This document shows positions 1 to 64,000 of a DNA stretch of 64,000 bases, piece after piece. The translations under genes were made by a program, and so were the position numbers. The stretch lies in the NCBI GenBank assembly GCA_015233115.1, contig JADFYJ010000002.1, forward strand, positions 111,216 through 175,215. Reading direction: 5' to 3'. The notes below the pieces were generated by a model, which searched no databases, was not told the DNA's origin, and was given only the letters and a program-made list of their open reading frames with translations. Positions within the stretch are counted from its first letter, which is position 1; every line of letters starts with the position of its first letter. The DNA is from Candidatus Omnitrophota bacterium (GTDB taxonomy: Bacteria > Omnitrophota > Gorgyraeia > Zapsychrales > Zapsychraceae).

Positions 1-144
1 ACCGCACTGACCCAGCATAGTCACGTGAGCAATACTTCCCATGACATCATACAAAGCCAGCTTATAATCATAAGCAATGCTGAAGCTGAACTTATCCGCT
101 AAAGCGTCAGTCCCTTTTGCAAAACGGCTACCCCAAAATTTCAT
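1..144 (-). CDS. argH: argininosuccinate lyase, N-terminal part (gene continues beyond window start)
   Basis: Minus-strand translation from ATG at 144 gives MKFWGSRFAKGTDALADKFSFSIAYDYKLALYDVMGSIAHVTMLGQ, typical ArgH N-terminus; AAGGAG RBS 9 nt upstream; last gene of arg operon. Confidence 0.75.
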   Translation of the reverse strand, partial: MKFWGSRFAKGTDALADKFSFSIAYDYKLALYDVMGSIAHVTMLGQCG

Positions 145-162
145 CACAATCTCCTTTATTCA

Positions 163-362
163 AGTATGTAGTTCGTAGTATGTGGTATGTAGAAAATACA
201 AAAAAACAAAACATCAAAAACAAAAAATACTCCAAACTATATTTTTTTATTTAAAAAAATTAAAAATTTATCTACGTTTTCACCAAATCGCTTTTCCACC
301 ATTCGTTTTTCACTACATACTACATACCACATGCCACATACTACATGCCACATACTACATAC
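163..362. repeat. MITE-like element, family A: inverted arms (AGTATGTAGTATGTNGTATGTAG / CTACATACNACATACTACATAC) around ~110 nt AT-rich core
   Basis: Left arm 163-192, right arm 313-362 are reverse complements; same architecture recurs at 2803-2993, 4184-4320, 31397-31528, 58723-58892. Confidence 0.8.
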
Positions 363-364
363 GT

Positions 365-1537
365 TTATCTTTTCATATACGGAATGGTCCACAATTTGAT
401 AAACCCGTCGGCTAAGGATTGATCGAATACATCGCCTTTGCCATACGTGGCCATTTTTTGATTATAGCGGGAAAATTTCGATTTCCGGCCGACTACTGTG
501 CAGGTGCCTTTGAATAATTTCAGACGCACCACGCCCGTTGTTGTCTCATGATATTTTTTGAAATACGCGTCGAGCTGACTTTTTAACGGCGTTAACCACA
601 ACCCGTAATAAATAATCTCGGCATATTTTTGTGAGAATATTTCTTTAAAATGCAAACTTTCCCGGTCAAGCACTAAACTTTCTAAATCGCGAATGGCCAT
701 ATGCAAAATGGTTCCAGCCGGATTTTCATAAGTCTCTCTGGACTTAATCCCCACTAACCGGTTTTCGATCATGTCCATGCGCCCGACACCATTATCCCCG
801 CCCATTTGATTTAACACCTGGATCAGTTCAACTGGAGCATAAGATTTTCCGTTAATTTTTTTGGGCGTCCCTTGCTCAAACTCGATTTCCACATACGTAG
901 GTTTACTCGGCGTTTTATTAGGACTCTTGGTCATCGCGTAAATATCTTCCGGCGGCTCTTGCCAAGGATCTTCTAAAATACCGCATTCAATTGCTCGTCC
1001 ATAAACATTGGTATCAATGCTGTAGGGCTTTTTCTTAGTGACCGCAATTTTTATGCCCTTAGACGCCAAATAATCCATCTCTTCTTCACGGGTTTTAAAT
1101 TCCCAACCACGAACCGGAGCGATCACTTCCAACGAAGGATCCATCAATCGATACGTGACTTCAAAACGGACTTGGTCATTTCCTTTACCTGTACAGCCAT
1201 GAACCAGGCCGACCGCTTTTTCTTTTTGCGCGATCAACACCTGATGTTTAGCAATAACCGGACGAGACAAAGCACAAGCTAATACATACTTCCCTTCATA
1301 AAGCGCTCCCGCTTTAAGCGCAGGAAATACATAATCTTCAATAAATTCTTTTTGCAAATTCAGACAATAAGCCTTGGACGCCCCGGATTTAACCGCGCGC
1401 TCTTTTATCGCCTCAAAATTTTCACCTTGTCCGACGTCACCGATACACGCTATAACATCATAATCCCGTTCTTTTAACCATGGAATGATACAGGACGTAT
1501 CTAATCCGCCCGAATAGGCTAATACTACTTTTTTCAT
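365..1537 (-). CDS. argG: argininosuccinate synthase
   Basis: MKKVVLAYSGGLDTS N-terminus (PP-loop ATPase), full-length ArgG-like translation; start trimmed to ATG 1537 with AGGTGAGG RBS; upstream extension of ORF reads through repeat arm. Confidence 0.9.
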   Translation of the reverse strand: MKKVVLAYSGGLDTSCIIPWLKERDYDVIACIGDVGQGENFEAIKERAVKSGASKAYCLNLQKEFIEDYVFPALKAGALYEGKYVLACALSRPVIAKHQVLIAQKEKAVGLVHGCTGKGNDQVRFEVTYRLMDPSLEVIAPVRGWEFKTREEEMDYLASKGIKIAVTKKKPYSIDTNVYGRAIECGILEDPWQEPPEDIYAMTKSPNKTPSKPTYVEIEFEQGTPKKINGKSYAPVELIQVLNQMGGDNGVGRMDMIENRLVGIKSRETYENPAGTILHMAIRDLESLVLDRESLHFKEIFSQKYAEIIYYGLWLTPLKSQLDAYFKKYHETTTGVVRLKLFKGTCTVVGRKSKFSRYNQKMATYGKGDVFDQSLADGFIKLWTIPYMKR

Positions 1538-1566
1538 AAATGCCTCACCTTTCGATTGTTTTAATA

Positions 1567-1866
1567 GTAACAAAGTAACCGAGTAACAGAGTGACAAAGA
1601 AAAGCATAAAAACGATTAGTAAAAATACATCAAAAAAAACAACCAAAAAATTTAAAAAAAACAATCGTTAATAAAAATCAATTTTTAAATCCAGTGCGCT
1701 CTGCCGACTTTTTTATCAAAACTGTTAATTGTTTCCCTATTTTCTCTTCTGCTTTTTTCGCTTCATTCGCTTCTGCTCTGTCACTCTGCTACTTTATAAC
1801 TTTTTTAACTTTTTCGCACCAATCGCTTTTGCTCTGTCACTCTGTTACTCGGTCACTCGGTTACTT
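1567..1866. repeat. inverted-repeat element, family B: arms GTAACAGAGTGACAGAG-type flanking ~200 nt AT-rich core
   Basis: 1567-1599 (aacaaagtaaccgagtaacagagtgacaaag) is reverse complement of 1829-1866 (gctctgtcactctgttactcggtcactcggttac); extra arm copy 1774-1796. Confidence 0.65.
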
Positions 1867-1868
1867 CT

Positions 1869-2786
1869 TTAGTTGCCTGCCAAAAAAATCATAACCGCTT
1901 TTTGCGTATGCAAACGATTTTCTGCCTGGTCAAAGACAATAGAGTGCGGACCATCTATGATCTCGCCGGTCACTTCTTGTCCTCGATGCGCGGGCAAACA
2001 ATGCATAAAAATATAATTTTCTTTCGCGTGCTTGACCAAATCTTTATTGATCTGAAAATTTTGAAAATCCCGTATTCTCTGCTGAGTTTCCACTTCCTGC
2101 CCCATGCTCACCCAAACATCAGAATAAATGACGTCCACATCTTTGACGCCTTCAATCGGCGAATGAGTAATGACAATGTCAGAACCATTTTCTTTAGCGA
2201 CTGCTTTAGCCGCCATAATCACATTAACATTGGGCTCATACCCGGCCGGCGTCGCAATTTTAATATCAACGCCGATCTTGGCACAACACATTAACAAAGA
2301 ATGGCAGACATTATTACCGTCACCAATATAACTGACTGTGACATCGGTCAGTTTAGGAAATTTTTCCATCACAGAAAACAAATCCGTCAAGGCCTGGCAC
2401 GGATGATACATATCGCACAAACCATTAATAACCGGTATCGACGCGTATTTAGCCAAAGCCAACACATCTTTATTATAATTAACCCGGGCCACAATCGCGT
2501 CAAAATACCGCGATAAAGTCCGTGCCACATCCTCGGTCGTTTCCCGCACGCCTAAGTTAATTTCAGATGGGCTCAGATAAACGCATTCCCCGCCGAGCTG
2601 TTTAATCCCCACTTCAAATGAAACCCGGGTTCGGTTAGAAGGTTTCTGAAAAACCAGACCTACAGACTTATGTTTTAATGCTTCAGGCATTAAAAACCGG
2701 TCTTTCTTTAACCGTGCCGTTAAAGCCAGAATCTGTAATATTTCTTCCTTGGTGAGATCTTTAACGTCGATTAAGTCACGTTTCAT
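1869..2786 (-). CDS. argF: ornithine carbamoyltransferase
   Basis: MKRDLIDVKDLTKEEI start, STRTR and HCLP motifs of ATCase/OTCase family, 305 aa, arg operon context. Confidence 0.85.
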   Translation of the reverse strand: MKRDLIDVKDLTKEEILQILALTARLKKDRFLMPEALKHKSVGLVFQKPSNRTRVSFEVGIKQLGGECVYLSPSEINLGVRETTEDVARTLSRYFDAIVARVNYNKDVLALAKYASIPVINGLCDMYHPCQALTDLFSVMEKFPKLTDVTVSYIGDGNNVCHSLLMCCAKIGVDIKIATPAGYEPNVNVIMAAKAVAKENGSDIVITHSPIEGVKDVDVIYSDVWVSMGQEVETQQRIRDFQNFQINKDLVKHAKENYIFMHCLPAHRGQEVTGEIIDGPHSIVFDQAENRLHTQKAVMIFLAGN

Positions 2787-2802
2787 TGGTATATCCTTTT
2801 TA

Positions 2803-2993
2803 AGTATGTAGTATGTAGTAAAAAAATCTTGTTTTAAAATATTTGATATTTAAAACGTATATAAATGCTGCACCACTCGCGGAGCTCCTGTACTATGCGG
2901 ACATTTCGTCCTTGGTCGTAGGGGCGATCGCCCCTACGCCAACGTCCCATATTCTTTTTTTACCACATACCACATACTACATACCACATGCCA
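2803..2993. repeat. family A MITE-like element copy 2 (contains an internal GTAG-palindrome at 2918-2937)
   Basis: Arms 2803-2820 and 2962-2993; argD stop codon (CTA at 2977-2979 on plus strand = TAG) and last 6 codons lie inside right arm. Confidence 0.75.
2918..2937. repeat. REP-like palindrome GTAGGGGCGATCGCCCCTAC
   Basis: Perfect 20-nt GC-rich palindrome with GTAG/CTAC ends in AT-rich context; related to hairpins at 7495, 7578, 21133, 33335. Confidence 0.6.
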
Positions 2994-4164
2994 TTTTTAA
3001 TACTTTATCCAATATATAAAGCGCCTTCTTCGCCTGTCTTTCCGTCACATTTAACGCCGGCATGATCCGGAGCACTTTTCCCTGCGTGCAATTGATGATC
3101 AAGCCCTGATCCAGACATGCTTTAACAATTGGCGCGCCTTCGATGTTTAATTCCATTCCCAGCATCAGACCCAGGCCCCGAACGTCGACGATACAGTTAT
3201 ATTTCTTTTTTAATTCATTTAAACCATTCAATAAAAATTTGCTCATCACCTTCGCGTTTTTCAGCATCTTACCAGTATGGATGGCTTTAAATGCGCCTAA
3301 AGCCGCCTTACAAACTAATGGACTGCCGCCAAACGTTGAGGCATGCATGCCGGGTTTAAACACGTCGGAATATTTTTCTTTTACCACCAAGGCGCCAATG
3401 GGCAATCCGCCGCCTAAAGCTTTGGCCAAAATCATCAAATCCGGTTCCACGCCATAATTCTCATAAGCAAACATCGTTCCGGTTCTGCCCATGCCGGTTT
3501 GAACCTCATCAAAAATCAAAAGTATATCTTTCTGATCACAAATTTTCCGGAGTTCCTTAACATATTCTTTAGTCGCAATGTTAATACCGCCCTCACCCTG
3601 CACTAATTCCAAATTAATCGCTATCGTTTTAGAAGTTATAGCTTTTTTCAATTGCTCAATATCATTAAAGTCAACCGACACGAAGCCCAAAGGCAAAGGA
3701 TGAAAACCGTTCTGATATTTATTTTGCGCGGTCGCGGCCAAAGCGCCCATGGTCCGCCCATGAAAAGACTGATTCATGGTAATAATTTCATGCCGCTCCC
3801 CTTTTCCATAAGCCCGGGTAAATTTGATCGCCGCCTCATTCCCTTCAGCCCCGCTATTGCAAAAAAATACTTTGCCCGGAAATGAACACCGGATAATTTC
3901 CTGCGCCAATTTCGCCTGATAAGGATGATAAAAATTATTAGGAACAAAAATTAATTTACCAATTTGATCGCGCACGCCCGAAACCACTTTAGGATTGCAA
4001 TGCCCGACATTATTCACGCCCCACCCCGGGAAGAAATCCAAATATTTTTTCCCATGAATGTCAATGAGCTCCATCCCCTTCCCCTTAACAAACACCACCG
4101 GCGTCCGGGTATAAGTATTCAAAATATATTTATCGTAAGCTTGAATTGTTTTGTCAGTAGTCAT
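2977..4164 (-). CDS. argD: acetylornithine aminotransferase (class III PLP aminotransferase)
   Basis: 395 aa, class-III aminotransferase motifs (DEVQTGMGRTG, PLP lysine region), arg operon context. Confidence 0.85.
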   Translation of the reverse strand: MTTDKTIQAYDKYILNTYTRTPVVFVKGKGMELIDIHGKKYLDFFPGWGVNNVGHCNPKVVSGVRDQIGKLIFVPNNFYHPYQAKLAQEIIRCSFPGKVFFCNSGAEGNEAAIKFTRAYGKGERHEIITMNQSFHGRTMGALAATAQNKYQNGFHPLPLGFVSVDFNDIEQLKKAITSKTIAINLELVQGEGGINIATKEYVKELRKICDQKDILLIFDEVQTGMGRTGTMFAYENYGVEPDLMILAKALGGGLPIGALVVKEKYSDVFKPGMHASTFGGSPLVCKAALGAFKAIHTGKMLKNAKVMSKFLLNGLNELKKKYNCIVDVRGLGLMLGMELNIEGAPIVKACLDQGLIINCTQGKVLRIMPALNVTERQAKKALYILDKVLKMACGM

Positions 4165-4183
4165 ATTTTGTCCAATCTTTAAA

Positions 4184-4320
4184 AGTATGTAGTATGTCGT
4201 ATGTGGTATGTAGCAAAAAACAAAAAAATTAATATTTTAATTAACCGTTTTTGATTCTTTTGATTTTCTGAAAACCAACCGCTTTTTTTCACCACATACT
4301 ACATGCCACATACTACATAC
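4184..4320. repeat. family A MITE-like element copy 3
   Basis: Arms 4184-4213 and 4291-4320; argB stop codon (CTA 4313-4315) lies inside right arm. Confidence 0.75.
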
Positions 4321-5173
4321 TGTCTCTCAAAATTTGCGTCCCAATCCCTTGATTCGTAAAAAATTCCAATAATAAAGCGTGCTCTACTTGAGCGTCGACA
4401 ATGTGAACTTTTTTAACTCCCGCGTTCAATGCTTCGATACACGAATTCACTTTCGGGATCATGCCGCCCTTAATGACATTCGTATTAATCAAATTTTGAA
4501 CTTCTTCCAAAGTCAAAGTCGGGATCAAAGAATCCGGGTCATTCATGTCGCGCATAACGCCGGACACATCCGTCAATAAAACCAGTTTTTCCGCGTTCAT
4601 CGCCTTGGATATGGCGCTCGCCACTTCATCCGCGTTCACATTATAGGCTTGTTGGCTATCACCAACACCTAACGGCGATATGACCGTAATATGCCCGCGT
4701 TTTAAATGCGTGTTAAGCACGTCTTTATTAATATTGGTCACAGTACCAACAAAACCTAAATCTTTCGCAGATTGCCGCTTGATCACATGAACCAGATCTT
4801 CATTGCCGATTATGCCAGTGACATCACCTTTAAGTTCTTTAATTTCTTTAACAATACGTTCATTGAGCTTAATCAATTCTTCCGTTACGATTTTTAAGGT
4901 CGGCTCATCGGTCACCCGGATACCATCCTGAAACACCGGCTGGACGCCAATCTCTTTCAAACGACTGCTAATATGCGGCCCGCCTCCGTGCACTAAAATC
5001 GTTTTAATACCCACATAACTTAAAAACACAATATCTTCTAAAACATTTTTCCGGATCACTGGATCTTCGAGAATGCTGCCCCCATATTTAATCACAAACA
5101 CTTTATGCCGAAACGCATGGATATACGGAATCGCTTCGACCAGCACTCCGGCTTTTTTAATTATATTCTGCAT
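4313..5173 (-). CDS. argB: acetylglutamate kinase
   Basis: 286 aa, VIKYGGS N-terminal amino-acid kinase motif; overlaps argJ 3-prime end by 17 nt. Confidence 0.9.
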   Translation of the reverse strand: MQNIIKKAGVLVEAIPYIHAFRHKVFVIKYGGSILEDPVIRKNVLEDIVFLSYVGIKTILVHGGGPHISSRLKEIGVQPVFQDGIRVTDEPTLKIVTEELIKLNERIVKEIKELKGDVTGIIGNEDLVHVIKRQSAKDLGFVGTVTNINKDVLNTHLKRGHITVISPLGVGDSQQAYNVNADEVASAISKAMNAEKLVLLTDVSGVMRDMNDPDSLIPTLTLEEVQNLINTNVIKGGMIPKVNSCIEALNAGVKKVHIVDAQVEHALLLEFFTNQGIGTQILRDSM

Positions 5174-6299
5174 TGATCCTCACATATTCATTGGATAAAT
5201 CCGACGTATAAACGGTCGCGTTATGTTTACCCTGGTTGAACTTAACGGTAATAGAAATCTCCTTTTTATCAAAAGGACTAAATTCAATTTCCATGTGCTT
5301 TTCATTCACATAAGGAATACCCAGCGATCCCACAGCCTGTGCCACCCGTCCCCAATTTGGATTACAGCCAAACGCGGCAGTTTTGACTAAGTTCGAATTG
5401 GCGACTGCCATGGCCATATCATGCGCGTGCTTTTGGGTTTTCGCCCAGACCACATTCACAGTAATAAATTTCGTCGCGCCTTCACCATCCATTACAACTT
5501 TTTTAGCCAAATCCAGACACACAAAATTCAAAGCTTCCTGAAACACTTCAAAATCTTTGCCTTTAGTCGTGATCACTTTATTTCCAGCCTTGCCATTGGC
5601 AAATATTGTCACCATGTCATTGGTGCTCATACATCCGTCAACAGTGATCCGGTTAAATGATAATTCCACGGCATAAGCGAGTGCTTCTTTTAAAAGTTTA
5701 GGACTTATAGCAACGTCTGTATTCACAAAACCCAGCATAGTTGCCATATTAGGCGCGATCATGCCTGAACCTTTAGCGCACCCGCCGATCACGACCTTCT
5801 TGCCGGCCACAGTGATTTCAACTGTTTTTTCTTTAACAATCAAATCCGTGGTTAAAATGGCTTTTTCGAAATTACTTGAGCCGGTCTTGGAAAGACTGTT
5901 CACCAGCTCTTCAGCCGCTTTCTCAATCTTTTCATACGGCAAGGTCTTACCAATAATTCCCGTTGACGTGACCAACACATCAGTAGTCAGTATTCCCAAT
6001 TTTTTCGCGATCACTTCAGTCGTCAAATACGCGTGCAGGAGGCCTAGCTCACCGGTATAACAATTCGCGTTACCACTGTTAACGATCATCGCCTGGGCTT
6101 TGCCATTTTTTAAATGCTTTTTGGAAATCACGAGCGGCGCGGCTACAACTGAATTTTTCGTAAATACACCGGCTGCCACGCAAGGCACTTCGGAAAAAAT
6201 CAAGCCTAAGTCAAACTTGCCGGATTTCCGTATGCCGCAACACAAACCGCTGGCTTTGAATCCCTGAGGTTTAGTAATGCCGCCGTTAATAATTTTCAT
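5157..6299 (-). CDS. argJ: bifunctional ornithine acetyltransferase / N-acetylglutamate synthase
   Basis: MKIINGGITKPQGFKASGLCCGI start typical of ArgJ; ATML autoproteolysis-region present; start trimmed to ATG 6299 (longer ORF runs through GGTTTTT repeat giving KPKTKNQ artefact). Confidence 0.85.
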   Translation of the reverse strand: MKIINGGITKPQGFKASGLCCGIRKSGKFDLGLIFSEVPCVAAGVFTKNSVVAAPLVISKKHLKNGKAQAMIVNSGNANCYTGELGLLHAYLTTEVIAKKLGILTTDVLVTSTGIIGKTLPYEKIEKAAEELVNSLSKTGSSNFEKAILTTDLIVKEKTVEITVAGKKVVIGGCAKGSGMIAPNMATMLGFVNTDVAISPKLLKEALAYAVELSFNRITVDGCMSTNDMVTIFANGKAGNKVITTKGKDFEVFQEALNFVCLDLAKKVVMDGEGATKFITVNVVWAKTQKHAHDMAMAVANSNLVKTAAFGCNPNWGRVAQAVGSLGIPYVNEKHMEIEFSPFDKKEISITVKFNQGKHNATVYTSDLSNEYVRINAEYN

Positions 6300-6315
6300 A
6301 ATTGACCATTCGTAC

Positions 6316-6430
6316 AGTTTTTGGTTTTTGGTTTTTGGTTTTTGGTTTTTGGTTTTTGGTTTTTGGTTTGTGGTTATCAGAATTCTTTGCTTTTTCCAAC
6401 AACCAACAACCATCAACCACCAACCACCAA
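6316..6430. repeat. family C element: (GGTTTTT)n ... (CCAACAA/CCACCAA)n imperfect inverted repeat
   Basis: Seven tandem GGTTTTT units then CAACAACCAACAACCATCAACCACCAACC; same family as 7743-7813, 7831-7912, 8355-8436, 15717-15785, 15831-15870, 19370-19436, 19533-19609. Confidence 0.75.
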
Positions 6431-6436
6431 CCATTA

Positions 6437-7459
6437 TTATAAAATTCCTATCGTTTCATTAAAACCGCAAATGATATTCATATTCTGCACAGCTTGACTG
6501 GCAGCGCCTTTATACAAATTATCAATCACGCTGGTGATTACCAGTAATTTCCCGTTTGCACTTTGGGCCATGCCAATATCACAAAAATTCGTATTAACCA
6601 CGTTCTTTAATTCCGGTTGAGTTCCTAATTCAAGAACCCGCACAAACGTATCTGAATGGTAAAATCTTTTATAAATCTTATGCAACTCGCTTAATGATAT
6701 TTTTTCTTTTAAATGCACATAAATCGTCTCGAGAATTCCCTGGTTGATCGGCAATAAATGCGCGACAAAGTTAAAATCAAATTCACTTCCTGCTGATATT
6801 TTCTTTAAATAGGTCTCAATTTCAGGCGAATGCTGATGCTGCAAAACTTTATAGGCTTTGAAGCTTTCATTCACTTCACAAAAAGTCAGATCAATCGATG
6901 CCTTTTTGCCAGCGCCGGATACGCCGGACTTCGCGTCAATGACAATTTGCTCAATGAGCGGAGTGTAGATCGATACCACCGGAGCCAAACCCAGCAATGC
7001 CGCTGTTGGATAGCATCCCGGATTAGCAATAAATGACGCTTTCTTAATCTTCACCCGGAACAATTCCGGCAGTCCATAAATCGCATACTTTAAATTCAGC
7101 GGATCAATATGGTCAGTGCCGTACCATTGTTTATAAAGCCGGGTATTCTTCAAACGATAATCTCCGCTCAAATCGATGACTTTTAAACCCTTCTTTAAAA
7201 GTAAGGGCGCAATTTCCATCGAAATTTTATGGGGAACGGCCAGAAAAACCAAATCGCATTTTTGAGCTGCTTCAGCCGCGTCAAACTTAACACACTCCAG
7301 CTTGGTCTGGCCAAACAATTGCGGCCATATCTCTCCCACTTTACCCGTCGTCGTATTCGCGCTAACGTAAGTTAACCGCACGTCAGGATGCTTCAAAAGC
7401 AATTTTAAAGCGATCAGACCCGAATATCCGCTAACGCCTACTATTCCAACTCTTGTCAT
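6437..7459 (-). CDS. argC: N-acetyl-gamma-glutamyl-phosphate reductase
   Basis: MTRVGIVGVSGYSGL Rossmann start, semialdehyde-dehydrogenase family, start at ATG 7459 with GGAAGGG RBS; longer ORF reads into REP-like hairpin. Confidence 0.85.
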   Translation of the reverse strand: MTRVGIVGVSGYSGLIALKLLLKHPDVRLTYVSANTTTGKVGEIWPQLFGQTKLECVKFDAAEAAQKCDLVFLAVPHKISMEIAPLLLKKGLKVIDLSGDYRLKNTRLYKQWYGTDHIDPLNLKYAIYGLPELFRVKIKKASFIANPGCYPTAALLGLAPVVSIYTPLIEQIVIDAKSGVSGAGKKASIDLTFCEVNESFKAYKVLQHQHSPEIETYLKKISAGSEFDFNFVAHLLPINQGILETIYVHLKEKISLSELHKIYKRFYHSDTFVRVLELGTQPELKNVVNTNFCDIGMAQSANGKLLVITSVIDNLYKGAASQAVQNMNIICGFNETIGIL

Positions 7460-7494
7460 ATTATCCCTTCCGGTCTTGTCATAACATATTTTTT

Positions 7495-7603
7495 GTAGGG
7501 GCGATCTCCTGATCGCCCGTTGAAACAATAAACCTCAATCAATTTTTAAATAAACAAAAGACAATAATTTTGTAAACCGGGCGATCAGGAGATCGCCCCT
7601 ACA
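7495..7603. repeat. BIME-like pair of REP-like hairpins in opposite orientation (GTAGGGGCGATCTCCTGATCGCCCG ... CGGGCGATCAGGAGATCGCCCCTAC)
   Basis: 7495-7520 and 7578-7603 are exact reverse complements of each other, each itself a stem-loop; GTAG/CTAC termini as in classical REPs. Confidence 0.7.
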
Positions 7604-7742
7604 ACAGACCATGTCATTTTTTCCTATCACCTATTGCCTATCGCTAGGCCATCTCGACGTAAAAACAATCAATTATAATAAAATAAAAAACCTATCTCGT
7701 CAACTGAATTAACAGAAAGAGATAGGTATATTTAAATCGTTA

Positions 7743-7813
7743 ATGGTTGATGGTTTTTAGTTTTTGGTAAAAAAACGAATAGTTTCTGATACCCAACAAC
7801 CACAAACCAAAGG
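7743..7813. repeat. family C element copy
   Basis: GGTTGATGGTTTTTAGTTTTTGG - AAAAAAACGAAT - CCAACAACCACAAACC. Confidence 0.7.
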
Positions 7814-7830
7814 CCATTTTATATTTTTTT

Positions 7831-7912
7831 AGTTGATGCTTAATTGTTTTTAGTTTTTGGAAAAAACGAATAATTTCGATAACCAACAACCACAAACCAA
7901 CAACCAAAAACC
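7831..7912. repeat. family C element copy
   Basis: GTTTTTAGTTTTTGGAAAAAACGAATAATTTCGATAACCAACAACCACAAACCAACAACCAAAAACC. Confidence 0.7.
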
Positions 7913-7920
7913 AGCATTTT

Positions 7921-8316
7921 TTAACGCTTAACCCACTGGAATTTCCTGCGGGCCCCTTTCTGTCCGGGTTTTTTACGTTCTTTCATCCTGGGGTCACGCC
8001 TGAGCATATCAGCTTTTTTAAGCGTAGGTCGGGTTTCTAAATCAAATAGAGTCAAGGCGCGGGATAAACCAAGGCGCATAGCGCCAGCTTGTCCAGTGGC
8101 ACCGCCGCCATTCACGCTGACCTCAACATCAAATTTTTCTGCTGTATTCGTCAACTTTAAAGGCTCAGTGATCAAAATTCGATCAGTTTCGCGATTAAAA
8201 TATTCAATGAATTCACGTTTATTAACACGGATAACTCCCTTGCCCGGAGTTAACACTACGCGAGCGATAGAACTTTTTCTGCGGCCTGTTGCGGCATACT
8301 TAACGACTTCGACCAT
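7921..8316 (-). CDS. rpsI: 30S ribosomal protein S9
   Basis: 131 aa, basic C-terminus RRKFQWVKR-like, conserved S9 core (GGGATGQAGA). Confidence 0.9.
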   Translation of the reverse strand: MVEVVKYAATGRRKSSIARVVLTPGKGVIRVNKREFIEYFNRETDRILITEPLKLTNTAEKFDVEVSVNGGGATGQAGAMRLGLSRALTLFDLETRPTLKKADMLRRDPRMKERKKPGQKGARRKFQWVKR

Positions 8317-8354
8317 ACGAATAATTCCTCTGTTTGTAATATTAAATTTTTAAC

Positions 8355-8436
8355 GGTTGATAGTTGATGGTTTTTAGTTTTTGGAAAAAGCGAATTGTTT
8401 TAATAACCAACAACCAAGATCCAACAACCAACAACC
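8355..8436. repeat. family C element copy
   Basis: GGTTGATAGTTGATGGTTTTTAGTTTTTGGAAAAAGCGAAT...ATAACCAACAACCAAGATCCAACAACCAACAACC. Confidence 0.7.
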
Positions 8437-8443
8437 CTATCTT

Positions 8444-8899
8444 TTAAATATCTATTGCTACTGGTTTTTGAGCGATATGCGGGTGCTTATCATCCGCGTA
8501 CACAAAAAGTTTGTCTTGAATCTTGCTTCCTAACGCGCCTTTGGGGATCATGCGGAATATAGCTAATTCCAAAACCTTAGTCGGCTTGTTCTGTAACATA
8601 TCTTTTAACGCCACGCGCTGCTGACCACTGGAATAACCGGAATAACGTAAATAAAATTTATCAGTTAATTTTGCGCCGGTCACTTTAATCTTGCTAGCGT
8701 TGATGATAATCACCATATCCCCTGTATCCACATGCGGGGTATACGTCACCTTATGTTTTCCGCGTAACAATACTGCCGCTTTGGTCGCGACCCGGCCTAA
8801 AACTTTGTCAGCCGCATCGATCACGTAACATTTGCGCTGAACTGTTTCAGCCTTCGCCATATAAGTCTTTTTTGTTGCATTAATCATCTTCTTCACCAC
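8444..8899 (-). CDS. rplM: 50S ribosomal protein L13
   Basis: L13 signature (AETVQRKCYVIDA, GKHKVTYTPHVDTGD); true start may be an internal Met (MINATKK or MAKAE). Confidence 0.9.
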   Translation of the reverse strand: MVKKMINATKKTYMAKAETVQRKCYVIDAADKVLGRVATKAAVLLRGKHKVTYTPHVDTGDMVIIINASKIKVTGAKLTDKFYLRYSGYSSGQQRVALKDMLQNKPTKVLELAIFRMIPKGALGSKIQDKLFVYADDKHPHIAQKPVAIDI

Positions 8900-9046
8900 T
8901 TATTGTTAGAGTTGACCTAAATTAAATTCCTCGTGTAGTAAAACATGGGGCACAAAGTTGTATCCCAAGTTATAATCATGAGACAACAAATATATCATCT
9001 TGTTTCAAAATGTCAATATGTTTTTTATGTGTGTCCGGTGTCCAAC

Positions 9047-9099
9047 GGCGTCTGATCTCGACTAAGCTTTGGCGCCAGACAATTAATGGTCTAGACACC
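9047..9099. repeat. family D element (partial): GGCGTCTGATCTCGAC ... GGTCTAGACACC
   Basis: Shares GGYGTCAGATCTCGAC / GTCGAGATCTGACACC arms with 20068-20160 and 54784-54876; stop codon of the 1580-aa gene (CTA 9091-9093) lies in the arm. Confidence 0.55.
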
Positions 9100-12000
9100 A
9101 TTTTCTAATTCCAATAAAAGATTATTAACTGGTGTTACGTTAATTATAACAGGTGTAAGCCCGTTAATACCATCTTTCATAAACATCTGTATTTGAGATG
9201 TATCATATTTTATTTCCGTTATATTGCCGGCACGACGGACATTCAGCTCATTCATATCAATACCTCCGACAGAAGAAGTTACCATCGCCTCATCAGAAAA
9301 AAATTCCGCCTCAATATCTTGATCTATTTTATCTTCTATAGTCAGTTGCATATCCGAAATAGCTTCAATTAACTCCGTGATTCTTTTTACCATATAATAT
9401 TTCACATTGGAAAAATTACCATCCTTGAGTTCCTCGCTATATATTTTTTCCAGTTCCATAAAAATATTTTTAAATGGCAATTGCCTAAATAAACTATTTT
9501 CCCCTCCCATTGTTAAAGCATAACCCAAGTATGTCCTTTGTCTGGCAACATCATCCACAGAAGGAACCGTGTAAACTTCAGTTTTATACTCATTACCCAA
9601 CGCAAGAGCCAAGCTGGCAACTTTAAATGAACTACCTAAATCTCCGCTTATTAACAAAGGGACTTGATATTTTCTTGTAATCTGAACGAGGATCCAAAAA
9701 ACCTCCACAACCTCCGGCCGGATCTGACTATAATACTCTCCATATTTAGGATCTGAACGATCAATATGAAACATGGATTTGATCAGATCAGAACTTCCAA
9801 TATCAATAAAATTTGATCTTTGCACAATATGTTCAAATTGAGATAAGGCGGTTATATCTTCAAAATAATAACCAATTTGAATTTGTTTTAACAATGCATT
9901 CAACCGGTTCTCTTCATTATCAATTTCACGCAAATTCAAAGCTCTTTTCTGAATCTGATGCTCTTTCACATACGCAGACATCTGTTCTTCAATTACGGCT
10001 GTTTGCGATTGTTTTAACATTTCATCGATCTTGTCCAAAGAAACCTTTTCATCGTTTCTTACATTAGGAAATGAAATTCCAAGCTTACCATTATTGACTT
10101 TCAAATACGCGCGGTTCAAACAGCGCAGCTGGCGAAGCCCAAATTCGTAAAATGGCATGTTGCCTTTTTTATCTTTATAAAAATAAAAAGCTATACCAGG
10201 ATAATTATTCAAAATATCCTGCAAAACAGCATCCGCATCATCGCCGCGTGTTCCTATATAATCACTTAAAATTTTTGGTATTTTATCTTTTTGAACATCA
10301 TACAATCGAGGTGTCCACAAGAATGAAACACCTTTTAAATCATTCTGAAACATATTGGCGCTCAAAATCTCCGTAAATATCGCTGTCATTATTTTTTCAT
10401 TTTCTTCTATATCTGGATATCGTTCAATATATTCTTTAAATATGACTTCAATTCGGCTTAATCCGACCCCTGTCCCGCCTTCCCGCAATGCTTTACCTTC
10501 AAGAATTTCACTCTTAGTTTCATGAACATCGACAGGAGAAGTAAATAAATAATGTCCATCCACATTCAAAGGGTTCTTGGTTTTAATCTGATTAAACTTT
10601 CTTTTTATCCCATGCCTGTGCATTTCTTGCAAGCCTTCATACATCTCTTGCCAATTAGGTTTTATAACAATTCTTGGCTGTCCAGTGCCGCGCCATTTAC
10701 CATACAAAATTACTTTATCGCCTTTTTTAATGTTATAAGTTTTTCCGCCATAATTTTCTACTCCAGTTATTGCTACCCCTCCTTGCGTTTTTATATCTTT
10801 AGGTGCATGCGCGGATGGTGTCCCCCGGTTCCAAATCAACCCGACAATGTTGGGATATTTTTCTTTAAGCTGAGCCAAGCCATTATACGTCACTTCCTTG
10901 ACAGATGGGTCAACCACAATCACAACAGGCTTATCCGTAATTTTTTTACTTGATGCGCTAGATTCTTTATATGTAAAAATACTTAATTCAAAAATTAAAT
11001 CATCAAAATTTTTATGAGACTCTCCTTTAAAAATATTAATTCGTTCAACGTCTTCTAAACTAAAATTTTCTTCCAAAGGCATGTTAGCATTAATCGCAGC
11101 TAAAAATGAAGCAATAGCCTCTTCAATAGTCAAAGCTTGTTTTGAAATTTTTTCTTTTATAAAACGCGCGAATAAATCTCTAAGATATATAAAATCTTCA
11201 TTTTCATCTGCAAATTTTTTTAAAAACCCTAATTTCTCCGCATCAGGCGTCTTAAAATATTCGATAAACTTTGAGCCAATACTTTCTCCATTTTTTTTCT
11301 GGCTTCTCAGCCGATTCAATAAAAATTTATTCCAAGCGTTGTGCAATGCTTCTTCAAAACGATTTTTTTGCGCCTCAATCAAAACCTCCGCGCGTTCCGA
11401 TGTTGTTCCGGGAGAAAAAACATAATGTTGACTGTGAATCCGGTTCTCAATAAATGGCAAACTCGCCATCTGTTCCTCAAGGTTATCAATAGACGACCTT
11501 AGAAAAGGTTTATTAATAGCCTTGAGCTGACTTAAATTGGTTTGAATATGCCGACGATACCGTTTCAAAAATTCATGCGCTGAAAAAGGCGCCATAGCAG
11601 GTCGCACTCCCGTTGGTTTTTCTCCCTCCATCTCTTTTAACAGTTTGACCACAACATGATCGTACATAAACCAAGTTCTTTGCAACAACGCACCTTTTTG
11701 TTCTTCATCAATTGATTTATCTAGCATTATTAAATCTTCGTTGGACAAACGAAACCGGACCACATTTTCCGCGGTGGGATTTAAATCCAAATTTTGTTTC
11801 GCTTTTAAATAATCAGAGATCAATTTCGAATAACGATCCATTTTCGTTCCATAAGCATTGTTTAATACCCGCGCTGCAGCAGCCCGCAGATATTGAAATC
11901 TTTCTTCTTTTGCTTCTTTAATACCAATATCCCTATGAGCTAATAAATCTTCCACTAAGCGGCTATAGAAAATCTTTAAAATCCGAAAAGTGACTTTTTT

Positions 12001-13833
12001 TCTCTCTTCATTTTCAAACTGCAAACTTTCCCCTTTTTCGTTTAATCTTTTTTGAAAAAATTTTTCTAATTCAGTAAAATTTTTATTGCGAAGTGATATA
12101 ACCGCGCGATAGGCAAAAGACGGATTTTCTTCTAAACGTTGGAGCACATATTGCTTTGATTCTTCAAGCATGAGTTGCAACGTGTCTGAATGAACCGGCC
12201 TTCGCTTTAACAATAATTGAAAAATTTTTTCAAAATACTGTTGTTTCTCAACTATCTTCATTTTAATTTCAGATTCCGTGTCAAATGGCTGATAAATCGG
12301 ATAGCGTAAGCCATCTTCCATTCCCTCGCCTGAATACCAAACGGCCTCACCAATGGCGACTCCTTCATTTCTTCCTGACGTTCCAGTTTGAATTTCAATT
12401 TGATTAATCCCAGGCCTTCGGTTCTCGACAAACGGAAAACCCTCCTCATTAACAAGAAAATTACGAACATGTTCTTCGGTGATTTGTTCAGCAAATTTTG
12501 ATAATACCCCCATTTTTAATAATCGCGCCTTAAATCTAACAACCAGTTCAGAAACAACCGCGTTTAAATCGGTCAAAATTGTTTGCGGGATTTCTCCTTT
12601 ATTCCTTTCAAGGATCAACTCATAAAATATCGGATAAAAAGCTTCTTGAACTTCGGGATATTCAAAAACTTTAGGTATGCCTGATACCATGGCACGATCT
12701 GGTAATCCCGCCGAATTTAACACATTAGCTTCAATTCTCAGTAATCTGCCTTGCGGGGCAATCTGTGCCGAACTGTGTTTAATGTTCATGGCAAAATCCA
12801 TGGTTTTATCAATACCTCCGGAAAAATACTTGCGCGGGATCAATTGCTGTGAAACAGGGTCATATTCTTCTTTAATAAATCCAAAACTCCCTTTTTGGTA
12901 TTTTTCCAAATATAAATTGTAAATCGTTTGAGTCTCCGCGCGGTCTACTGGATCAATACCTTTGGTTTTATTCTTATCAAAATATAATCTTGCCAAAACC
13001 CCATCCACAATTCTCTGTTTATACCATTTGGCTAAAATCAAAGAATAAAAAATTTGCCTGATTTGGATAAAATTATTGCCTTCATTGACCTCTTTTTCAA
13101 TAGCCGGAAGTATAATTTGTTTCATCAATTGTGACATGACCGGAGACGTTATATTTGCATTTTTAATATCTTTAATCTTATTCCCCTCATAATCCTGATC
13201 CATCAGGACTTTCAAATGACTATCAATGACGTATGCATTTAATCCATTTTCATAAACTGTAGCCTTTTCTGGAACAATCCAAACTTTATTAAGAATGCCT
13301 TGAGGAATTTCAAAAGAGTTGTTCTTCCCGCGAAAGCGAGGGTCACGCGATTGAATTTTATAAATCCTCTCCCAAAAATCAGCCCCTAAACGAGTGTTTG
13401 GATTCATCAACGCAGAAGTCATTTGTTTCAACACATAATCTTGATTCAACATATCTCGTCCTAATTCGGTCTGGGAGAGTGAATCAGGAATAATCCGTTT
13501 TTTTTCGTAGGGGGATAGATTCACCCAAATATCTCCTTTGGGGATGGTAAGTGCGGCAAGAAAATAACTAATTAGCCGTTGAGATTCATTTTTCGCTTTT
13601 TCCTGAGAAAAACCACTTTGACCTAAATCGACTATAAAATCAAAACGGAAAGGATTTTCCGGATGAAGGCTTAGCCCTTTCATTAACAGCGGCTCGATTG
13701 GAGAATTTAAAATCAAATTTTCTGAAACTGAAGGCAATATTTGGGCATAAGAAAACGGTGATATAAAACCGCTAACAAAACATATAAGTATTAATATATT
13801 TATAAATCGTTTTAACATAACCAATGCTCCCAA
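9091..13833 (-). CDS. giant (1580 aa) signal-anchored protein with PEP-utilizing-enzyme-like mobile and TIM-barrel domains; possibly catalytically altered
   Basis: N-terminal hydrophobic signal/anchor; middle region resembles PEP-utilizer mobile domain (NRGTPSAHAP...GGVAITGVEN...IKKGDKV); C-terminus resembles PEP-utilizer C-terminal domain (FIDIGSSDLIKSMFHIDRSD ~ FSIGTNDLTQYTLAVDRGN; ISGDLGSS at position of CGELAGD). Confidence 0.5.
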   Translation of the reverse strand: MGALVMLKRFINILILICFVSGFISPFSYAQILPSVSENLILNSPIEPLLMKGLSLHPENPFRFDFIVDLGQSGFSQEKAKNESQRLISYFLAALTIPKGDIWVNLSPYEKKRIIPDSLSQTELGRDMLNQDYVLKQMTSALMNPNTRLGADFWERIYKIQSRDPRFRGKNNSFEIPQGILNKVWIVPEKATVYENGLNAYVIDSHLKVLMDQDYEGNKIKDIKNANITSPVMSQLMKQIILPAIEKEVNEGNNFIQIRQIFYSLILAKWYKQRIVDGVLARLYFDKNKTKGIDPVDRAETQTIYNLYLEKYQKGSFGFIKEEYDPVSQQLIPRKYFSGGIDKTMDFAMNIKHSSAQIAPQGRLLRIEANVLNSAGLPDRAMVSGIPKVFEYPEVQEAFYPIFYELILERNKGEIPQTILTDLNAVVSELVVRFKARLLKMGVLSKFAEQITEEHVRNFLVNEEGFPFVENRRPGINQIEIQTGTSGRNEGVAIGEAVWYSGEGMEDGLRYPIYQPFDTESEIKMKIVEKQQYFEKIFQLLLKRRPVHSDTLQLMLEESKQYVLQRLEENPSFAYRAVISLRNKNFTELEKFFQKRLNEKGESLQFENEERKKVTFRILKIFYSRLVEDLLAHRDIGIKEAKEERFQYLRAAAARVLNNAYGTKMDRYSKLISDYLKAKQNLDLNPTAENVVRFRLSNEDLIMLDKSIDEEQKGALLQRTWFMYDHVVVKLLKEMEGEKPTGVRPAMAPFSAHEFLKRYRRHIQTNLSQLKAINKPFLRSSIDNLEEQMASLPFIENRIHSQHYVFSPGTTSERAEVLIEAQKNRFEEALHNAWNKFLLNRLRSQKKNGESIGSKFIEYFKTPDAEKLGFLKKFADENEDFIYLRDLFARFIKEKISKQALTIEEAIASFLAAINANMPLEENFSLEDVERINIFKGESHKNFDDLIFELSIFTYKESSASSKKITDKPVVIVVDPSVKEVTYNGLAQLKEKYPNIVGLIWNRGTPSAHAPKDIKTQGGVAITGVENYGGKTYNIKKGDKVILYGKWRGTGQPRIVIKPNWQEMYEGLQEMHRHGIKRKFNQIKTKNPLNVDGHYLFTSPVDVHETKSEILEGKALREGGTGVGLSRIEVIFKEYIERYPDIEENEKIMTAIFTEILSANMFQNDLKGVSFLWTPRLYDVQKDKIPKILSDYIGTRGDDADAVLQDILNNYPGIAFYFYKDKKGNMPFYEFGLRQLRCLNRAYLKVNNGKLGISFPNVRNDEKVSLDKIDEMLKQSQTAVIEEQMSAYVKEHQIQKRALNLREIDNEENRLNALLKQIQIGYYFEDITALSQFEHIVQRSNFIDIGSSDLIKSMFHIDRSDPKYGEYYSQIRPEVVEVFWILVQITRKYQVPLLISGDLGSSFKVASLALALGNEYKTEVYTVPSVDDVARQRTYLGYALTMGGENSLFRQLPFKNIFMELEKIYSEELKDGNFSNVKYYMVKRITELIEAISDMQLTIEDKIDQDIEAEFFSDEAMVTSSVGGIDMNELNVRRAGNITEIKYDTSQIQMFMKDGINGLTPVIINVTPVNNLLLELENGV

Positions 13834-13934
13834 ACTCTACTTTATATTTTCAATCTTTTCCTATAGCCTATGGCCTCAGTTTAAAGTATGCCATGGACTC
13901 TTACGTTATTGCCAATATTTTTTAATTAATAGTA

Positions 13935-14681
13935 TTAATATTTAACTGACACTAAACATAATCCCTGCGGTTTAGCTGTTTCAGGAGCCATTGTGCGGTC
14001 TTTTTGGGTGAGGATACGCTTAACGCTTCCTTTGGGAAGCTTGCCTGTGCCGACAGCTAATAATGTGCCGACAATATTACGGACCATTTTGTAAAGAAAA
14101 CCATTAGCCGTAATATCAATGGTTATGATGTCACCGGTCTTTTTTATAGTTAACGCTTTAACCGTACGAACCGTACTTTCATCTTTGCGGTTGACATCCG
14201 AGTTTTGAAATGATTTAAAATCCTGTTTCCCGACCAAGCATTTTGCTTCAGAACGCATCAGGGCGACATTCAAATCATACGGGAATAATAAACAAATATT
14301 GCGGTTAACCGAACTTCTCACCTCGCGGTTCAAAATGGTATAGCGGTAAGTTTTTTCTTTCACGCTATACTGCGCGTGAAAATCTTTATCAACTTCTTCG
14401 ATCTTGGTAATGACAATATCCGCGGGCAAGGTACCATTTAAAGCTTTGTGGAGTTTTTCAAGCGGCATAGGTGAACTGATCCGGAAATGCGCTACCTGGC
14501 CTAAAGCATGAACCCCGCTATCCGTCCGTCCTGAACCAAGGATCGGCACCCTTTTCTTAAAAATCTTGGTGAACGAAGCTTCAATTTCACCTTGAACCGT
14601 GCGGAACCGTTTAGCCTGCATCTGCCAACCGCTAAAATTCGTGCCGTCGTATTCTATGGTGATTTTGATTGTTCGTAACAC
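13935..14681 (-). CDS. truA: tRNA pseudouridine(38-40) synthase
   Basis: 248 aa, IEYDGTNFSGWQ and GSGRTDSGVHALGQV catalytic-Asp motif. Confidence 0.85.
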   Translation of the reverse strand: MLRTIKITIEYDGTNFSGWQMQAKRFRTVQGEIEASFTKIFKKRVPILGSGRTDSGVHALGQVAHFRISSPMPLEKLHKALNGTLPADIVITKIEEVDKDFHAQYSVKEKTYRYTILNREVRSSVNRNICLLFPYDLNVALMRSEAKCLVGKQDFKSFQNSDVNRKDESTVRTVKALTIKKTGDIITIDITANGFLYKMVRNIVGTLLAVGTGKLPKGSVKRILTQKDRTMAPETAKPQGLCLVSVKY

Positions 14682-15683
14682 TTAAATAATCTTCATTTTG
14701 ATCATTTCTTCGGCGATCTGGATGGCGTTTAAGGCTGCGCCTTTGCGTAAATTGTCTGATACCACCCACAAGTTTAAACCATTGGCAATGCTTTCATCTT
14801 CACGGATACGGCCGACAAAAGTATCATCTTTGCCTTCGATAAATAACGGCATCGGATAGATACTTTTCGATAAGTCGTCCATGACCGTCACACCCGGTGC
14901 CTTAGATAATAATTCAATCGCTTTTTCGCGGGTAATTTTTTTCTCGGTTTCAATATTAACCGATTCAGAATGCGCGCCAAATACCGGAACGCGGACGCAG
15001 GTGGCCGTCACCTGGATAGAATTATCACCCATGATTTTTTTAGTTTCATTCACCATTTTAATTTCTTCTTTGGTGTAATGATTAGGTAAAAACACATCAA
15101 TCTGCGGAATTAAATTCTGCGCGATTTGGAATTGAAATTTTTTCACCGTCATATCGCCTTTGAGCTGATGGCGAAGTTCATCCACAGCTTCCGCGCCTGC
15201 TCCGGATACGGCCTGATAAGTCGACACCACAATTCTTTTAATTTTGGCATAATCATGAAGCGGTTTGAGCGCGACCAGCATTTGTATCGTCGAACAATTT
15301 GGATTCGCGATAATATTTTTATGTTTGCGGATATCTTCAGGATTCACCTCCGGCACAACTAAAGGAACATCATCATGCATACGGAAGAAACTGGTGTTAT
15401 CAATAACCACACATCCAGCTTTGGCAGCGTGCGGCGCGAATTCCGCGCTAATTTCAGCTCCCGGAGAAAATAAACCAATATCAATCCCTTTAAAAGCGTC
15501 AGGAGTCAATTTGGTTAATTTAACTTCCTTACCGTTGATCTCATATTTACGGTTCGCTTCACCCGGATTACGCGATAATAAATGCAGTTCATTAACCGGA
15601 AATTTACGTTCTTTCAAAATCTCGAACATACAATTTCCGACAGCACCTCGGATCCCTACGATACAAACATTATATTTTTTCAT
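14682..15683 (-). CDS. asd: aspartate-semialdehyde dehydrogenase
   Basis: 333 aa, N-terminal Rossmann VGIRGAVG, NPNCSTI active-site Cys region; stop abuts truA start. Confidence 0.85.
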   Translation of the reverse strand: MKKYNVCIVGIRGAVGNCMFEILKERKFPVNELHLLSRNPGEANRKYEINGKEVKLTKLTPDAFKGIDIGLFSPGAEISAEFAPHAAKAGCVVIDNTSFFRMHDDVPLVVPEVNPEDIRKHKNIIANPNCSTIQMLVALKPLHDYAKIKRIVVSTYQAVSGAGAEAVDELRHQLKGDMTVKKFQFQIAQNLIPQIDVFLPNHYTKEEIKMVNETKKIMGDNSIQVTATCVRVPVFGAHSESVNIETEKKITREKAIELLSKAPGVTVMDDLSKSIYPMPLFIEGKDDTFVGRIREDESIANGLNLWVVSDNLRKGAALNAIQIAEEMIKMKII

Positions 15684-15716
15684 AATAACCTCGACACATT
15701 TGAAAATCTTAATATA

Positions 15717-15785
15717 TGGTTTTTAGTTTTTGGTTGGTGGTTTTTGGTTGTTGAAACAATTCTATTTTCCAAACAACTAACAATA
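15717..15785. repeat. family C element copy
   Basis: GGTTTTTAGTTTTTGGTTGGTGGTTTTTGGTTGTTG...CCAAACAACTAACAA. Confidence 0.6.
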
Positions 15786-15830
15786 TTCACGCATTTAATT
15801 ATTTAATAATAATTTTTTGCTATAATTGTT

Positions 15831-15870
15831 GAAATTGATTGCTTTTTCCAATAACCAAAAACCATCAACC
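15831..15870. repeat. family C element, right-arm-only copy
   Basis: TTGCTTTTTCCAATAACCAAAAACCATCAACCATCAACC. Confidence 0.55.
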
Positions 15871-15882
15871 ATCAACCGTTTA

Positions 15883-16938
15883 TTATAAATTTCTTACCAC
15901 CAGATCCCCAACTTCCGTCGTGGAATATCCCATTTTTTTAGCGGCTAAATCCGCCATTTTTGTAGTCACAACTGTGCGGACAGATTTTTCAATTTTCTCT
16001 GCGGCATTTGTTTCGCCGATCTGTTTTAAAAGCATTCCAGCAGCGGAAATCGCGGCCAGCGGATTAATCACATTTAAACCTGTATATTTTGGCGCGGATC
16101 CACCGATAGGCTCAAACATAGATACGCCATTCGGATTAATATTACCACCTGCGGCTATTCCCATCCCGCCTTGAATCATGGCGCCCAAATCAGTAATGAT
16201 ATCACCGAACATGTTATCCGTCACAATCACGTCAAACCATTCCGGGTTCTTAACAAACCACATGGTCGTCGCATCGACATGAGCATATTCTTTTTTAACA
16301 TCCGGATATTCCTGGCCGACTTCATTAAAAGTTCTTTCCCAAAGATCAAACGCGAAAGTCAAAACATTGGTCTTTCCACAAAGCAAAAGCTGTTTACGTT
16401 TTCCGAATTTACGGGTATATTCAAACGCGTAACGGATACAACGTTCCACACCTTTACGAGTGTTGTAAGAAATCTGGATCGCAACTTCTTCCGGCGTTCC
16501 TTTATTCTGAAACTCGCCCAAGCCTTTATACAAACCTTCCGAATTTTCACGGATGACCGTAAAATCCACGTCTGCCGGTTTCTTCCCTTTAATCGGGCAA
16601 AACCGTTCGTCAAAAAGCTGAACCGGACGCAAATTAATATATTGATCGAGGTCAAAACGCAATTTCAGCAAAATCCCTTTTTCCAAAATACCCGGTTTAA
16701 CATCCGGATGCCCGATCGCGCCTAAGAAAATCGCGTCAAATTTTTTGAGATCTGATATAGCTGATTCCGGAAGCACTTCTTTAGTACGCAAATACCGTTC
16801 ACCACCGAAATCAAACATGGTTTTTTCATATTTGAACCCACATTGACTTGAAACCGCGTCCATGACTTTTAAACCTTCACGAACCACTTCCGGCCCAGTC
16901 CCATCGCCGCCAATGACTGCAATTTTGTAAGATTTCAT
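15883..16938 (-). CDS. isocitrate / 3-isopropylmalate dehydrogenase family (NAD-dependent beta-decarboxylating dehydrogenase)
   Basis: 351 aa, NMFGDIITD family signature and NLRPV motif; no leuCD nearby so substrate not assignable. Confidence 0.75.
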
Positions 16939-16962
16939 AATTATATCCTTTGTTAAAGCATG

Positions 16963-18210
16963 CTAATTTTCAAATTTTTTAACAACAACCGTCGCATTAT
17001 GTCCGCCGAAACCTAATGAATTGGACATGGCCACGCGCACATTGACTTTACGCGCTTGATTCGGCACATAGTCCAGATCACAATCCGGATCAGGCGTTTC
17101 ATAATTGATTGTCGGAGGAACAATATTATCCCGGATCGCCATAACGCAGGCGATTAACTCAATGCCGCCGGCTGCCCCAAGCAAATGGCCGGTCATGGAT
17201 TTGGTCGAACTCACCGGAACTTTTTTCGCGAGGTCTCCAAACAATTTTCTAATCGCTAATGATTCAATCTTGTCATTCATCTGCGTGGATGTCCCGTGCG
17301 CGTTGATATAGGAAATATCTTTAAGCGTTAATCCGGCATCCGCAATCGCGTATTTCATCGCGTTAACCGCGCCCGTTCCTTCTGGATGAGGCGCTGTAAT
17401 GTGATACGCGTCTGATGTGCGGCCGTACCCCACGCATTCTGCTAAAATTTTAGCTCCGCGTTTTTGCGCGTGCTCTAAAGTTTCTAATACCATGACTCCG
17501 CACCCTTCACCCATGACAAACCCATCCCGGTTTTTGTCAAACGGTCGGGACGCGTGTTCAGGATTATCATTCCGTTCCGATAAAGCTTTTAACGCACAGA
17601 AGCCACCTAAACCTAGAATAGTTGTCGCACTTTCTGTTCCGCCAGCAATAATCACATCCGCATCGCCATATTGCAGAAACCGCATCGCATCACCAATCGC
17701 ATTCGTCCCAGTCGCGCAGGCGGTTGTGACACACGTCGCAAAACCTGTGGAACCGATATCCATGGAAACCTGTCCGGCTGCCTCGTTTAAAATCACCCGC
17801 GGGATAAAATGCGGAGAAATGCGGTCCGGCCCCTTCTCTAAATATTTGGCATACTCAACCTCGCAAGAATGAATACTGCCAATGCCTGATCCGATCAAAA
17901 CCGCTACCCGGTCAGGATCTGTTTCTTTGCGGACATCCAGATTAGCGTGCTTCAATGCCTCTCGAGTCGCGGCAATTGCATACTGCACAAACTTGGCCTT
18001 ATTTCGAGCATCCTTAATATTAAAAAATTCTTCTGGATTATAATCTTTCACTTCAGCGGCAAAACGAGTCGGAAAACGGGAAACATCAAACGTCGTAATC
18101 GGTCCGACTCCGCTTTTTCCTTCGACCAATGCCTGCCAAAATTTCTCCACACCGCTTCCAACCGGAGAAATAACGCCCATTCCTGTGATAACAACGCGTT
18201 TTTTATTCAT
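16963..18210 (-). CDS. fabF: 3-oxoacyl-ACP synthase II
   Basis: 415 aa KAS-II, active-site Cys region ACATG, HGTSTQ and GHLLGAAG motifs. Confidence 0.9.
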   Translation of the reverse strand: MNKKRVVITGMGVISPVGSGVEKFWQALVEGKSGVGPITTFDVSRFPTRFAAEVKDYNPEEFFNIKDARNKAKFVQYAIAATREALKHANLDVRKETDPDRVAVLIGSGIGSIHSCEVEYAKYLEKGPDRISPHFIPRVILNEAAGQVSMDIGSTGFATCVTTACATGTNAIGDAMRFLQYGDADVIIAGGTESATTILGLGGFCALKALSERNDNPEHASRPFDKNRDGFVMGEGCGVMVLETLEHAQKRGAKILAECVGYGRTSDAYHITAPHPEGTGAVNAMKYAIADAGLTLKDISYINAHGTSTQMNDKIESLAIRKLFGDLAKKVPVSSTKSMTGHLLGAAGGIELIACVMAIRDNIVPPTINYETPDPDCDLDYVPNQARKVNVRVAMSNSLGFGGHNATVVVKKFEN

Positions 18211-18284
18211 ATTTTTTTCAATTTTGTATAGACAGAGACCTCGGCGAATGCCGAGGTCTGAGTTAATATAGAATCTTACCCAAA

Positions 18285-18524
18285 TTACGCTTTGGGAGAT
18301 TTTTCTTGGATGTATTTCATAGCATCCCCGACTGTCGTCATTTTTTCCGCGTCTTCATCCGGAATTTCTACGTTGAATTCTTCTTCCAATGCCATAATTA
18401 ACTCAACTGTGTCCAACGAATCAGCACCCAAATCATCAATAAATGATGCTTCATTGGTTACTTCTTCAATTTTCACGCCGAGCTGTTCTGCTATGATTGA
18501 TTTAACTTTGTCTTCAACTGCCAT
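18285..18524 (-). CDS. acpP: acyl carrier protein
   Basis: 79 aa, [20 protein letters not shown] phosphopantetheine site. Confidence 0.9.
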
Positions 18525-18581
18525 TTTTGGTAGCCTCCTTCTTTAACCCTATATTGGTTATTGTTCTCGTTGCCTTTATCG

Positions 18582-19322
18582 TTACATCGCCATCCCCCCA
18601 TCAACGATAATGACCTGTCCTGTGATATAATCCGCCATATCAGAGGCTAGAAAAAGACAGGCATTGGCTACGTCTCTGGGTGTTCCCATCCTTGCTAATG
18701 GAACATTTTTAAGAATTTCTTCGCTGGCTTTCTCACTCAATTTATCTGTCATGTCCGTTTTAATAAATCCCGGAGCGACAGCGTTTGAAGTGATTCCCCG
18801 TGACGCGAACTCTTTTGCAATAGATTTGGTAAAACCAATAATGCCCGCTTTACTGGCTGAATAATTGGCCTGACCAGCGTTTCCGATAACACCGATGATC
18901 GAAGCGATATTGATAATCTTTCCCTTGCGGGCTTTCATCATGCTTCGGATCGCGGTTTTCGTGACGTTAAATACGCCTTTTAAATTAACCGTTATGACCG
19001 CATCCCAATCTTCTTCGCTCATCCGGATCAATAAATTGTCTTTAGTGATGCCGGCATTGTTAACTACTATATCTATGGACTTATACTTGTCAAGAATTTT
19101 ATTGATCAAATCTTCAACTTCAGCGGATTTGGTCACATTACAGGGGAAACTGTCAGCCTTATAACCCTTTTGCACGAATTCTTGAGCAGTTTTGGCGGAT
19201 GATTCTGCGTTCACATCAGAAATAATGACTAATGCCCCTTCTTGAGCAAAGGCTTCAGCAATCTCCCTGCCAATACCGCGGGCAGAACCTGTAATTAAAG
19301 CGACTTGATTGTTTAACCTCAT
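18582..19322 (-). CDS. fabG: 3-oxoacyl-ACP reductase (SDR)
   Basis: 246 aa SDR, TGSARGIG cofactor motif, YSASK catalytic motif, adjacent to acpP-fabF. Confidence 0.85.
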   Translation of the reverse strand: MRLNNQVALITGSARGIGREIAEAFAQEGALVIISDVNAESSAKTAQEFVQKGYKADSFPCNVTKSAEVEDLINKILDKYKSIDIVVNNAGITKDNLLIRMSEEDWDAVITVNLKGVFNVTKTAIRSMMKARKGKIINIASIIGVIGNAGQANYSASKAGIIGFTKSIAKEFASRGITSNAVAPGFIKTDMTDKLSEKASEEILKNVPLARMGTPRDVANACLFLASDMADYITGQVIIVDGGMAM

Positions 19323-19369
19323 GTGTCTGTTCCCTTATATATACCGTTATTTTAAGTTCTAACTAATTC

Positions 19370-19436
19370 GGTTGATAGTTGATCGTTTTTAGTTTTTGGA
19401 AACAGCAAATGGTGTCATAACCAACAACCCAAAACG
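19370..19436. repeat. family C element copy
   Basis: GGTTGATAGTTGATCGTTTTTAGTTTTTGGAAACAGCAAAT...ATAACCAACAACCCAAAAC. Confidence 0.65.
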
Positions 19437-19532
19437 CACAAGTTAATATCCTGTACCCGTGAAACAAAACCATATTATCAACATGTCTTGGTTTTGCAAG
19501 CAAAAAAAATAAAATATTTTTTTCCCTATTTA

Positions 19533-19609
19533 TGGTTGATAAGTTTTTGCTTTTTGAAAAAAACGATTAGTTTTAGCAACCAACAACCAAAAACCAACAA
19601 CCAAAAACC
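19533..19609. repeat. family C element copy
   Basis: GGTTGATAAGTTTTTGCTTTTTGAAAAAAACGATTAG...CAACCAACAACCAAAAACCAACAACCAAAAACC. Confidence 0.65.
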
Positions 19610-19615
19610 AATTAA

Positions 19616-20050
19616 CTATACATCAATTATATTTTTATCCTGCCCTTTGCGGTCTGAACCAGGGAAATGGCTGAATACCTGGACTTGCCCGGATTGAGCC
19701 ATATGTTCCAGTTTTTTCCTAAATAAAGTCCTGATCAGCCTTCGGGTTAAAGGGAATAAAAATATATAACCGATGACATCAGAAATAAAACCTGGAATCA
19801 CTAATAAGATCCCCCCAGCTAAAATCAGGAGGCCATCCAGCATTTCCGCATCCGGCATACGACCTTGAGCAAGTTCCTGCTGGATTTTAGATATAACCTT
19901 AAGCCCTTGATATCTGGCCAAGGTCGCGCCAAAGATCGCGTTCAAAACCAAAGCTAAAATCGTATTGGTCGCGCCAATAATGGCGCCAACCTTGATCAGC
20001 ACAAAAATTTCCAAAAACACGAAAAAGATAATAATCAAAAATATTGGCAT
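19616..20050 (-). CDS. fxsA: FxsA family membrane protein
   Basis: 144 aa, two N-terminal TM helices and conserved FxsA core (LLILAGGILLVIPGFISDVIG, FPLTRRL). Confidence 0.7.
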   Translation of the reverse strand: MPIFLIIIFFVFLEIFVLIKVGAIIGATNTILALVLNAIFGATLARYQGLKVISKIQQELAQGRMPDAEMLDGLLILAGGILLVIPGFISDVIGYIFLFPLTRRLIRTLFRKKLEHMAQSGQVQVFSHFPGSDRKGQDKNIIDV

Positions 20051-20067
20051 ATTTTACTTTCAAAGAT

Positions 20068-20160
20068 GGTGTCAGATCTCGACCTGAAACAGTTCGTTCG
20101 AAATTAGAAATTGTCGCCGGTTAGTTGCTTTGCGCCAAAGCTCAGCCGAGATCAGACACC
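20068..20160. repeat. family D element: GGTGTCAGATCTCGAC - 61 nt - GCCGAGATCAGACACC (BglII-site-containing inverted repeat)
   Basis: Near-perfect 16-nt inverted arms; same family at 54784-54876 and partial at 9047-9099. Confidence 0.7.
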
Positions 20161-20172
20161 GTTTTTTTACTA

Positions 20173-20526
20173 TTATTGCTCTCTTACTAGTTCAAAAGCT
20201 ACATAATCCGCGTTACCGCTTAGCGCTTTAGGTTTCTTAATGACCACTTGGGTCTTATTTACCAATTTATGTTCCAAGACAATTTCAGCAATATAATCCG
20301 CGATTTTTTCAATTAAATGAAATGAAGTCTTTTCAACCTTGGCCTTTATACTCTTAACCAAAGCCGCATAATCCAGCGCGAACTTCAAATCATCCGTCTG
20401 GCACGCTTTGGCCGCATCGTATTCGATAGTTATATCCATCAATAGCAGCTGTTTAGTTTTCCGTTCTTTAGGCAATGTGCCGATAATAGTGCGGATCTTT
20501 AAATTATGGATATGAATTTTTTGCAT
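20173..20526 (-). CDS. folB: dihydroneopterin aldolase
   Basis: 117 aa, typical FolB fold signature (IHIHNLKIRTIIG, ERKTKQ). Confidence 0.8.
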   Translation of the reverse strand: MQKIHIHNLKIRTIIGTLPKERKTKQLLLMDITIEYDAAKACQTDDLKFALDYAALVKSIKAKVEKTSFHLIEKIADYIAEIVLEHKLVNKTQVVIKKPKALSGNADYVAFELVREQ

Positions 20527-20528
20527 AG

Positions 20529-21116
20529 TTAGCGATTGATCAGACTTAAAAATTCAGCGCGGGTTGAACTTTCACTACGGAAAAGGCCTAACATGCATGA
20601 GGTGATCATTTTGGAATTTTGTTTTTCTACCCCGCGCATCATGGTGCACAAATGCTGGGCTTCAATGACCACGCCGACGCCGATAGCGCCGGTATATTTC
20701 ATAACCGCTTCCGCGATCTCTTTGGTCAGATTTTCCTGAATTTGCAATCTGCGGGCAAAAACGTCCACTAACCGCGGAATTTTGGAAAGGCCGATGATCT
20801 TCTTATTAGGCAAATACCCCACATGGCATTTTCCGAAAAACGGCAATAAATGATGCTCGCACATGGAATACAATTCAATATCTTTAACGATAATCATTTC
20901 ATCATTATCAGATTCATAAACCGCGTCATTAATTACTGTATCAAGATTTTCGCCATACCCTTTGGTCAGAAAATTAATCGCCTTAGCCGCCCGGTGCGGA
21001 GTGCGTACTAATCCCTCCCGCTGCGGATCTTCTCCAACTGACAAAAGTATTTCCTGATATAACTGCTCTAATTTTTTTAATTCATCATGATTCATTGTTT
21101 TTTTACCCATACCCAT
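20529..21116 (-). CDS. folE: GTP cyclohydrolase I
   Basis: 195 aa, CEHHLLPF zinc-site motif and [12 protein letters not shown]. Confidence 0.9.
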
Positions 21117-21132
21117 GAAAATATTGTGAATC

Positions 21133-21157
21133 GGACAGGTCGGGGACCTGTCCCTAC
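21133..21157. repeat. REP-like hairpin GGACAGGTCGGGGACCTGTCCCTAC
   Basis: 7-bp GC-rich stem, GGG loop, CCCTAC tail as in hairpins at 7578 and 33335; lies between the sensor gene stop and folE start. Confidence 0.5.
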
Positions 21158-21206
21158 GAGTTTTTACTATTTGTTTATTATCACCATAAAATTACAAATG
21201 TCAACT

Positions 21207-24200
21207 CTATGTCTGATTCCTAAAATTTTTGACATAATCCAAAAAATCAGCCGGGGAAACGGGTTTGCTGAAATAAAAGCCTTGCACAAAATCACAGCCG
21301 TATTCTTGGAGCATGCCGGCTTGTTCTTTGGTTTCTACGCCTTCTGATGTTACTTTAAGGTTTAAGCTTTTGCTCAGGGAGATAATCCCTTTGATCAATG
21401 CGTTCGTATTCGTATTCCCGGGCATTTCCTTGATAAAACTGCGGTCAATTTTTACCATATCGACCGGAAATTTTTGCAGATAATTTAATGAGGAATAACC
21501 TGTCCCAAAATCATCAATGGCAAAATGTACGCCCATGCCAGATATTTTTTGAATGCACTCCATAATATGCTCGCCGCAATCCATTAATAGATGTTCTGTA
21601 ATCTCCAGCTCTAATTTATCAGGCGAAAGCTGCGCGCGCTCTAACGCGCTTTTGACTGCCAAAGATAAATCACCATGCCGAAATTGACGAACAGAAATAT
21701 TAACCGCTACTTTTAATGATAAACCTAACTGGTCATTCCAATATTTAGCCTGACTGCACGCTTCCCGTAAAACCCATTCACCGATCGGTACAATTAACCC
21801 GTTTTCTTCACATAAAGCAATAAATTTATCCGGCATGACCAATCCTAACACGCGATTTTGCCATCGTATTAATGCTTCAAATCCAATAATTTTTCCCGTC
21901 TGTAAACTCAGTAAAGGCTGATAATGAAGAAAAAATTCTTTATTTTCCAGCGCGTGTCTTAGATGCGATTCTAATTCCATACGTTCAGACATTTTTTCAT
22001 TCATAGCTGGCGTAAAATAATAGCTCGTATTGCGTGAATTTTCTTTCGCTTTAAACATGGCGGCTTCAGCATTTTTAAATAAAATTTGCGCGTCCCTGCC
22101 ATCGGAAGGCGCAATAGTAATACCAATGCTGGCGGAAGTAAACAGCTCCTTCCCCTCAATAACAAAAGCCATAGACAACATCACCAAAATTTTTTTTGCA
22201 ACCACATCAGAATGCGTGGTAGACTCCAAATCCGATAAGATAATAAGGAATTCATCTCCAGCCATTCTAGCGACAGTATCGCTTTCCCGTACCGTCTCTT
22301 TTAGACGCTGTGAAACATGTTGTAATAAATGATCCCCATAGGTATGTCCCAGCGTATCATTAATTTCCTTAAACCGATCCAAACCAACCAACAGTACTGC
22401 CACACTTTTGTTCTCCCTCTGGGCCCGTGCAACTGCCTGGGTCAAACGATCAAGGGCTAAGACCCGATTAGGCAAATTTGTCAATCCATCATAATTCGCC
22501 TGATATTCCAATCGATTTTCATACTCTTTCCTCAACGTTATATCTTCTTCAATAGCGACAAAATGAGTGATTAAATCTTTGGCATTTTTGATGGGTGATA
22601 TGGAAACATACGCCCAATATACTTCTCCATTTTTACGCCGATTACACAACTCCCCGCTCCAATTATGGCCCAAAAGAATGGTATTCCAGAGATCTTGATA
22701 GTCGGTCTGGGACGTGTAACCTGATTGTAAAAAACGCGGAGATTTACCAATAACTTCATTGGACGTATAACCAGTTATGTCAGTAAATTGGCGATTCACA
22801 TATTCAATATGGCCGCTCAGATCCGTGATAATCACTGTGGCGGGATTTTGTTCCACAACCTGGTTGAGTTTAATGCTTAAATCTTTAACCTTTTGCTGTT
22901 CGGTAATATCAATGCCTACGCCAATTATAAAATCGACATCCCCTTCCCCATTTAAAATTGTTGAACCTCTCCACTCTACTAGAATTTCCTGGCCCCCTTT
23001 TGTCAAAACATGACTCATGCCAGAAAGCTGCCTTTTGGTTGAAATCAAATCACCAAACCGCGCGCGCAATAAATCGCGTTCATGTTCAGGAACCAGGTCA
23101 TTCACATAATGAAGGCTTGAAGCTTCCTCCTTTTTATATCCTAACGCGGATAACATGGCATTGTTCATCAACAAGACTTTATGATTCAAATCAACAGCCA
23201 CAAAAAAGACCGGAGAATTATCAAGAATAGAACTGGTAAAATTCTGTTCTTTGAGTAAGGCTTCTTCCGCTTTTTTTCTTTTGGTGATATCCATGCCGAT
23301 TGATAAAACACCGGTCAATTTATTATCCGAGTCATAAATCGGTTTATTCGTCCAGTTGACCCAAACTCTTTCCCCATTCTTCCGCACATTTTCGTTTTCA
23401 TGATTCACGAATTTTTCTGGCGCAGACAGCAATTCATCCACAAAATCTTTTAAATTCCTGCCGATTGAATCGTGTACTGGAATAATTTTATTAACAGGAT
23501 TCTCTCCTATCAATTCTTCCGAACTATAACCAAAAAATTTCAAAGCAAATTCATTGGCAAAAGTAATCCGGCCATGAACATCCGTTTTAAGAATAATGCT
23601 GTTGGCGTTTTCTACCAATTCCCGGTATTTTTTTTCACTCTCTAATAAAGAAAATTCGACTCGCTTAGTTTCAGTCTTATCATCATATACAGCAACAATC
23701 TCTCCAGTTGACAATTTAAAAGCATAGTTCTCAACCCACAAGGATATACGGTTATCTTTATATTCTGTTGTACCTAAATGCTCAGTATTGCCGCTCATAT
23801 TCACTTGCTGCAATAAGTTAATAAGACCCATATGTTTCGCAGAAGGAAACACTTCGGAAAGTTTTTTACCAATGACATCTTCACGAATCATGGAAGGAAT
23901 CGCACAGCCCGCATTATTAATATCCACAAAAATAAAATCATGACCATCTTCAGTCGGACGATAAACAGCCACACCTTCTTTCATCGTGTTAAATAAGTTG
24001 CGGAATCGCTGTTCAGTAAAACTTAATTCCTGTTCCCACTTTTTTCGCGCGTTGATATCGGAAACAACCGCGAATCCGCCTTTCCAATTCCCTTTTTCAT
24101 CAAAAATAAGTTGAGGCGAAATCAACCCAAAAAATATTGATCTATCTTTACGGTATAATTCAAGCTCATACGACGTACTCGCCTGATGACGGATCACACT

Positions 24201-25127
24201 CAAATGTTTCATGAACAACTCAAATCCCTGAGGCGTCAAAAAATCAAAAATCGGTTTACCCATAATCTCATCCGTTGTGAATCCCAGAAAATCACAAAAT
24301 TTAGGATTAACATACTGGATTCGGCGGTTAGCATCAATCACACAAATCCCATCATTCATATTCTCAACCAATGAACGGTAACGTTGTTCATTAGCCGTTA
24401 ATTTTTCTTCAAATTCAATCCTTTTTAATTCTTGAGAAGTAAACTGCCAAATCAAATATAATGACAGTAAAGCAATAATCCCCAATATACGCATAAAGAT
24501 CCAGGTCAAATCTTTCAAATAAATATTAGTCTCTGTATTAATGTCATTGGCATAAAACCCTACCCCGATTATCCATCCCCAAGGTTCAAATTTTTTAATA
24601 TACGCGATCTTGGGTATAACTTTATTAGGATGATCCTGCCATTGCCAAAGATATTTCACATAACCTTCGCCATGTTTATTCGCCACATCCACTATTTCCT
24701 TAATAAAATACTTCCCCGCTGGGTCAGTATAATTAAGAAGATTCGACCCTTCCAAATCAGGACGATAAGGATGTAAAAGGACAACGCCTTTATCATTCAC
24801 AATCCAAAAATAATCTTTATGCCCCTCTCCGTACCTGATCAATTTAATCTGCCGCAATGCTTTTTTTTGGGCATCTTCAAGCGAAATCTGCCCGTGAGCG
24901 ACTTGATCCTGAAATTCCCGTAACAAATCTGTAGAAATATAGGATACTTCTTTAATAAGCAATTTTTTTGATTCCAATATGCTGGCTTTAAAAGCTGGCA
25001 GGCTCAGATAAAAAACCGCAAAAAATGAGAGAAAAAATGTTAAGAAAACGGGAAGGATGTTACGAACAAGTATCTGCAACGAAATTTTTCTAAAATGATT
25101 ATTTTTTCGCATAATATATGATACCAT
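21207..25127 (-). CDS. membrane sensor: periplasmic Cache domain - multiple PAS - GGDEF (AGDEF variant) - EAL; c-di-GMP turnover protein
   Basis: 1306 aa; two TM segments bracketing a Cache-like region; at least four PAS/PAC repeats; RMAGDEFLIIL (GGDEF motif with A for first G); EAL domain with FEALIRW, ELEITE, DDFGTGYSS motifs. Confidence 0.85.
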   Translation of the reverse strand: MVSYIMRKNNHFRKISLQILVRNILPVFLTFFLSFFAVFYLSLPAFKASILESKKLLIKEVSYISTDLLREFQDQVAHGQISLEDAQKKALRQIKLIRYGEGHKDYFWIVNDKGVVLLHPYRPDLEGSNLLNYTDPAGKYFIKEIVDVANKHGEGYVKYLWQWQDHPNKVIPKIAYIKKFEPWGWIIGVGFYANDINTETNIYLKDLTWIFMRILGIIALLSLYLIWQFTSQELKRIEFEEKLTANEQRYRSLVENMNDGICVIDANRRIQYVNPKFCDFLGFTTDEIMGKPIFDFLTPQGFELFMKHLSVIRHQASTSYELELYRKDRSIFFGLISPQLIFDEKGNWKGGFAVVSDINARKKWEQELSFTEQRFRNLFNTMKEGVAVYRPTEDGHDFIFVDINNAGCAIPSMIREDVIGKKLSEVFPSAKHMGLINLLQQVNMSGNTEHLGTTEYKDNRISLWVENYAFKLSTGEIVAVYDDKTETKRVEFSLLESEKKYRELVENANSIILKTDVHGRITFANEFALKFFGYSSEELIGENPVNKIIPVHDSIGRNLKDFVDELLSAPEKFVNHENENVRKNGERVWVNWTNKPIYDSDNKLTGVLSIGMDITKRKKAEEALLKEQNFTSSILDNSPVFFVAVDLNHKVLLMNNAMLSALGYKKEEASSLHYVNDLVPEHERDLLRARFGDLISTKRQLSGMSHVLTKGGQEILVEWRGSTILNGEGDVDFIIGVGIDITEQQKVKDLSIKLNQVVEQNPATVIITDLSGHIEYVNRQFTDITGYTSNEVIGKSPRFLQSGYTSQTDYQDLWNTILLGHNWSGELCNRRKNGEVYWAYVSISPIKNAKDLITHFVAIEEDITLRKEYENRLEYQANYDGLTNLPNRVLALDRLTQAVARAQRENKSVAVLLVGLDRFKEINDTLGHTYGDHLLQHVSQRLKETVRESDTVARMAGDEFLIILSDLESTTHSDVVAKKILVMLSMAFVIEGKELFTSASIGITIAPSDGRDAQILFKNAEAAMFKAKENSRNTSYYFTPAMNEKMSERMELESHLRHALENKEFFLHYQPLLSLQTGKIIGFEALIRWQNRVLGLVMPDKFIALCEENGLIVPIGEWVLREACSQAKYWNDQLGLSLKVAVNISVRQFRHGDLSLAVKSALERAQLSPDKLELEITEHLLMDCGEHIMECIQKISGMGVHFAIDDFGTGYSSLNYLQKFPVDMVKIDRSFIKEMPGNTNTNALIKGIISLSKSLNLKVTSEGVETKEQAGMLQEYGCDFVQGFYFSKPVSPADFLDYVKNFRNQT

Positions 25128-25134
25128 TTTTAAT

Positions 25135-25938
25135 ATGAATATTAAAGCTGATTATCACATCCATACCGCCCTCTGCGGCCATGCTAATGGAGAACCATTT
25201 GAATATGTCGAACAAGCTATTAAAATCGGCTTAAAAGAAATTGGTTTTTCTGACCATGCGCCCTTAGTCGCGTTTGATGATCCTACCGTGTCCATGGATT
25301 ATAATGAATTACCGCAATATCATCGGCTGATTGAGGAAGTGCGTCAAAAATACCAAGATAAAATCATCATCAAAGTAGGTATTGAAGCAGATTTTTTTCC
25401 AGGTTATACAGATAAAACGCGCGATATTTTGAATGCTTACCCGTACGATTATGTTTTGGGTTCTGTACACTACATGGAAAAATGGGGATTTGATGACCCT
25501 ATCCAACGGCAAATTTGGGATGAACGCGACGTTAACGAAGTTTATCGGGAATATTATCATCTCTTGCGCGCCAGCGCGCAATCAGGATTATTCGATATCA
25601 TTGCTCACGTGGATCTGGTCAAAAAATTTGGGCATCGCGCGACGGATAATCTTACGGAAGAAATCATCAAAACAGCGAAAGTCTTCAAAGAGGCAAATGT
25701 GGCGATTGAAATCAACACCTCGGGTTTACGAAAACCAGCCAAAGAAATTTATCCTGCCCTTTGGACTTTGGAAATATATGCTAAAGCCGGCGTCCCGATA
25801 GTATTCGGGTCTGATTCTCACACACCGGACCAGGTCGCGAAAGATTTTGACAAAGCCAAAGATTTAGCTTTAAAAGCAGGTTACAAAGAATATCTGATTT
25901 TTTCAAAACGAAAAATTGAGCGGATCGAAAAATTATAA
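25135..25938 (+). CDS. PHP-domain histidinol-phosphatase family (HisJ-like)
   Basis: 267 aa, DYHIHTALCGHA and FSDHAP PHP motifs; divergent from sensor gene with 7-nt spacer. Confidence 0.75.
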   Translation: MNIKADYHIHTALCGHANGEPFEYVEQAIKIGLKEIGFSDHAPLVAFDDPTVSMDYNELPQYHRLIEEVRQKYQDKIIIKVGIEADFFPGYTDKTRDILNAYPYDYVLGSVHYMEKWGFDDPIQRQIWDERDVNEVYREYYHLLRASAQSGLFDIIAHVDLVKKFGHRATDNLTEEIIKTAKVFKEANVAIEINTSGLRKPAKEIYPALWTLEIYAKAGVPIVFGSDSHTPDQVAKDFDKAKDLALKAGYKEYLIFSKRKIERIEKL

Positions 25939-26190
25939 CTTGCCTGAATAATTAAACAACTCTTCTACTTTATAATTCTTAGCCGTCGTAATATTAAGAG
26001 CGCGCCACACTTTCAGTTGAATTTTCCGGTTCAACCTGCGGCCTTCACGGGCTTTTTTCAACATCTTAAAACTTAATTGTTCAGTCGATGATTTGACGAC
26101 CTGAGCATTATCCACTTTTAATTGATTCATGATTCCGTCGATAGGCTGAACGCCTAATTCAACGTTAAGGGGTTCTGAAAACTGCGGCAT
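25933..26190 (-). CDS. hypothetical small protein (85 aa) immediately downstream of ispG
   Basis: ATG at 26190 follows ispG TAA with 1-nt gap (TAAtATG); no recognisable family; longer ORF form overlaps ispG and is rejected. Confidence 0.3.
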   Translation of the reverse strand: MPQFSEPLNVELGVQPIDGIMNQLKVDNAQVVKSSTEQLSFKMLKKAREGRRLNRKIQLKVWRALNITTAKNYKVEELFNYSGKL

Positions 26191-26191
26191 A

Positions 26192-27406
26192 TTATTTGGC
26201 CTTATAATGCTGGTCGATAAAATCTTCAAGAATTTCCAAAAACTCTTCCTTAATTGCTTCACCTTTAAGAGTGGCAATCATTTTTCCCTGGGCATAAACC
26301 GGTGCTTGCATGTGTTCAGACGCTCCGGGTAAACAGATTCCAATATCCGCGTGCTGACTTTCACCGGGGCCATTCACCACACACCCCATAACCGCTATTT
26401 TAAGTTTCTCTACTCCGGGATATTTTTTCGCCCAGCGGACAATATTTTTTTTAATATGAACCCTCACATCTTCAGCCAGATGCTGAAAATAATCTGACGA
26501 AGTCCGTCCACAACCCGGACAACTGGTCACCATCGGATGAAAATGCCGTAATCCTAATGATTGCAGTAATGCTTTGCAAACTTCAACTTCACGGGCTCTA
26601 GGAACATTTGGCTGAGGCGTTAATGACACCCGGATCGTGTCGCCGATTCCCTGATATAATAATATCCCCAGTGCGGCAGAACTTGAAGATACGCCTTCTA
26701 TATCTCCCCCGGCCTCTGTCAATCCTAAATGCAGAACATAATCGCATTTTTGGGCCAGCAACGCATAGACTTTGACCATATCCTGCAATTGCGACATTTT
26801 AACGCTTAATATGATTTTATTTTTGGGCAAACCAATTTTTTGGGCAATCAAGGCACTGTCGATCGCGCTTTTAATCATGGCCTGATAAGAAATCTCCGCG
26901 AATGATTTAGGCTGCTTTAATTTATCATTTTTTTCAACTAATTCCGCCAACACATCCTGATCAATAGACCCCCAATTTACGCCGATACGGACCGGTTTCT
27001 TATTGGCAATGGCCATCTTGATGATCTGCGAGAAATTATCATTATGATTCTTCCCTTTTCCCACATTCCCGGGATTTATACGATATTTATCCAGCAGTCG
27101 AGCGCATTCCGGAAACTTTTCCAGCAAAATATGGCCGTTATAATGAAAATCCCCGATAATAGGCGTTGAATATTTTTTACGAAGACGAGTTATAATTTTA
27201 ATTGATGCCTTGGCCGCGGCTTCATCATTAATTGTCCAACGGACCATATCAGAACCGGCCTTGATCAAATCAACGGTTTGCCGATATGTGGCATCCACAT
27301 TTTCCGTCGGAGTGTCCGTCATGGATTGGATGACAACCGGATGTTCTGAGCCAAGCAAAACCCGGCCCACTTGTACTGTAGGAGTTTTTCTGCGCTTATT
27401 GATCAT
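26192..27406 (-). CDS. ispG: 4-hydroxy-3-methylbut-2-enyl diphosphate synthase
   Basis: 404 aa, N-terminal TIM-barrel motif VQVGRVLLGSEHPVVIQSMT and C-terminal 4Fe-4S CxxC...C cluster (CPGCGR). Confidence 0.9.
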   Translation of the reverse strand: MINKRRKTPTVQVGRVLLGSEHPVVIQSMTDTPTENVDATYRQTVDLIKAGSDMVRWTINDEAAAKASIKIITRLRKKYSTPIIGDFHYNGHILLEKFPECARLLDKYRINPGNVGKGKNHNDNFSQIIKMAIANKKPVRIGVNWGSIDQDVLAELVEKNDKLKQPKSFAEISYQAMIKSAIDSALIAQKIGLPKNKIILSVKMSQLQDMVKVYALLAQKCDYVLHLGLTEAGGDIEGVSSSSAALGILLYQGIGDTIRVSLTPQPNVPRAREVEVCKALLQSLGLRHFHPMVTSCPGCGRTSSDYFQHLAEDVRVHIKKNIVRWAKKYPGVEKLKIAVMGCVVNGPGESQHADIGICLPGASEHMQAPVYAQGKMIATLKGEAIKEEFLEILEDFIDQHYKAK

Positions 27407-27485
27407 TTTTTAATTATAGCGACTGTTTTATAAATTAACATTAAAAAAAATTTAACATTCTAGTTTTATTGGTAAGATATTAATT

Positions 27486-28406
27486 ATGGAAATATATTTA
27501 TCGAGAACTCAAGGGTTTTGTTCAGGCGTGGCGCACGCGGTTACTATTGTGGAAAAAGCCTTGGAAAAATACGGCACTCCACTTTATGTATATCATGAGA
27601 TTGTGCATAACACGCATGTCGTGAATAATTTTAAAAACAAAGGCGTCACCTTTGTTGACGATCTTAACGGCGTTCCGGATAAAGCTGTGATTATTTTTAG
27701 CGCACACGGAGTCCCTCCGTCCACATTTATAGAGGCAAAGCAAAAAAACCTATACATCATTGACGCGACATGTCCCCTGGTCAAACGGGTTCATTATCAA
27801 GCCATGCAATTATCCGCAGCTCAATGCCACACGATTTTGATAGGGCATAAAGGCCACCAGGAAGTCAGTGGAACTGCCGGATATGTAAAACCTGAGCTTC
27901 TGCATTTTGTGCAAGACGTGAATGATATTAAAAATTTAAAGCTCGCTCCGGACGCCAATGTCGGTTATGTCACTCAAACCACGTTATCTGAAGATGAAAC
28001 ACACGAAATGATTAGCCTTTTAAAAAAACAATTTAAAAATCTGCGTATACCGGATCAATCTGATGTGTGTTACGCGACGCAAAACCGTCAAAATGCCGTG
28101 AAAGAGCTGGCTCAATTATGCGATTTTATTATTGTGTGCGGGTCTTCCAACAGTTCAAACACAAACCGGTTAAAAGAGACGGGTGAACGCTACGGAACAA
28201 AATCGATCATCATTGATAACCCGGAAGATTTAAACTTATCGCTATTAGAGAAAATAAAAAAATGCGGCATTACTTCAGGAGCATCTGTGCCCTATTACAT
28301 CGTGGATAAAATGTTAGCCCGCATCCTGAAAACTTATCCTGACGCTGTTGTGCACACGTTCGATAATCCGGAGAAAAATACTCAATTTAAACTTCCTCCG
28401 ATATAG
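27486..28406 (+). CDS. ispH: 4-hydroxy-3-methylbut-2-enyl diphosphate reductase
   Basis: 306 aa LytB/IspH, conserved Cys triad regions (GFCSGV, ATCPLV), divergent to ispG. Confidence 0.9.
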   Translation: MEIYLSRTQGFCSGVAHAVTIVEKALEKYGTPLYVYHEIVHNTHVVNNFKNKGVTFVDDLNGVPDKAVIIFSAHGVPPSTFIEAKQKNLYIIDATCPLVKRVHYQAMQLSAAQCHTILIGHKGHQEVSGTAGYVKPELLHFVQDVNDIKNLKLAPDANVGYVTQTTLSEDETHEMISLLKKQFKNLRIPDQSDVCYATQNRQNAVKELAQLCDFIIVCGSSNSSNTNRLKETGERYGTKSIIIDNPEDLNLSLLEKIKKCGITSGASVPYYIVDKMLARILKTYPDAVVHTFDNPEKNTQFKLPPI

Positions 28407-28419
28407 AAAGAAACAGTCA

Positions 28420-29343
28420 ATGCTTAAAATTAATGATCACCTTGAAATAAATACCGATGTTGTCCGCATGGAGCAATATACAACTTTTCAAATCGGCGGG
28501 CCCTGCCAGGGAATTTGTTCATGTCAAAACAGCGAAGAGATTTTATTCGCGCTTCACTATTTTCATAAAAATAAATTACCGTTTATCGTGATGGGGCAAG
28601 GATCTAATTTGCTGGTGTCAGATCAGGGACTGGATTGTTATGTAATCCGTTATTTTTCCGAAAAACCCTTTATTCTTCCGATTAACGAATGTGAACTCGA
28701 GGTAGATTGTTCCACAAAATTAGACGATCTGGCTGCTTACGCCGCAGAACATGGATTAAAAGGAATTAATTACGCGAGCGGCATTCCCGGAACAGTCGGC
28801 GGAGCAATTGTCGGCAATGCCGGCGCTTATGGACAACAAATCGGTGACATTGTCAAATCTGTTTTAATCTACGATACTGAAAATACCTGCGCCAAGACTT
28901 TGACTCCCGAAGATCTCAAATTCGCTTACCGGGAATCACGGCTCAAACATTCCAGCGAGGTTATTCTTTCGGCCCGCCTTGCCTTTACGCATCAGCACAA
29001 ATCAGAATTACTGGCTGAACGGCAGACAATTCTCAATGAAAGAAAGTCCAAGCATCCTGACTGGAAAACAATTCCGTCAGCCGGGAGTGTGTTTAAAAAT
29101 GTCGCGCCAACATCAGACGGAGGACGGCGCAAATCAGCAGGCTGGTTCTTAGACGAAGCCGGAGCCAAACACTTCGCCTTTAACGGCGCCAAAGTATTCC
29201 CGAGCCACGCCAACATTATTATTAAAGACGGCCCTTGTTCCGCGCAGGATGTATTAAATTTGATTCAAAAAATGCAAACCGCAGTAAAAAATCAATTTGG
29301 TATTGAATTGGAACCGGAAGTAAGGATGTTGGGGAAATTTTAA
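28420..29343 (+). CDS. murB: UDP-N-acetylenolpyruvoylglucosamine reductase
   Basis: FAD-binding MGQGSNLLVSD motif, C-terminal MurB domain; start trimmed to ATG 28420 just after ispH stop. Confidence 0.85.
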   Translation: MLKINDHLEINTDVVRMEQYTTFQIGGPCQGICSCQNSEEILFALHYFHKNKLPFIVMGQGSNLLVSDQGLDCYVIRYFSEKPFILPINECELEVDCSTKLDDLAAYAAEHGLKGINYASGIPGTVGGAIVGNAGAYGQQIGDIVKSVLIYDTENTCAKTLTPEDLKFAYRESRLKHSSEVILSARLAFTHQHKSELLAERQTILNERKSKHPDWKTIPSAGSVFKNVAPTSDGGRRKSAGWFLDEAGAKHFAFNGAKVFPSHANIIIKDGPCSAQDVLNLIQKMQTAVKNQFGIELEPEVRMLGKF

Positions 29344-29562
29344 TTACGCCATCTCCACTTTGATATCAGGATTAATTTTCTCTTTCAAAATTGACTCAAT
29401 GAATTTCAAAGTCCCATACGCCGCATGAGGACAGCCGCAGCAGGAACCTTTATAGTCAATTTTCAAAACATTGTCTTTATAGCTGATAATATTCAAATCC
29501 CCTCCATCACGTTGTAACATAGGACGAATCTCTTCATCAACAATTTTCTTTATTTCATCCAT
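29344..29562 (-). CDS. Nfu-type Fe-S cluster carrier (NifU C-terminal domain) as separate gene
   Basis: 72 aa, GGDLNIISYKDNVLKIDYKGSCCGCP CxxC motif of NifU C-terminal domain. Confidence 0.75.
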   Translation of the reverse strand: MDEIKKIVDEEIRPMLQRDGGDLNIISYKDNVLKIDYKGSCCGCPHAAYGTLKFIESILKEKINPDIKVEMA

Positions 29563-29576
29563 GATAATTTTCCTTT

Positions 29577-30191
29577 CTAAAATTTCGTAAAGTGTTTCTT
29601 AATATACCCTTCCATCAGCTCAATAGCTTCGTCTTTGCATTGGCCGCAGACTGTGCCGAGTTTAGTTTTTTCCTGCAACTCGACGTAAGTACGCGCGCCT
29701 TCTAAGACAGCGTCTTCAATTTCATGGTCTGTTACATTCATGCATTGGCAGATCGTGCGGGCTTCTTCTTTTTGAATTTTATTATCCTGGCCATTCTTTT
29801 TATAATAATCATTAATCGCGGCGCGCAGGGCTTTATCGCCTAAAACCGAACAATGAATTTTATGATCCGGCAAACCGCCTAATTGTTTATTAACATCTTT
29901 AGGAGAAATCAAAAAAGCTTTATCAAGGGTCAGGCCTTTGACCATTTCCGACAATGCCGAGGTGCTCGCGATAGCGCTGGCGCAGCCATAGGTTTTCCAA
30001 CGGATATCTGTAATAATATTTTTGGCCCGGTCGACTTTGATTTTCATCATCATCTGATCACCGCATTTCATATTCCCGACCATGCCCTCGCCATCCGCCG
30101 CAAATTCCTCACCCGGCTTCAGCACATTACGAGGATTAATGAAATGATCTTTAACAACATCGGTATAAACCCAATCAAATTCGTCAGCCAT
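29577..30191 (-). CDS. nifU: NifU N-terminal scaffold (IscU-like) plus BFD-like [2Fe-2S] domain
   Basis: 204 aa; IscU-like Cys (MKCGD, GCASA, HCSVL) then CQC...CGQC BFD-like motif; with downstream Nfu gene reconstitutes a split NifU. Confidence 0.75.
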   Translation of the reverse strand: MADEFDWVYTDVVKDHFINPRNVLKPGEEFAADGEGMVGNMKCGDQMMMKIKVDRAKNIITDIRWKTYGCASAIASTSALSEMVKGLTLDKAFLISPKDVNKQLGGLPDHKIHCSVLGDKALRAAINDYYKKNGQDNKIQKEEARTICQCMNVTDHEIEDAVLEGARTYVELQEKTKLGTVCGQCKDEAIELMEGYIKKHFTKF

Positions 30192-30202
30192 AAGTTAGTC
30201 CT

Positions 30203-31375
30203 TTAATAAGCAGTGGAAATGTCTCTTACTTTTTTAACCACTTGCGTCATTTTTTCGATCGTATACAGGATTTCTTTTTCAGTAGTTTCCCTTCCTGAAC
30301 TGATACGGATCGAACCATGCGCGCGTTCAACAGGTATGCCGGTTGCCAACAGAACATGCGACGGATCCAATGAACCTGAGGCGCAGGCTGAACCAGTCGA
30401 TACGGCAATGCCTTCCAAATCAAGATACAAAAGAATTGATTCGCCCTCGACTCCGCCAAACGAAACATTCAAAGTCCCGGGCAAACAATCTTCCGGATGT
30501 CCGTTAAACGATATATCGGAAATATTTTTCTGCAGGCCTTGCTTCAAAATTTGTTTAAGCTTGAGCAAGCGTTTAGCTTCATCCGGCATTTCTATTGTAC
30601 GCATATCCACCGCTTTACCAAACGCGATGATTCCCAAAGTATTCTCTGTTCCGGCGCGGCGGCCTTTTTCCTGATGCCCGCCTCTGATCAACGGGCAAAA
30701 ACGTACGCCTTTTTTCACATACAAAGCTCCGACCCCTTTAGGCCCATATAACTTGTGGGCGGAAATCGTCAAAAAATCCACATCCAGATTTTTCACGTTA
30801 ATCGGCATTTTTCCAACAGCCTGTACCGCGTCCGTATGAAACAAAGCTCCTGAATGATGCGCGATCTGCGCCAGCGTTTTAATATCCTGAATTGTCCCAA
30901 TTTCATTATTCGCTGTCATCACGGAAACCAAACCGGTTTTATCCGTGATCAATTTCTCCAACTGATCAACTTTGACTTTACCATATTGATCAACCGGCAA
31001 ATATTGGACTGTCGCACCCCGGTTATCAATGCATTTGGATGATTCCAGAATACAAGGATGTTCGATCGTTGAGGTAATAATTTCATGGCGCGCGGTCTGG
31101 CAATGACATTTATTGGGTGAACAGGGAACCATGGACAGCACTGTGTTGTTCGCTTCCGTCCCGCTGCCAACAAAAAAAACTTCTTCCGGGTCAGCACCAA
31201 TAAAATGGGCCACTTTACCGCGGGCTTCTTCTACTAACTTACGCGCTTCCCGCCCGAAACTGTGCATGCTGGAAGGATTGCCAAATACATCCAAAGAATC
31301 AGCAATTATCTTTTTAACTTCCGGATGCAAAGGCGTCGTGGCGTTATGATCTAAATAGACACGGAGAATTGGCAT
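30203..31375 (-). CDS. nifS: cysteine desulfurase (NifS/IscS class V aminotransferase)
   Basis: 390 aa, PLP lysine motif SAHKLYGPKG, active-site Cys loop SSGSACAS. Confidence 0.85.
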   Translation of the reverse strand: MPILRVYLDHNATTPLHPEVKKIIADSLDVFGNPSSMHSFGREARKLVEEARGKVAHFIGADPEEVFFVGSGTEANNTVLSMVPCSPNKCHCQTARHEIITSTIEHPCILESSKCIDNRGATVQYLPVDQYGKVKVDQLEKLITDKTGLVSVMTANNEIGTIQDIKTLAQIAHHSGALFHTDAVQAVGKMPINVKNLDVDFLTISAHKLYGPKGVGALYVKKGVRFCPLIRGGHQEKGRRAGTENTLGIIAFGKAVDMRTIEMPDEAKRLLKLKQILKQGLQKNISDISFNGHPEDCLPGTLNVSFGGVEGESILLYLDLEGIAVSTGSACASGSLDPSHVLLATGIPVERAHGSIRISSGRETTEKEILYTIEKMTQVVKKVRDISTAY

Positions 31376-31396
31376 ATTGTTTTATCCTAATTTAAG

Positions 31397-31528
31397 AGTA
31401 TGTAGTATGTAGCATGTCGTATGTAGTAAAAAAACAAAAACAACGCTATTTTACTTTAACAAATTTAACTTTTTTGTTCTTTTTTCAATCGCTTTTGCCA
31501 CATACCACATGCTACATGCTACATACTG
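31397..31528. repeat. family A MITE-like element copy 4
   Basis: Arms 31397-31427 and 31497-31528 (GTATGTAGTATGTAGCATGTCGTATGTAG / CCACATACCACATGCTACATGCTACATAC), core shares AAAAAACAAAAAC...CGCTTTTGCCAC with other copies. Confidence 0.75.
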
Positions 31529-31534
31529 TTTTTA

Positions 31535-32128
31535 TTATTTTTCCAGTAAGAATATACAATTAAGCGCTAAAAGATTTTTAAAACGGTTAATCACTTGATT
31601 TTTCGCGATCCCTTTTTCTTTAAGAATTCTGATTTTATTCTCATCGCAAAAATCCCGGAAATCCTTGATACTTAAAAAACGTAAGTTGGGTGTATCAAAC
31701 CACTCAAACGGCAGTTCTTTAGTGACCGGAACCCGGCCGTTAAACATGATCTGTAAACGCGCCTCCAAAGAACAAAAATTCGGGATACCGACAATGACTT
31801 TTTTACCAATGCGGAATGATTCCAAAATAACCTGTTTCGGGTAATACACCTGCTGTAAACTTTCATTCAAGATCACATAATCAAATCTCTTATCCGAGAA
31901 ATCCGTCAATTCTGTGTCAATATCGCCATGATTAACGCTTAATCCTTTTTCAATGCACTGGTATATCAATTTTTCGTCGAGTTCAATGCCTGTCACCCGG
32001 CACTGTTTTTGGTCTTTCAGCAAATACATTAAATCTCCATCCCCGCACCCTAAATCCAAAACCGTTGCTCCCGGTTTGACCATATCCAAAATAATTTTAA
32101 AATCTAAACGTAACGGATTATTTTCCAT
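31535..32128 (-). CDS. metW: methionine biosynthesis protein MetW
   Basis: SAM-MTase-like LDLGCGDGDLM motif, ~198 aa from MENNPLRLD; overlaps metX stop by 11 nt (metXW operon). Confidence 0.8.
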   Translation of the reverse strand: MENNPLRLDFKIILDMVKPGATVLDLGCGDGDLMYLLKDQKQCRVTGIELDEKLIYQCIEKGLSVNHGDIDTELTDFSDKRFDYVILNESLQQVYYPKQVILESFRIGKKVIVGIPNFCSLEARLQIMFNGRVPVTKELPFEWFDTPNLRFLSIKDFRDFCDENKIRILKEKGIAKNQVINRFKNLLALNCIFLLEK

Positions 32129-33266
32129 TAACAATACCTGCCTCTTTAGCCACCCTATCCACAAAATGCAAAATCGCTTTTGACTGGTTATCCACTTCGA
32201 CCAAGAACGCGTCATGGCCATATTTGGAATTGATGCCAATGTCTGTCACATCCAAACTATTCGCTTTAAGCGCTTTAACAATCTGTTTGGTTTGAGTCGG
32301 CGGATACAACCAATCCGAAGTAAAAGAAACGACCAAAAATTTTGATTTAACTCCGGCAAACGCGTCTATCAGCTTACGGTCAGAAGCAAGGTCGAAATGA
32401 TCACATGCTTTTGACATATATAGCCACGAGTTAGCATCAAAACGCTGGACAAAACTATCTCCCCGATATTTAAGGTAATTGGCGACTTCGAAATGAGTTG
32501 AAAAATCATAACCCAGCCGTTCTGTATCAATCACTTTACGTCCGAATTTTTCTTCCATGGAATGGTCGCTCATATAAGTAATATGCCCGATCATGCGCGC
32601 GACAGCTAAACCGCGGGCGGGCACAGATTTTCCATAGTAATCACCGTTCTGCCAATCCGGGTCTGCCATAATCGCGTTACGCGCTACTTCATGAAAAGCG
32701 ATCTGTTGGGCAGAATGACGATAATTGGTCGCGATAACGATGGCAGATTCAAGCGCGTCCGGATATAAAACTGACCATTTAAGGGCCTGCATCCCGCCCA
32801 TTGATCCTCCAGCCGCGCACAACAATTTCTTTATTCCTAAATGATCGATCAATAATTTCTGGACTACTACCATGTCCCGGATCGTCACAACCGGAAAACT
32901 CAAGCCATATGGCTTTCCGGTATTTAAATTTATCGTAACCGGACCAGTTGTCCCTTTACAGCTCCCCAGAACATTTGAACAGATAACGAAGTATTTATTC
33001 GTATCAAAAGCTTTACCCGGGCCAATCATAGAATCCCACCACCCTGGCGTTTCTGAACCTTTATGATATCCCGCGGCATGCGCGTCACCTGTCAAAGCAT
33101 GCAAAATGAGTATAGCATTCGACTTCTCTTTATTCAGAACACCATATGTCTCATAAGCCACAGTAATAGGGCCTAGCTTCTCCTTGCATTTGAGTGTTAG
33201 CTCATGAGGAGGTTCGCAACAGGTAAAATATTGCGTTTCAACTATACCGACAGATCGTTCGTCCAT
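32118..33266 (-). CDS. metX: homoserine O-acetyltransferase
   Basis: 382 aa alpha/beta hydrolase, GGSMGGMQAL nucleophile elbow, typical MetX length and metW partner. Confidence 0.85.
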   Translation of the reverse strand: MDERSVGIVETQYFTCCEPPHELTLKCKEKLGPITVAYETYGVLNKEKSNAILILHALTGDAHAAGYHKGSETPGWWDSMIGPGKAFDTNKYFVICSNVLGSCKGTTGPVTINLNTGKPYGLSFPVVTIRDMVVVQKLLIDHLGIKKLLCAAGGSMGGMQALKWSVLYPDALESAIVIATNYRHSAQQIAFHEVARNAIMADPDWQNGDYYGKSVPARGLAVARMIGHITYMSDHSMEEKFGRKVIDTERLGYDFSTHFEVANYLKYRGDSFVQRFDANSWLYMSKACDHFDLASDRKLIDAFAGVKSKFLVVSFTSDWLYPPTQTKQIVKALKANSLDVTDIGINSKYGHDAFLVEVDNQSKAILHFVDRVAKEAGIVNGK

Positions 33267-33334
33267 AATATTATGTTTATATTTTTATAAAATTTAATAT
33301 TAAAATTAAGAAACCAAAATTGATAATTTATAAA

Positions 33335-33359
33335 CGGGAGGTCAGGAGACCTCCCCTAC
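33335..33359. repeat. REP-like hairpin CGGGAGGTCAGGAGACCTCCCCTAC in metX 5-prime leader
   Basis: Same motif as 7578-7603 (CGGGCGATCAGGAGATCGCCCCTAC) with compensatory stem changes (GCGATC/GATCGC -> GAGGTC/GACCTC). Confidence 0.6.
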
Positions 33360-33576
33360 AGATAACCTATATTGTTTCTCATTTTACTTCACTATTTCCT
33401 AAATTCAAGGGGAATATCAAAAACAGGGCCAAGTAAACGGTTACTGGGAAAATTGTTTAAACCTGCGGCATAAAACAAATGATTTATCGACGATAACACT
33501 CTTGAAAACTAGGTTGGCATTTCACTATTTCATCATGCTATACTCTAAGTGGGTCAAATGTTCTTTATAGATGTTA

Positions 33577-33706
33577 AAGGTAAACTACTCGAAAGAGTGG
33601 GGCCCGTGAACCATGTAAGGTTCACGGTCCTGAACCCAACGTGGTTCAGGAACAAAGCCGTGAAGCTAAAGTAATTTATTACTAAGCTTGTCTGGTTGCC
33701 GATAGG
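33577..33706 (+). ncRNA. candidate c-di-GMP-II-like riboswitch aptamer (with two inserted hairpins)
   Basis: GGTAAAC-CUACUC-GAAA-GAGUGG-G hairpin (GAAA tetraloop, 6-bp stem) then GAACAAAGCCG, a hairpin GAAGCU..AAGCUU, and 3-prime GGUUGCCGAUAGG; this parallels the recalled c-di-GMP-II aptamer GGGCAAAC-CAUUC-GAAA-GAGUGG-GACGCAAAGCC...GGGGUUACCGAUGG. Confidence 0.4.
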
Positions 33707-33730
33707 AATCGTTAAATCCATTTCACTTCA

Positions 33731-33758
33731 GCCCTCTCTCTTTTATGAGGGTTTTTTT
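33731..33758 (+). terminator. putative intrinsic terminator / expression platform of the riboswitch candidate
   Basis: GCCCTCTCTCTTTTATGAGGGTTTTTTT: short GC stem followed by 7 T, 30 nt before the small ORF start codon. Confidence 0.4.
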
Positions 33759-33787
33759 ATTGGCCCTAAAAAGGCAAGGAGCTGAAG

Positions 33788-34039
33788 ATGAAAAAAATAC
33801 TGTTTATTTTTTTAATGGTTATAGGCGCGTCATATGCCTGGGCAGAAACACAAAGTTTCAATATATCCTTAACTATTCCAGCTATTATCGGCGTCAATGT
33901 ACCAATGCCCACTTATTCACCCACAGCTGACACGCTTAAACAAAACACTGAAAACAACAACGCCAGCCAGCAAATATCAACAGAATCCATTTTCAAAGAC
34001 GGGCAACAAACCATCATCAAAACAGTTATGGTAAAATAA
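33788..34039 (+). CDS. small secreted protein (83 aa), unknown function
   Basis: AAGGAG RBS 7 nt upstream of ATG; N-terminal signal peptide MKKILFIFLMVIGASYAWA; convergent with fimbria-like operon. Confidence 0.5.
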   Translation: MKKILFIFLMVIGASYAWAETQSFNISLTIPAIIGVNVPMPTYSPTADTLKQNTENNNASQQISTESIFKDGQQTIIKTVMVK

Positions 34040-34040
34040 T

Positions 34041-34078
34041 CACCGCGTCGGTGGGCCATTGGACCTCCGAGGCGGTGG
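34041..34078. terminator. bidirectional intrinsic terminator between convergent genes
   Basis: CACCGCGTCGG-loop-CCGAGGCGGTGG hairpin with U-rich tracts on both strands. Confidence 0.45.
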
Positions 34079-34087
34079 TCCCTCGGT

Positions 34088-37051
34088 TTATTTTCCTTTT
34101 AACGGCACATAAAATACATACGTTGAACCTTCTTCGATTGTTAATGACTTCTGAAGTTTGATCTTCGGCAAATAATCCAGCGGAATTGAATTTATATCAA
34201 CGCTCAAGCGGTGATTACCCGGCAATACATTTTGGAATGTGTAGGTTCCTTCCATATCCGAATAAACTGTCGTTTTACCGTCTAAGAATATCTTCACTTG
34301 ACCAATAGTTTTTTCACCTGTATCAGGTTTGCCGTTATTATTCTCATCCACAAATACCATCCCGTAAATGCTCGTGTTGGTAGAGGTGCCAAAACTCAGT
34401 AATTGGGTTTTATATGCGGCCAAATTAACGGTCTTTGTATTAGGAGTTGATAACACATACCCCGGTGGCAAAGAACCGACATCAATCGAAACAGTCACGA
34501 GTTTCGCTCTGATCTTTCCAAAATAATGTCCATTCTTATCAGTCTTGACTTGTTTGCGGCCGATCTTAATTTTGACATTGGGCAAACCAGGTTCATTATA
34601 TTCGCGGCTGCCATTTGAATTAAGGTCTTTAAACACATACCCTTCAATCCGCCCCACCGCTGTCCACGCGAATGGAGTTTCCAGAGAAGTTTTCACGCCG
34701 CCCCGCACATCCAATTCAGTATACATATGGCCGCCCGGAATCGAAGGCCACACTTTGCGTGTGCGGCCATCTAAATAAAGTTGAAAATCTTCCGATACTG
34801 AATAAGTTGAAGTAATTCCACCGTTAAAACTATCTTCCCCGGCTAAAAAACTGTTGATAGCTGCCGCGTTTTGCTCTCTCCGATAAGACACATCTAAAGC
34901 ATTGTTTAAGTGATCGCCGATCTGATTATTGTAAGATAACCCCGTCGTTAAAACGCCGGGCATAACAAATTTGCCTGTAGAAAAATTATAAATCCAGGAA
35001 TACTGATATGTGGTGTAAGAGGTTAAATCTTTTATCAACGGGACACTCATTCCCGCCGTTGTTGAATAACGGTCATAATCGGATTCATCAGAAAAACTAT
35101 ACCGGCTTTTTTGATACATTCCCTGAATATACGCGTTCATTTTTTGATTCCCCCAAATCGGAAGATATTTCGAATACGTTGAGGAATATTGAAAATTCGT
35201 GCGAGGGGAAAGCTGTTGCGGCGTAGTCGTAAAATAAATAGCCTGATTGATTGTACCATCGGTCGTAAACGGTACCACCAGCGTGGAATTAAAATCATAA
35301 TTCAGTCCATTAGGATTTTCTTCATTCGGTAAAAGCCGATCCTGAAAAGTGTCTAACGAAGCTGTCCAATTCGCATCTGTATAAGGAGTCCAATCCAATG
35401 TTAATAGCCCGCCTACCTCCCCCTGGCCTGACGGCGCACCAGTAATCGTTTTGAAATCCGGTTGAATATTCCGGTAACTGACCCCTGTTTTTAAACCATC
35501 CACTTCATAAACACTTTTTACAGTGTGGGCCGTACGGCTTTGGTCATACGCCACTTCTGCTTCATTTAAAACATTTTTAAACGTCCTAGCCTGCCCTTGC
35601 AATGAAAAAACTTTTTCTTTTAGGTTTTCATCCCGGTCCAGTCCATAGCCACGGGCATAATTAAAGGCAAGCTTGTTATCCCGTTCTGGAAATAACTCCA
35701 CTCTAGTCCCTTCAATAAACGCATCGCGTGGGTGTGTTGAGGCCTGGCCAGAGGATAACAAACCATAACTGTTTTGTTCCCGTCCCCAAAAACTGGTTAA
35801 TCCAATAGTTTTATGCAGAATTTCTCCCTTACCGGTCAACCCACGATAATTCTCTCCGGTCACAGTCAGTGGAGAGAAGGTGGTCATAGCATCGTAGCCC
35901 CGCAACTCGAGCTTTTCAAACGGATAAATTCGGGCATCAGTCAACCCGACGGTATAATACGTCGGCGGGGTCTTATCCGCGAATTTTTCCATGGTCAAAC
36001 TGCTGTCAAATTTTCCCACCGGTACTTCCCCGACCACATTAACATTATAAATTATACCTAAATTGAGTTTACGTAAATTTGAATACGACGGACCGCTATA
36101 AATAGAACTCCAATCCACAGAACTGCCTACCCGGAACGGTTTAGCAATTTGAAAAATTTGTTCCCGCTGTAACGCCATACTATTCCGGTCAAGGGGCACG
36201 ATCACGTTCACATCGAAACTCCACCGCCCTTTATTATCCCAAACATACACGATGGTCGTCCCCAAACTCACAGCCTTAACTAAAATCTGATCCCGGTCAA
36301 TCCGTTCAATTTCTAAAGAACCAGGTGAGACGACTAAAAATTTATCTATATTTTTTCCTTCTATTAAAATTGCGGTTCGAAAACTCAGGCGTAATGGCGC
36401 GTTCGGCTGATGTTTCCAAGCTTCATCGTTGAGTTTTAAAGTTGAAGAAGGTTTGACCTTCGGAGCTGGAAGTTCTTTAGCTTGTCGACCTTCGTTTAAT
36501 CCAACAGATTGAGATGGCACATCCAAAATAGGCTGAGTATTGGTTGTTTGAGCCGGAAAATTTTCTAAAGAAACAGCCGTTTGCTCTCCCTCGGCTTCAT
36601 TCAATGACTGGTTAATTAAATCCAGCCGGTTAAATGGTTTCGTCTTTTGTTCAACCGTTTGCAAGGCCTGTTGCACTTTTTGTTCGCGGGATATTTTATT
36701 TTTGATCGGAGCATGCGGAACGATCAGATAATCTAACGAAGGCGGAGCATCAGATGACTCTGCTTTATCAGACGAAATAACGACCACTTTATGATCCTGC
36801 AAACGTTTGATGAGATTGATATATTCTTTTGGTTCTGTCGTTGATGGCTCGACTAATTGTGCCTCAGAAAAATAGCGGATCGCGGAATTGTAATCTTTGC
36901 GGCCAAAAGCACTTTTACCTTTTTGAAGGCAATAAGAATACGCCATGGAATATTCGGTTGAATATCCATTATCAACAAAAGAAAAAATTAATAATATTAA
37001 GATTAAATAGAAACGGAATTTTCCCAGCATGCTGGAATTGTAACATCCCAA
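34088..37051 (-). CDS. 987-aa outer-membrane-type protein: signal peptide, secretin-N-like (pilus formation N-terminal) domain, large beta-rich region, two C-terminal CnaB/SdrD-B-type domains; candidate assembly platform/usher analogue
   Basis: Signal peptide; segment LVVSPGSLEIERIDRDQILVKAVSLGTTIVYVWDNKGRWSFDVNV matches T2SS/T3SS pilus-formation N domain pattern; Y/G/S/T/N-rich amphipathic stretch 290-790; GYVFKDLNSNGSREYNEPGLPNVKIKI and GMVFVDENNNGKPDTGEKTIGQVKIFLDGKTTVYSDMEGTYTF are CnaB/SdrD-B-like. Confidence 0.5.
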   Translation of the reverse strand: MGCYNSSMLGKFRFYLILILLIFSFVDNGYSTEYSMAYSYCLQKGKSAFGRKDYNSAIRYFSEAQLVEPSTTEPKEYINLIKRLQDHKVVVISSDKAESSDAPPSLDYLIVPHAPIKNKISREQKVQQALQTVEQKTKPFNRLDLINQSLNEAEGEQTAVSLENFPAQTTNTQPILDVPSQSVGLNEGRQAKELPAPKVKPSSTLKLNDEAWKHQPNAPLRLSFRTAILIEGKNIDKFLVVSPGSLEIERIDRDQILVKAVSLGTTIVYVWDNKGRWSFDVNVIVPLDRNSMALQREQIFQIAKPFRVGSSVDWSSIYSGPSYSNLRKLNLGIIYNVNVVGEVPVGKFDSSLTMEKFADKTPPTYYTVGLTDARIYPFEKLELRGYDAMTTFSPLTVTGENYRGLTGKGEILHKTIGLTSFWGREQNSYGLLSSGQASTHPRDAFIEGTRVELFPERDNKLAFNYARGYGLDRDENLKEKVFSLQGQARTFKNVLNEAEVAYDQSRTAHTVKSVYEVDGLKTGVSYRNIQPDFKTITGAPSGQGEVGGLLTLDWTPYTDANWTASLDTFQDRLLPNEENPNGLNYDFNSTLVVPFTTDGTINQAIYFTTTPQQLSPRTNFQYSSTYSKYLPIWGNQKMNAYIQGMYQKSRYSFSDESDYDRYSTTAGMSVPLIKDLTSYTTYQYSWIYNFSTGKFVMPGVLTTGLSYNNQIGDHLNNALDVSYRREQNAAAINSFLAGEDSFNGGITSTYSVSEDFQLYLDGRTRKVWPSIPGGHMYTELDVRGGVKTSLETPFAWTAVGRIEGYVFKDLNSNGSREYNEPGLPNVKIKIGRKQVKTDKNGHYFGKIRAKLVTVSIDVGSLPPGYVLSTPNTKTVNLAAYKTQLLSFGTSTNTSIYGMVFVDENNNGKPDTGEKTIGQVKIFLDGKTTVYSDMEGTYTFQNVLPGNHRLSVDINSIPLDYLPKIKLQKSLTIEEGSTYVFYVPLKGK

Positions 37052-37069
37052 TGGAGGGCATAAAAGGAA

Positions 37070-37864
37070 TTAGTCAGAAATTTTAGTAATCTGATAATTA
37101 CCGGAAGCATCCTTTGAAAACGTGATTTCTTTGACGACGGAATCACCCTCTTGTAAATCTAAGGTCAATACTAATGTCTGAATGCCGCTTGATGCTTTTA
37201 GTGGAATTGTCACATCCGTATTTTTTCCCGGAGGAAGATAAATATTTTCCAATTCTCCCCGGTCACTCACCATCCCGTCATTCGTCATAACATAATAGAT
37301 AGCATGCGCGACTAAGATCACATTGCCTTTATTTGCTATTTTTGCTTTGATCGCGGATCCGGAAACAGCCACATCCGAGATGACCGCTTTCTTATCTTTA
37401 TCTGTCGGTTCGATAAAAAACAAACTTCCGACCCGCGTGACAATATTAACGCCTTTCCCTTCAATCACTGCGGCTTGCGGCCGATTTTCAAAAAACAATA
37501 CCCCGTAATGCCCTTCATGAATAGCCGCAGGAACTTTAACCGAATAAGAAATTTTCTGATTACTGAGAGGGGGCAATTTAAAACTTTCCGGAGAAAAACT
37601 CACCCAATCCGCGGCTGACGCCAGCCCTAAACCTTTGGCTAAAAATTCTTTATTACCATCATAGGGGGAAACATAATTAAAATCCTGCCAATACACTTTG
37701 ATATCCAATGGTTTATCAGACGTGTTATGCACGGTGATTGAACCGCTCACCGTGTTGCCCGGTTCCGCGTTAATATTGATTTTCCCTTCTTCCAAAAAGA
37801 TCTGCGCGAATGCGCTTGATACGAGGACAAACACCAAGATGATCGACAGTATAATTTTTTTCAT
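37070..37864 (-). CDS. periplasmic two-Ig-domain protein, possible fimbrial chaperone-like
   Basis: Signal peptide MKKIILSIILVFVLVSSAFA; ~245 aa mature, beta-strand-rich with ININAEPGNTVSGSITVHNTSDKPLDIKVYW pattern reminiscent of PapD-like N-domain; gene 18 nt upstream of the 987-aa gene. Confidence 0.35.
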   Translation of the reverse strand: MKKIILSIILVFVLVSSAFAQIFLEEGKININAEPGNTVSGSITVHNTSDKPLDIKVYWQDFNYVSPYDGNKEFLAKGLGLASAADWVSFSPESFKLPPLSNQKISYSVKVPAAIHEGHYGVLFFENRPQAAVIEGKGVNIVTRVGSLFFIEPTDKDKKAVISDVAVSGSAIKAKIANKGNVILVAHAIYYVMTNDGMVSDRGELENIYLPPGKNTDVTIPLKASSGIQTLVLTLDLQEGDSVVKEITFSKDASGNYQITKISD

Positions 37865-37956
37865 AGCTACCCCCATTGGTATTAAGCGGTTCTGCCAGTC
37901 TTAAATTTAAGATTAAACAGAACCGCCCAATATTTTTATCACTACAACGTATTTAA

Positions 37957-38583
37957 TTAATTCGTTGTTGCTGAAACCGTCAATGTACCGCTATAATCAC
38001 CAGTCACATCTGCTGCTGTTGTAAAAGTCAGATCTGAATCTGGAGTTGATCCATCCGCCTTACCACGCCAAATACCTAAATAAATACGGAACCATCCTGG
38101 TGATAAAGTGGCTTTAGGAATACTAGGCGGGATATTCCTAAGTGCCTTTGTGGCAAGGTTCGTTTCCTTAGTATTTCCCGGTTGGGTTGTATCATATACA
38201 GCTTTTTGTAAAGTAGCCAAAATCCTGTATCCCAAACCCTTTGTCGCTGCTCCAGGAAGAGCTCCTTCTTTATAGCTCAAAGTAACCGTAACCGGCCTAC
38301 CAGCTGTATTTGATGCTTCAATCACATAAGATGTATTACTATAAAAAACTTTGTTGACATCATCAAACTTAAGAATACCAAAATCTAGTTTCGGGCCGAT
38401 ATCTGTGGTCCACACATAGTCTGCTCCACCCGACGCGTTAGCTGTTCCCTGATGTGACACGAGCAGAATATCACCTGCTGATGTAGGAACATTCGCGGAA
38501 ACCGTGTAGTCATTCGCTTCAGCGATGCTGAAGACAAATGCTGTCGCGGCCAGCGCCATAGTTAATAAAATTAGTTTTTTCAT
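37957..38583 (-). CDS. secreted ~185-aa subunit-like protein, paralog of 40105-40764
   Basis: Signal peptide; shares KGLGY(R/K) and C-terminal GTLT(V/I)S(A/T)TTN with paralog. Confidence 0.5.
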   Translation of the reverse strand: MKKLILLTMALAATAFVFSIAEANDYTVSANVPTSAGDILLVSHQGTANASGGADYVWTTDIGPKLDFGILKFDDVNKVFYSNTSYVIEASNTAGRPVTVTLSYKEGALPGAATKGLGYRILATLQKAVYDTTQPGNTKETNLATKALRNIPPSIPKATLSPGWFRIYLGIWRGKADGSTPDSDLTFTTAADVTGDYSGTLTVSATTN

Positions 38584-38632
38584 TTTCTCTTCTCCTTCTT
38601 GGTTTTACTTCTTAGTTTTATTTTGTATGACT

Positions 38633-40012
38633 TTATTTTTCCCCTAATGTATATATGACCGATGTTGTATAATTTCCGGCATTAATTTCCGGATACGCCA
38701 ACAATCGATAAAAAATTTTAAACTGCGCTGAAGAACCCTTCGAATCTGAAAAATAAACCGGTGTTTCGGCAATGTCCGCGGAATTAAATTCCGTATCTTT
38801 CACGCGTCCGCTTTGATCCGGCAGGATTTCTTGTTTCGTGGTGAAATACCGCTTGTCAATGATCATACCGTGCTCATTTGTCAAAGGTGAAATAAAATGC
38901 TGTAAAACCACATACGGCTTGTTTAAGTTGCTTTCCACCTTTATCAACGCCTCGCGAACTTGCGGTGGAGAATCAGGAACAACTTTGCTGAAATTCATTC
39001 CTCCATCAGGAAATTGTACGTCTATTTTAAAGACCGGTTTAATGTCAATAACCAAATCCAAATCATAGGTTTTTTGCCATTCCACACTCTCGACTATGTA
39101 ACGCACGTTTCCTCGATACTTTCCTGCTTTTTGGGTATTGACTTGGTCCTTGTTTAAATCAAAAATTACCGCAATTTTTTCCGAATCCTGTTTTCCAGAA
39201 TAAACCAACACACGCTTGGAGGATATGCCGCTTAATGCCTGAACTACGGGTGAAGATGAAGCATTTTCCGTTCTAAAACGAAACGCGTCGTGAGAAATCA
39301 ACATTCCTTCATCATTGCGCGGATAAGTTGAAAATTCCTGGTAAATCCGCATATCCTGTCCGTGATTACCTTTAAACTCTATGTTGATGACATCAAAGTT
39401 GATACTTTTAGCATTGTAAGAACGGTCCTCTCGTTCCCGCAAATGGCCGCCGGTCACCTTCATTTCCAATTCGCTTGGCGCTTCGATATTAATGTTTAAA
39501 ATCGCTTCGCCCTGACCTGACCCACCGATAGTCCGCACTAAATATTGAATTCTGGAAGAAAAATTCCCTGATCCCCTTAATTGTTCCGGATCGATACGAT
39601 AAGCAATCGTAAATGAATCGCTCGCGCCTGATGGACTGGAAGAATATAGCAATTGATCTGATATACCAACCGTTTCAGGTACTTGCGCGTACATTGTGCC
39701 TGAGGCGCTGGATCCACTCACCGTATACGCCTTCATCACATTCGGCAGGAGCATGTCTCCCCGTTCATTCCTCAAGCTGTCGATCAGTCTCTGAAAAACC
39801 TGATATTTTCGGCCTTCTGATGAATTCACGCGGATTCTCACTTCTGAATTAACATTCAGACGCATCTGTGCGGATGTGAATTTGATGGTCTGTCCTCCCT
39901 GCACCGAAGAAGCGGATACACTGATTGCCGCTGCACTGTTGGAAGCAAAACTTCCCGCAGAAAAAAAACATACCACCCATATAAATAATAATTTTATTTT
40001 ATTTTGGATCAT
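38633..40012 (-). CDS. secreted 459-aa beta-rich protein (possible tip/adhesin or major subunit)
   Basis: Signal peptide MIQNKIKLLFIWVVCFFSAGSFA; Ser/Thr/Gly-rich, no recognisable enzyme motifs. Confidence 0.45.
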   Translation of the reverse strand: MIQNKIKLLFIWVVCFFSAGSFASNSAAAISVSASSVQGGQTIKFTSAQMRLNVNSEVRIRVNSSEGRKYQVFQRLIDSLRNERGDMLLPNVMKAYTVSGSSASGTMYAQVPETVGISDQLLYSSSPSGASDSFTIAYRIDPEQLRGSGNFSSRIQYLVRTIGGSGQGEAILNINIEAPSELEMKVTGGHLREREDRSYNAKSINFDVINIEFKGNHGQDMRIYQEFSTYPRNDEGMLISHDAFRFRTENASSSPVVQALSGISSKRVLVYSGKQDSEKIAVIFDLNKDQVNTQKAGKYRGNVRYIVESVEWQKTYDLDLVIDIKPVFKIDVQFPDGGMNFSKVVPDSPPQVREALIKVESNLNKPYVVLQHFISPLTNEHGMIIDKRYFTTKQEILPDQSGRVKDTEFNSADIAETPVYFSDSKGSSAQFKIFYRLLAYPEINAGNYTTSVIYTLGEK

Positions 40013-40104
40013 GGAGCATCATCCTTTGTACGTCCAGTATAAGTTACGGATCTTAGACTGTCAATACACCCAAAAATTTATTTCAAAGAGCAGAAAAAAT
40101 TATA

Positions 40105-40764
40105 TCAATTGGTCGTGGTCGAAATGGTGAGTGTTCCCATATAGGTACCAGGTTTATCCGTTGAATAAAACGGTTCCCCCCCTCTGCTCATAAGATCTTT
40201 TTCTTGTCCACTCAGTAAACCGACATATAATCGTAAATATCCTCCCGTTAACAAAGTCTTACTAATCTGTTCGCCAGCAGATATTTCTTTAAAAATTTTC
40301 CAACCATGTCCGTCGATAGCTTGTTCTTTATTATTCACGACTTTAATAAAATTAACCATGCCTTTATATCCTAGGCCTTTTTTTTGCGAAGGAGGCATTG
40401 ATCCTTCAGTATAACGAATAGTGACATTCACGCTTCCTGCTCCGCCAACTGGACTAACATTGATCGCGAAATATTTAGGAGCAATCCAAATTTTATTATC
40501 AGAATCAAAAAGCAAATTCCCAAAATACAAGCTGTCCACTGCAGAAGACCAATCGATATTAACCACTGATGTTTTGGAACTTAAACCTGAACTCATACTA
40601 CTACTTCCCGTTGCTATAGCAAATGCCTCAATTTTCGCGCCCGTAGCCGCAGGAACAGTCGCGGAAATTTGAAAATTAATCGGTTCTGCCGCTGGTGTTG
40701 CAAAAGCGGCAGACGCTATAGCCAAAATAAAAAAAATAAATAAAAAAATTTTTTTCATTTTCAT
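40105..40764 (-). CDS. secreted ~200-aa subunit-like protein, paralog of 37957-38583
   Basis: Start trimmed to MKMKKIFLFIFFILAIASAAFA signal peptide (longer ORF overlapped miaB); C-terminal GTLTISTTTN. Confidence 0.5.
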   Translation of the reverse strand: MKMKKIFLFIFFILAIASAAFATPAAEPINFQISATVPAATGAKIEAFAIATGSSSMSSGLSSKTSVVNIDWSSAVDSLYFGNLLFDSDNKIWIAPKYFAINVSPVGGAGSVNVTIRYTEGSMPPSQKKGLGYKGMVNFIKVVNNKEQAIDGHGWKIFKEISAGEQISKTLLTGGYLRLYVGLLSGQEKDLMSRGGEPFYSTDKPGTYMGTLTISTTTN

Positions 40765-40904
40765 GTTTTTTCTCGCATAAAAATATTTAAAAACGATTAG
40801 ATTTTGATATTGAATATATTTCCGTGGCACCAAAAGTATAAAATATATATAAGAAGGTGTCAAGGGCAAGCAAGAAAATTGGCCCAATCTTAAATGTAAC
40901 AATA

Positions 40905-42215
40905 TCAATGAGTTACATGTTCAGCCTTTAAAATATACGCAGACGCGGCGGTAATTCGGACAGGCAAACACATTGAGGGCTTAATATTGGCATGAGGCAA
41001 GATAACCAATTTATTCGTATCGGTCCTGGCTTCCCAATCATCCGGAGATTTAGATGTGCCTTTTTGTTCAATCAAAACTTCCTGAATCTGACCAATCAAC
41101 TCTCGGTTTTTTTGAGTGGAAGTTTCTTTTTGAAGCGCGTTAAGTAAAACAATCCGCCGGGTTTTTTCTTTTTCTGAGACGTCATCCGGGTATTTTTTCG
41201 ACGCCAATGTCCCTTCCCTTTGTGAATATTTAAAAATAAAAGCCGCGTCAAATTCAACCTGTTTCATCACCTTAACTGTGTCTTCAAATTCATCATCTGT
41301 TTCTGTCGGGAATCCCACGATAATATCCGTTGTTATCGCTAACTGCGGGCACACTTTTCGAAACTTCTTAATCTGTTCCATAAATTGCTTCTGCGTATAA
41401 TGCCGGTTCATTAATTTCAAAATACGATTATTCCCGGACTGAAGCGGAAAATGAATATGTTTACAGATCTTAGGATCCTGAGCGATCAAATCAATCAAAT
41501 GGGGTGGAAAATCTTTAGGGTTCGGTGACATGAACCGGATACGACGGATCCCTTTGATCTGACTGACCATTTGCAATAATTGCGTAAAATCCACGCCATC
41601 ATAATTATAAGAATTCACATTCTGTCCCAGCAAAGTCACCTGCGGATATCCTTCGTCAGCCAGTTTCTTGACCTCATCAACTATGCTCGCCGAAGAACGA
41701 CTGCGTTCGCGGCCGCGCGTATACGGCACCACGCAGAATGAACAAAAATTATTGCACCCGCGCATAATCGAAACCCACGCGTTCACGCCAGGTTTACGCT
41801 TCGGATAAATTTCTTCATAAGTTTCAATATCAGAAAGAACAAAATCAGCCGGCCGCTCATGCTTAATCCCCTGACGGATTAAGTCAGGAAGTTTTTTATA
41901 ACTATCCGGCCCAGCAAAAAAATCCGCCCTGAATTTCTTATCCGCCAGCAAATGATCTTTTTCATGGCTGGCAATGCACCCCAATAACCCGATGATCGGC
42001 GATTTCTTGCCTTTAAACCGATGCCGGATCTCACAAATCTCCCCTTTAATCTTCCGCTGAGCATTATCCCGCACCGAGCAAGTATTCAACAAAATAATAT
42101 CCGCAGCCTCTTCTTTATCGACAAAGGCAAATCCGTCCGCTCTCAATATCGATTCGATCAATTCCGAATCATATTCGTTCATTTGGCAGCCATATGTCCT
42201 CAAAAATATTTTCAT
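40905..42215 (-). CDS. miaB: radical-SAM methylthiotransferase, MiaB-like (tRNA i6A37 methylthiotransferase)
   Basis: N-terminal MTTase domain (MKIFLRTYGCQMNEYDSE), radical SAM CxxxCxxC (CNNFCSFC), C-terminal TRAM-like; start trimmed to ATG 42215. Confidence 0.8.
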   Translation of the reverse strand: MKIFLRTYGCQMNEYDSELIESILRADGFAFVDKEEAADIILLNTCSVRDNAQRKIKGEICEIRHRFKGKKSPIIGLLGCIASHEKDHLLADKKFRADFFAGPDSYKKLPDLIRQGIKHERPADFVLSDIETYEEIYPKRKPGVNAWVSIMRGCNNFCSFCVVPYTRGRERSRSSASIVDEVKKLADEGYPQVTLLGQNVNSYNYDGVDFTQLLQMVSQIKGIRRIRFMSPNPKDFPPHLIDLIAQDPKICKHIHFPLQSGNNRILKLMNRHYTQKQFMEQIKKFRKVCPQLAITTDIIVGFPTETDDEFEDTVKVMKQVEFDAAFIFKYSQREGTLASKKYPDDVSEKEKTRRIVLLNALQKETSTQKNRELIGQIQEVLIEQKGTSKSPDDWEARTDTNKLVILPHANIKPSMCLPVRITAASAYILKAEHVTH

Positions 42216-42439
42216 AATAGCCCTCCAGAAACGACATATAGGTCGTGCCGTTTCCACAATTTTAATACTAGAAAAACTGGCCAGCCGTAGGTGCGAGAAA
42301 TATTTTTTTCTTTAGGCTGGCTTTCCATTAAATCCGAACGCATGCTTATCTCGAGATTAAGAGTCCATCGATCTTAAAAACATTAGATCCTTCGCCAATA
42401 AGGCTCAGGATGACACGTTGTGTTCTGAAATAAAACTCA

Positions 42440-42480
42440 GGACAATATATGTCGTCATTCTGAGAAGCGCAGCGCCGAAG
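42440..42480. repeat. hairpin repeat GTCATTCTGA-N-AAGAATCT (left flank of GIY-YIG gene)
   Basis: gtcattctgagaagcgcagcgccgaagaatct; inverted counterpart at 42781-42826. Confidence 0.55.
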
Positions 42481-42483
42481 AAT

Positions 42484-42777
42484 CTAAACCAACCCCTCGG
42501 ACAAATCTTTCCATTCTGAATTATTAGCTTTGATTAAGTCGATTTTCTTGCTCCGCAACCAACCTTTAATCTGCTTCTCTCGCGTTATCGCATTTATCAT
42601 GTCATCAAATACTTCAAAATAAACCAACTTATTCACATTATATTTCTTAGTAAATCCATCTACCAGTTTATTCTTATGCTCATATATTCTTTTGAGCAAA
42701 ACACTGGTCACGCCCGTATACAGGACTTTATTATTCGCGTTCGTTAAAATATAAACATATCCGTGTTTTTCAGTCAT
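42484..42777 (-). CDS. GIY-YIG nuclease family protein (small stand-alone)
   Basis: 97 aa, GYVYILTN...VLYTGVT...R...EH GIY-YIG core motifs. Confidence 0.8.
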   Translation of the reverse strand: MTEKHGYVYILTNANNKVLYTGVTSVLLKRIYEHKNKLVDGFTKKYNVNKLVYFEVFDDMINAITREKQIKGWLRSKKIDLIKANNSEWKDLSEGLV

Positions 42778-42780
42778 AAT

Positions 42781-42826
42781 TCAGATTCTTCCGTTCACTA
42801 TGTTCAGTGTCAGAATGACAACTTAC
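42781..42826. repeat. hairpin repeat (inverted copy of 42440-42480)
   Basis: reverse complement reads gtcattctgacactgaacatagtgaacggaagaatct. Confidence 0.55.
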
Positions 42827-43322
42827 GTCTACTCATTCGAGGGAGCAATTCCGAGACCATCATACTTATCTCACCAATTAAATTTTGAACGGTACGCTGT
42901 AATGACTTTAAATTTTCTGTTTGTTCTTTCAGACGCTTATCATTAATAGTATAACCTTGAATCAAATGCTGTTTTAAAACATTCGTCGCCCAAATGCGGA
43001 ATTGCGTGCCACGTTTTGATTTAACCCTATAACCAACCGAGATAATAACGTCTAAATTATAGAATACCGTGTCATAGGTCTTGCCGTCGCTGGCAGTTAT
43101 CCGGAAATTCCGGATAACTGAAGTTTTGCTTAATTCTTTCTCTTTAAAGATATTAATAATATGTTCGTTAATCGTACGAACATCTTTATCAAAAAGAGCG
43201 GCCATCTGCTTTTGAGAAAGCCAGACAGTTTCCTCTTTCAACTGGACTTCCAAAGTCGCATTCTCTCCCTTGGGACGAAAAATAACCACATTACCTAAAT
43301 TTGATGTGTCTATTTTATTCAT
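42810..43322 (-). CDS. rhuM: RhuM-family virulence-associated protein, N-terminal half (likely truncated)
   Basis: TVWLSQKQMAALFDKDVRTINEHIINIF...VIRNFRITASDGKTYDTVFYNLDVIISVGYRVKSKRGTQFRIWAT matches RhuM N-terminal region; 170 aa vs ~330 aa typical. Confidence 0.65.
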   Translation of the reverse strand: MNKIDTSNLGNVVIFRPKGENATLEVQLKEETVWLSQKQMAALFDKDVRTINEHIINIFKEKELSKTSVIRNFRITASDGKTYDTVFYNLDVIISVGYRVKSKRGTQFRIWATNVLKQHLIQGYTINDKRLKEQTENLKSLQRTVQNLIGEISMMVSELLPRMSRRKLSF

Positions 43323-43390
43323 AAATTCTCCTTAAAAATTCAACTAAAGTCATATAATATTGCACCCATCGGAGCCATAGGTTTGAAAAA

Positions 43391-43615
43391 CTAATCCAAG
43401 GCCAAAGCAAATTTTATGGCTTTATCAACAGCATGCATTTTTTCAGCTTTAAGGGCGCAAATTCTTTCCGTTAGGATGGATTTTCTAATAGTCGTAATAG
43501 TATCTAAATCCGCAACGCATAATTCGGGCAAGCCATCTTTTTTATTGAGAGGTATTTCAACAGGGATATTCCGAACTGTGGTCGTTATTTGCGCTACAGG
43601 CACAGCGTTGCGCAC
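43391..43615 (-). CDS. hypothetical 74-aa protein downstream of RHH gene (possible toxin-like partner or remnant)
   Basis: Position directly 3-prime of a ribbon-helix-helix gene; no motif recognised. Confidence 0.25.
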   Translation of the reverse strand: MRNAVPVAQITTTVRNIPVEIPLNKKDGLPELCVADLDTITTIRKSILTERICALKAEKMHAVDKAIKFALALD

Positions 43616-43643
43616 ATTGTAAGCTTCGTCATTTCGCCTCGTC

Positions 43644-43940
43644 TCATTTCAATCCCTCCTCTATAAATGCATCAGCAGAAAGTTCCTCCATCGCCTTTAC
43701 CTCATTTATAGATTCGGGTTGGTGACGATACCTCTCCTCATACTGTTCTACCATCTTTTGTTTTTCTCGATTGTCTAACCAAAACCGAATAGCTGTATCA
43801 ATCAGAAAGCTTCTTTGTTCTCCTGATTCTTTACGAATTTTCTCGATACGTTTTAAATCCTCAGCAGGTAAACTGATCGCGATTTTTGTAGCTTTAATCA
43901 TATGTGTTTCTTTTCCTACTAACAGTATAATATATTTCAT
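43644..43940 (-). CDS. ribbon-helix-helix (CopG-like) DNA-binding protein, antitoxin-like
   Basis: KIAISLPAEDLKRIEKIRKESGEQRSFLIDTAIRFWL fits RHH beta-strand plus two helices; likely start at internal MIKATKIAISLP. Confidence 0.5.
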   Translation of the reverse strand: MKYIILLVGKETHMIKATKIAISLPAEDLKRIEKIRKESGEQRSFLIDTAIRFWLDNREKQKMVEQYEERYRHQPESINEVKAMEELSADAFIEEGLK

Positions 43941-43987
43941 ATCAATAGGAAAAATATTTTAAAACCTATAAACACTTATTTTTTCAT

Positions 43988-44623
43988 TTATGTATCCAGC
44001 CTTGTCACCTTAAACTTTACTTTCCCTCCGTCCGGACACGTTGTGCCGGTTTTACAATTCGGATTTTTTTCAAACGAAAAAGTGGCACCGAAATTCATTG
44101 CGAATAAAATCGGAAATAACAAATGATAAGCCGCTCCGCAGAAGCCGTCAGGGGTTTTAAGCCCAGTGACTTCCCATTTATCTCCGACTTTGTAGCCATA
44201 ATGACAGGTATTATCACTGTATTCGACTTCGATCAGCATTTTTTTCGGTTTAGGGCCGGTGGGTTTTACTGTCTGCGGAACAACGACCACTTTGCCGTCT
44301 TTATCTAAAAGTTCGATTTTAAAAGCCATTTTCCCGCCGTCCGGACAGGTATTAATGATCGACGCGGTATTTTCCATAAATGGAAATCTGCCGCCGAACG
44401 TTAAAGCGTGCATGGCCGGAAACGCGGCATGCGCGATGCCTAAACAAAAATGTTCCGGCGCATGAGTAAAATCTTTTAAAATAAACTCATCGCCGACTTT
44501 GTAATTGTGGTAACAAAAATTATTATCATTTTTGACTACAGTAAATTTAAGTTGAGGAAAAGTCATGCCGCCTAATTTAGTATCTTTTTCTTTTTGATTT
44601 TGATGACAATTTTCTGTGCACAT
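43988..44623 (-). CDS. tandem-duplicated Cys/His-rich small domain protein (each half resembles the uncharacterised TIGR04076-type domain)
   Basis: Two ~95-aa repeats each with C-x-H-x-Y-K-V-G-D-(E/K)-(F/W) ... F-C ... A-(H/Y) ... F-G ... C-P-D-G-G-K ... F-K. Confidence 0.5.
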   Translation of the reverse strand: MCTENCHQNQKEKDTKLGGMTFPQLKFTVVKNDNNFCYHNYKVGDEFILKDFTHAPEHFCLGIAHAAFPAMHALTFGGRFPFMENTASIINTCPDGGKMAFKIELLDKDGKVVVVPQTVKPTGPKPKKMLIEVEYSDNTCHYGYKVGDKWEVTGLKTPDGFCGAAYHLLFPILFAMNFGATFSFEKNPNCKTGTTCPDGGKVKFKVTRLDT

Positions 44624-44664
44624 AATAAACCTTTCACGTTAAAAGATGAGTTGTTTTAATTGAA

Positions 44665-45915
44665 TCATTGGCCCGCTCCCATATAATTTAGTTTCTCCCA
44701 CATTATTTTAGAAATAATTTTATTACTTTTAGGGCCATAATGTACACCATCACGAGCAAAATCAAACTGATCAGGAGGTAATTTTAAAAAATCGTCCATT
44801 AAATTTAAGCAAATAATGCCCTTCTTTTCGCTCAAAGAGACCATGTCAACATATTGCCTACGAAAAAGTGGGTCAGTGGCATATTTTCTTATATCCTGCG
44901 CCGTGGGAAGATAGACCAAAATAAATTTTTTATTATCCCCGTTCGCTTCAGTATTTATCTTTTCAAATATTTTTTGTGTAACGATTATAGCTTCAGAATT
45001 ATTGTTCATCATATTTTTAAATAAATTTTTTTTCTGAAACTGACAAATTACCGTTGCCAATAATTTATAAGATATCAACCCTCCAATAAAAGGCGGAGAT
45101 TCATACTTTGCCGTAAAATATGACCGGTCATAAGCCCGAAGATAATTTTTCAGGACATCACTGCAATCAGAAAAATTATTTCGTTGTAAATCCTCATAGG
45201 TTTTATATGGTCTTGAGATCAATTCTAACTTGTTTTGCCTTACGATGAACCGGGAAAACAGCGGGTAATTTTCCCAACCGTCAAGCTGTCTTAAAACGTT
45301 AATATCTCTCCATAAATCCAAGCCTGGAACAAAAACCAACACAGCCACATCATAGTCAATTTTATTTCGTAAATTTTCATATCTCAAAAACGACTGGCCC
45401 ATGCTGTAACCATCCACGCCCAAATTTACAAATTCTAAATTATCGCTTTTTTGGTTGAGAAAAAAAGGCCAGGTTTCCTCTTGAGGAACTCGGCTACAAT
45501 TGGTGAATGAATCACCAAAAATTATAATCCTTTTTTTGCCAGGCAATATATTTTTCGATATATCTTCTCTGGCCCGCGCTCCCCAATTATTGGATTGCCA
45601 CCAGCCGTTACGTGATACCGCGTTTTCAACTGGAACAAAACCCAGAACCGGGTCTTCTTTCAAAATACCCCACAAATCACCTTTGGTCATTTGCTGACCA
45701 TCGACAACCCAGCCCACTGCCAGTTGATCATAATCAGCCTGAAATTTATCGCCAAAAGTTATCTTAAACGGAGGCAATTCTTTACCCCAAAGCACCCCGT
45801 AACACTTCGGCGATGGCTTAATAAACGGTCTGGTTCCAAGTTCAAATATCAATAAAAAAAGAAATATTGAACTGACAGCCAAAATGATATTTTTAGAAAT
45901 TTTCATTTTTATCAA
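44665..45915 (-). CDS. membrane-anchored SGNH hydrolase/acyltransferase-like protein (AlgX/AlgJ-like)
   Basis: N-terminal TM anchor; SGNH blocks: IIFGDSFT (block I Ser), NLGVDGYS (block II Gly), DGVHYG (block V Asp/His). Confidence 0.5.
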   Translation of the reverse strand: MIKMKISKNIILAVSSIFLFLLIFELGTRPFIKPSPKCYGVLWGKELPPFKITFGDKFQADYDQLAVGWVVDGQQMTKGDLWGILKEDPVLGFVPVENAVSRNGWWQSNNWGARAREDISKNILPGKKRIIIFGDSFTNCSRVPQEETWPFFLNQKSDNLEFVNLGVDGYSMGQSFLRYENLRNKIDYDVAVLVFVPGLDLWRDINVLRQLDGWENYPLFSRFIVRQNKLELISRPYKTYEDLQRNNFSDCSDVLKNYLRAYDRSYFTAKYESPPFIGGLISYKLLATVICQFQKKNLFKNMMNNNSEAIIVTQKIFEKINTEANGDNKKFILVYLPTAQDIRKYATDPLFRRQYVDMVSLSEKKGIICLNLMDDFLKLPPDQFDFARDGVHYGPKSNKIISKIMWEKLNYMGAGQ

Positions 45916-46014
45916 TTTAATAATTATTTTGCTTCTGGCGGAAAATAAACCTCAACAGGCCTCCGCTACCATTTTCGCATATAGTTAACACATCAACTAT
46001 ATATTAAAAAAACT

Positions 46015-46533
46015 TTAATCTTTTAACGAGCGAAACCATTTGATCATCATTTCTGATAAAATCTTCTGCTCTGTCCCAGATAATTTATCCGTAATCTCTT
46101 TCATGGTTTTCATATACTCAGGCCAGGCCTGATCCAAAATCTGCGCCCCGCGTTTTGATATCCGCGCGACTTTAATTCTACGGTCTCCATCTCGGCCAAA
46201 CCGTTCGATTAATTTTTCCCGTTCCAATTTATCCAGAAGCCGCGTCATATTCGACGCTGTTACCATTAGACGCTTCCCTATTTCCATCTGGCTTAAGCCT
46301 TCCTGCCCCCCCTGATGTTTAATAATCATCAGCACGTTCATCTTGGCAGGAGTTAAGTCGAAAGTATCCAAAGTTTTAGCGACTTTGTCAAAAAGCACAG
46401 TATAAACCAGCACCAGCCCGTAAAAGGCTTCTTCATAATATCTGCCCTTCCCTGCTTCTATGCCAAATGCCTGTAAGTCGTCCATAGGTCCATCTCCATT
46501 TCTAAATAAAGCATAATATACAATAGTTGACAT
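46015..46533 (-). CDS. MarR family transcriptional regulator
   Basis: winged-HTH region LTPAKMNVLMIIKHQGGQEGLSQMEIGKRLMVTASNMTRLLDKLEREKLIER. Confidence 0.75.
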   Translation of the reverse strand: MSTIVYYALFRNGDGPMDDLQAFGIEAGKGRYYEEAFYGLVLVYTVLFDKVAKTLDTFDLTPAKMNVLMIIKHQGGQEGLSQMEIGKRLMVTASNMTRLLDKLEREKLIERFGRDGDRRIKVARISKRGAQILDQAWPEYMKTMKEITDKLSGTEQKILSEMMIKWFRSLKD

Positions 46534-46583
46534 GTCAACTAATTTATTTGCTATCCAATTCTCAAATGCTATTCCCCTTTACC

Positions 46584-48116
46584 CTACTGAGACGATTTTG
46601 ATTTTTGCTTGACAGATGATACATTATCCTGCGGCATCAGCGCTTCCGAAGTATTAAATTCAGCCGTTTTAAATTGCGCCACCATATTCCGCAAAGCCTC
46701 AGCCTGAGCTGCCATTTGTTCAGCTGACGCAGCCAACTCTTCCGCAGAAGCAGCATTAGCTTCTGTGATTGAGGTATTTTGTTCCGTAGCCGCAGCCTGT
46801 TCTTGAGTCGCGTCGGCAATGTTTTGTAATTCCTGGGCTATTTTTTTAACATTCGCAATGATCGTTATGGTAGTCTCAGCCGCAGCTTGCGAAACCTGCA
46901 CTCCGCAATTAACCTGTTTAAAATTTTCTTTCAACAAATTTCTAATATCTTTAGCGGATGCCGCGCTTCTTTCTGACAATTTTCTGACCTCATCCGCGAC
47001 TACGGCAAAACCTTTGCCATATTCCCCAGCACGCGCCGCTTCAATAGCAGCGTTCAAAGCCAACAAATTAGTCTGTTCCGCGATATCCGTAATAAGATTA
47101 GCCGCTACAGCCATTTGCTTGGAGCCTTTCTCAATCACCCCCATAGCATCAATCGTATTATCCATAGCTTGTTCATTTTTACCTGCTTCTTTGAATACTT
47201 CCTGAGCCGTATGATTCGCTATTTTCGCATTATCCGCGTTTGTCTGCACCGAAGCGGCCAACTCTTCAAAACTCGCTGACTGTTGCTGTGCCCCATCGGA
47301 TATCTGCTGTGATCCACCTGAAACCTCTCCAGACACAGACAAAAGCTGTTCCGCGGAGGAACGAATGCGCGTAATGATCTCTCCTATCTTCTTGACAAAA
47401 ACATTAAACCGTGACGCCAATTCACCCATTTCATCTTTTGAATTTGTCTCAATAGACGTGGAAAGATCACCCGTGCTCAGCTGATCAGCAAACTCACCCA
47501 TTCGTAAAATTGGTTTCATGATCAACCGGTTGAATAATATAAAAATCGCTCCAATCACGATCAGGATCACGATAATTTGAAATGATCCGATCTTCACCAT
47601 ACTTTGCATCATCTCATCCAAACTGGACTGATAAGAAATCGTCATACTGGTAGCCGCGATGACCTCACCCTCTTTAGCGCTGGTGTGGCAGGAAAGACAC
47701 GCTTTGTTTATTATGATTGGCACAACCCTGCGTATACCCCTAAGTTTATTGATGCGGTCTTCCCTGGTTATTTCTTTTCCAGTCTGCAAAACTTTTTTGT
47801 CAATATCATCCTGGGGCTCCCGCCCTTCTTTCTTTCCCACTTCATCATTAAGGGCCGAACTTCTTATAATCCTAAGCTCCTCAACTGACTTAAATTGACG
47901 GGCTTTATCTATATACCCATCCAAAGCTGGCTGCTGACCGCTAGCCATGAAACTATACACAGCTTCTTGAACCGAACTGGATAAATTAGTAACCCCAATG
48001 GTCGCTTGGTGTACCGTCGTTCTGTAGAATGAAAAAACTGTCCAAGTTATCCCCACCCCTAAACCAGCCAACAAAACCGCCGAAATAGTCAGCATAAATT
48101 TTGTTTTTATTTTCAT
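46584..48116 (-). CDS. methyl-accepting chemotaxis protein (TM sensor, HAMP, MCP signalling domain)
   Basis: Highly conserved MCP core [38 protein letters not shown]; start trimmed to MKIKTKF (ATG 48116, GGAGAGAA RBS). Confidence 0.85.
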
Positions 48117-48135
48117 ATTTTCTCTCCTGCTGTAG

Positions 48136-50241
48136 TTACCATTTGATGTCAACATCCAGCCACATAACATGTGCGCTGTAATTTCCGGTTTCAACTGATT
48201 GATAGGTCCGAAACGCGTAATAAGCATATTTCGGTTCAATAATTATATTTTTCGTCACGGTCCATTTCGCTCCAACCTGGGCATCGTACCATTCATCGTC
48301 TGGAGAATAAAGAAACGCCGAATTATTCGTCACATAATTATTGTTTCCGTTTTCCGCGCGAGAATACTCTGAAGTCTGAAATATGCTAAAATTATCCGTT
48401 GGCGCATAACTGGTGCTAAAAGCCAAAGTATTAACATTGGCCGTAGTTACAGGCAGATAAACTGTTGAGTTAGAAGCAAATTGACTGGCCGGCGTTGAGG
48501 TCTTAAACAACTGTAATGAATAGGATGCGGTAAACATCCACGCATCCGTCGGAAAAATCGTCAATCCATAAGTAAAATCCCTCTCCATCTGCTGAGTCTT
48601 AACCATATTTTGGGCCGCATATTGTGTATTAAATACTGTGCCTGCCGTGCGGACCCGAAAAGAATTCTCGAACCATTTGAGCGGCTTCCAAGTCAAGCGC
48701 GCCGCCATCGAATCTTCAATGTTGCGAAGCACATTTAAATCTGCTTCGGTTGAAGGATTTTCTACTACTGTATCCAATTTATCATTTTTGACACCATGTT
48801 TGTATTCTAGATTGGCACTGACGGATTTAATAGGCGTAATGCGCGCCCCAATTGTTCCTGCCATTTCAGGAGCATGATTAATAACATCATGATAAACATC
48901 ACCGCCAACGACATTAGTATTCAAGGTATCCTCTCCTTTATAAATGCGGCGGTACAATGATTCCCAATTACGATTCTGCTCCATATCAAAATCAGCATAT
49001 AAACTCGTACGTGAAAAACCAGTATATTTTAAAGAAAAATTTTCAGCCCCGCCAGTGATCTTGTTCTCACTGGTCCCGTCGTAGTAATAATTAGCAGCCC
49101 CATTGGGAGAAACACCCGCGGCTCCGAGAGAACTACAATTTGAATTAGCCGGCCCGCAGTCAATACCCTGTGTCGATATACCGTTGGTATTAACCATTTC
49201 CATTTTAATTTTACTGCCAAAACTTAAATTCCGCGTAAGATTAGTCACCAAATTCCCGGTCCAAATATTAGAATCCTGAATATTCCTACCCCAGCCATTT
49301 TTATTAGCAGGCCGCGAATAATTCCAAAGAGTTCCATTTACCATATACTCTCTAAGATACTCGATCTGACTATCTCTTAAATGAGCAAAACGATACCCCA
49401 AAGACAAATATGTCTGGTCATTAAGCATCCAACGGTCAGCCAGCCAAGTTGAAGTTAAAGATTTCGTCTGAGTATCAAGAGACTGAGCACGCCATTTATT
49501 GTCCGTCGAAGGGGTGATCATGTCCGTGTAATAGGACTGTTCCTGACGAGAACGGTTCGACTGAAAAAATCCATAAGACTGCTTCGCTTTAACCGTAAAA
49601 CCCATGACCTCCGCTTTATTTTTTAGACTAACGGTATCCGTAGTTTCTTCATTATTCCCCCAAGACGGTCCTGTATACTTTGTCACATTGGCTTTAACCG
49701 CAGTCCAGGTCAAATGATCTTCTGATCCTTTTTTAATATCTCTATCATATTCCGCTGAACACGTCGATTCACCAGGGATACCATTTCCGATTTCTAACGC
49801 AAAATAACCAACATCAAGATGCAAGTCTTGGTTAAGCTGAATCAATTGCAAGCTGGGAGTGGTATACGGATAATACCCTCCGGAATTATCAAAATATTGG
49901 CGGAAAGATTTATATTTTGTTTGAATAAAACCGATATGATCTTTGGTGATGAGCACAGAACCGTCATTATCGTTTACATTGGGAACTGAACGGCCTTCAA
50001 TAAAAATATGGGTATCTTTGCTGACCTTGGTGCCTATGTTTAAAGCATTGATTCCGTAAGAATAGCCGTCATTCAACCAATTAATGGCGCGGAATTTGGA
50101 TACGTCTCCCTTGACCTCCACAATTTGCAATGGCATTAAATCCATTGAAACAGAATTTTGCGCCCATGCACACACCGTCCATCCTATCGAGATGAAGCCA
50201 AGAATGACACCCCATATTCTTTTAATAATCGGCATTTGCAT
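48136..50241 (-). CDS. large outer-membrane beta-barrel protein, MtrB/PioB-like by size and context
   Basis: 701 aa, signal peptide [32 protein letters not shown]-rich alternating pattern, C-terminal ...DVDIKW aromatic terminus; 13 nt downstream of multiheme cytochrome gene. Confidence 0.45.
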
Positions 50242-50254
50242 ATATTTTTTTCGT

Positions 50255-51034
50255 TTAATATTTTAATGCTTTATCAAAATTTGATCCATGTACCGCCGTA
50301 TGACAGCCGCCACTGTAACATGTTTCCCCCATGCGTGATGTATGTCCGGAAACTGCGCCTATGAATCCCGCAGAGTAATTAGTCTGCATGTGACAACGTA
50401 AACACAAGTTAGCATCCCGGACCAACAACATTTTTTCATGAATTGACCCATGCACCTTATGACAAACTGTACAGCCCTCTCGCAAAGCAGCATGTTCATA
50501 AACAAAAGGTCCTTCCTGGTCTTTATGGCACTTGAAACACAATTGATTGGGTTCTTCCATCGATGTGGCAGACGGAGTAATATCAGGACCGTGACAATCG
50601 TGACAGTCAGAACAGCTGATTTTTCCTTCCATGACCGGATGATGATACGGCAAACGGAATTCTTGTTTTTTATCCGCATGACAATTAAAACAAATCCGAG
50701 GATCTTTTCGGGGATTGATAATATTATTTTTCTGATCCGAATTTTCTGCGTGAACACTCCCCGGACCGTGACACATCTCACATCCCTGGCTGGCTCCGCC
50801 TTCATCAGCTTTCAAATTCAACTTATAATGCGGCGAAAGCGCGCAGTCACGGCCTTCCTTCTCATGGCAAGTCAAACAAGCTTCAGAGCCGGCATAGGTT
50901 GCGCCTTTAACAAAAGTCAGCGGCCCCTGAATCATCTCCGTCGCTTGGGCAAGCATTGGCTGTGCAGTTAAAAACAAAAAAAACATTACCGCCATTCTTA
51001 TAAAATTAAAATAAGCACTTCTCCCCAATGTCAT
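50255..51034 (-). CDS. periplasmic multiheme c-type cytochrome (7 CxxCH plus one CxxxxCH)
   Basis: CLTCH, CEMCH, CFNCH, CSDCH(DCH), CFKCH, CTVCH, CLRCH, CYSGGCH; signal peptide MAVMFFLFLTAQPMLAQA; start trimmed to avoid overlap with upstream gene. Confidence 0.8.
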   Translation of the reverse strand: MTLGRSAYFNFIRMAVMFFLFLTAQPMLAQATEMIQGPLTFVKGATYAGSEACLTCHEKEGRDCALSPHYKLNLKADEGGASQGCEMCHGPGSVHAENSDQKNNIINPRKDPRICFNCHADKKQEFRLPYHHPVMEGKISCSDCHDCHGPDITPSATSMEEPNQLCFKCHKDQEGPFVYEHAALREGCTVCHKVHGSIHEKMLLVRDANLCLRCHMQTNYSAGFIGAVSGHTSRMGETCYSGGCHTAVHGSNFDKALKY

Positions 51035-51041
51035 ACTTTGA

Positions 51042-51359
51042 TTATTTCTTTTCTTCAGTCTTGGCTGGTTTAAAATCTTCAATCTTACCTATTTTTTTAA
51101 ACGTCTCACCCGTTGGATCAGGATTTTCTTTTATGACTGCTTTGCCATAATCATTCAACTCGTGTTTACCATCATCCTTTGACGGCTTTTCGTCCATATG
51201 ACAATCCAGACATTTTACCTTCGCGTCAGGAAACGCTTCGCGGTACATCTTGATATCCTTTAAACGGGCTTGAGCCGTCACAGCGTACAGGATCAATCCT
51301 GCCGCCCCCAATATCCCAAAACAAACCATGATCAAAAAACGCTTTTGCCCTTTTTTCAT
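51042..51359 (-). CDS. membrane-anchored monoheme c-type cytochrome
   Basis: 105 aa, N-terminal TM helix, single CLDCH. Confidence 0.7.
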   Translation of the reverse strand: MKKGQKRFLIMVCFGILGAAGLILYAVTAQARLKDIKMYREAFPDAKVKCLDCHMDEKPSKDDGKHELNDYGKAVIKENPDPTGETFKKIGKIEDFKPAKTEEKK

Positions 51360-52927
51360 TTTCTCCCCCTTGCTTTACGCGCAAACACAAAGAATAAAAA
51401 ACTTGCTTCAACCAGCAAAAAATAAATAATCCAGATCAAGCCGCCCGAACCCGCGCCATAACTATGAAGCCCGCGGCCTAATAAAAAATTAACGCCGTAC
51501 CAAGTCATCAAAACTAAAATAAACCCTAATATTCCTGAAACAGCCAAACCAAAATTAGTTAATTTTTTGCTATAACGTAAATGCAATATGGTCATGTAGC
51601 CGAGAAACGTAATAAACGCCCACGTCTCCTTGGGATCCCAGCCCCAAAATCTTCCCCACGCTTCATTCGCCCATATTCCGCCAAGAATTGTGCCTGCGCC
51701 CAGCAAAATCAACCCCAACTGTAAAAGACGGTTAATGGATTGAGCAGATAACTGATCTTCCTGTTCTGTCAATTTGCCGCTTGCGGCGAGAAACAAATGC
51801 CGGTGAGAAACCGCCATGGCAAAGGCGAACATACTGTAACTGGAAACGATGGTGATAACGTGCACAGTCAGCCAATAACTACTGCGTAATACCGGAGACA
51901 CCACATCCAATGACTGATCTACGGGAAGCAAATTAGCGTAAAGCATAATCATGGCACTCACAATAGCGCCGCTGGAAAGTAAAGAGCGGCGTTTCTGCCA
52001 AATGACAAAAATTCCCACGCAGAGCATAAGCACCCAATTCATGAAAATCATTGTCTCATACATGTTGGCCACCGGCGGACGCAATAAAATTAACGCGCGC
52101 AATAATAATCCAACAGAATGATAAATAAACCCCAAAACAATTAACCAGTTGCCCCACACTTGGCCCGCAGGTTTCCTCCCCAGAATAAAAATGAAACCCA
52201 ATAAATACAGGATACCGGCAAAAAGAAACGGCTGAAGAGAATAATAAAGCGCTTCTAACCTAACCCTGACAGCCTGCCCTTTTCCCAACACTCTATCCGT
52301 CCCTGCTATCCATTGCCGGATTTCCTCGCCGGCTTGTGGAGCCTTATCCGAATAATCGCTCACCAATTTCTGAAAAGCCAAAGACTGCCCTTCATGACCG
52401 AGATAGGGCGATGTCCAAACTCCACCGTTAACCGCAGGGATCACAGTCAAAATATCCGTACTACTCAAACGTCCAGTCATTTGCAATCGTTGATAAAGCA
52501 CTTCCGCTTTCTGTTCCATGACAGATGGACGGTTGTCTTTCCCACGCTTTTCATTTGCACCGGCAGCCAAAACTTCAATGGCATGAAAGAAAGGCTTCAA
52601 CTCTTTAAACGAAAAAAAGTTCCGCTCCCCTTCAATCCCCAGAGTCTTTTTAAGACCCAGGTGGTCAACACGAATAAAAGGAATATCTAAAAACTGCTGA
52701 CTATGCTCCGAATTGACCAAGAGCAAATTCAAAGCACTTTGACCATGCCAGTGTTTTTTACCACTGATAAATTGCAATGTTTCCTGCGCAAACGCAGCCA
52801 AAGGTTTTATCCGGCCATGATTCTGAATCGGAATCCTGCCCCCGTCCCGGTCCAAATTAACTGCGTATGCTGACGAAATCGATAAAAAAGACAACAGAAC
52901 CGCAAAAAAAACTACGGATTTTTTCAT
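51356..52927 (-). CDS. ccsA: cytochrome c biogenesis protein CcsA (System II) with extended N-terminal periplasmic region
   Basis: WWD domain WGRFWGWDPKETWAFITFLGY and conserved His; 523 aa. Confidence 0.8.
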   Translation of the reverse strand: MKKSVVFFAVLLSFLSISSAYAVNLDRDGGRIPIQNHGRIKPLAAFAQETLQFISGKKHWHGQSALNLLLVNSEHSQQFLDIPFIRVDHLGLKKTLGIEGERNFFSFKELKPFFHAIEVLAAGANEKRGKDNRPSVMEQKAEVLYQRLQMTGRLSSTDILTVIPAVNGGVWTSPYLGHEGQSLAFQKLVSDYSDKAPQAGEEIRQWIAGTDRVLGKGQAVRVRLEALYYSLQPFLFAGILYLLGFIFILGRKPAGQVWGNWLIVLGFIYHSVGLLLRALILLRPPVANMYETMIFMNWVLMLCVGIFVIWQKRRSLLSSGAIVSAMIMLYANLLPVDQSLDVVSPVLRSSYWLTVHVITIVSSYSMFAFAMAVSHRHLFLAASGKLTEQEDQLSAQSINRLLQLGLILLGAGTILGGIWANEAWGRFWGWDPKETWAFITFLGYMTILHLRYSKKLTNFGLAVSGILGFILVLMTWYGVNFLLGRGLHSYGAGSGGLIWIIYFLLVEASFLFFVFARKARGRK

Positions 52928-54717
52928 GAAACTTTCCTTTCATTAAAATGAATCAACGCTCCTATACACGCGATTAACGAGCTCAGGTAAATCCAAGGAA
53001 TACCCGGATTCTTGGCTACAGTAAATACAGAGGCCTTACCATTTTTGGGATCATCAAAATACGAAGATTGAAAAATTTTAAACCCAGCATAATTTAACGG
53101 CTGATTCATACTAATGGTCCTTTCCAACGTTACGCCTTGAGTTGAATCATGCAATACCACATCACTTTCAAACGACGCGGCATCCTGTGTGCCGGGATAA
53201 TTTATCTTGCGGAATTGTTTTAATACAATTGAAAAAGGAAGCTCACGCATTTCATGCGATAGGAAAAAATTAACCGTGCCCTGATCTACCGCGACCGGTG
53301 TCAGCTGATTTTCAATAACCCAATAAAGATCCTTTGTTCCGGCACGCTCCACAGTTACGGCAACAGCCATAGGAGCATCCGGGTCAGAAGAAGGCGCAAT
53401 ATTATAATTAACCCGGGCATGAGATATAATTTTCTCTGCCGAAAACTCCAGGTTCATATATCCTGTAGAAAATGTGCGGCCCAAAATTAAATTTCCCTGT
53501 GCCGTCACCTTACCTTGAAATTTAACCTGATAACGCCACGCGCCGCTGTTGTCAAAATAAAACACAATCTGCCCGCCGCTATAAACATCTGGATAATCTT
53601 CCGGTTTTCCAGCCGCAAATTTAACTTGAATATCCGTCAAAGAAGAAGAAACTCTCTTGTCAGCTTTATCATGCATCGCTTCAAATTCCGGAAAAAATCC
53701 AAACTTTAACTGATGAAATACATTGCCCTGACTATCAACCAAATCAAATTCCACTGCCGGATTAAACATCCTGCCATTAGGTAAATTCACAATCTTATTA
53801 TGACCAGCTACAGCAGCAAAAGGATAATAAACGAAATTTTTAACCGAATACCCGGTGTTTTGCAACGGCAAGACAGCAGGAACAACTTTTTCCGGATCTA
53901 TCGCCAAAAGCTCTTGGCCAGATTTATCCAAAATCCGTAATGTTGGCCGTTGAGCTGGCTCTATCTTTTTATCCGGCCGCAAATTCAGTTTAACCGGGCC
54001 AACCATCTGTTCAGAACCTGCCGCAGAAGCAGGATTACCCGGCTCATGCTCAAACAACCAAATTGACTCATCAACGTCAAGCTGTTGACTAAATAACTTC
54101 ACCGAGACCGCGCGATTCACCTCTCCATTAGGATTTCCCTCTGTCACGAGTTTTTTTTCCATGGCATGTTCAAAAATATTAGTGATACAAAAAGGAACCC
54201 TCTCTCCCTCCTGCTCTACTCCAATATTTTTCTTTGGCTTAAGTGGACAATAAAGCTCCGTTGAATTCCTACGTTCCCTGTTCAAAACCAAATAAGAATT
54301 TTTTTGGGACAAAAGGAAAGATTCCTGCTCCTGATTAGGATAATTCACGGATAAAAGATGGCCTGACTGCTCCATCCGGCTTGCAGTTTCCCCCTCAAAA
54401 ATAACCATATTTCCATCAATACCATAATATTTACTAATCATGGCGCCGATTAGAATGCCGAGAATACCGATATGCGTAATCACAAAACCCAGATACTCTT
54501 TTTTATACGGAAAACGGACCAATGTTGAGCACAAAATATTGACCCATAACAAAACCATTAAAAAATCAAACCAACGGGTCTGATAAAAAACTTTTTGGGC
54601 AAACGGCGTCCCATAAACTGCCTCCATCGACGTGGAGACAATTAAAAGCACAATCAAACCCGCGCTAATAACCACAGTGAAACCGACAGAGCCTAATTTT
54701 TTAATTATAAAATTCAT
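52924..54717 (-). CDS. ccsB: cytochrome c biogenesis protein CcsB/ResB (System II)
   Basis: 597 aa, ResB-like N-terminal TM pair and large periplasmic domain, translationally coupled to ccsA. Confidence 0.75.
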   Translation of the reverse strand: MNFIIKKLGSVGFTVVISAGLIVLLIVSTSMEAVYGTPFAQKVFYQTRWFDFLMVLLWVNILCSTLVRFPYKKEYLGFVITHIGILGILIGAMISKYYGIDGNMVIFEGETASRMEQSGHLLSVNYPNQEQESFLLSQKNSYLVLNRERRNSTELYCPLKPKKNIGVEQEGERVPFCITNIFEHAMEKKLVTEGNPNGEVNRAVSVKLFSQQLDVDESIWLFEHEPGNPASAAGSEQMVGPVKLNLRPDKKIEPAQRPTLRILDKSGQELLAIDPEKVVPAVLPLQNTGYSVKNFVYYPFAAVAGHNKIVNLPNGRMFNPAVEFDLVDSQGNVFHQLKFGFFPEFEAMHDKADKRVSSSLTDIQVKFAAGKPEDYPDVYSGGQIVFYFDNSGAWRYQVKFQGKVTAQGNLILGRTFSTGYMNLEFSAEKIISHARVNYNIAPSSDPDAPMAVAVTVERAGTKDLYWVIENQLTPVAVDQGTVNFFLSHEMRELPFSIVLKQFRKINYPGTQDAASFESDVVLHDSTQGVTLERTISMNQPLNYAGFKIFQSSYFDDPKNGKASVFTVAKNPGIPWIYLSSLIACIGALIHFNERKVS

Positions 54718-54783
54718 GTTTACTATTTTATATATAAAAATTAATAAAAAGCGTTAATTTTAGATTTTTTAACTCTAATATAT

Positions 54784-54876
54784 GGCGTCAGATCTCGACC
54801 ACGAAACCGCTTGTTAACCTCAATAACACGGTGCTCCCCCAAACCCGGCTCAAATGCTGCGTCGAGATCTGACACC
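54784..54876. repeat. family D element: GGCGTCAGATCTCGAC - 61 nt - GTCGAGATCTGACACC
   Basis: Perfect 16-nt inverted arms; right arm supplies last codons and stop of antiporter gene. Confidence 0.7.
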
Positions 54877-56316
54877 AGCATTGAGCGCGGCAAAATCTTG
54901 ATCATTGGCCAGCACCAACAAAACGTCGCCGCCTTCAATAATCATGGAACCATCGGGAATAATAAATTTGTCTTCACGGGAAATCAATACGATCAAACAT
55001 TTGATAGGCACGTTCAGTTCAAATATTCGTTTACCAGCTGCCGCGGAATTATACGGCACGATCAGATCATTTAATGACGCGTCAATCCCTTCTGTACGTT
55101 CAAACTCCAGCGGATAAACCCGCGTACTATCGCCAGGAACCGCTACTTTCAACCATTGGGCTACAGCATGAATAGATGCCCCCTGCACCAGCACGGAAGT
55201 TATGACGACAAAAAAAACGATATTAAAAATCATTTCTGCCTGAGGCACATGGGATAATAAAGGAAAGGTGGCTAAAATAATCGGGACAGCTCCTCGTAAA
55301 CCCACCCATGAAATCATGGTTTTCTCAACCCAGTCAAATTTAAACGGAAATAAACAAATAAACATGCTGATCGGACGGGCTAAAAATATTAAAACAAACG
55401 CGATCAACAAACCGCTTCCAATAACGGGAATAATATGCGACGGAAAAACCAGCAGTCCTAAAGTTAAAAACATCATGATCTGCATCAGCCAAGCAATACC
55501 GTCATGAAAACGCATGATCGATTTTTTCTGCACAAAATCATGGTTACTCATAACCAGACCCACAACATACACAGCCAAAAATCCGTTTCCCTTTAAAATC
55601 GCCGCTATAGCGTAAGTCAAAAGTACCAAAGACATAGTCAGAACCGGATAAAGACCGCTGTATTCCAGCTTCAACCAGTTGATAATTGTGATGATTAACT
55701 GCGCCATCAAAAATCCCACTAACGCGCCCATGCCCATATCCAAAACAAACATCGGCAATAAATTGACAACCGCGACATTATGCTGCATCAAAATCCGAAT
55801 AAAACCAATGGTTAAAAAAACTGACATGGGATCATTACTACCAGATTCCAATTCTAACAACGGGGTCAGATTGCCTTTCATGCTCGTTTTTTTTGATCTC
55901 AGAATAGTAAATACGGCGGCAACATCCGTGGAAGATACAATAGAACCCAAAAGCATCCCTTCAATCAACGAGAATTTCAAAAGCAAAACCGCGGACGCGC
56001 CTACAATAATCGCTGTCAATAATACGCCAAGGGTGGAAAGCACAAAACCTGGAAATAAAATAGGCCTGACACGTTTCCAATTCGTGTTTATCCCACCTGA
56101 AAAAATAATGAATATGAGAGCCACAATCCCAATGGATTTAGCCAGCCAAGGATCGGAGAAGGCAATCTTGCCTATCCCTTCTGATCCAGCCAGCATCCCA
56201 ATCCCTAAAAATACCAATAACGCAGGAACGGAAAGCCGGTCAGAAAGTTTACTGGCAAAGACGCTCAAAAGTGTCAAAACTGCGGCAGATAAAATTATTT
56301 GTTCAATAGGCGGCAT
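54850..56316 (-). CDS. K+/H+ antiporter, CPA1 (NhaP2-type) with C-terminal TrkA-C/RCK_C domain
   Basis: 488 aa, ~12 TM, N-terminal MPPIEQIILSAAVLTLLSVFASKLSDRLSVPALLVFLGIGMLAG typical of NhaP2/CvrA; C-terminal soluble RCK_C-like segment. Confidence 0.75.
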   Translation of the reverse strand: MPPIEQIILSAAVLTLLSVFASKLSDRLSVPALLVFLGIGMLAGSEGIGKIAFSDPWLAKSIGIVALIFIIFSGGINTNWKRVRPILFPGFVLSTLGVLLTAIIVGASAVLLLKFSLIEGMLLGSIVSSTDVAAVFTILRSKKTSMKGNLTPLLELESGSNDPMSVFLTIGFIRILMQHNVAVVNLLPMFVLDMGMGALVGFLMAQLIITIINWLKLEYSGLYPVLTMSLVLLTYAIAAILKGNGFLAVYVVGLVMSNHDFVQKKSIMRFHDGIAWLMQIMMFLTLGLLVFPSHIIPVIGSGLLIAFVLIFLARPISMFICLFPFKFDWVEKTMISWVGLRGAVPIILATFPLLSHVPQAEMIFNIVFFVVITSVLVQGASIHAVAQWLKVAVPGDSTRVYPLEFERTEGIDASLNDLIVPYNSAAAGKRIFELNVPIKCLIVLISREDKFIIPDGSMIIEGGDVLLVLANDQDFAALNAGVRSRRSI

Positions 56317-56331
56317 AATAGCAGTTTCATA

Positions 56332-56763
56332 TCAATTGATAGTTGGGCAGGTAGCTGCCGACGCGCATGTAGGAATGTTCATAGTATTATCCATTGTAAG
56401 CGTGTAAGTTACACCTCCTGAAGTCACTGTTGCTATACAAGTATATGTAGAGTAAGGCGCGGCGCTGGTATACTGATAAGCAATATGTGAATCATTGGTA
56501 AGCACGACATGTAAATTCGTATTAAAATAATTAATGTCCGTCGCGTCTCCCCCTGGATTAGTAGGCAAGAATCCATTTTCATTCGCCCTGTACAATCTAT
56601 TAGCTTCATTGATCATTTTTAAATTGCTGACTGCTTCGTTTATATAAGCATAATTATATTTTCTGGAAAAATTCGGAATGGTAATTGAGGCTAAAATACC
56701 CATAACCACTATCGTAATCATAATCTCTGTAAGGGTAAAACCTTTTGAAATTCTCATAATCAT
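56332..56763 (-). CDS. prepilin-type N-terminal cleavage/methylation domain protein (type IV pilin or pseudopilin)
   Basis: MIMRISKG-FTLTEIMITIVVMGILASI class III signal; AGGAG RBS before ATG 56763. Confidence 0.6.
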   Translation of the reverse strand: MIMRISKGFTLTEIMITIVVMGILASITIPNFSRKYNYAYINEAVSNLKMINEANRLYRANENGFLPTNPGGDATDINYFNTNLHVVLTNDSHIAYQYTSAAPYSTYTCIATVTSGGVTYTLTMDNTMNIPTCASAATCPTIN

Positions 56764-56837
56764 CCTTTCTCTAATTCTCCTAATAAAGTATAACATTTTC
56801 AATTTTTTTGTATATAATATTGGCAATAATTTTATCT

Positions 56838-58499
56838 ATGCTAAACCAACTCACCATCTCTAATTTTGGGCTGATCGATCAGGTAACACTGGAATTTGAT
56901 CCGCAATTGAATATCCTGACTGGAGAAACCGGCGCGGGTAAATCAATCTTGATTGACGCTTTACGCATGGCGTTAGGCGAGCGGGCGAACATTGATCAAA
57001 TCCGCGATAAAAACAAACCCTGCATTATCGAAACTATTTTTGAAGTTCAAGACCCTTCCATCAAACAAATCGAAACGCTTAAAGATTTTTTTGCTGAAGG
57101 CGGCGAATTAATTGTCCAGCGCATCCTGACTTCAGACGGAAAGAATAAAATAAAAATCAATGGGTTCGCTGTCACCTTAAGCCAGCTTAAAGAATTGGGC
57201 GATCATCTGGTCGATTTTCACGGGCCTCATGATCACCAAATGCTCCTTTCTTCCGCGTCTCACATCGGCATGCTGGACAGGTTAGTTGCTTTAAATGACC
57301 TTTTAAAGGAATACAGTCAAAAATTTTCCGAATATTCCGCGTGCGCAAAAAAACTGGAACAATTAAAAGAAATGTACTCCACCAGCGCCCGTGAATTAGA
57401 TTTACTGGGACACCAGATCAAAGAACTGGAACAAGTGCCATTAGACAATGCTCATTACGAACATATCGAGCAGGAACGCATCCGCATCAATAATGCAGAG
57501 CGCTTAAATGAAAACGTCAGTCAAATGCTCAATTTATTAGAATCATCAGACTCCTCAGTCAGCAGTCATATCCGCCAAACTTTTTCCCTGATGCGGCAAC
57601 TTAATCATCTGGACAGTTCAACCGCATCCTGGGCAGAACAACTCAGCGAAATACAGGAATTAAATCAACAACTGGTCGTTAATCTTAATGATTACGCGGA
57701 CTCCCTCTCTTTCGAACCTGAACAGGCACAAACCGTGAATCAGCAATATGATGTTTATGACGATATAAAACGAAAATATGGCCCGGCTTTAGAAGACGCG
57801 CGGAAATTTTACAGCCAGGCAAAAGAACGCTTTGCTTTATTAAACGATCTGGAACACAATGATCAGCAATTACAGGAAAATCTGGATGCCATTAAAAAAG
57901 ATTTAAAAAAGACGGCGGATAAGATCACCAAAAAACGTAAAACCGCTTCTGATGAATTAAAGAAAACCATTGAACACGAATTAAAAGAATTGGGCATTGC
58001 CAATGTCAAATTCGAAAGCCGGGTTGAAAAAGCAGATTTCTCTATTAACGGCCAGGACCAAGTCACATTTTATATCAGCCCCAATGCCGGAGAAGATTTA
58101 AAGCCTTTGGCAGAAATTGTATCATCCGGTGAAGCGGCACGCGTCATGCTGGCGCTAAAAAAAGCTTTAATCAAAGTGGATCCTATTCCTGTGCTCATTT
58201 TCGACGAAATCGATGCCCAAATCGGCGGCAGGTTAGGCACAATCACCGGAACAAAATTACGCGAAATTTCCCGTGCCCGTCAGGTTATCCTGATCACTCA
58301 CCTTCCCCAAATCGCGGCTTTTGCGGATAAACATTTCAAAGTCACCAAATCCGTAGCATCCGGACGCGCTGTGACAGCAGTCAATGAACTTGACCCCAAA
58401 ACACGTATTAACGAAATTGCCAAAATGATGAGCGGCGAACAAGAAACTGCCATAGCAATTAAACACGCAAAAGAACTGATAGATAAAGCACAGCAATAA
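56838..58499 (+). CDS. recN: DNA repair protein RecN
   Basis: MLNQLTISNFGLIDQVTLEFDPQLNILTGETGAGKSILIDAL Walker A N-terminus, coiled-coil middle, C-terminal SMC signature region. Confidence 0.85.
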   Translation: MLNQLTISNFGLIDQVTLEFDPQLNILTGETGAGKSILIDALRMALGERANIDQIRDKNKPCIIETIFEVQDPSIKQIETLKDFFAEGGELIVQRILTSDGKNKIKINGFAVTLSQLKELGDHLVDFHGPHDHQMLLSSASHIGMLDRLVALNDLLKEYSQKFSEYSACAKKLEQLKEMYSTSARELDLLGHQIKELEQVPLDNAHYEHIEQERIRINNAERLNENVSQMLNLLESSDSSVSSHIRQTFSLMRQLNHLDSSTASWAEQLSEIQELNQQLVVNLNDYADSLSFEPEQAQTVNQQYDVYDDIKRKYGPALEDARKFYSQAKERFALLNDLEHNDQQLQENLDAIKKDLKKTADKITKKRKTASDELKKTIEHELKELGIANVKFESRVEKADFSINGQDQVTFYISPNAGEDLKPLAEIVSSGEAARVMLALKKALIKVDPIPVLIFDEIDAQIGGRLGTITGTKLREISRARQVILITHLPQIAAFADKHFKVTKSVASGRAVTAVNELDPKTRINEIAKMMSGEQETAIAIKHAKELIDKAQQ

Positions 58500-58548
58500 A
58501 TGTAAGAAAGTCAGACATCAATAAACAAAGATCAATCGTAATAGTTAG

Positions 58549-58640
58549 TGCGGCGTTGAAACCAGTCCCCGAGCGAGTTTCCTTGGCGCTTCGCCAAGGT
58601 TGTTTGAGCGAAGGACTGGTTTCATAAGCAGCACGGGTTA
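58549..58640. terminator. long GC-rich compound hairpin downstream of recN (terminator/REP-like)
   Basis: GAAACCAGTCC...GGACTGGTTTC outer stem enclosing CCTTGGCG-CTT-CGCCAAGG inner hairpin. Confidence 0.4.
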
Positions 58641-58722
58641 TAATAGTAATTCTTATAGAAGTTAAGTTTTATTTGATTTTTAAAAATGGTTATGTTAATT
58701 TAACCAACTGTTTATAAAGACA

Positions 58723-58892
58723 GTATGTAGTACGTGGTATGTCGTATGTAGCAAATTTAAAAAAGTAATAAACAAAAAATGAATTTTGAAATAAAAAAAG
58801 TTTATTTAGTTTTGTTTTAATTTTCAACGCTTTTTGCTTTCTTAAATTTGTTATTTACTTTACTACATACTACATACCACATACTACATACT
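58723..58892. repeat. family A MITE-like element copy 5 (upstream of pfk)
   Basis: Arms 58723-58751 and 58861-58892; core contains CGCTTTTTGCTTTC as in other copies; pfk RBS GAGAGGAG follows immediately. Confidence 0.75.
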
Positions 58893-58914
58893 TTTTTTTA
58901 CGAGAGGAGTAAAC

Positions 58915-60126
58915 ATGAAAAAGATCGGTGTTATTACCAGCGGCGGCGACTGCGGCGGTTTAAACGCGGTTATCAAAGGCGCGGCACAAATGGCTAAAGC
59001 CATGGGCGGCTCCTGCTATGTTATCCCTAACGGATACGCGGGACTCTATAATTTAGTAGAATTTGATTCTTTAGTTGAGCTGACCCTCGACCGCGTGGAT
59101 TTGGTTAATGCCAATGCCGCAGGTTCAGAAGCCGGACATTCCCGGGTCAAAGTCAAAAAAATTGATGATCCAGCCAAATATGACCGCATTAAACAAGGCA
59201 TGAAAAAATTTGATTTGGAAGGTTTAGTCATCAGCGGCGGAGACGATTCAGGAAGCGTTATGGTTGACCTTTCAGAAAATGGAATTAAATGCATCCACGC
59301 GCCTAAAACAATGGATCTGGATCTCCAGACTTATTCCGTTGGATTTGATTCAACCGTCAACCGCATTGCTTCATTCGCGGAAGATTTAAAAACCACCGGA
59401 CGCACTCATAACCGAATTATGGTCATGGAAGTATTCGGCCGCTATGCCGGTCATACCGCATTCCGCGCAGGTATTGCTTCGGATTCAGACGCGATCCTTA
59501 TCCCGGAAGTCCCGGTAGATTTTGACGCACTTTATGAGCACGCGAAAAAAACTTTCATAAACCGCGTTTTGACCAGTGATGTTCATGCCGGCACTTATAT
59601 GATTCTTGTCGCCGAAGGCCTTAAAAATGCCAATGGACAAGAATTATATGATGAAAGTTCAGGCATTGACGCGTTTGGGCACAAAAAATTAGCTGGCTCT
59701 GCCAAATACGTTCAACAACAAATTGAACAAAGAACGAAAAAAGATCCGGAAATCAAAGACTTCATGAAAAAAGCCAAGATGTTTGTTAAAGGCATTTATG
59801 AAGAACCTGAAGTCCGCACCGTTACTCCCGGCCACTTGGTTCGCTGTGGGAAATCTTCTGTTTACGACGTGAATTTCGGTAAAGAAGCCGGCGCTTCCGC
59901 CGTTGTGCTTTTAAACAAAGGTTTAACCGGATTTACCATTGTTGGTTTGCAAAATGGCAAAATCCAATATGTTCCTGCTAAAAAAGCGATTGAACAACGC
60001 TTTGTGGATCAAAAGTTAATATCCTTCTACGAACAATTAGGCATCAGTTTCGGCCGCAAACCTGTCAAATGCGAATTTACTGCAGAAGAAAAAGTCGGGC
60101 CGATTGCGAGATATTTGGAACTCTAA
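58915..60126 (+). CDS. 6-phosphofructokinase, probably pyrophosphate-dependent type
   Basis: 403 aa; GVITSGGDCGGLNAVI; GGDDSG (Asp at the position that is Gly in ATP-PFK GGDGS), a known PPi-PFK signature. Confidence 0.8.
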   Translation: MKKIGVITSGGDCGGLNAVIKGAAQMAKAMGGSCYVIPNGYAGLYNLVEFDSLVELTLDRVDLVNANAAGSEAGHSRVKVKKIDDPAKYDRIKQGMKKFDLEGLVISGGDDSGSVMVDLSENGIKCIHAPKTMDLDLQTYSVGFDSTVNRIASFAEDLKTTGRTHNRIMVMEVFGRYAGHTAFRAGIASDSDAILIPEVPVDFDALYEHAKKTFINRVLTSDVHAGTYMILVAEGLKNANGQELYDESSGIDAFGHKKLAGSAKYVQQQIEQRTKKDPEIKDFMKKAKMFVKGIYEEPEVRTVTPGHLVRCGKSSVYDVNFGKEAGASAVVLLNKGLTGFTIVGLQNGKIQYVPAKKAIEQRFVDQKLISFYEQLGISFGRKPVKCEFTAEEKVGPIARYLEL

Positions 60127-60130
60127 AAAC

Positions 60131-60146
60131 AGCATGTAGCATGTAA
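60131..60146. repeat. solo arm of family A (CAGCATGTAGCATGTA)
   Basis: Half-site only, just after pfk stop. Confidence 0.4.
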
Positions 60147-60173
60147 AATAAATTACTTTTTTATTATTTATGG

Positions 60174-60195
60174 ATCCCCGATTTACACCTCGGGG
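60174..60195. terminator. GC hairpin TCCCCGA-loop-TCGGGGA downstream of pfk
   Basis: 7-bp stem, 8-nt loop in AT-rich context. Confidence 0.4.
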
Positions 60196-60232
60196 ATGAC
60201 ACCTAACAATATTTCGAAAAGTAAAAATCAAA

Positions 60233-61633
60233 ATGTTTTCATTTAACAAAAAAGTCGCTATCACTTTAATGCTGGGACTGCTTGCAGTCTCAGCATTTTT
60301 TATTCGGTGGGATAATTTTAAAAAAAGTCCCAATCGCAGTATCGACGAAATTGTATTCTTCCGGATGGCTGGGCAAGTCAGTCATAATTGGCAGGATTAT
60401 AATACCATCCCCTACGGCAAGGAACTTCAAGCATCAGGACGGGAACTGCCTGAATATTTTTTCCGGCCGCTTTACAAACATCCTCCCTTATTCACTTTTT
60501 TACTAGCCGGCATGATGAAACTTTTCGGAAACTCGCTAAATATCGCAGCCATTGTCCCTCTTTTACTGGGTGCTTTGCTGATTCCGCTCGTCTATTTGTT
60601 GGCTAATGCGATTTTCAATGACCGGCGTACTGCCTGTTTAGCGGCACTTTTCATGTGGTTTGATCCTGTATCGACAATTTGTTCCCAAAAAATCTGGATG
60701 GATGTACCGCTTTGCTTTTTTTCCCTGTTAGCCATTTATTTTTTCGTAAAAGCCCTTCAATCATCTAGTGTGGAAAAATGGCTTTTATTATCCGGCCTGA
60801 CGATCGGTTTAGCCATGAATATAAAATATACAGCGGTCTTAATTTTAGCCGCGCAATGGTTATATATCCTAATTTATCGTCCAGACTTGCGGTGCAGTAT
60901 AAAATTTTGGTTGTTAAATTTGCTCCCATTCATACTCCTTATCCCCTGGATGATCTGGAATTTAAAAATATATGGCCGCATCTCCACGCCCTTTTCCGAA
61001 GACGATTTTATGCATTTGTTTAAAACTTACGCTTTTAAATTATCCAGCTTGATTGTGATCATCAGCCTGATCATGGTCGGGATCCACAAACTAAAATCCA
61101 AATTCCCTTTTGTCCCTTCTCCAGCGTTTACCTCAAAATTAAACTGGATTGTTTACACCATACTCGCTGCGCTCTTGTCCTCAGCGTTCGTCAACACTTT
61201 TAATCTGTACCATATCCCTAAAAACACCTGGGCTGGCGGTCTTTTAGCGATGGAACCTTCCACCTTTTACTTCTCCCAGCTGATTGAATTTTCACCTCTT
61301 TATATTTTAAGTTTTATTTTGTTGTTTAAATTTGAAGCAACGCCTAAAACGCCCCTGATCAGCATCCTCAAACTCACACTCGCGCTTAGCTTTATTTTTT
61401 TCATCGTATGGGGAAATTTTCAATCACGTTATATTCTGAGCGCAGTGCCAGGCTTGATCATTTTATCGTCAGAACAATTCATCCGCTGGTGTGACGCAGT
61501 CAAGTCACAAAATAATTTACTCTTACGAAGTTTTATGCGGGCAAGTCTTTTACTGCTGATTTGTTTTATTATTCTCAAAACATCTTGGATTAATATTCAC
61601 TTGAGTTTTCCGAATAATATGTGTTATTTTTGA
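60233..61633 (+). CDS. glycosyltransferase family 39 (ArnT/PMT-like polyprenyl-phosphate-sugar dependent transferase)
   Basis: 466 aa, ~12 TM; first periplasmic loop with DE motif (RSIDEIVFFR). Confidence 0.7.
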   Translation: MFSFNKKVAITLMLGLLAVSAFFIRWDNFKKSPNRSIDEIVFFRMAGQVSHNWQDYNTIPYGKELQASGRELPEYFFRPLYKHPPLFTFLLAGMMKLFGNSLNIAAIVPLLLGALLIPLVYLLANAIFNDRRTACLAALFMWFDPVSTICSQKIWMDVPLCFFSLLAIYFFVKALQSSSVEKWLLLSGLTIGLAMNIKYTAVLILAAQWLYILIYRPDLRCSIKFWLLNLLPFILLIPWMIWNLKIYGRISTPFSEDDFMHLFKTYAFKLSSLIVIISLIMVGIHKLKSKFPFVPSPAFTSKLNWIVYTILAALLSSAFVNTFNLYHIPKNTWAGGLLAMEPSTFYFSQLIEFSPLYILSFILLFKFEATPKTPLISILKLTLALSFIFFIVWGNFQSRYILSAVPGLIILSSEQFIRWCDAVKSQNNLLLRSFMRASLLLLICFIILKTSWINIHLSFPNNMCYF

Positions 61634-62733
61634 GCCTTTGGTCTGGAAGCTTCAGCAAATTGTTCAACATACCGGTCAGAAATTGAACCCCAACTATAAT
61701 TTTTCATAACAAAATTTTTTGCGGATATTCCCATGGCTAGGCGGCGGTCTGGATCTCGAAGCAATTTGACAACCGTATCAGCAAAAAGCTGATGATCGCG
61801 ATGATCAATAACTATTCCATTCTCTCCATTCTTCACCGCTTGTACGACGCCATCAACCTGAGTCGCCACCACCGCAGCACCGGCCGCGCAAGCTTCCAAA
61901 GCCACAATCCCAAAACCTTCCATGTCATCTCTGACCGGAACATTGGGCATAACAAAAATATCCGCGTTTTGGTAAATCGAAGATAAAAACGGACTTTCCA
62001 TAGGAATCTGGCCCAGCAAAAAAACATGGTGGTGCAACCGGTCATCCTGTTGAATAATATGAGCGATGTTATTTTTCAACGGGCCTTCACCTACAATTAA
62101 ATAAATAACATCATTGGTTTGTTGCAAAATTTTAGGAAAAATTTCTTTCACAAACACATCAATACCTTTTTTGGAAACTAAACGTCCGACCGACAAAAGT
62201 ATGAACTGGTTTCCAACTGGCTCACCCATCCGCGCCTCAATTTCCCGCAACGATTTTTCTAAAATCTGATTATTAAAATCAGCAAGATCAACTCCATTCG
62301 GAATAACAGAAATAATTTTTTCCGAAATGTTTCGCTTAAGGCATTCTTGTTTAAGGACTTCGCTCACACAAATAATTTTATCCATTCTTTTTAAAGCCCA
62401 ACAGATCACCCGCTGATAAACTCTTAATTCAAAAGCAATATCCCGGCCATGAATCGTTACCACAACCGACTTTCCCGTTATTTTTTTCAAAACATATCCT
62501 AAGGGACAAAGCAAGCCATCCGCCACATAAATACATTCGACAGATCGGTTCAAACATAAAAATATCGCTTTAAAAAACGCATACACAAGAAAAAAAGGTA
62601 AAATTAATTGACTTCCACCCCAAGCAATCAACTCTAAATTAAGTTTGCCGCGCAAATGCTCGGATAATTTTCCATTGAAACGCTGCATCCCCCCGACAGA
62701 AGGCGGAAATTTTCGAGTTATATATAAAATCAT
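61624..62733 (-). CDS. glycosyltransferase family 4 (GT-B, group 1)
   Basis: 369 aa; C-terminal EGFGIVALEACAAGAAVVAT E-x7-E-like motif. Confidence 0.75.
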   Translation of the reverse strand: MILYITRKFPPSVGGMQRFNGKLSEHLRGKLNLELIAWGGSQLILPFFLVYAFFKAIFLCLNRSVECIYVADGLLCPLGYVLKKITGKSVVVTIHGRDIAFELRVYQRVICWALKRMDKIICVSEVLKQECLKRNISEKIISVIPNGVDLADFNNQILEKSLREIEARMGEPVGNQFILLSVGRLVSKKGIDVFVKEIFPKILQQTNDVIYLIVGEGPLKNNIAHIIQQDDRLHHHVFLLGQIPMESPFLSSIYQNADIFVMPNVPVRDDMEGFGIVALEACAAGAAVVATQVDGVVQAVKNGENGIVIDHRDHQLFADTVVKLLRDPDRRLAMGISAKNFVMKNYSWGSISDRYVEQFAEASRPKAQK

Positions 62734-63683
62734 AAACGTTGTTCCCTGCTTTTCCGATAAAATCCGGAAACCCTATCCACCATTTTAATAATTCCAATCA
62801 CGATCGCACTTAACCCTAAATTAAGAATACGAAATATGGCCGAAATTAAAACTCCTATTCCCCAGGAAAGACTTAACAATTTGGTAATTGTACCACACAA
62901 AATTTCAGCCAAGCCGACATTGCCCGGAACAATGTTGAGTGTGCGGCTTAATAAAAAAACCAATGTGAATATCCCTATTCCCATCCAAGACACCTGAATC
63001 GAAAACGCTGTAAAACATATGGCGATCTGAACAATCGACAATACTAATAAACAAAAATTAATAGCCACTATCTTCCAAAAACGCGGTTGATCCTGAAATT
63101 GGGCTTTGAGGCTGTCCCTAATCCGAAAAGAATAATTAATAATAGGTGATGATTTTTTATTTTCTGACTGGCGTATCCTAAAAAAAATAATGGGAATAAA
63201 CAAAAAAATGCCAACCACCGCCATCAAATAAACAATCACATGATCAGTCATCATAGGCTTAAAACAAAAAAAGATCAGCGGCAGCATGGTTAAAATGATC
63301 ATAACAGCGTCAAGCCAGGTAAAAAAAATCATAAAACCAATAAAAGAACTGACGGGAAAACCAAATTTGCTTTTTAAAATTGAGCTCCTATAAATCGTCC
63401 CTCCTTGAGAAATAAAAAATCCCACAAACTTTCCCGTGTAAAATATTTTGAACCATGCACTAAAGCGGATTAGCCGGGAATGGTCTCGAATAATCAAATA
63501 ACTTTTGAAGGCCGATAAAACATCAAAAATAAAAATAATCCCCAGCAAAGCCAATAAATGATAGCTGTGCCAGTGACTTATCAGGAACAATTCGTCTTGA
63601 TGCCTTTTAAAATAAACAATAATTAAAACAATGCTAAGAACAAAAAATGCCGCGCTCAGCACAGATTTAATTTTTTGCGTCAT
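62730..63683 (-). CDS. flippase-like integral membrane protein (UPF0104 / lysyl-PG synthase TM-region-like)
   Basis: 317 aa, 8 predicted TM helices, operon with GT2 and GT4. Confidence 0.5.
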   Translation of the reverse strand: MTQKIKSVLSAAFFVLSIVLIIVYFKRHQDELFLISHWHSYHLLALLGIIFIFDVLSAFKSYLIIRDHSRLIRFSAWFKIFYTGKFVGFFISQGGTIYRSSILKSKFGFPVSSFIGFMIFFTWLDAVMIILTMLPLIFFCFKPMMTDHVIVYLMAVVGIFLFIPIIFFRIRQSENKKSSPIINYSFRIRDSLKAQFQDQPRFWKIVAINFCLLVLSIVQIAICFTAFSIQVSWMGIGIFTLVFLLSRTLNIVPGNVGLAEILCGTITKLLSLSWGIGVLISAIFRILNLGLSAIVIGIIKMVDRVSGFYRKSREQRL

Positions 63684-64000
63684 GCCCCGTCCTTGTCTGG
63701 TTTAAACCCGCAAATTCCATTTTTTTAATTCGCAATAAACAATCTTCAATCAAGGCCCGATTTGAAGCAATCAACTCCGCGACAATTCCTATAATAAATA
63801 ATTGCACGCCAATGAGAATCAAAACCGCGGCTAAAATCAAAGATTGTATTTTTCCTCCCCCCATTCCCATTAAATACCAAAATAAAAACCGGCATCCGAT
63901 CAAAAAACCAAAAAAACCCATCCAAAATCCGGACCAGCAAAATAGCCGAAACGGATTAAACATCGCGTACATCCGGATCAGCGTCTGTACCGAACGTTTA
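63667..64000 (-). CDS. GT2-family polyprenyl-phosphate glycosyltransferase (ArnC/GtrB-like), C-terminal part; gene continues beyond window end
   Basis: C-terminal double TM (ILAAVLILIGVQLFIIGIVAELI) typical of DPM1/ArnC-like GT2; no stop upstream to position 64000. Confidence 0.5.
   Translation of the reverse strand, partial: KRSVQTLIRMYAMFNPFRLFCWSGFWMGFFGFLIGCRFLFWYLMGMGGGKIQSLILAAVLILIGVQLFIIGIVAELIASNRALIEDCLLRIKKMEFAGLNQTRTGHDAKN

What the first reader, a model, noticed from the sequence alone, without database searches (positions are those of the whole stretch)
9091..13833. 1580-aa signal-anchored protein with PEP-utilizing-enzyme-like domains carrying substitutions at catalytic positions
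The C-terminal third aligns to the PEP-utilizer mobile domain and to the PEP/pyruvate TIM-barrel domain (FIDIGSSDLIKSMFHIDRSD vs FSIGTNDLTQYTLAVDRGN).

The protein begins with a hydrophobic signal or anchor and carries ~900 aa of unassigned N-terminal sequence.

Where the phospho-His motif GG-T-S-H is expected, the sequence reads GTPSAH. Where the catalytic Cys motif CGE-AGD is expected, it reads ISGDLGSS (Ser for Cys).

An exported or membrane-anchored, possibly non-catalytic, PEP-synthase/PPDK-like giant protein is unusual. The gene sits between ribosomal protein genes and truA-asd and ends inside a repeat arm.
Basis: partly seen in the sequence, partly recalled or inferred. Interest (0 to 1): 0.55.

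Follow-up and report, generated by a model that had tools for sequence, protein, structure and literature searches.

The report
Exported capped carrier with Enzyme-I-like cargo
The gene encodes a signal-peptide-bearing protein of a candidate-phylum Omnitrophota bacterium, in which a divergent copy of the sugar-transport enzyme "Enzyme I" sits between an N-terminal and a C-terminal domain that thousands of other Omnitrophota proteins share around quite different enzymes; this looks like an undescribed phylum-wide way of handling enzymes outside the cytoplasm.

Summary
The ORF is real. It most likely starts at ATG 13818 (1575 aa) and is identical to hypothetical protein HQL26_01800 of a Candidatus Omnitrophica MAG. 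The PEP-utilizer homology is confirmed, but the nearest relative is PTS Enzyme I (PtsI), not PEP synthase or PPDK. The EI-like part has:
- a "GVAIGEA" strand;
- a helical insert of about 450 aa where the HPr-binding subdomain would be;
- a swivel domain with the phospho-His kept (H1004);
- a PEP-binding TIM barrel that keeps the Arg, Glu and Asp ligands, with Cys502→Ser in the whole ortholog clade and Asn454→Ser only here.

The larger result concerns the "unassigned" termini. Residues 1-335 (cleavable-looking signal peptide plus a roughly 310-aa domain) are 42-50% identical to the N-termini of more than 3,000 protein clusters. The last ~60 residues match most of them too. These proteins come almost only from Omnitrophota, and their middles hold unrelated cytoplasm-type domains (NDK, NUDIX, methyltransferases, radical SAM, receivers, HEAT/ANK/TPR). 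A D-x-A-M linker motif marks the module borders.

Neither cap has a Pfam, NCBIfam or PDB relative. I read the protein as a single-cargo member of an exported "capped cargo" family. Where it ends up and what the caps do are inferred, not shown.

The parts
13744..13818 (-). Signal peptide, aa 1-25 (MLKRFINILILICFVSGFISPFSYA|Q): basic n-region, 13-residue hydrophobic core, S-x-A|Q cleavage-type site
   Evidence: Read from the sequence. By a simple heuristic, 102 of 118 N-terminally complete family members have the same layout, and 76 have [SGAVT]-x-A|Q. No SignalP run was available.
12814..13743 (-). 'N-cap', aa 26-335: conserved family domain with motifs WVNLSPYE (aa 98-105), TELGxDxLxQDYxLKQ, NKVWIxPE, EKEVNxGxNF..LRQI..SLILAKWYK, ending PRKYFSGG (aa 328-335)
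   Evidence: 42-50% identical to the N-termini of 114 of the 120 listed hits. 47 columns are invariant across 45 sequences. AF2 mean pLDDT is 72 with blocks at 85-95. No PDB fold match (best E 0.8). No Pfam or NCBIfam hit. No PDB sequence match.
12679..12813 (-). Linker and small hairpin module, aa 336-380, carrying two D-x-A-M motifs (DFAM 341-344, DRAM 374-377)
   Evidence: D-x-A-M occurs 254 times in 120 family proteins against 18.6 expected. It clusters just after YFSGG, just before GGIDxN, and at internal module borders.
12409..12678 (-). Helical lead-in of the cargo, aa 381-470
   Evidence: Conserved only in the full-length orthologs P0002-P0006. AF2 predicts helices with pLDDT of about 60-89.
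10969..12408 (-). Enzyme-I-like N-terminal region, aa 471-950: the 'NEGVAIGEAV' strand (aa 484-493) followed by a helical insert of about 450 aa in the position of the HPr-binding alpha subdomain
   Evidence: The strand motif is conserved in orthologs ('EGVGVGRATFF'). AF2 predicts an all-helical region of low to moderate confidence. Full-length Enzyme I structures align over 650-700 columns. No Pfam PEP-utilisers_N hit.
10609..10968 (-). Swivel (phospho-histidine) domain, aa 951-1070, with R-G-T-P-S-A-H-A at aa 998-1005 (candidate phospho-His = His1004; window 10807-10809)
   Evidence: The ortholog profile aligns to the Enzyme I swivel domain, with the His on or within one residue of His189. 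The His is conserved in most relatives. The AF2 model is poor here (pLDDT below 50).
9499..10608 (-). Linker helix plus PEP-binding TIM barrel, aa 1071-1440. Kept: R1122 (=R296), R1171/D1174/K1179 (=R332/D335/K340), E1320 (=E431), D1344 (=D455), R1354 (=R465). Replaced: S1343 for N454 and S1391 for C502
   Evidence: Pfam PF02896 E 3e-14 on aa 1297-1409. PDB alignments. Motif table across relatives. AF2 pLDDT 75-93 over the barrel. Foldseek hits to Enzyme I C-domains and PEP synthase C-domain with TM 0.57-0.65.
9304..9498 (-). Helical spacer, aa 1441-1505
   Evidence: Conserved only among orthologs. AF2 predicts a long helix.
9094..9303 (-). 'C-cap', aa 1506-1575: DEAM (1509-1512), GGIDMN (1518-1523), ...GLTPVIINVTPV (PVIINVTP = aa 1556-1563)...LLLELENGV. 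It lacks the acidic '...LGLEPxxxEEExE[LV]SxLN' tail of many members
   Evidence: BLASTP matches to the C-termini of 89 of 119 family proteins. GG-I-D, G, P-I-I and P are nearly invariant. Tail comparison. No Pfam or NCBIfam model. AF2 confidence is low.
9044..9075 (.). 32-nt repeated element downstream of the stop codon, with an inverted copy at 20132-20163.
   Evidence: blastn 29/32 identical, E 2e-5. Alignment. No Rfam family.

Best explanation
The gene encodes a single-cargo member of a very large family of modular proteins found almost only in Omnitrophota.

**Architecture (shown):** a Sec-type signal peptide, a conserved N-terminal domain of about 310 aa ('N-cap'), D-x-A-M linkers, a variable middle ('cargo'), another D-x-A-M, and a conserved C-terminal domain of about 60-80 aa that begins GGIDxN ('C-cap').

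**Cargo (shown):** here it is a divergent PTS Enzyme-I-like phosphotransfer unit. It has a swivel domain with the phospho-accepting His and a PEP-binding TIM barrel with the Mg/PEP ligands. A helical insert of about 450 aa replaces the HPr-binding subdomain, and Ser replaces the general-acid Cys.

**Likely mechanism (inferred):**
1. The protein is exported by Sec and the signal peptide is cut after SYA.
2. The two caps, shared by all family members whatever the cargo, give a common post-export treatment. This could be sorting to or anchoring in the envelope, hand-over to an outer-membrane secretion route, or release of the cargo by cleavage at the linker motifs.
3. The Enzyme-I-like cargo then takes phosphate from PEP (or a close analogue) onto His1004 and passes it to a partner other than HPr.

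PEP, ATP, SAM and Fe-S assembly are not available in a periplasm or outside a cell. The family's cargo set therefore makes most sense if the proteins end up working in, or on, another cell. That would fit the host-dependent or predatory lifestyle proposed for Omnitrophota.
For: **Family frame**
- 3,264 protein clusters match at E<=1e-3, and only 8,000 candidates were scored.
- Apart from five full-length orthologs at about 30% identity, the hits match only aa 1-~340/380 (41-50% identity). In 89 of 119 they also match aa ~1505-1570.
- Their precomputed Pfam content is unrelated: NDK, Maf, NUDIX, adenylate and guanylate kinases, methyltransferases, radical SAM, GGDEF, receiver, protein kinase, PFK, GDH, PGM, LpxC, HEAT/ANK/TPR.

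**Taxonomy**
- Several loci come from the same genome.
- 55 of the 79 best loci are labelled Omnitrophota or Omnitrophica.

**Export signal**
- Basic n-region, hydrophobic core and [SGAV]-x-A|Q are conserved across the family.
- 103 of 120 members have no further TM-like segment, and neither does this protein.

**Linker motif**
- D-x-A-M occurs 254 times against 18.6 expected, at module borders.

**Novelty of the caps**
- No Pfam, NCBIfam, PHROG or PADLOC model.
- No PDB sequence or fold relative.

**Cargo**
- Pfam PF02896 at E 3e-14.
- The ortholog profile hits the Enzyme I swivel and barrel.
- An exhaustive HMMER search gives a handful of orthologs, then the same module inside 2-4.7-kaa signal-peptide proteins, then about 575-aa PtsI-length proteins. 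Every one of the large relatives that carries a name is from Omnitrophota.
- Catalytic residue table.
- Foldseek best hits are full-length Enzyme I at E 2e-9 to 1e-7.

**Independent assemblies** show the same architecture (P0002-P0006, P0121/P0268).

**Literature**
- Omnitrophota giant proteins with signal peptides and 'multi-enzyme metabolic' content are described, without mention of these caps (Nielsen & Lui 2026, doi 10.64898/2026.06.07.730766).
- A predatory or host-dependent lifestyle is proposed in PMC10066038 and doi 10.1101/2023.11.21.568195.
Against: - No experiment or dedicated predictor (SignalP, DeepTMHMM) was available. Export rests on sequence rules.
- The final location, any cleavage at D-x-A-M and any delivery to another cell are all inference.
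- No secretion or protease gene is consistently next to family genes. In this window the gene sits inside a housekeeping gene string.
- The cargo domains are classic cytoplasmic enzymes, which could equally argue that the proteins stay inside.
- Ser for Cys502 (and Ser for Asn454 in this copy) may abolish or change catalysis.
- The AF2 model of the swivel domain and the C-cap is poor.
- 24 of the 79 best genome loci carry other labels: 21 'uncultured Planctomycetales', one Lysobacterales, one Ca. Elulimicrobium and one unnamed 'bacterium'. I could not re-classify them.
Confidence: 0.5

Rival explanations
1. Membrane-tethered cytoplasmic enzyme. The N-terminal hydrophobic segment is an uncleaved anchor, and the N-cap, cargo and C-cap stay on the cytoplasmic face. 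The family would be a way for ultra-small cells to organise cytoplasmic enzymes, here a PEP-dependent phosphotransferase, at the membrane.
For: - The cargo families need cytoplasmic substrates and cofactors such as PEP, NTPs, SAM and Fe-S clusters.
- The gene is embedded between truA and rplM in a same-strand housekeeping string.
- The EI-like unit keeps nearly all its catalytic residues.
- Nielsen & Lui consider a cytoplasmic-face reading for TM-only giants.
Against: - The positive-inside rule points the other way: the basic residues precede the hydrophobic core and the following ~40 residues are neutral or acidic.
- A small-x-Ala|Gln site is conserved across the family.
- A bulk-in topology would need a second membrane crossing, and 103 of 120 members have none.
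Confidence: 0.2
2. Non-catalytic envelope or surface component. The Enzyme-I-like unit is a pseudoenzyme kept as a ligand-binding or structural module. It might bind pyruvate- or PEP-like or other anionic ligands, or serve as a scaffold, on an exported protein. This is.
For: - Cys502→Ser in the whole ortholog clade, and Asn454→Ser in this protein.
- Relatives carry Glu at the Cys position.
- The bit scores against the NCBIfam PtsI models are far below their cut-offs.
- The HPr-binding subdomain has been replaced.
- No PEP would be available after export.
- Other cargos also look divergent; for example the NDK cargos lack the Kpn-loop motif although they keep the His.
Against: Across about 30%-identical orthologs and more distant relatives, exactly the catalytic His, the three PEP-phosphate-binding basic residues and both Mg ligands remain invariant. 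That pattern is what purifying selection on chemistry would give, not selection on fold alone.
Confidence: 0.2
3. Simply a long cytoplasmic PEP synthase or PPDK-type enzyme, or an assembly or annotation chimera.
For: Weak NCBIfam hits to PEP synthase and PPDK models.
Against: - No ATP-grasp domain.
- Enzyme I is the better match by sequence and by fold.
- The signal peptide and caps are present.
- The same architecture occurs in at least six independent assemblies.
Confidence: 0.03

Closest known systems
PTS Enzyme I (PtsI; PEP-utilisers_N + PEP-utilizers + PEP-utilizers_C)
   Same: - The order of elements matches: N-terminal strand, helical insertion, swivel domain with G-x4-His, linker helix, PEP-binding TIM barrel.
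- The equivalents of His189, Arg296, Arg332, Lys340, Glu431, Asp455 and Arg465 are conserved.
- It is the best sequence and fold match.
   Different: - About 970 aa instead of 575.
- The HPr-binding alpha subdomain is replaced by a helical region of about 450 aa.
- There is an insert inside the barrel.
- Cys502→Ser, and Asn454→Ser in this copy.
- It sits behind a signal peptide and between two foreign domains.
- It scores 38.9 bits against a PtsI equivalog cut-off of 824.
PEP synthase / pyruvate phosphate dikinase / rifampicin phosphotransferase
   Same: A swivel His domain. For PPS and PPDK, also the same PEP/pyruvate TIM barrel (Foldseek E 1e-5 to 1e-3).
   Different: No ATP-grasp nucleotide-binding domain is detected. 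The helical insertion splits the swivel domain as in Enzyme I, not as in PPS or PPDK.
Omnitrophota giant 'multi-enzyme metabolic cluster' proteins and Archaeovorins (Nielsen & Lui 2026 preprint; West-Roberts et al. 2023 preprint)
   Same: - Same phylum.
- Signal peptide.
- Strings of cytoplasm-type enzyme domains (methyltransferase, NUDIX, PGM, receiver, radical SAM, HEAT) in one polypeptide.
- The EI-like module of this gene recurs inside 2-4.7-kaa Omnitrophota proteins.
   Different: - Those papers treat proteins of 10 kaa or more and do not describe a shared N- or C-terminal domain.
- This protein is 1.6 kaa with one cargo.
- The multi-kaa relatives of the cargo that I checked lack the N-cap motifs.
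- No conserved T2SS/Tad neighbourhood was seen.
Modular secreted effector and sorting systems with constant ends and variable middles or tips (MARTX toxins, polymorphic toxins with VENN-type junction motifs, T9SS cargo with a C-terminal domain)
   Same: The logic is the same: constant terminal modules, interchangeable functional modules, and a short conserved junction motif at module borders.
   Different: - No sequence or fold relationship to any of them.
- The cargos are metabolic or signalling enzymes rather than toxins.
- No associated transporter or protease has been identified.
- This is an analogy only.

Membership tests
PTS Enzyme I (PtsI) | PEP-binding TIM barrel (Pfam PF02896) | tested here: met
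   PF02896 at E 3e-14, 53.3 bits against a cut-off of 22.8. Only profile positions 158-271 of 293 are matched. The barrel fold is recovered by AF2 and Foldseek.
PTS Enzyme I (PtsI) | Whole-protein equivalog score (NCBIfam NF008382 / TIGR01417) | tested here: not met
   38.9 bits against a cut-off of 824, and 38.1 bits against a cut-off of 341.7.
PTS Enzyme I (PtsI) | Swivel domain with the phospho-accepting His (GGxTSH) | tested here: inconclusive
   No PF00391 hit. The ortholog profile aligns to the EI swivel domain with the His on or within one residue of His189. 'GTPSAH' keeps the G-x4-H spacing. Phosphorylation was not tested.
PTS Enzyme I (PtsI) | HPr-binding alpha subdomain (PF05524) | tested here: not met
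   No hit. A helical region of about 450 aa, unique to the ortholog clade and its Omnitrophota relatives, occupies that position.
PTS Enzyme I (PtsI) | Catalytic Cys502 and Asn454 | tested here: not met
   Ser1391 and Ser1343. The orthologs keep the Asn but all have Ser at the Cys position.
PTS Enzyme I (PtsI) | Cytoplasmic soluble protein working with HPr | tested here: not met
   Signal-peptide-like N-terminus. No ptsH or EII gene was seen among the ORFs examined in the window. The rest of the genome was not available.
PEP synthase / PPDK | N-terminal ATP-grasp nucleotide-binding domain (PPDK_N, PF01326) | tested here: not met
   No hit at E<=1. PPS and PPDK models score 13-18 bits against cut-offs of about 600-840.
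Omnitrophota 'capped cargo' family (defined here) | N-terminal signal peptide followed by the conserved ~310-aa domain (WVNLSPYE ... PRKYFSGG) | tested here: met
   41-50% identity over aa 1-~340 to 114 of the 120 listed hits; 47 invariant columns.
Omnitrophota 'capped cargo' family (defined here) | D-x-A-[MV] junction motifs after the N-cap and before the C-cap | tested here: met
   DFAM 341, DRAM 374, DEAM 1509.
Omnitrophota 'capped cargo' family (defined here) | C-terminal GGIDxN ... GFxPVIINxTP domain | tested here: met
   GGIDMN 1518 and PVIINVTP 1556. The acidic ...EEExE[LV]SxLN tail present in many members is missing.
Omnitrophota giant proteins (>=10 kaa; Archaeovorin / Dockerin-type / multi-enzyme) | Length of at least 10,000 aa with tiled or repeated Pfam domains and a T2SS/Tad-type neighbourhood | tested here: not met
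   1575 aa with one cargo. The neighbours are truA, asd, rplM and rpsI.

The most novel reading that the evidence does not exclude
The N-cap and C-cap could be the constant parts of a phylum-wide delivery chassis. Omnitrophota would export hundreds of different cytoplasm-type enzymes, each clipped between the same two domains. The caps, possibly with cleavage at the D-x-A-M junctions, would then place these enzymes on or inside host or prey cells, where PEP, NTPs and SAM exist. The Enzyme-I-like cargo of this gene would be one such effector, draining or rerouting host PEP-linked phosphate. The same modules may be the building blocks of the 'multi-enzyme' giant proteins.
Probability: 0.25. Interest if true: 0.85.

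Novelty: new variant of a known kind. Interest (0 to 1): 0.6.

Why it matters
Omnitrophota are widespread ultra-small bacteria thought to live off other cells. How they act on their hosts, and why they encode huge signal-peptide proteins full of "cytoplasmic" enzymes, are open questions.

This gene gives a small, tractable example: one cargo in 1.6 kaa. It exposes two conserved, unannotated domains and a junction motif shared by thousands of such proteins. That turns a vague phenomenon into defined sequence elements that can be searched, counted per genome, modelled, and tested by proteomics, localisation and cleavage mapping.

It also adds a new branch of the Enzyme I / PEP-utilizer superfamily. 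This branch has a different partner-binding region and Ser or Glu in place of the catalytic Cys.

Tried and rejected
1. **Two homolog searches with the cargo region alone.** One used the single sequence and one used the ortholog alignment. Both returned only the query, because the word prefilter failed. The exhaustive representative search replaced them.
2. **Paralogs in the window.** None were found by tblastn with the N-cap, C-cap or cargo.
3. **Idea that the Met or Val of D-x-A-[MV] is a relic or internal start codon.** In L001, 4 of 5 Val codons are GTG. Over 94 family ORFs it is 13 of 35 against a 25% background, which is not significant. Rejected.
4. **Idea that the small hairpin module after the N-cap is homologous to the C-cap.** hhalign probability is 14% over 17 columns. 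Rejected.
5. **Idea that giant proteins are concatenated N-cap units.** No protein carries more than one N-cap motif, and the multi-kaa relatives of the cargo lack it. Rejected for the sequences in hand.
6. **Search for a conserved neighbour gene (protease or secretion) in 80 loci.** Only further family members recur, in about 10 loci. The ortholog in L001 is directly preceded by another family gene.
7. **Quick regex test for 'dead' cargos in other members.** The patterns were too strict. The NDK cargos keep the catalytic His, so no general pseudoenzyme claim is made.
8. **Repeat arm at the gene end.** Not found inside the gene.
9. **PHROGs and PADLOC scans.** Nothing found.
10. **Literature searches for a prior description of the caps.** None was found in the held library. 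Subscription-journal papers, such as Kizina et al. 2022, could not be read.


Full report
**The object**

The ORF 9091..13833 on the minus strand is the longest in the window. The TTG at 13833 is followed five codons later by an ATG at 13818 with GGAG 9 nt upstream. The 1575-aa product from that ATG is identical, end to end, to NCBI protein HQL26_01800 of a Candidatus Omnitrophica MAG (P0001). So the window comes from an Omnitrophota genome.

The gene lies in a same-strand string: fabF-like, leuB-like, asd, truA, this gene, rplM, rpsI, argC, argJ. It is somewhat AT-richer (GC 0.36) than its flanks (0.40-0.46). rplM has its own strong sigma-70-like promoter at 9016-8989.

Pfam finds one significant domain. 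PEP-utilizers_C hits aa 1297-1409 at E 3e-14, above the gathering score, but covers only profile positions 158-271 of 293. NCBIfam gives only weak hits. The PtsI models come first (38.9 bits against a cut-off of 824), and PEP synthase and PPDK are far weaker. PDB sequences of Enzyme I C-terminal domains match at E 4e-5. They show the quoted alignments: FIDIGSSDLIKS against FFSIGTNDLTQY, and ISGDLGSS against MCGELAGD. The N-terminus MLKRFINILILICFVSGFISPFSYA|Q has the n/h/c layout of a Sec signal peptide.

The one detail I could not confirm is that the gene "ends inside a repeat arm". The only repeat is a 32-nt element at 9044-9075, which lies 16 nt past the stop. An inverted copy sits at 20132-20163.

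**The unexpected result: the termini are a family frame**

The homolog search returned 3,264 clusters at E<=1e-3, although only 8,000 candidates were scored. Only five of the listed hits are full-length relatives (P0002-P0006, about 30% identity, same length, same PF02896).

All the others match only aa 1 to ~340-380, at 41-50% identity. In 89 of 119 they also match aa ~1505-1570. Their middles carry unrelated precomputed Pfam domains: NDK, Maf, NUDIX, adenylate and guanylate kinases, dCMP deaminase, many methyltransferases, radical SAM, GGDEF, receiver domains, protein kinase, PFK, FBPase, PGM, UDPGP, aldose epimerase, GDH, LpxC, and HEAT, ankyrin and TPR repeats.

Often there are several per genome. 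Of the 79 best loci, 55 are labelled Omnitrophota or Omnitrophica, 21 "uncultured Planctomycetales" (TPA bins), and one each Lysobacterales, Ca. Elulimicrobium and "bacterium".

Only this one member lies in the window. The ortholog P0003 sits in a different neighbourhood and is directly preceded by another family gene.

**Anatomy of the frame**

*Signal peptide.* By a simple heuristic, 102 of 118 N-terminally complete members have a basic n-region, a hydrophobic core and a small-x-small site. 76 of them read [S/G/A/V/T]-x-A|Q. 103 of 120 have no other TM-like segment.

*N-cap (aa 26-335).* It has 47 invariant columns in 45 sequences, many of them polar (W98 N100 S102 P103, D127 Y128 K131 Q132, K178 W180, D209, E243 N245, R254 Q255, W265 K267, Y331 G334 G335). 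AF2 gives a mixed alpha/beta model with mean pLDDT 72, pTM 0.66 and blocks at 85-95. Foldseek finds nothing in the PDB (best E 0.8). The profile finds no PDB sequence for this part. Pfam, NCBIfam, PHROGs and PADLOC have no model for it.

*Junction motif.* D-x-A-M (D-x-A-V in a GC-richer relative) occurs 254 times in 120 proteins against 18.6 expected. It sits 5-45 residues after YFSGG, about 9 residues before GGIDxN, and at internal borders of multi-cargo members. An example is DxAMLSGKRILVVDD before each receiver domain of P0032. This protein has DFAM 341, DRAM 374 and DEAM 1509.

*C-cap.* The consensus is GGIDxNxIxVxRxGxGxxIxFDPxxxQxxxxxGxxGFxPVIINxTPxxSxLPLLGLEPxxxEEExE[LV]SxLN. The window copy stops just after "LLLELENGV" and so lacks the acidic tail. 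The AF2 model of this part is of low confidence.

**The cargo**

An alignment of the five orthologs shows conserved blocks through the whole middle. A profile of that region, searched exhaustively against 1.84 billion representatives, gave 430 hits at E<=1e-3, in three tiers:
- a handful of orthologs;
- the same roughly 1,100-aa module embedded in 2-4.7-kaa proteins that mostly begin with signal-peptide-like segments but lack the N-cap;
- many proteins of about 570-590 aa, the length of PtsI, that match both the swivel region and the barrel.

Every one of the large relatives that carries a name is from Omnitrophota.

Against PDB sequences, the profile aligns to full Enzyme I. The swivel domain matches 2wqd and 2hro at domain E 6e-6 and 4e-5. 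The conserved His falls on His189 in the E. coli alignment and one residue off in the S. carnosus alignment.

The residue table reads as follows.

| E. coli Enzyme I | This protein | Note |
|---|---|---|
| His189 | His1004 | In G-T-P-S-A-H, same G-x4-H spacing as GGRTSH |
| Arg296 | R1122 | Kept |
| Arg332 / Asp335 / Lys340 | R1171 / D1174 / K1179 | Kept |
| Glu431 | E1320 | Kept |
| Asn454 | S1343 | Asn in the orthologs |
| Asp455 | D1344 | Kept |
| Arg465 | R1354 | Kept |
| Cys502 | S1391 | Ser in the whole ortholog clade; Cys or Glu in more distant Omnitrophota relatives |

Substitutions at C502, E431 and D455 strongly impair E. coli Enzyme I (PMC13598208). That Cys502 is the proton donor to the pyruvate enolate rests on my own knowledge of the Enzyme I and PPDK literature.

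The "NEGVAIGEAV" strand (aa 484-493), followed by about 450 aa of helices before the swivel domain, reproduces the Enzyme I topology of strand, alpha-subdomain insertion and alpha/beta subdomain. The insertion, however, is unrelated and several-fold larger, and no PEP-utilisers_N hit is found.

The AF2 model of aa 381-1575 is weak overall (pLDDT 62) but good over the barrel (75-93). Its best Foldseek matches are full-length Enzyme I structures (E 2e-9 to 1e-7, 650-700 aligned columns). Next come Enzyme I and PEP synthase C-domains (TM 0.57-0.65), then PPDK. No ATP-grasp domain is present, so PEP synthase, PPDK and rifampicin phosphotransferase are not the right models.

**How it most likely works**

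*Shown:* the architecture, the family, the conservation pattern and the Enzyme-I-like nature of the cargo.

*Inferred, step 1:* Sec export and cleavage after SYA, from the sequence rules conserved across the family.

*Inferred, step 2:* the caps provide a cargo-independent service after export. They are the only parts under family-wide constraint, and the N-cap's many invariant polar residues suggest specific binding or catalysis rather than a passive spacer. The candidate roles are envelope sorting or anchoring, recognition by an outer-membrane secretion route, or cargo release by cleavage at the junction motifs (Ala at P1 would suit a Ser-Lys type peptidase). I could not separate these.

*Inferred, step 3:* the cargo is a working or nearly working phosphotransferase. 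It loads His1004 from PEP or an analogue and serves a partner bound by the novel helical region.

The family's cargos need PEP, NTPs, SAM or Fe-S assembly, and none of these is available in a periplasm. The most coherent reading is therefore action in or on another cell. This fits the host-dependent or predatory biology proposed for the phylum (PMC10066038; doi 10.1101/2023.11.21.568195) and the signal-peptide "multi-enzyme" giants described recently (doi 10.64898/2026.06.07.730766).

I give this composite 0.5. The main rivals are a membrane-tethered cytoplasmic enzyme (0.2) and a non-catalytic binding or structural module (0.2).

**Comparison with what is known, and novelty**

The cargo is a new variant of the Enzyme I / PEP-utilizer kind. 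It fails membership of PtsI proper on score, HPr-binding subdomain, Cys502 and location.

I found no description of the N-cap / junction / C-cap frame in Pfam (2025), NCBIfam (June 2026), the PDB or the papers I could search. By logic it resembles constant-ends/variable-middle secreted systems (MARTX toxins, polymorphic toxins, T9SS cargo). It shares no sequence or fold with them.

I file the whole as "new variant of a known kind". The cap system itself may deserve "new kind" status if the delivery reading holds (probability about 0.25).

**Limits**

- No dedicated signal-peptide or topology predictor was available.
- There is no genome-wide census.
- Structural models of the swivel domain and C-cap are weak.
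- Two of the three capped homolog searches were lost to the word prefilter.
- Literature coverage excludes subscription journals.

Noticed in passing
window 9044-9075 and 20132-20163: A conserved element of about 35 nt (AACGG[CT]GTCTGATCTCG[AG]CT[AG]AGCTTTGGCGC) occurs in two intergenic regions in opposite orientation, 29/32 identical. One copy lies 16 nt after the stop of the 1575-aa gene and ahead of the rplM promoter. It has no Rfam match, and its function is unknown.
   Followed up: partly
window 33569-33703 (+): A c-di-GMP-I riboswitch aptamer (RF01051, 43.7 bits, above the gathering score). The gene it would control on the plus strand was not examined. The adjacent 987-aa ORF with an SdrD_B domain is on the opposite strand.
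   Followed up: no
window 9255-9268 and 12807-12820: An identical 14-nt stretch (TATCAATACCTCCG, minus-strand CGGAGGTATTGATA) encodes the 'GGID' at the end of the N-cap and again at the start of the C-cap. The same four residues with the same codons bracket the cargo.
   Followed up: partly
L001 2806-8001 and 8001-12914: In another metagenome contig, the ortholog of this gene is directly preceded by a second, 1731-aa family member (the first gene ends at the base where the second starts). That member has an unrelated middle. There the junction motif reads D-x-A-V. About 10 of the 80 genome loci also hold two family genes side by side.
   Followed up: partly
window 9091-13833 versus flanks: The gene is AT-richer (GC about 0.36) than the flanking housekeeping genes (0.40-0.46). 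It sits between truA and rplM-rpsI, genes that are neighbours in many bacteria (from my own knowledge). This would fit an insertion into a conserved gene string. It was not tested against other Omnitrophota genomes.
   Followed up: no
proteins P0123, P0126, P0128-P0134 (representative library): The whole Enzyme-I-like module of about 1,100 aa, including its large helical region, recurs inside 2-4.7-kaa proteins that mostly begin with signal-peptide-like segments but lack the N-cap. The named ones are from Omnitrophota, and one cluster includes histidine-kinase annotations. At the Cys502 position these carry Cys or Glu.
   Followed up: partly
window 48136-50241 (-), 34088-37051 (-), 21207-25127 (-): A 701-aa ORF has no Pfam hit. 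A 987-aa ORF has only an SdrD B-like domain. A 1306-aa ORF encodes a Cache-PAS(x4)-GGDEF-EAL signalling protein. Further along are an MCP, ccsA/resB-type cytochrome c assembly genes and a RecN/SMC-like ATPase.
   Followed up: no
L044 (DYOU01000009.1) and L022 (JBLINE010000094.1): N-cap genes occur on contigs labelled Candidatus Elulimicrobium (Patescibacteria group in NCBI taxonomy) and Lysobacterales. One protein is labelled Bathyarchaeia. These are either mis-binned Omnitrophota contigs or rare occurrences outside the phylum.
   Followed up: no

Follow-up and report, generated by a model that had tools for sequence, protein, structure and literature searches.

The gene HQL26_01905 of a Candidatus Omnitrophota bacterium (33788..34039, plus strand; ORF list) encodes a small protein of 83 amino acids with a signal-peptide-like N-terminus, and lies in the window, that is, the whole 64-kb stretch of DNA analysed here. 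It is preceded by a Shine-Dalgarno sequence AAGGAG, read from the sequence at 33776..33781 (plus strand), 6 nt before the ATG, and is followed by a terminator-like hairpin detected by the terminator scan (34067..34096, plus strand), which closes the monocistronic unit. A convergent gene (34088..37051, minus strand) encodes a 987-aa protein with SdrD_B and pilus-N domains identified by Pfam. Upstream, a possible promoter, TTGGCA and TATACT with a 19-nt spacer, can be read at 33514..33544 (plus strand); it is absent from the list produced by the consensus scan because its spacer is longer than 18 nt. The Cache-PAS-GGDEF-EAL protein mentioned in an earlier note on this DNA is indeed encoded in the window, at 21207-25127.

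A word-indexed protein search with the 83-aa protein returned only the protein itself, from a Ca. Omnitrophica MAG, and would have left it an orphan; this was overturned by an exhaustive HMMER search, which detected 16 distant homologues with conserved motifs in the alignment. All named members of this family belong to Omnitrophica/Omnitrophota. The convergent arrangement of the small gene and a gene for an SdrD_B surface-type protein of about 1000 aa is conserved and also found in loci L138, L139, L140, L142, L143, and L145-147. Pfam and NCBIfam assigned no function to the 83-aa protein or to the neighbouring proteins of 208, 459, and 267 aa, the 987-aa protein had no match in a sequence search of the PDB, and the AlphaFold model of the 83-aa protein (pLDDT 69.5, pTM 0.24) is too uncertain for fold comparison.

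The leader of the small gene contains, at 33569..33703 of the plus strand, a match to the Rfam family RF01051 (c-di-GMP-I), with a cmscan score of 43.7 bits, above the gathering score of 35, and E = 2.9e-5 with the 64-kb window as the search space, extending over model positions 1-87. This significant covariance-model match upholds the c-di-GMP riboswitch proposed in the earlier note, and all sequence elements listed there are present where it placed them. Its assignment to class II, namely a c-di-GMP-II (RF01786) riboswitch with an insertion, whose sole support was the motif order, has practically no chance of being right and is refuted by the RF01786 search, which gave no match at E<=10 in 33450-33850 (401 nt, both strands, permissive filters), whereas RF01051 passes its gathering score; moreover, the sequence given in the earlier note as the class II aptamer (GGGCAAAC / GAAA hairpin / GACGCAAAGCC / GGUUACCGA) reproduces the consensus that cmscan shows for class I, and the orthologous leaders reach 60-80 bits for class I. 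The features of the leader are beyond chance, as judged from the RF01051 E-value, a fold z-score of -5.3 relative to shuffles, and the rarity of the hairpin pair UGAACC...GGUUCA, which occurs once in the window compared with 0.05 expected occurrences.

The first arm of the GEMM aptamer comprises 2-bp and 6-bp stems, a conserved 3-nt internal loop, and a GNRA tetraloop cap (PMC1950547), and all these parts are found here. In particular, the core GGUAAAC (33579..33585, plus strand) provides in the cmscan alignment the residues G20, G21, and U22 (33579, 33580, and 33581). The 2-bp stem is formed by G33580-C33653 and U33581-A33652, with AAA and GGC as the strands of the internal loop; its U22-A45 pair differs from the C22-G45 pair of c-di-GMP-I, and the position covaries across the set of variants described below (CG in 28, UA in 4). 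The 6-bp stem is the P2 (P1b) hairpin CUACUC-GAAA-GAGUGG (33585..33600, plus strand; tetraloop at 33591-33594), with a predicted stability of -6.5 kcal/mol; five of its six pairs covary in the variant family. The junction GGC (33601..33603, plus strand) aligns with consensus GAC, C33603 being the C44 equivalent. The departure from the family is an expansion of 48 nt that separates GGC from the second strand of the 2-bp stem, at a place where c-di-GMP-I aptamers have a plain 3-nt internal loop (PMC1950547). It corresponds to the inserted double hairpin of the earlier note (33604-33651), begins directly after C44 and ends directly before position 45 in Vc2 numbering, and in the MFE fold forms hairpin A (33604..33627, plus strand; 9 bp, loop AUGUAA, -14.9 kcal/mol) and hairpin B (33628..33651, plus strand; 9 bp, loop CAACGU, -13.6 kcal/mol), the latter adjoining both hairpin A and position 45 without a linker.

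Past the expansion, the segment GAACAAAGCC can be read at 33650-33659 (plus strand), and ACAAAGCC (33652..33659, plus strand) supplies in the cmscan alignment A45, C46, and A47-A49 (33654-33656), followed by the start of P3. The P3 helix (older name P2; 33656..33697, plus strand) with its receptor-like CUAA...UAA is drawn from the cmscan alignment and the covariation of helix 5, and a hairpin GAAGCU...AAGCUU is read at 33662-33689 (plus strand). The 3' end includes GGUUGCCGAUAGG (33694-33706, plus strand; read from the sequence) and the core GCCGAU (33698..33703, plus strand), with C33699 aligned by cmscan as the C92 equivalent. Thus aligned to the consensus, G33579, A33654, and C33699 take the places of the ligand-contact residues G20, A47, and C92, of which A47 presumably stacks between both ligand bases. 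G20 and C92 contact the ligand in the c-di-GMP-I aptamer, and A at position 20 defines GEMM-Ib, the 3',3'-cGAMP type (PMC6140456), which shares its fold and Rfam clan with the element in the window and differs from it at this residue, here G33579. The linker between the arms, 'virtually always AAA' and a defining feature of GEMM (PMC1950547), is A33654-A33656. The residues for putative inter-arm contacts are likewise present (GAAA at 33591-33594, CUAA...UAA in P3, C33603, and the G83 equivalent G33690); the importance of the C44-G83 tertiary pair, which is essential for folding, and of the tetraloop-receptor contact has been shown (PMC11705072).

The element shares with Vc2 and other RF01051 members the core sequence, helices, GAAA tetraloop, receptor-like motif, and AAA linker, the equivalents of G20, A47, C92, C44, and G83, and a place in the 5' UTR with a terminator. 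We conclude that a class I c-di-GMP (GEMM-I) aptamer, with a predicted pocket and tertiary contacts of the canonical kind, occupies 33569-33703 of the leader.

Canonical insertion-free c-di-GMP-I aptamers scoring 60-80 bits, compared with 43.7 for the window, were identified upstream of orthologues in six distinct loci: L135 (two aptamers), L138, L140, L143, L145/L147, and L149. These leaders share with the window the downstream gene family and its synteny, a pyrimidine-tract terminator design, and a nearly identical core, GGUAAACUACUCGAAAGAGU(A/G)GGGC ... (G/A)CAAAGCCGUGAA, and differ in having no inserted hairpins; the L145 core is nearly identical to that of the window, insertion apart. In three further loci (L137, L142, and L148), where the upstream sequence is sufficient to judge, no aptamer was found at the gathering score. 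The six loci indicate that the link between riboswitch and gene is conserved, and the canonical aptamers in front of the same gene family show that the expansion is optional. Hence the aptamer is both recognised by a covariance model and kept in orthologous leaders, the opposite of the outcome that the earlier note had named as fatal to its proposal. The predicted target of the riboswitch is a monocistronic gene, whose small secreted product has a genetic link to a large surface-type protein cluster.

The expansion recurs in three species genomes (two Omnitrophota and one Planctomycetota) and in 33 distinct metagenome sequences. The genome scan gave 97 pattern matches, 94 with chance-like P2 pairing and exactly three with 5/5 pairs, the latter being those from the two Omnitrophota and the one Planctomycetota. 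P2 was paired in all 37 metagenome matches, and the insertion layout was present in 35 of the 37. Three sequences were left out of the variant set: L120 and L133, which are canonical aptamers with P3-loop expansions matched via a second ACAAAGC, and the atypical L104. Because the search patterns fixed G20, A47, and C92, the fact that they do not vary among the variants carries no information on selection; the G83 column, left free in the pattern, is G in 32 of 33 sequences.

Both inserted helices are supported by covariation. In a junction-anchored test, the outer six pairs were canonical in 90.7% (A) and 90.2% (B) of cases, compared with 57.5% and 52.5%, respectively, when partners were swapped between sequences, and two adjacent stems of at least 5 bp were present in 71% of real insertions versus 0.4% of shuffled ones. 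In the covariance-model alignment, compensatory changes occur at 9/9 pairs of each family helix, with 95.5% of cells paired for hairpin A and 91.7% for hairpin B, and the observed covariation score was reached by none of 500 shuffles. Overall, 95.5% of cells were paired, versus 31-46% with the register slid. The five-helix covariance model R1 gives the window 136.8 bits, the window itself being a seed sequence of R1; a first R1 alignment was set aside because of reverse-strand partial hits on the palindromic hairpins. MAFFT with RNAalifold recovered only P2 and P3 in the variants, since stems of variable length were misaligned and the inserted ones lost, and was replaced by the junction-anchored and covariance-model analyses. 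A repeat or mobile element as the source of the insertion was rejected, the motif being unique in the window and its relatives sharing structure, not sequence. The complementarity of the hairpin A 3' strand to the P3 5' strand (inverted repeat I6) is unconserved in relatives and was treated as chance.

We conclude that the expansion recurs as a lineage-associated peripheral domain in Omnitrophota and Planctomycetota, and it is predicted to convert the first arm's small internal loop to a multi-helix junction. A literature search for a two-hairpin c-di-GMP-I variant did not find a description of one, and the form is apparently a recurring structural variant undescribed so far. In the lysine riboswitch, with its five-way junction, extra helices radiate from the core junction without contacting the ligand. 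By analogy, the expansion might serve in scaffolding or folding adjustment; the lysine peripheral helices differ in being universal and in making defined tertiary contacts, whereas those described here are optional and variable in sequence and length.

The insertion could instead have disabled the aptamer, leaving a decayed riboswitch and a gene governed by the terminator and the Shine-Dalgarno hairpin alone. The Rfam score 20-35 bits below those of the orthologues, a terminator degenerate relative to that of L145, and a weak P1a pairing read from the sequence would fit such decay. We nevertheless consider it very unlikely, because at least 36 distinct sequences combine this architecture with an intact core and covarying inserted helices, because the variants precede genes of kinds typically controlled by c-di-GMP and have terminators after them, which is unexpected under decay, and because the window keeps all pocket and tertiary-contact residues.

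Scarcely better placed is the possibility that the variant senses another ligand, such as 3',3'-cGAMP or another dinucleotide, or that the hairpins provide a second input, for instance by binding a protein or an RNA or by adopting an alternative fold. One orthologue, L140, and no other, has A at position 20, the cGAMP-type signature (PMC6140456), whereas the window has G20 and C92. The stems of A and B resemble each other within a molecule above chance, which would make a cross-paired fold possible; on the other side, the loop sequences of A and B are unconserved across the family, about half of the variants are unable to cross-pair, and canonical aptamers lacking the hairpins serve the same gene family. 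A related proposal, which we regard as improbable if somewhat less so, treats the hairpins as a functional module, in which re-pairing of the A 5' strand with the B 3' strand beside C44 would gate or tune c-di-GMP sensing or answer a second input. If true, it would provide a natural GEMM-I with built-in conformational control.

As to the expression platform, the terminator and small secreted-protein gene anticipated by the earlier note do follow the aptamer. An intrinsic-terminator-like hairpin CCCUC/GAGGG, extendable to 7 bp, with U7 (33730..33758, plus strand; terminator scan) ends 29 nt before the ATG and has a predicted stability of -9.6 kcal/mol; the terminators of the orthologues are stronger and of the same design. 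Its 5' arm lies in the pyrimidine tract GCCCUCUCUCUUUU (33731..33744, plus strand; inverted repeat I4), which also represents the candidate anti-Shine-Dalgarno strand. A long alternative hairpin, CUUCAGCCCUC... with the Shine-Dalgarno region up to the start codon (33726..33787, plus strand; inverted repeat I2), has -24.1 kcal/mol in the full-leader MFE fold. The pyrimidine tract is predicted to form with the region of the P2 3' strand (33591-33603) a duplex of -15.9 kcal/mol, ranking first among 123 aptamer windows, and the same pairing ranks first in five orthologous leaders.

The following mechanism may be proposed. In the unbound state, the segment 33591-33603, made up of the GAAA loop, the P2 3' strand, and GGC, would pair with 33731-33744, which would block the terminator and keep the Shine-Dalgarno sequence free. 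With c-di-GMP bound, P2 would be locked in the docked aptamer, and the freed pyrimidine tract could form the terminator at 33730-33758 or pair with the Shine-Dalgarno sequence, so that high c-di-GMP would turn the gene off. The terminator and antiterminator states are nearly isoenergetic at the decision point (-64.6 and -64.0 kcal/mol, respectively), and a ligand-binding energy of about -9 kcal/mol, the value for Vc2 (PMC11705072), could therefore settle the outcome. In this scheme the platform appears to compete with P2, and not with P1 or P3 as in c-di-GMP-I and Vc2; a preprint (bioRxiv 10.1101/617340) reports that Vc2, too, acts as an off-switch. Several observations weigh on the other side: the terminator in the window has a weak stem of 5-7 bp around a 10-nt loop, and P2, a stable local hairpin, forms when transcription of its proposed competitor is still about 130 nt away. 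The hairpin sequestering the Shine-Dalgarno sequence dominates the full-length leader regardless of the aptamer (-83.1 versus -71.3 kcal/mol), and the complementarity of the terminator 5' arm to the Shine-Dalgarno sequence is not above a compositional (purine/pyrimidine) null.

The same aptamer could act as an ON switch, with the ligand preventing termination or freeing the Shine-Dalgarno sequence. This is a possibility to be taken seriously, if clearly the less likely one: in many GEMM RNAs the terminator shares sequence with the last hairpin on its 3' side and is proposed to compete with it, a design that predicts ON (PMC1950547), and the antiterminator has marginal thermodynamic support, whereas the terminator in the window begins 27 nt past the aptamer without overlapping P3. 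Furthermore, of all aptamer segments, GAAA with the P2 3' strand and GRC pairs best with the terminator 5' arm in six of eight orthologous leaders (-12.6 to -15.9 kcal/mol), a pairing that needs an unfolded aptamer and thus points to OFF; only 6 of 19 aptamers in the wider insertion-bearing set have the P2 3' strand as the terminator's best partner. From the pairing in the orthologous leaders we infer that the riboswitch is an OFF switch. Taken as a whole, a class I aptamer with an optional two-hairpin expansion, predicted to control the small-protein gene via an OFF switch, is in our judgement a highly probable explanation of the sequence.

These observations link c-di-GMP signalling in the poorly known phylum Omnitrophota with a small secreted protein and its large surface-protein partner. 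The genes next to other variants encode a Flp pilin, a TPS-domain adhesin, receiver domains, and a type II secretion protein C-like/PDZ protein, as indicated by weak, sub-threshold Pfam matches. Pilins, adhesins, and such genes are typical c-di-GMP targets, and the variants would further connect this signalling to Flp pilins and TPS adhesins. The c-di-GMP-I aptamer evidently tolerates a two-helix expansion directly after C44, which one bacterial lineage repeatedly keeps, and the expanded and canonical orthologues of the same gene form natural matched pairs for a test of peripheral helices on junction folding, affinity, and switching kinetics. Finally, the Rfam model RF01051 scores the variants 20-35 bits lower and missed 7 of 20 tested insertion-bearing aptamers, so that c-di-GMP regulons in Omnitrophota and Planctomycetota are probably under-annotated.

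Comparison of the whole window with Rfam covariance models gave a single match above the gathering score, the c-di-GMP-I model RF01051 at 33569-33703 of the plus strand, which covers the full model (score 43.7 bits, where the cut-off is 35; E = 2.9e-5). The earlier note had assigned this leader to c-di-GMP-II, an identity that was dropped because a permissive scan of 33450-33850 revealed no class II match even at E<=10, whereas class I passes its cut-off. The aptamer given there as class II is in fact the class I consensus, GGCAAAcc ... ggGACGCAAAgCc ... gGcUgCCgaa. The leader genuinely belongs to an already known class of riboswitch, and the elements from which it had been recognized are all present where they had been placed on the plus strand: GGUAAAC (33579-33585), the 6-bp GAAA-capped stem P2 (33585-33600), hairpins A (33604-33627) and B (33628-33651), GAACAAAGCC (33650-33659), the GAAGCU/AAGCUU hairpin, GGUUGCCGAUAGG (33694-33706), a short stem with seven U after it (33730-33758), and, in the ORF list, the ATG of the 83-codon ORF (33788). 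Folding of the leader is far better than that of shuffled sequence (z = -5.3).

The residues required for ligand recognition are retained. One guanine of the ligand is read by G20 and the other pairs with C92 (PMC6140456; Vc2 numbering); their equivalents are G33579 and C33699. The two arms of the aptamer are held together by C44-G83 and by the GAAA/receptor contact, and the G83C substitution abolishes binding (PMC11705072); here these positions correspond to C33603, G33690, and the tetraloop at 33591-33594. A47 is represented by A33654, and the C22-G45 pair by U33581-A33652, all on the plus strand.

By the RF01051 model, 61 nt within the first hairpin are taken to be inserted. P2 itself is canonical and equal in length to that of Vc2, and is followed by a 3-nt junction, GGC (GAC in the consensus). 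In the predicted fold, two 9-bp hairpins come next, abutting directly on each other and on A45, which places the 48-nt insertion between C44 and position 45. It thus falls inside an element of the original GEMM description, in which the first arm consists of 2- and 6-bp stems with a 3-nt internal loop between them (PMC1950547). Both hairpins are predicted to be very stable (-14.9 and -13.6 kcal/mol for A and B), and paired UGAACC...GGUUCA hairpins occur at one place only in the 64-kb window. The 3' strand of hairpin A (33618-33627, AGGUUCACGG) is also complementary to the 5' strand of the second arm, P3 (33658-33667, CCGUGAAGCU); by inspection of their sequences, this complementarity is absent from the relatives. 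In the part of the literature covered, which includes the GEMM paper (PMC1950547) and a tandem-riboswitch survey, no account of inserted helices at this site was found.

The same architecture recurs elsewhere. A scan of one genome per GTDB species for a canonical core in which P2 is followed by 30-60 additional nucleotides yielded 97 matches, which P2 pairing splits cleanly into 94 chance-like cases (mode 2/5) and exactly three with 5/5 pairs. Each of the three folds into P2, 3 nt, two successive hairpins, and GCAAAGCC; one is from a Planctomycetota MAG and the others are from two Candidatus Omnitrophota MAGs. The window sequence itself belongs to a Candidatus Omnitrophica MAG. A tighter pattern applied to JGI metagenomes detected 37 loci, with P2 paired in all of them and the insertion layout in 35. 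Loci L120 and L133 were set apart as canonical aptamers with P3 expansions. Such large expansions of the P3 loop, not after C44, are seen in L090 (676-826), L120 (5911-6065 and 5671-5828), and L133 (59-198 and 390-557).

Two tests of the inserted helices agree with the predicted fold. In a junction-anchored comparison that uses no aligner, the outer six pairs of hairpins A and B were canonical in 90.7% and 90.2% of cases, against 57.5% and 52.5% with 3' partners swapped between sequences, with 3-6 pair types per position; two adjacent stems of at least 5 bp were observed in 71% of insertions and, under the same boundary optimization, in 0.4% of shuffled ones. For the second test, a five-helix covariance model was built and its 33 full-length matches were realigned. 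Compensatory changes were counted at 9/9 pairs of each helix, with 95.5% (A) and 91.7% (B) of cells paired, in an alignment that is fitted to the model and includes its five seed sequences. Pairing over the whole structure is 95.5% and falls to 31-46% when the register is slid, and none of 500 shuffles reached the observed covariation score. Invariance of G20, A47, C92, GAAA and other core positions is forced by the search patterns and is uninformative, but the G83-equivalent column, which is not so forced, is G in 32 of 33 sequences. Judged from these comparisons of sequences, the insertion-bearing aptamers are a new structural variant supported by covariation. Of 20 variants tested with the Rfam model, 13 are found, at 35-59 bits (two with wrong extents), and seven are missed; the full alignments of Rfam may well contain sequences of this kind that have gone unnoticed.

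Hairpins A and B of one RNA tend to have near-identical stems (the window, 33604-33651; L090, L098, L106, L110, L119, L128, and others), with UGAACC/GGUUCA twice in the window and CCGCC/GGCGG twice in other variants. The 5' strand of A can therefore pair with the 3' strand of B, at a mean energy of -15.2 kcal/mol within and -11.2 kcal/mol between sequences. The within-sequence value was matched by none of 2000 permutations, and about half of the variants, the window among them, have this potential for cross-pairing. Duplication of one hairpin could explain the similarity, as could selection for an alternative fold.

A word-indexed search with the 83-aa protein returned the query alone, and an exhaustive HMMER search identified 16 relatives of 78-127 aa matching end to end. 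Their alignment shows a signal peptide, the motif SFK[IV]SVTIPAIxGxNVP, and a C-terminal RDNQxIILKTxVxK; every named member is a hypothetical protein of Omnitrophica/Omnitrophota. Upstream of the small gene, Rfam detects c-di-GMP-I aptamers in L135 (two, 67.8 and 59.6 bits), L138 (68.5), L140 (66.3), L143 (59.9), L145/L147 (65.9), and L149 (80.4), and none at the gathering score in L137, L142, and L148; L136 and L144, where the upstream sequence is too short, are outside this count. All these aptamers are canonical and lack the insertion. The core is GGUAAACUACUCGAAAGAGUAGGGC|GCAAAGCCGUGAA in L145 and GGUAAACUACUCGAAAGAGUGGGGC|48 nt|ACAAAGCCGUGAA in the window. Hence riboswitch and gene have a conserved association, to which the insertion adds an optional expansion placed at just one phosphodiester bond. 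The inserted hairpins, dispensable in the orthologues and variable in length and loop sequence across variants, are most economically read as a peripheral scaffold stacking at the junction beside the extruded C44.

In one canonical orthologous aptamer, L140 (2535-2621, UUAGUAAAC), position 20 is A. Since G20-to-A marks cGAMP-type variants, being the signature of cGAMP-sensing or bispecific GEMM-Ib aptamers (PMC6140456), one member of this gene family may respond to cGAMP. The short contig L135 carries two separate aptamers (386-473 and 806-895), each before a different small secreted ORF, the first of which (548-763) has no kinship with the 83-aa family.

The small gene converges on a gene whose product, of 917-1027 aa, has SdrD_B and often also pilus-N domains; a ~268-aa protein comes next wherever the contig reaches that far. 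The window has the same arrangement, with 83 aa and then 987, 268, and 208 aa on the opposite strand. This conserved Omnitrophota cluster (window 34088-38583, minus strand; also L138, L139, L140, L142, L143, and L145-147) has a constant order, the ~1000-aa protein and then ~268-aa and ~200-aa proteins, always convergent with the small secreted protein gene. NCBIfam and PDB searches of the cluster proteins gave no matches. The cluster may specify a surface fibre or an adhesin system, and the riboswitch is predicted to control an uncharacterized surface-associated system of Omnitrophota. The earlier note had also pointed to a Cache-PAS-GGDEF-EAL protein in the window; a 1306-aa sCache-PAS(x4)-GGDEF-EAL protein is indeed encoded at 21207-25127 (minus strand), and likely supplies or consumes the c-di-GMP that the riboswitch would sense.

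Downstream of the variants we found Flp pilins (L105/L110; PF04964, 2.4e-12), a TPS-domain adhesin (L127; PF05860, 2e-22), receiver domains (L090, L106), a type II secretion protein C-like/PDZ protein (L111; its Pfam matches are weak and do not reach the curated cut-offs), and many small or secreted proteins without known function. This is the usual c-di-GMP-regulated repertoire, namely genes for environment, membranes, and motility (PMC1950547). A hairpin with a U-tract lies within 170 nt downstream in 19 of 34 variants. Canonical aptamers are also present on variant-bearing contigs, and in L112 an insertion-bearing aptamer (11088-11215) and a second one (11318-11434) stand in tandem, ~100 nt apart. 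The best Rfam model is the '-GGC' variant for L090 (680-823) and '-UAU' for L138, the pocket bases still being the canonical G, A, and C.

The window terminator (CCCUC/GAGGG followed by U7, with a stem that can extend to 7 bp) begins 27 nt past the aptamer and does not overlap it; the orthologues have stronger terminators of the same design, e.g. CCCUCUC-UUUU-GAGAGGG-U6 in L145. The GAAA loop, the P2 3' strand, and GGC make up a 13-nt segment complementary to the pyrimidine-rich 5' arm of the terminator, and this segment is the top partner of the arm in six of eight orthologous leaders, when ranked among 75-123 aptamer windows (top energies -12.6 to -15.9 kcal/mol); in the broader variant set, however, the P2 3' strand ranks first as partner in just 6 of 19. 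The window transcript up to the U-tract has nearly the same energy in its terminator state (-64.6 kcal/mol) as when the antiterminator is enforced (-64.0 kcal/mol), and therefore a ligand binding energy of about -9 kcal/mol, as measured for Vc2 (PMC11705072), could decide the outcome. Since the competing pairing would require an open P2, ligand binding should release the pyrimidine tract, which would then form the terminator or pair with the SD region through the inverted repeat 33726-33744 with 33769-33787, an OFF switch. Against this model, P2 is folded long before its competitor is transcribed, the SD hairpin prevails in the full-length leader whatever the aptamer does, and the SD complementarity does not exceed the compositional null. 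On balance, the modelled direction of switching is probably OFF.

The sequence UUUUAUU(UU)GGCCC recurs after terminator U-tracts (window 33752-33766; Omnitrophota-like leaders L098, L105, L110, and L114), and GGCCCU pairs with the terminator 3' arm in the MFE fold of the window. An exact 9-nt direct repeat, CATTTCACT, which may be due to chance, is located at 33518-33526, in the putative promoter, and at 33719-33727, just upstream of the terminator.

Follow-up and report, generated by a model that had tools for sequence, protein, structure and literature searches.

A probable MtrAB-like electron conduit across the outer membrane of an Omnitrophota bacterium, encoded beside a heme-c chemoreceptor

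Does the run of minus-strand genes at positions 46015-54717 of this contig of Candidatus Omnitrophota encode a route for electrons across the outer membrane? The initial annotation had proposed contiguous electron-transfer genes forming a PioAB/MtoAB-type conduit, with System II cytochrome c maturation genes directly upstream and a chemoreceptor (MCP) and a MarR regulator downstream, and an ORF check of the window (the whole 64-kb stretch analysed) found all seven minus-strand ORFs in place, with domain matches for both maturation genes, the MCP and MarR. We consider it probable that the operon specifies a trans-outer-membrane conduit of a divergent MtrAB/MtoAB/PioAB branch in Omnitrophota. 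Standard annotation overlooks it, and neither the curated MtrB/PioB models nor those for DmsE/MtrA accept its proteins. The features are as follows.

52924..54717, minus strand: ResB/CcsB, System II cytochrome c maturation (597 aa; PF05140 ResB, E 1e-24)
51356..52927, minus strand: CcsA, System II heme lyase/heme channel (523 aa; PF01578)
51042..51359, minus strand: small monoheme c-type cytochrome of an unannotated family (105 aa; mature ~74 aa)
50255..51034, minus strand: periplasmic octaheme cytochrome, putative truncated MtrA/DmsE/MtoA-type wire (MtrA homology)
48136..50241, minus strand: predicted outer-membrane 26-strand beta-barrel, remote MtrB/PioB homolog (701 aa)
46584..48116, minus strand: methyl-accepting chemotaxis protein with a periplasmic heme-c (CLSCH) PAS-like sensor (HAMP and MCPsignal)
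46015..46533, minus strand: MarR-family transcription regulator (172 aa; PF12802 and PF01047)
54718..54849, no strand assigned: AT-rich intergenic region 5' of resB, presumed operon promoter region (read from the sequence)

Neighbouring genes overlap by 4 nt or lie 13-50 nt apart, spacing that makes an operon plausible. Scans of 54718..54849 for consensus promoters gave fewer sites than shuffled sequences did; the same region holds one arm of an imperfect inverted repeat. CcsA matches PF01578 above the cut-off (112 bits) and TIGR03144 below it (161 bits; cut-off 187.6), and its translation carries a WWD-type motif, WGRFWGWDPKE, and an N-terminal extension of ~260 aa. The only ORFs of the 64-kb window with a CxxCH motif are the monoheme cytochrome, the octaheme cytochrome and the MCP, and ResB-CcsA would attach heme in the periplasm to these three downstream-encoded substrates. 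ResB-CcsA lies directly upstream of the module in 8 related genomes; the pair, called dedicated in the initial annotation, may instead be the general maturation system of the genome.

The octaheme cytochrome is, by sequence, clearly a homolog of MtrA. Its longest ORF (50255-51082) spans 275 aa, and the ATG at 51034 is the probable start. The heme sites are those first described, seven CxxCH motifs and one CxxxxCH (CYSGGCH), and the count does fall below that of the decaheme MtrA/PioA: all eight sites are conserved in every homolog, the eighth as either CxxxxCH or CxxCH. An additional overlapping CHDCH is specific to the window and is not conserved. The protein aligns with the MtrA chain of the solved Mtr structure (PDB 6R2Q_A) at an E value of 1.3e-32 and is 28% identical to a genuine Photobacterium MtrA, in an alignment that places its hemes 1-8 on MtrA hemes 3-10. 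The proposed comparison with TIGR03508 gave a mixed outcome, with a highly significant match (E 9e-46) whose score of 156 bits lies below the cut-off of 192; NF041028, at 167 bits, also fell below its cut-off. Membership of a nitrite- or hydroxylamine-reductase cytochrome family was rejected on the homology to MtrA, and an NrfB-like carrier was judged very unlikely on matches to MtrA/DmsE that were 25-40 orders of magnitude stronger than those to NrfB. We suggest that the octaheme protein amounts to an MtrA minus the two periplasm-proximal hemes.

The 701-aa protein begins with a signal-peptide-like segment ending in AWA followed by Q and ends, as had been noted, in an aromatic residue (...DIKW). 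It has no Pfam or NCBIfam match even at E<=10, so that the suggested search with TIGR03509 came back empty, as did PF11854; weak PF11854 matches occur in 4 of 61 members of the barrel family. An AF2 model of moderate confidence (pLDDT 76.5, built from 13 sequences) has 26 strands, and its top Foldseek match in the PDB is MtrB (6r2q_B; E 2e-13, TM 0.63/0.67), compared with TM scores of ~0.4 to TonB-dependent receptors and 0.2 to LptD. MtrB itself has 26 strands, and its barrel encloses the 10 hemes of MtrA (PMC8415449). Alignment by hhalign of the barrel-family profile to a profile of 30 genuine MtrB/PioB sequences was full-length (595 columns) with a probability of 99.2% and E 1.4e-19. The barrel is ~13% identical to MtrB and is without the N-terminal CxxC of the MtrB consensus. 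On the profile alignment and the predicted fold, then, the 701-aa protein is remotely homologous to MtrB/PioB over its full length; an unrelated porin was considered and rejected on the same two results.

The two core genes keep company. The octaheme gene sits directly 5' of the barrel gene in every one of the 21 distinct related contigs with sequence on that side, and the order monoheme-octaheme-barrel recurs in ~18 Omnitrophota genomes, with barrel identity among syntenic relatives down to ~28-36%. In 18 related contigs one or two copies of the monoheme gene precede the octaheme gene. The family search also reaches proteins of Verrucomicrobiia and Roseibacillus with the same octaheme neighbour, and Verrucomicrobiota carry fused or unfused variants of the module. 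Homology of both core proteins and their strict adjacency support the PioAB/MtoAB-type conduit first proposed.

One part of that proposal, a TM-anchored monoheme cytochrome, is probably wrong. Across 35 homologs this protein keeps the A-x-A of a Sec-type signal peptide (ending AQA in the window), an invariant C50xxC53H54, a nearly invariant H66 and a conserved C-terminal GKIEDFK, a pattern suggesting that it is probably soluble and periplasmic, not membrane-anchored. It has no match in Pfam, NCBIfam or the PDB, by sequence or by fold. In barrel relatives of ~800 aa a monoheme PSCyt1 domain is fused at the periplasmic N-terminus, and the one such locus examined (L010/L011) is without a separate monoheme gene.

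We propose that the octaheme cytochrome is threaded through the 26-strand MtrB-like barrel, so that an insulated wire of hemes spans the outer membrane, and that the soluble monoheme protein acts at the periplasmic mouth, where it would dock as the entry heme or else shuttle between an inner-membrane quinol oxidase and the wire. The 64-kb window encodes neither an inner-membrane quinol oxidase nor a surface cytochrome, and the electron chain is therefore incomplete here. With no MtrC-like surface cytochrome encoded here, the wire would at its outer end react directly with soluble or colloidal acceptors or donors, for example chelated Fe, humic quinones or mineral surfaces.

The MCP gene starts 19 nt from the barrel gene on the same strand. 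Its longest ORF is 46584-48239, and the true start is almost certainly the ATG at 48116 (MKIKTKF...), judging by the 74%-identical homolog in relative L020. A CxxCH in the periplasmic sensor domain had not been remarked upon in the initial annotation. Besides HAMP and MCPsignal, the protein matches PF21563 (Mcp40H-20_sensor; 28.2 bits, above the GA of 27), and its sensor aligns full-length with Geobacter GSU0935/GSU0582 (3b47/3b42), CxxCH in register, at E ~0.004. That the sensor is of this heme-c type strengthens, independently, the earlier suggestion of redox taxis. The presumably co-transcribed receptor would most likely report the redox state of the periplasm or environment and steer the cell toward or away from the substrates of the conduit. 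MarR lies 50 nt 3' of the MCP, and its tie to the conduit module is one of position only; MarR may regulate the module. There is, we judge, about one chance in three that the conduit is real and that the MCP and MarR are mere neighbours, placed there by chance or, for the MCP, by its need for CcsBA heme attachment. Of ~22 genomes, just those of the window and of L020 (whose contig stops within the MCP gene) have the MCP after the barrel, with ImcH, hydrogenase, TPR or heme-biosynthesis genes in that position in others, and two metagenome scans for the sensor domain gave no further examples. Against this stand the short same-strand gap, the redox-active nature of the sensor and the comparison with L020, in which the MCPs are 74% and the barrels 38% identical, so that the adjacency has been retained.

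As to direction, conduits of this type are intrinsically reversible. We lean slightly toward outward flow, in which the cell would dispose of electrons anaerobically by passing them to Fe(III) or humics, because relatives carry ImcH-type neighbours, reported only from Fe(III) reducers, and anaerobic markers (NrdD and [FeFe]-hydrogenase near the module). The same conduit may instead run inward, as has been proposed for MtoAB-MtoD and PioAB: extracellular Fe(II) or reduced minerals would supply electrons to the periplasm, with the monoheme protein as an MtoD-like periplasmic shuttle, a reading we consider less likely. A two-part conduit with a small monoheme protein is also the layout of the Fe(II)-oxidising Mto cluster, which argues for inward flow, and in relative L001 a small monoheme gene is followed by genes for a multiheme cytochrome, a barrel and a membrane quinone-interacting cytochrome, an arrangement that mirrors mtoD-mtoA-mtoB-cymA/mtoC. 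The missing CxxC of the barrel points the same way, as do the several hosts that are magnetotactic bacteria of redox-gradient sediments and the window's want of an MtrC-like surface cytochrome, as in PioAB/MtoAB (PMC6344600). However, the monoheme protein has no detectable relation to MtoD (4xxl) in sequence or fold, the window showed no genes for a terminal oxidase or for reverse electron flow, the relatives' neighbouring genes point to anaerobic, fermentative metabolism, and their inner-membrane neighbour is of the ImcH type, regarded as a quinol oxidase. The gene for this neighbour (497-504 aa, with 3 TM helices, one CX3CH and six CX2CH) directly follows the barrel gene in L001 and L019 and lies inside the cluster in L027, the latter two loci having additional 9- and 11-heme cytochromes, and ImcH, which has the same architecture, was found only in Fe(III) reducers (PMC6295460).

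It is improbable that the conduit is assimilatory, reducing extracellular Fe(III) to Fe(II) for the magnetosome iron demand of magnetotactic Omnitrophota. Relatives MBPbin6 and Cal1bin1 are magnetotactic and have magnetosome gene clusters, and a window protein shares 100% identity with a protein of a Candidatus Omnitrophica MAG whose locus-tag series matches surveys of magnetotactic bacteria, a link that we infer. Yet the module also occurs in Verrucomicrobiota and in many Omnitrophota MAGs without reported magnetosomes, from groundwater, lakes and glacier streams; no Feo, other iron-transport or mam genes were seen beside it; and the ImcH adjacency in relatives indicates respiratory coupling. 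That there is no conduit, with a 701-aa protein that is simply a substrate porin or receptor and an octaheme cytochrome that is a periplasmic NrfB-like carrier for a soluble reductase, could appeal to the barrel's lack of a family match and to weak NrfB-type matches of the cytochrome, but is very unlikely given the strength of the MtrA/DmsE matches, the MtrB/PioB profile alignment and fold, the strict pairing across genomes and the want of an adjacent catalytic reductase gene.

A divergent MtrAB-like conduit, our preferred reading, would have among its closest known systems the Shewanella MtrAB core (6R2Q), which likewise pairs an MtrA-type wire with a 26-strand MtrB-type barrel, encoded in adjacent genes with the cytochrome first, its C-terminal eight hemes aligning one-to-one with those here. 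It differs in having ten hemes, the two N-terminal, periplasm-proximal ones being missing here, in a barrel recognised by TIGR03509/PF11854 and with the N-terminal CxxC, in maturation by Ccm and not System II, and in MtrC, for which the window has no gene; the small monoheme partner is extra here. MtoAB (Sideroxydans/Gallionella) and PioAB (Rhodopseudomonas), conduits for Fe(II) oxidation, also have two components and no surface decaheme, and the Mto cluster shares a small monoheme protein and a membrane quinone-interacting cytochrome in the order seen in L001, but MtoA and PioA are decahemes within TIGR03508, MtoD is unrelated to the window's monoheme protein in sequence and fold, and the membrane partner is CymA or MtoC where Omnitrophota relatives have the ImcH type.

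Set beside it by description, Geobacter Pcc (OmaB-OmbB-OmcB) has an octaheme periplasmic cytochrome and a porin, in organisms that use an ImcH-type quinol oxidase, but includes a dodecaheme surface lipoprotein and is reported to be non-homologous to Mtr, unlike the window module. The Geobacter receptors GSU0582/GSU0935 (3B42/3B47; PF21563) have a periplasmic sensor of the same length between two TM helices, with HAMP and an MCP signalling domain after it, although the sequence similarity is weak; we know of no coupling to an outer-membrane conduit described for them. The ~800-aa relatives recall Cyc2 in fusing an N-terminal monoheme domain to an outer-membrane barrel. In Cyc2, a protein of ~400-550 aa, the barrel is much smaller and no internal multiheme wire is required, whereas fusion in the relatives accompanies a 26-strand barrel and an octaheme cytochrome, and the window barrel is unfused. 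Lastly, the verrucomicrobial clusters (He et al. 2017; EET3/EET4) are alike by description, with a large porin beside a periplasmic cytochrome of eight conserved heme sites in the PVC superphylum, and these 'novel porin-MHC' clusters have been described as not homologous to Mtr/Pcc (PMC5615132; bioRxiv 10.64898/2026.05.27.727921). The Omnitrophota form differs in its unfused barrel, separate monoheme protein and ccsBA adjacency, to which the window adds a heme-MCP, and, unlike in that published description, the present analysis shows deep homology to both MtrA and MtrB.

The region 46015-54717 contains, as the initial annotation described, seven tightly packed ORFs on the minus strand, separated by 4-nt overlaps or 13-50-nt gaps:

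52924-54717, minus strand: ResB, 597 aa, PF05140 above cut-off, transcribed first
51356-52927, minus strand: CcsA, 523 aa, PF01578 above cut-off, WWD-type motif visible
51042-51359, minus strand: monoheme protein, 105 aa, an ORF call with one CxxCH
50255-51082, minus strand: octaheme cytochrome, 275 aa, seven CxxCH plus CYSGGCH
48136-50241, minus strand: outer-membrane barrel, 701 aa, no Pfam or NCBIfam family
46584-48239 (longest ORF), minus strand: chemoreceptor (MCP), HAMP plus MCPsignal
46015-46533, minus strand: MarR, by Pfam and NCBIfam

Pfam and NCBIfam searches confirm MarR, HAMP with MCPsignal, Cytochrom_C_asm and ResB. The plus-strand ORFs across the region are antisense shadows, and GC skew is strongly negative throughout. 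The octaheme cytochrome most likely starts at ATG 51034, and the MCP most likely at ATG 48116, which is common to its ortholog in the related contig L020. Only three ORFs in the whole 64-kb window bear a CxxCH motif, those of the monoheme protein, the octaheme cytochrome and the MCP; among the window ORFs scanned, a part of all ORFs, the remainder are housekeeping genes, and magnetosome, Feo and che genes were not found. A consensus promoter scan returned fewer sites than shuffles and located no promoter, while terminator-like sites (17 against 9.4 in shuffles) were mostly intragenic and no terminator was located. A search of the module for direct and inverted repeats found nothing meaningful except one imperfect 38-nt inverted repeat (54762-54799 / 54861-54898, with the perfect 13-nt core GTCAGATCTCGAC / GTCGAGATCTGAC), which covers both the 3' end of a K+/H+ antiporter gene and the AT-rich stretch ahead of resB and could be a terminator, attenuator or regulator site.

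We predict that this module encodes a divergent eight-heme outer-membrane conduit of the MtrAB type; the homology of the octaheme cytochrome to MtrA and of the barrel to MtrB/PioB supports the porin-cytochrome electron conduit that the initial annotation had proposed. The octaheme cytochrome does have the seven CxxCH motifs and the CYSGGCH counted there, and the eight sites are invariant in six aligned orthologs, the eighth being either CxxxxCH or a plain CxxCH. An overlapping CHDCH motif is peculiar to the window's protein and was rejected as a ninth heme site. The closest solved structure is MtrA, chain A of the Shewanella MtrCAB complex 6R2Q (E 1.3e-32). The match to the MtrA model TIGR03508 reaches an E-value of 9e-46 but, at 156.4 bits, stays below the cut-off of 192.2, and NF041028 gives 167 bits with a cut-off of 325; the eight sites are kept as eight in all homologs, short of the ten CxxCH of TIGR03508. 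The genuine mtrCAB cluster from a Photobacterium replicon that we took as a reference scores 392 bits with TIGR03507, 322 with TIGR03508 and 551 with TIGR03509 (MtrB). The octaheme cytochrome is 28% identical to Photobacterium MtrA (E 3e-27), and its hemes 1-8 pair with hemes 3-10 of that protein with matching spacing. In Shewanella MtrA electrons enter from the periplasm at heme A1 (PMC8415449). Because hemes 1-8 align with MtrA hemes 3-10, the octaheme cytochrome appears to be an MtrA-type wire that lacks the two periplasmic electron-entry hemes of Shewanella MtrA. A role as an NrfB-type nitrite-reductase partner was rejected on scores.

The barrel matches nothing in Pfam at E<=10 or in NCBIfam at E<=0.01, and the MtrB/PioB-like identity first suggested for it finds no backing in TIGR03509 or PF11854, neither of which matches; weak PF11854 matches occur in 4 of 61 barrel relatives (best E 6.6e-5). 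DSSP applied to an AF2 model of the barrel (pLDDT 76.5, pTM 0.67) counts 26 long strands, and MtrB is a 26-strand barrel (PMC8415449). A Foldseek search of the PDB with this model places MtrB (6r2q_B) at the top (E 2e-13, TM 0.63/0.67); TonB-dependent receptors, with 22 strands, reach a TM-score of ~0.4 and LptD, with 26, ~0.2, and both were rejected as models for the barrel on that score. A profile of 127 barrel-family sequences aligns by hhalign with 30 genuine MtrB/PioB sequences at 99.2% (E 1.4e-19) over 595 columns in N-to-C register; an alignment with a single MtrB (65%, out of register) was discarded in favour of this profile-profile run. Searches of PDB sequences with barrel profiles (13, later 127 sequences) did not find MtrB, and matched only through the fused cytochrome domain described below (PccH 4rlr; hydrazine synthase). 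The consensus of the MtrB alignment has a CxxC near the N-terminus, and the mature N-terminal region of the barrel is without cysteine. This CxxC is a signature of metal-reducing gammaproteobacterial MtrB; to our knowledge, PioB and MtoB also lack it. The full-length profile alignment and the fold match together show that the barrel is a remote full-length MtrB/PioB homolog outside the curated family boundaries.

A word-indexed search returned only 10 full-length relatives of the barrel, of which those from Candidatus Omnitrophica MAGs are called 'hypothetical protein' where named and one, also from such a MAG, is 100% identical to the window's barrel. An exhaustive profile search returned 1,058 cluster representatives (50% identity, metagenomes), of which 466 reach E<=1e-30. 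Family members come in two architectures, one of ~690 aa and one of ~800 aa with an N-terminal PSCyt1 monoheme domain, the latter in 37 of the 61 relatives sampled.

Among 22 distinct related contigs, 20 carry the label Omnitrophota or, in TPA assemblies, 'uncultured Planctomycetales'; of the other two, one is from Verrucomicrobiia and one has the fused variant. The octaheme gene lies directly before the barrel gene in all 21 contigs with upstream sequence (13-nt gap in the window), one or two copies of the monoheme gene precede it in 18, and ResB-CcsA genes stand directly before the monoheme gene in 8 and 1-6 kb upstream in two more. Because this order persists down to ~28-36% barrel identity, the core unit is monoheme-octaheme-barrel. 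The barrel itself can be out of step with its neighbours: L020 is 73% identical to the window in CcsA, 69% in the octaheme cytochrome and 74% in the MCP but only 38% in the barrel (L020 2632-4680), whereas the contig L004 is 57%, 55% and 53% identical in CcsA, octaheme cytochrome and barrel (L004 10001-12091). This points to allele exchange or to a surface-exposed barrel that diverges fast.

The module's ResB-family protein and WWD-domain CcsA, encoded as a pair, are those of System II cytochrome c maturation; TIGR03144 gives CcsA 161 bits with a cut-off of 187.6. Heme-biosynthesis genes adjoin the module in several related loci. In two of them (L006 12167-22076 and L008 13307-21830) it lies inside an island of hemA, hemC, hemD/cobA, hemB, radical-SAM Ahb-like genes, NirD/L-like regulators and hemL, and the whole forms one large cytochrome-production locus. 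L006 also encodes NrfC/NrfD-like subunits.

The 35 homologs of the monoheme protein are unnamed or 'hypothetical', apart from one whose label is evidently spurious, and all are without a Pfam domain. Common to them are a signal peptide ending in A-x-A, an invariant C50xxC53H54, a near-invariant H66 and a C-terminal GKIEDFK. The initial annotation held this cytochrome to be membrane-anchored; the conserved signal peptide speaks instead for a mature protein of ~70 residues that is probably soluble and periplasmic, with some doubt left by a 20-residue hydrophobic stretch in the window's copy. Neither Pfam nor NCBIfam had a match for the protein at E<=10, its family profile found no cytochrome in the PDB, and Foldseek with its model (pLDDT 70) found nothing. 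Against the barrel-fused PSCyt1 domain hhalign gives 68%, in the heme-motif region only. One related locus, given as L010 and L011, has the fused layout, in which the octaheme gene is followed by a PSCyt1-barrel gene and a separate monoheme gene is absent:

L010 6264-8663: PSCyt1-barrel fusion gene
L011 3049-5448: PSCyt1-barrel fusion gene

This alternation of fused and split genes, a Rosetta-stone-like pattern, argues for a monoheme cytochrome that acts at the barrel's periplasmic end, and comparing the two layouts could serve as a natural experiment on electron entry into such wires. Roseibacillus (Verrucomicrobiota) and a single Omnitrophica MAG encode fusions of PSCyt1 with an MtrB-like barrel (~800-900 aa; proteins P0034-P0111), whose sole annotation is 'c-type cytochrome domain-containing protein'. 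The fused barrel of L010 is followed by a cupredoxin-like/Big_7 protein, and the octaheme cytochrome there has a lipobox-like ANSC.

The direction of electron flow has to be judged largely from relatives, because neither an inner-membrane quinol oxidase nor a surface cytochrome is encoded within the window. ImcH has been defined as a protein of ~500 aa with three N-terminal TM helices, one CX3CH beside the membrane domain and six CX2CH (PMC6295460), an architecture matched, with TM helices judged by eye, in five related contigs:

L001 12082-13596: ImcH-type gene, directly after the barrel gene
L019 2211-3725: ImcH-type gene, directly after the barrel gene
L027 7574-9067: ImcH-type gene, within the cluster
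L006 2323-3822: ImcH-type gene, upstream, beside hemA
L008 2438-3937: ImcH-type gene, upstream, beside hemA

Zhong and Shi reported three ImcH homologs in Candidatus Omnitrophica, regarded ImcH as a quinol oxidase present only in Fe(III) reducers, and found no mtrAB beside imcH (PMC6295460); the ImcH-type genes that adjoin the barrel gene in relatives contradict this last point. Extra cytochromes with nine and eleven hemes, a four-heme lipoprotein-like one and a second eight-heme one are encoded in L019 (4205-5815) and L027 (3994-9877), and the neighbourhood in L001 and L004 has anaerobic markers (NrdD/NrdG; [FeFe]-hydrogenase with its maturases). With these partners, extra cytochromes and anaerobic neighbours, outward, respiratory export of electrons is somewhat favoured. 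Inward flow, in which Fe(II) or a mineral would be oxidized, is only a little less probable: the window has no surface cytochrome, and its gene order is like that of the Mto cluster.

The periplasmic domain of the MCP contains a CLSCH motif between two TM helices. PF21563 matches it marginally (28.2 bits; GA 27), and MCP residues 42-163 align end-to-end with 3b47 and 3b42, CLSCH standing opposite CQSCH. These two structures come from the Geobacter MCPs GSU0935 and GSU0582 and show their heme-c PAS-like sensor domains. The MCP sensor would thus be the third protein of the operon to which CcsBA attaches heme, and the MCP is plausibly a redox or ligand sensor. In L020, too, the barrel is followed by an MCP, an ortholog with 74% identity. 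This adjacency occurs in two genomes only, that of the window and that of L020, and two metagenome scans with the sensor domain returned generic matches to the MCP signalling domain and no further case. MarR is tied to the module by position only.

Two of the relatives, MBPbin6 and Cal1bin1, belong to magnetotactic Omnitrophota and have magnetosome gene clusters, and nCal2bin1 and nXXbin4 come from a later survey of such bacteria; cytochromes are mentioned in neither of the survey papers. From the locus-tag series we infer that the window's genome may be magnetotactic as well. Many other hosts of the module come from groundwater, lakes and glacier streams. A bolder reading, which we think improbable, is that in Omnitrophota the Mtr wire has been rebuilt in modular form, so that a detachable monoheme would replace the two periplasmic hemes of MtrA and, in magnetotactic members, the conduit would be wired to a heme-c chemoreceptor; the monoheme would then stand separate in Omnitrophota and joined to the barrel N-terminus in Verrucomicrobiota. 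If so, the electron pool, extracellular or periplasmic, that the cell respires would also be the one whose redox state it senses, an 'electro-taxis' complementing magnetotaxis.

Other features of the window touch on signalling and the cell surface. A c-di-GMP-I riboswitch (RF01051; 33569-33703, plus strand; 43.7 bits, gathering score 35) lies between minus-strand genes and is followed by an 83-aa ORF with a signal-peptide-like N-terminus (33788-34039, plus strand). Adjoining them is a gene for a 987-aa protein with SdrD_B and pilus-N-terminal domains (34088-37051, minus strand). A 1306-aa Cache-4xPAS-GGDEF-EAL protein is encoded at 21207-25127 (minus strand), which, with the riboswitch, indicates that c-di-GMP signalling probably operates in this organism. 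At 56332-56826 (minus strand), 1.6 kb upstream of resB, lies the gene for a type IV pilin-like protein with the N-terminal methylation motif PF07963, whose mature ~135 aa are 10.4% F/Y/W and have no aromatic gap longer than 23 residues, values close to the published limits for 'aromatically dense' pili (bioRxiv 10.1101/668343). Directly downstream of MarR are a 416-aa protein with weak SGNH/GDSL-esterase similarity (44665-45915, minus strand) and a duplicated TIGR04076-family Cys-rich protein (43988-44623, minus strand); L001 also has a GDSL lipase downstream of its module.

Little is known of the energy metabolism of Omnitrophota, a widespread group of uncultured and mostly anaerobic bacteria. 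Through a conserved Mtr-type conduit they, magnetotactic members included, could respire iron minerals and humics or trade electrons with them. Because the MtrB/PioB and DmsE/MtrA models of annotation pipelines miss the barrel family, which has at least 1,058 metagenome clusters, its frequency is probably underestimated in surveys of extracellular electron transfer. Our literature search found no paper describing the module in Omnitrophota, and FeGenie-based surveys report iron-cycling genes in Omnitrophica in general terms only. There are precedents for the kind of conduit and for the eight-heme PVC form; what we add is the deep MtrAB homology, the split or fused monoheme, the ImcH adjacency and a taxis link in hosts that are probably magnetotactic.

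Lastly, we compare the module with known systems. It is homologous to MtrAB, MtoAB and PioAB and is predicted to work alike, but falls short of the MtrAB family in HMM cut-offs, in its ten hemes and in the CxxC. The conduit has a family-specific monoheme partner, adjoins System II genes and, in the window's lineage, stands beside a heme-c chemoreceptor. The monoheme protein resembles MtoD (4xxl) by position and function only, without similarity in sequence or fold. Unlike the Geobacter Pcc systems (OmaB/OmbB/OmcB), the module has no gene for a surface multiheme lipoprotein in its 64-kb window, although L019 and L027 do carry extra 9- and 11-heme genes. Closest among published descriptions is that of the 'novel porin-MHC' in freshwater Verrucomicrobia, where a porin of at least 20 strands stands beside a periplasmic cytochrome that has eight heme sites (He et al. 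2017); similar clusters have been reported from peat Verrucomicrobiota, and these papers present them as non-homologous to Mtr or divergent from it in sequence. Through our barrel-family search the Omnitrophota barrel is linked to proteins of Verrucomicrobiota that have the same kind of octaheme neighbour. The Omnitrophota clusters and the published ones, which we compared by description only, probably form one clade, and the 'novel' porin-cytochrome clusters of the PVC group are probably deep relatives of MtrAB rather than independent inventions.
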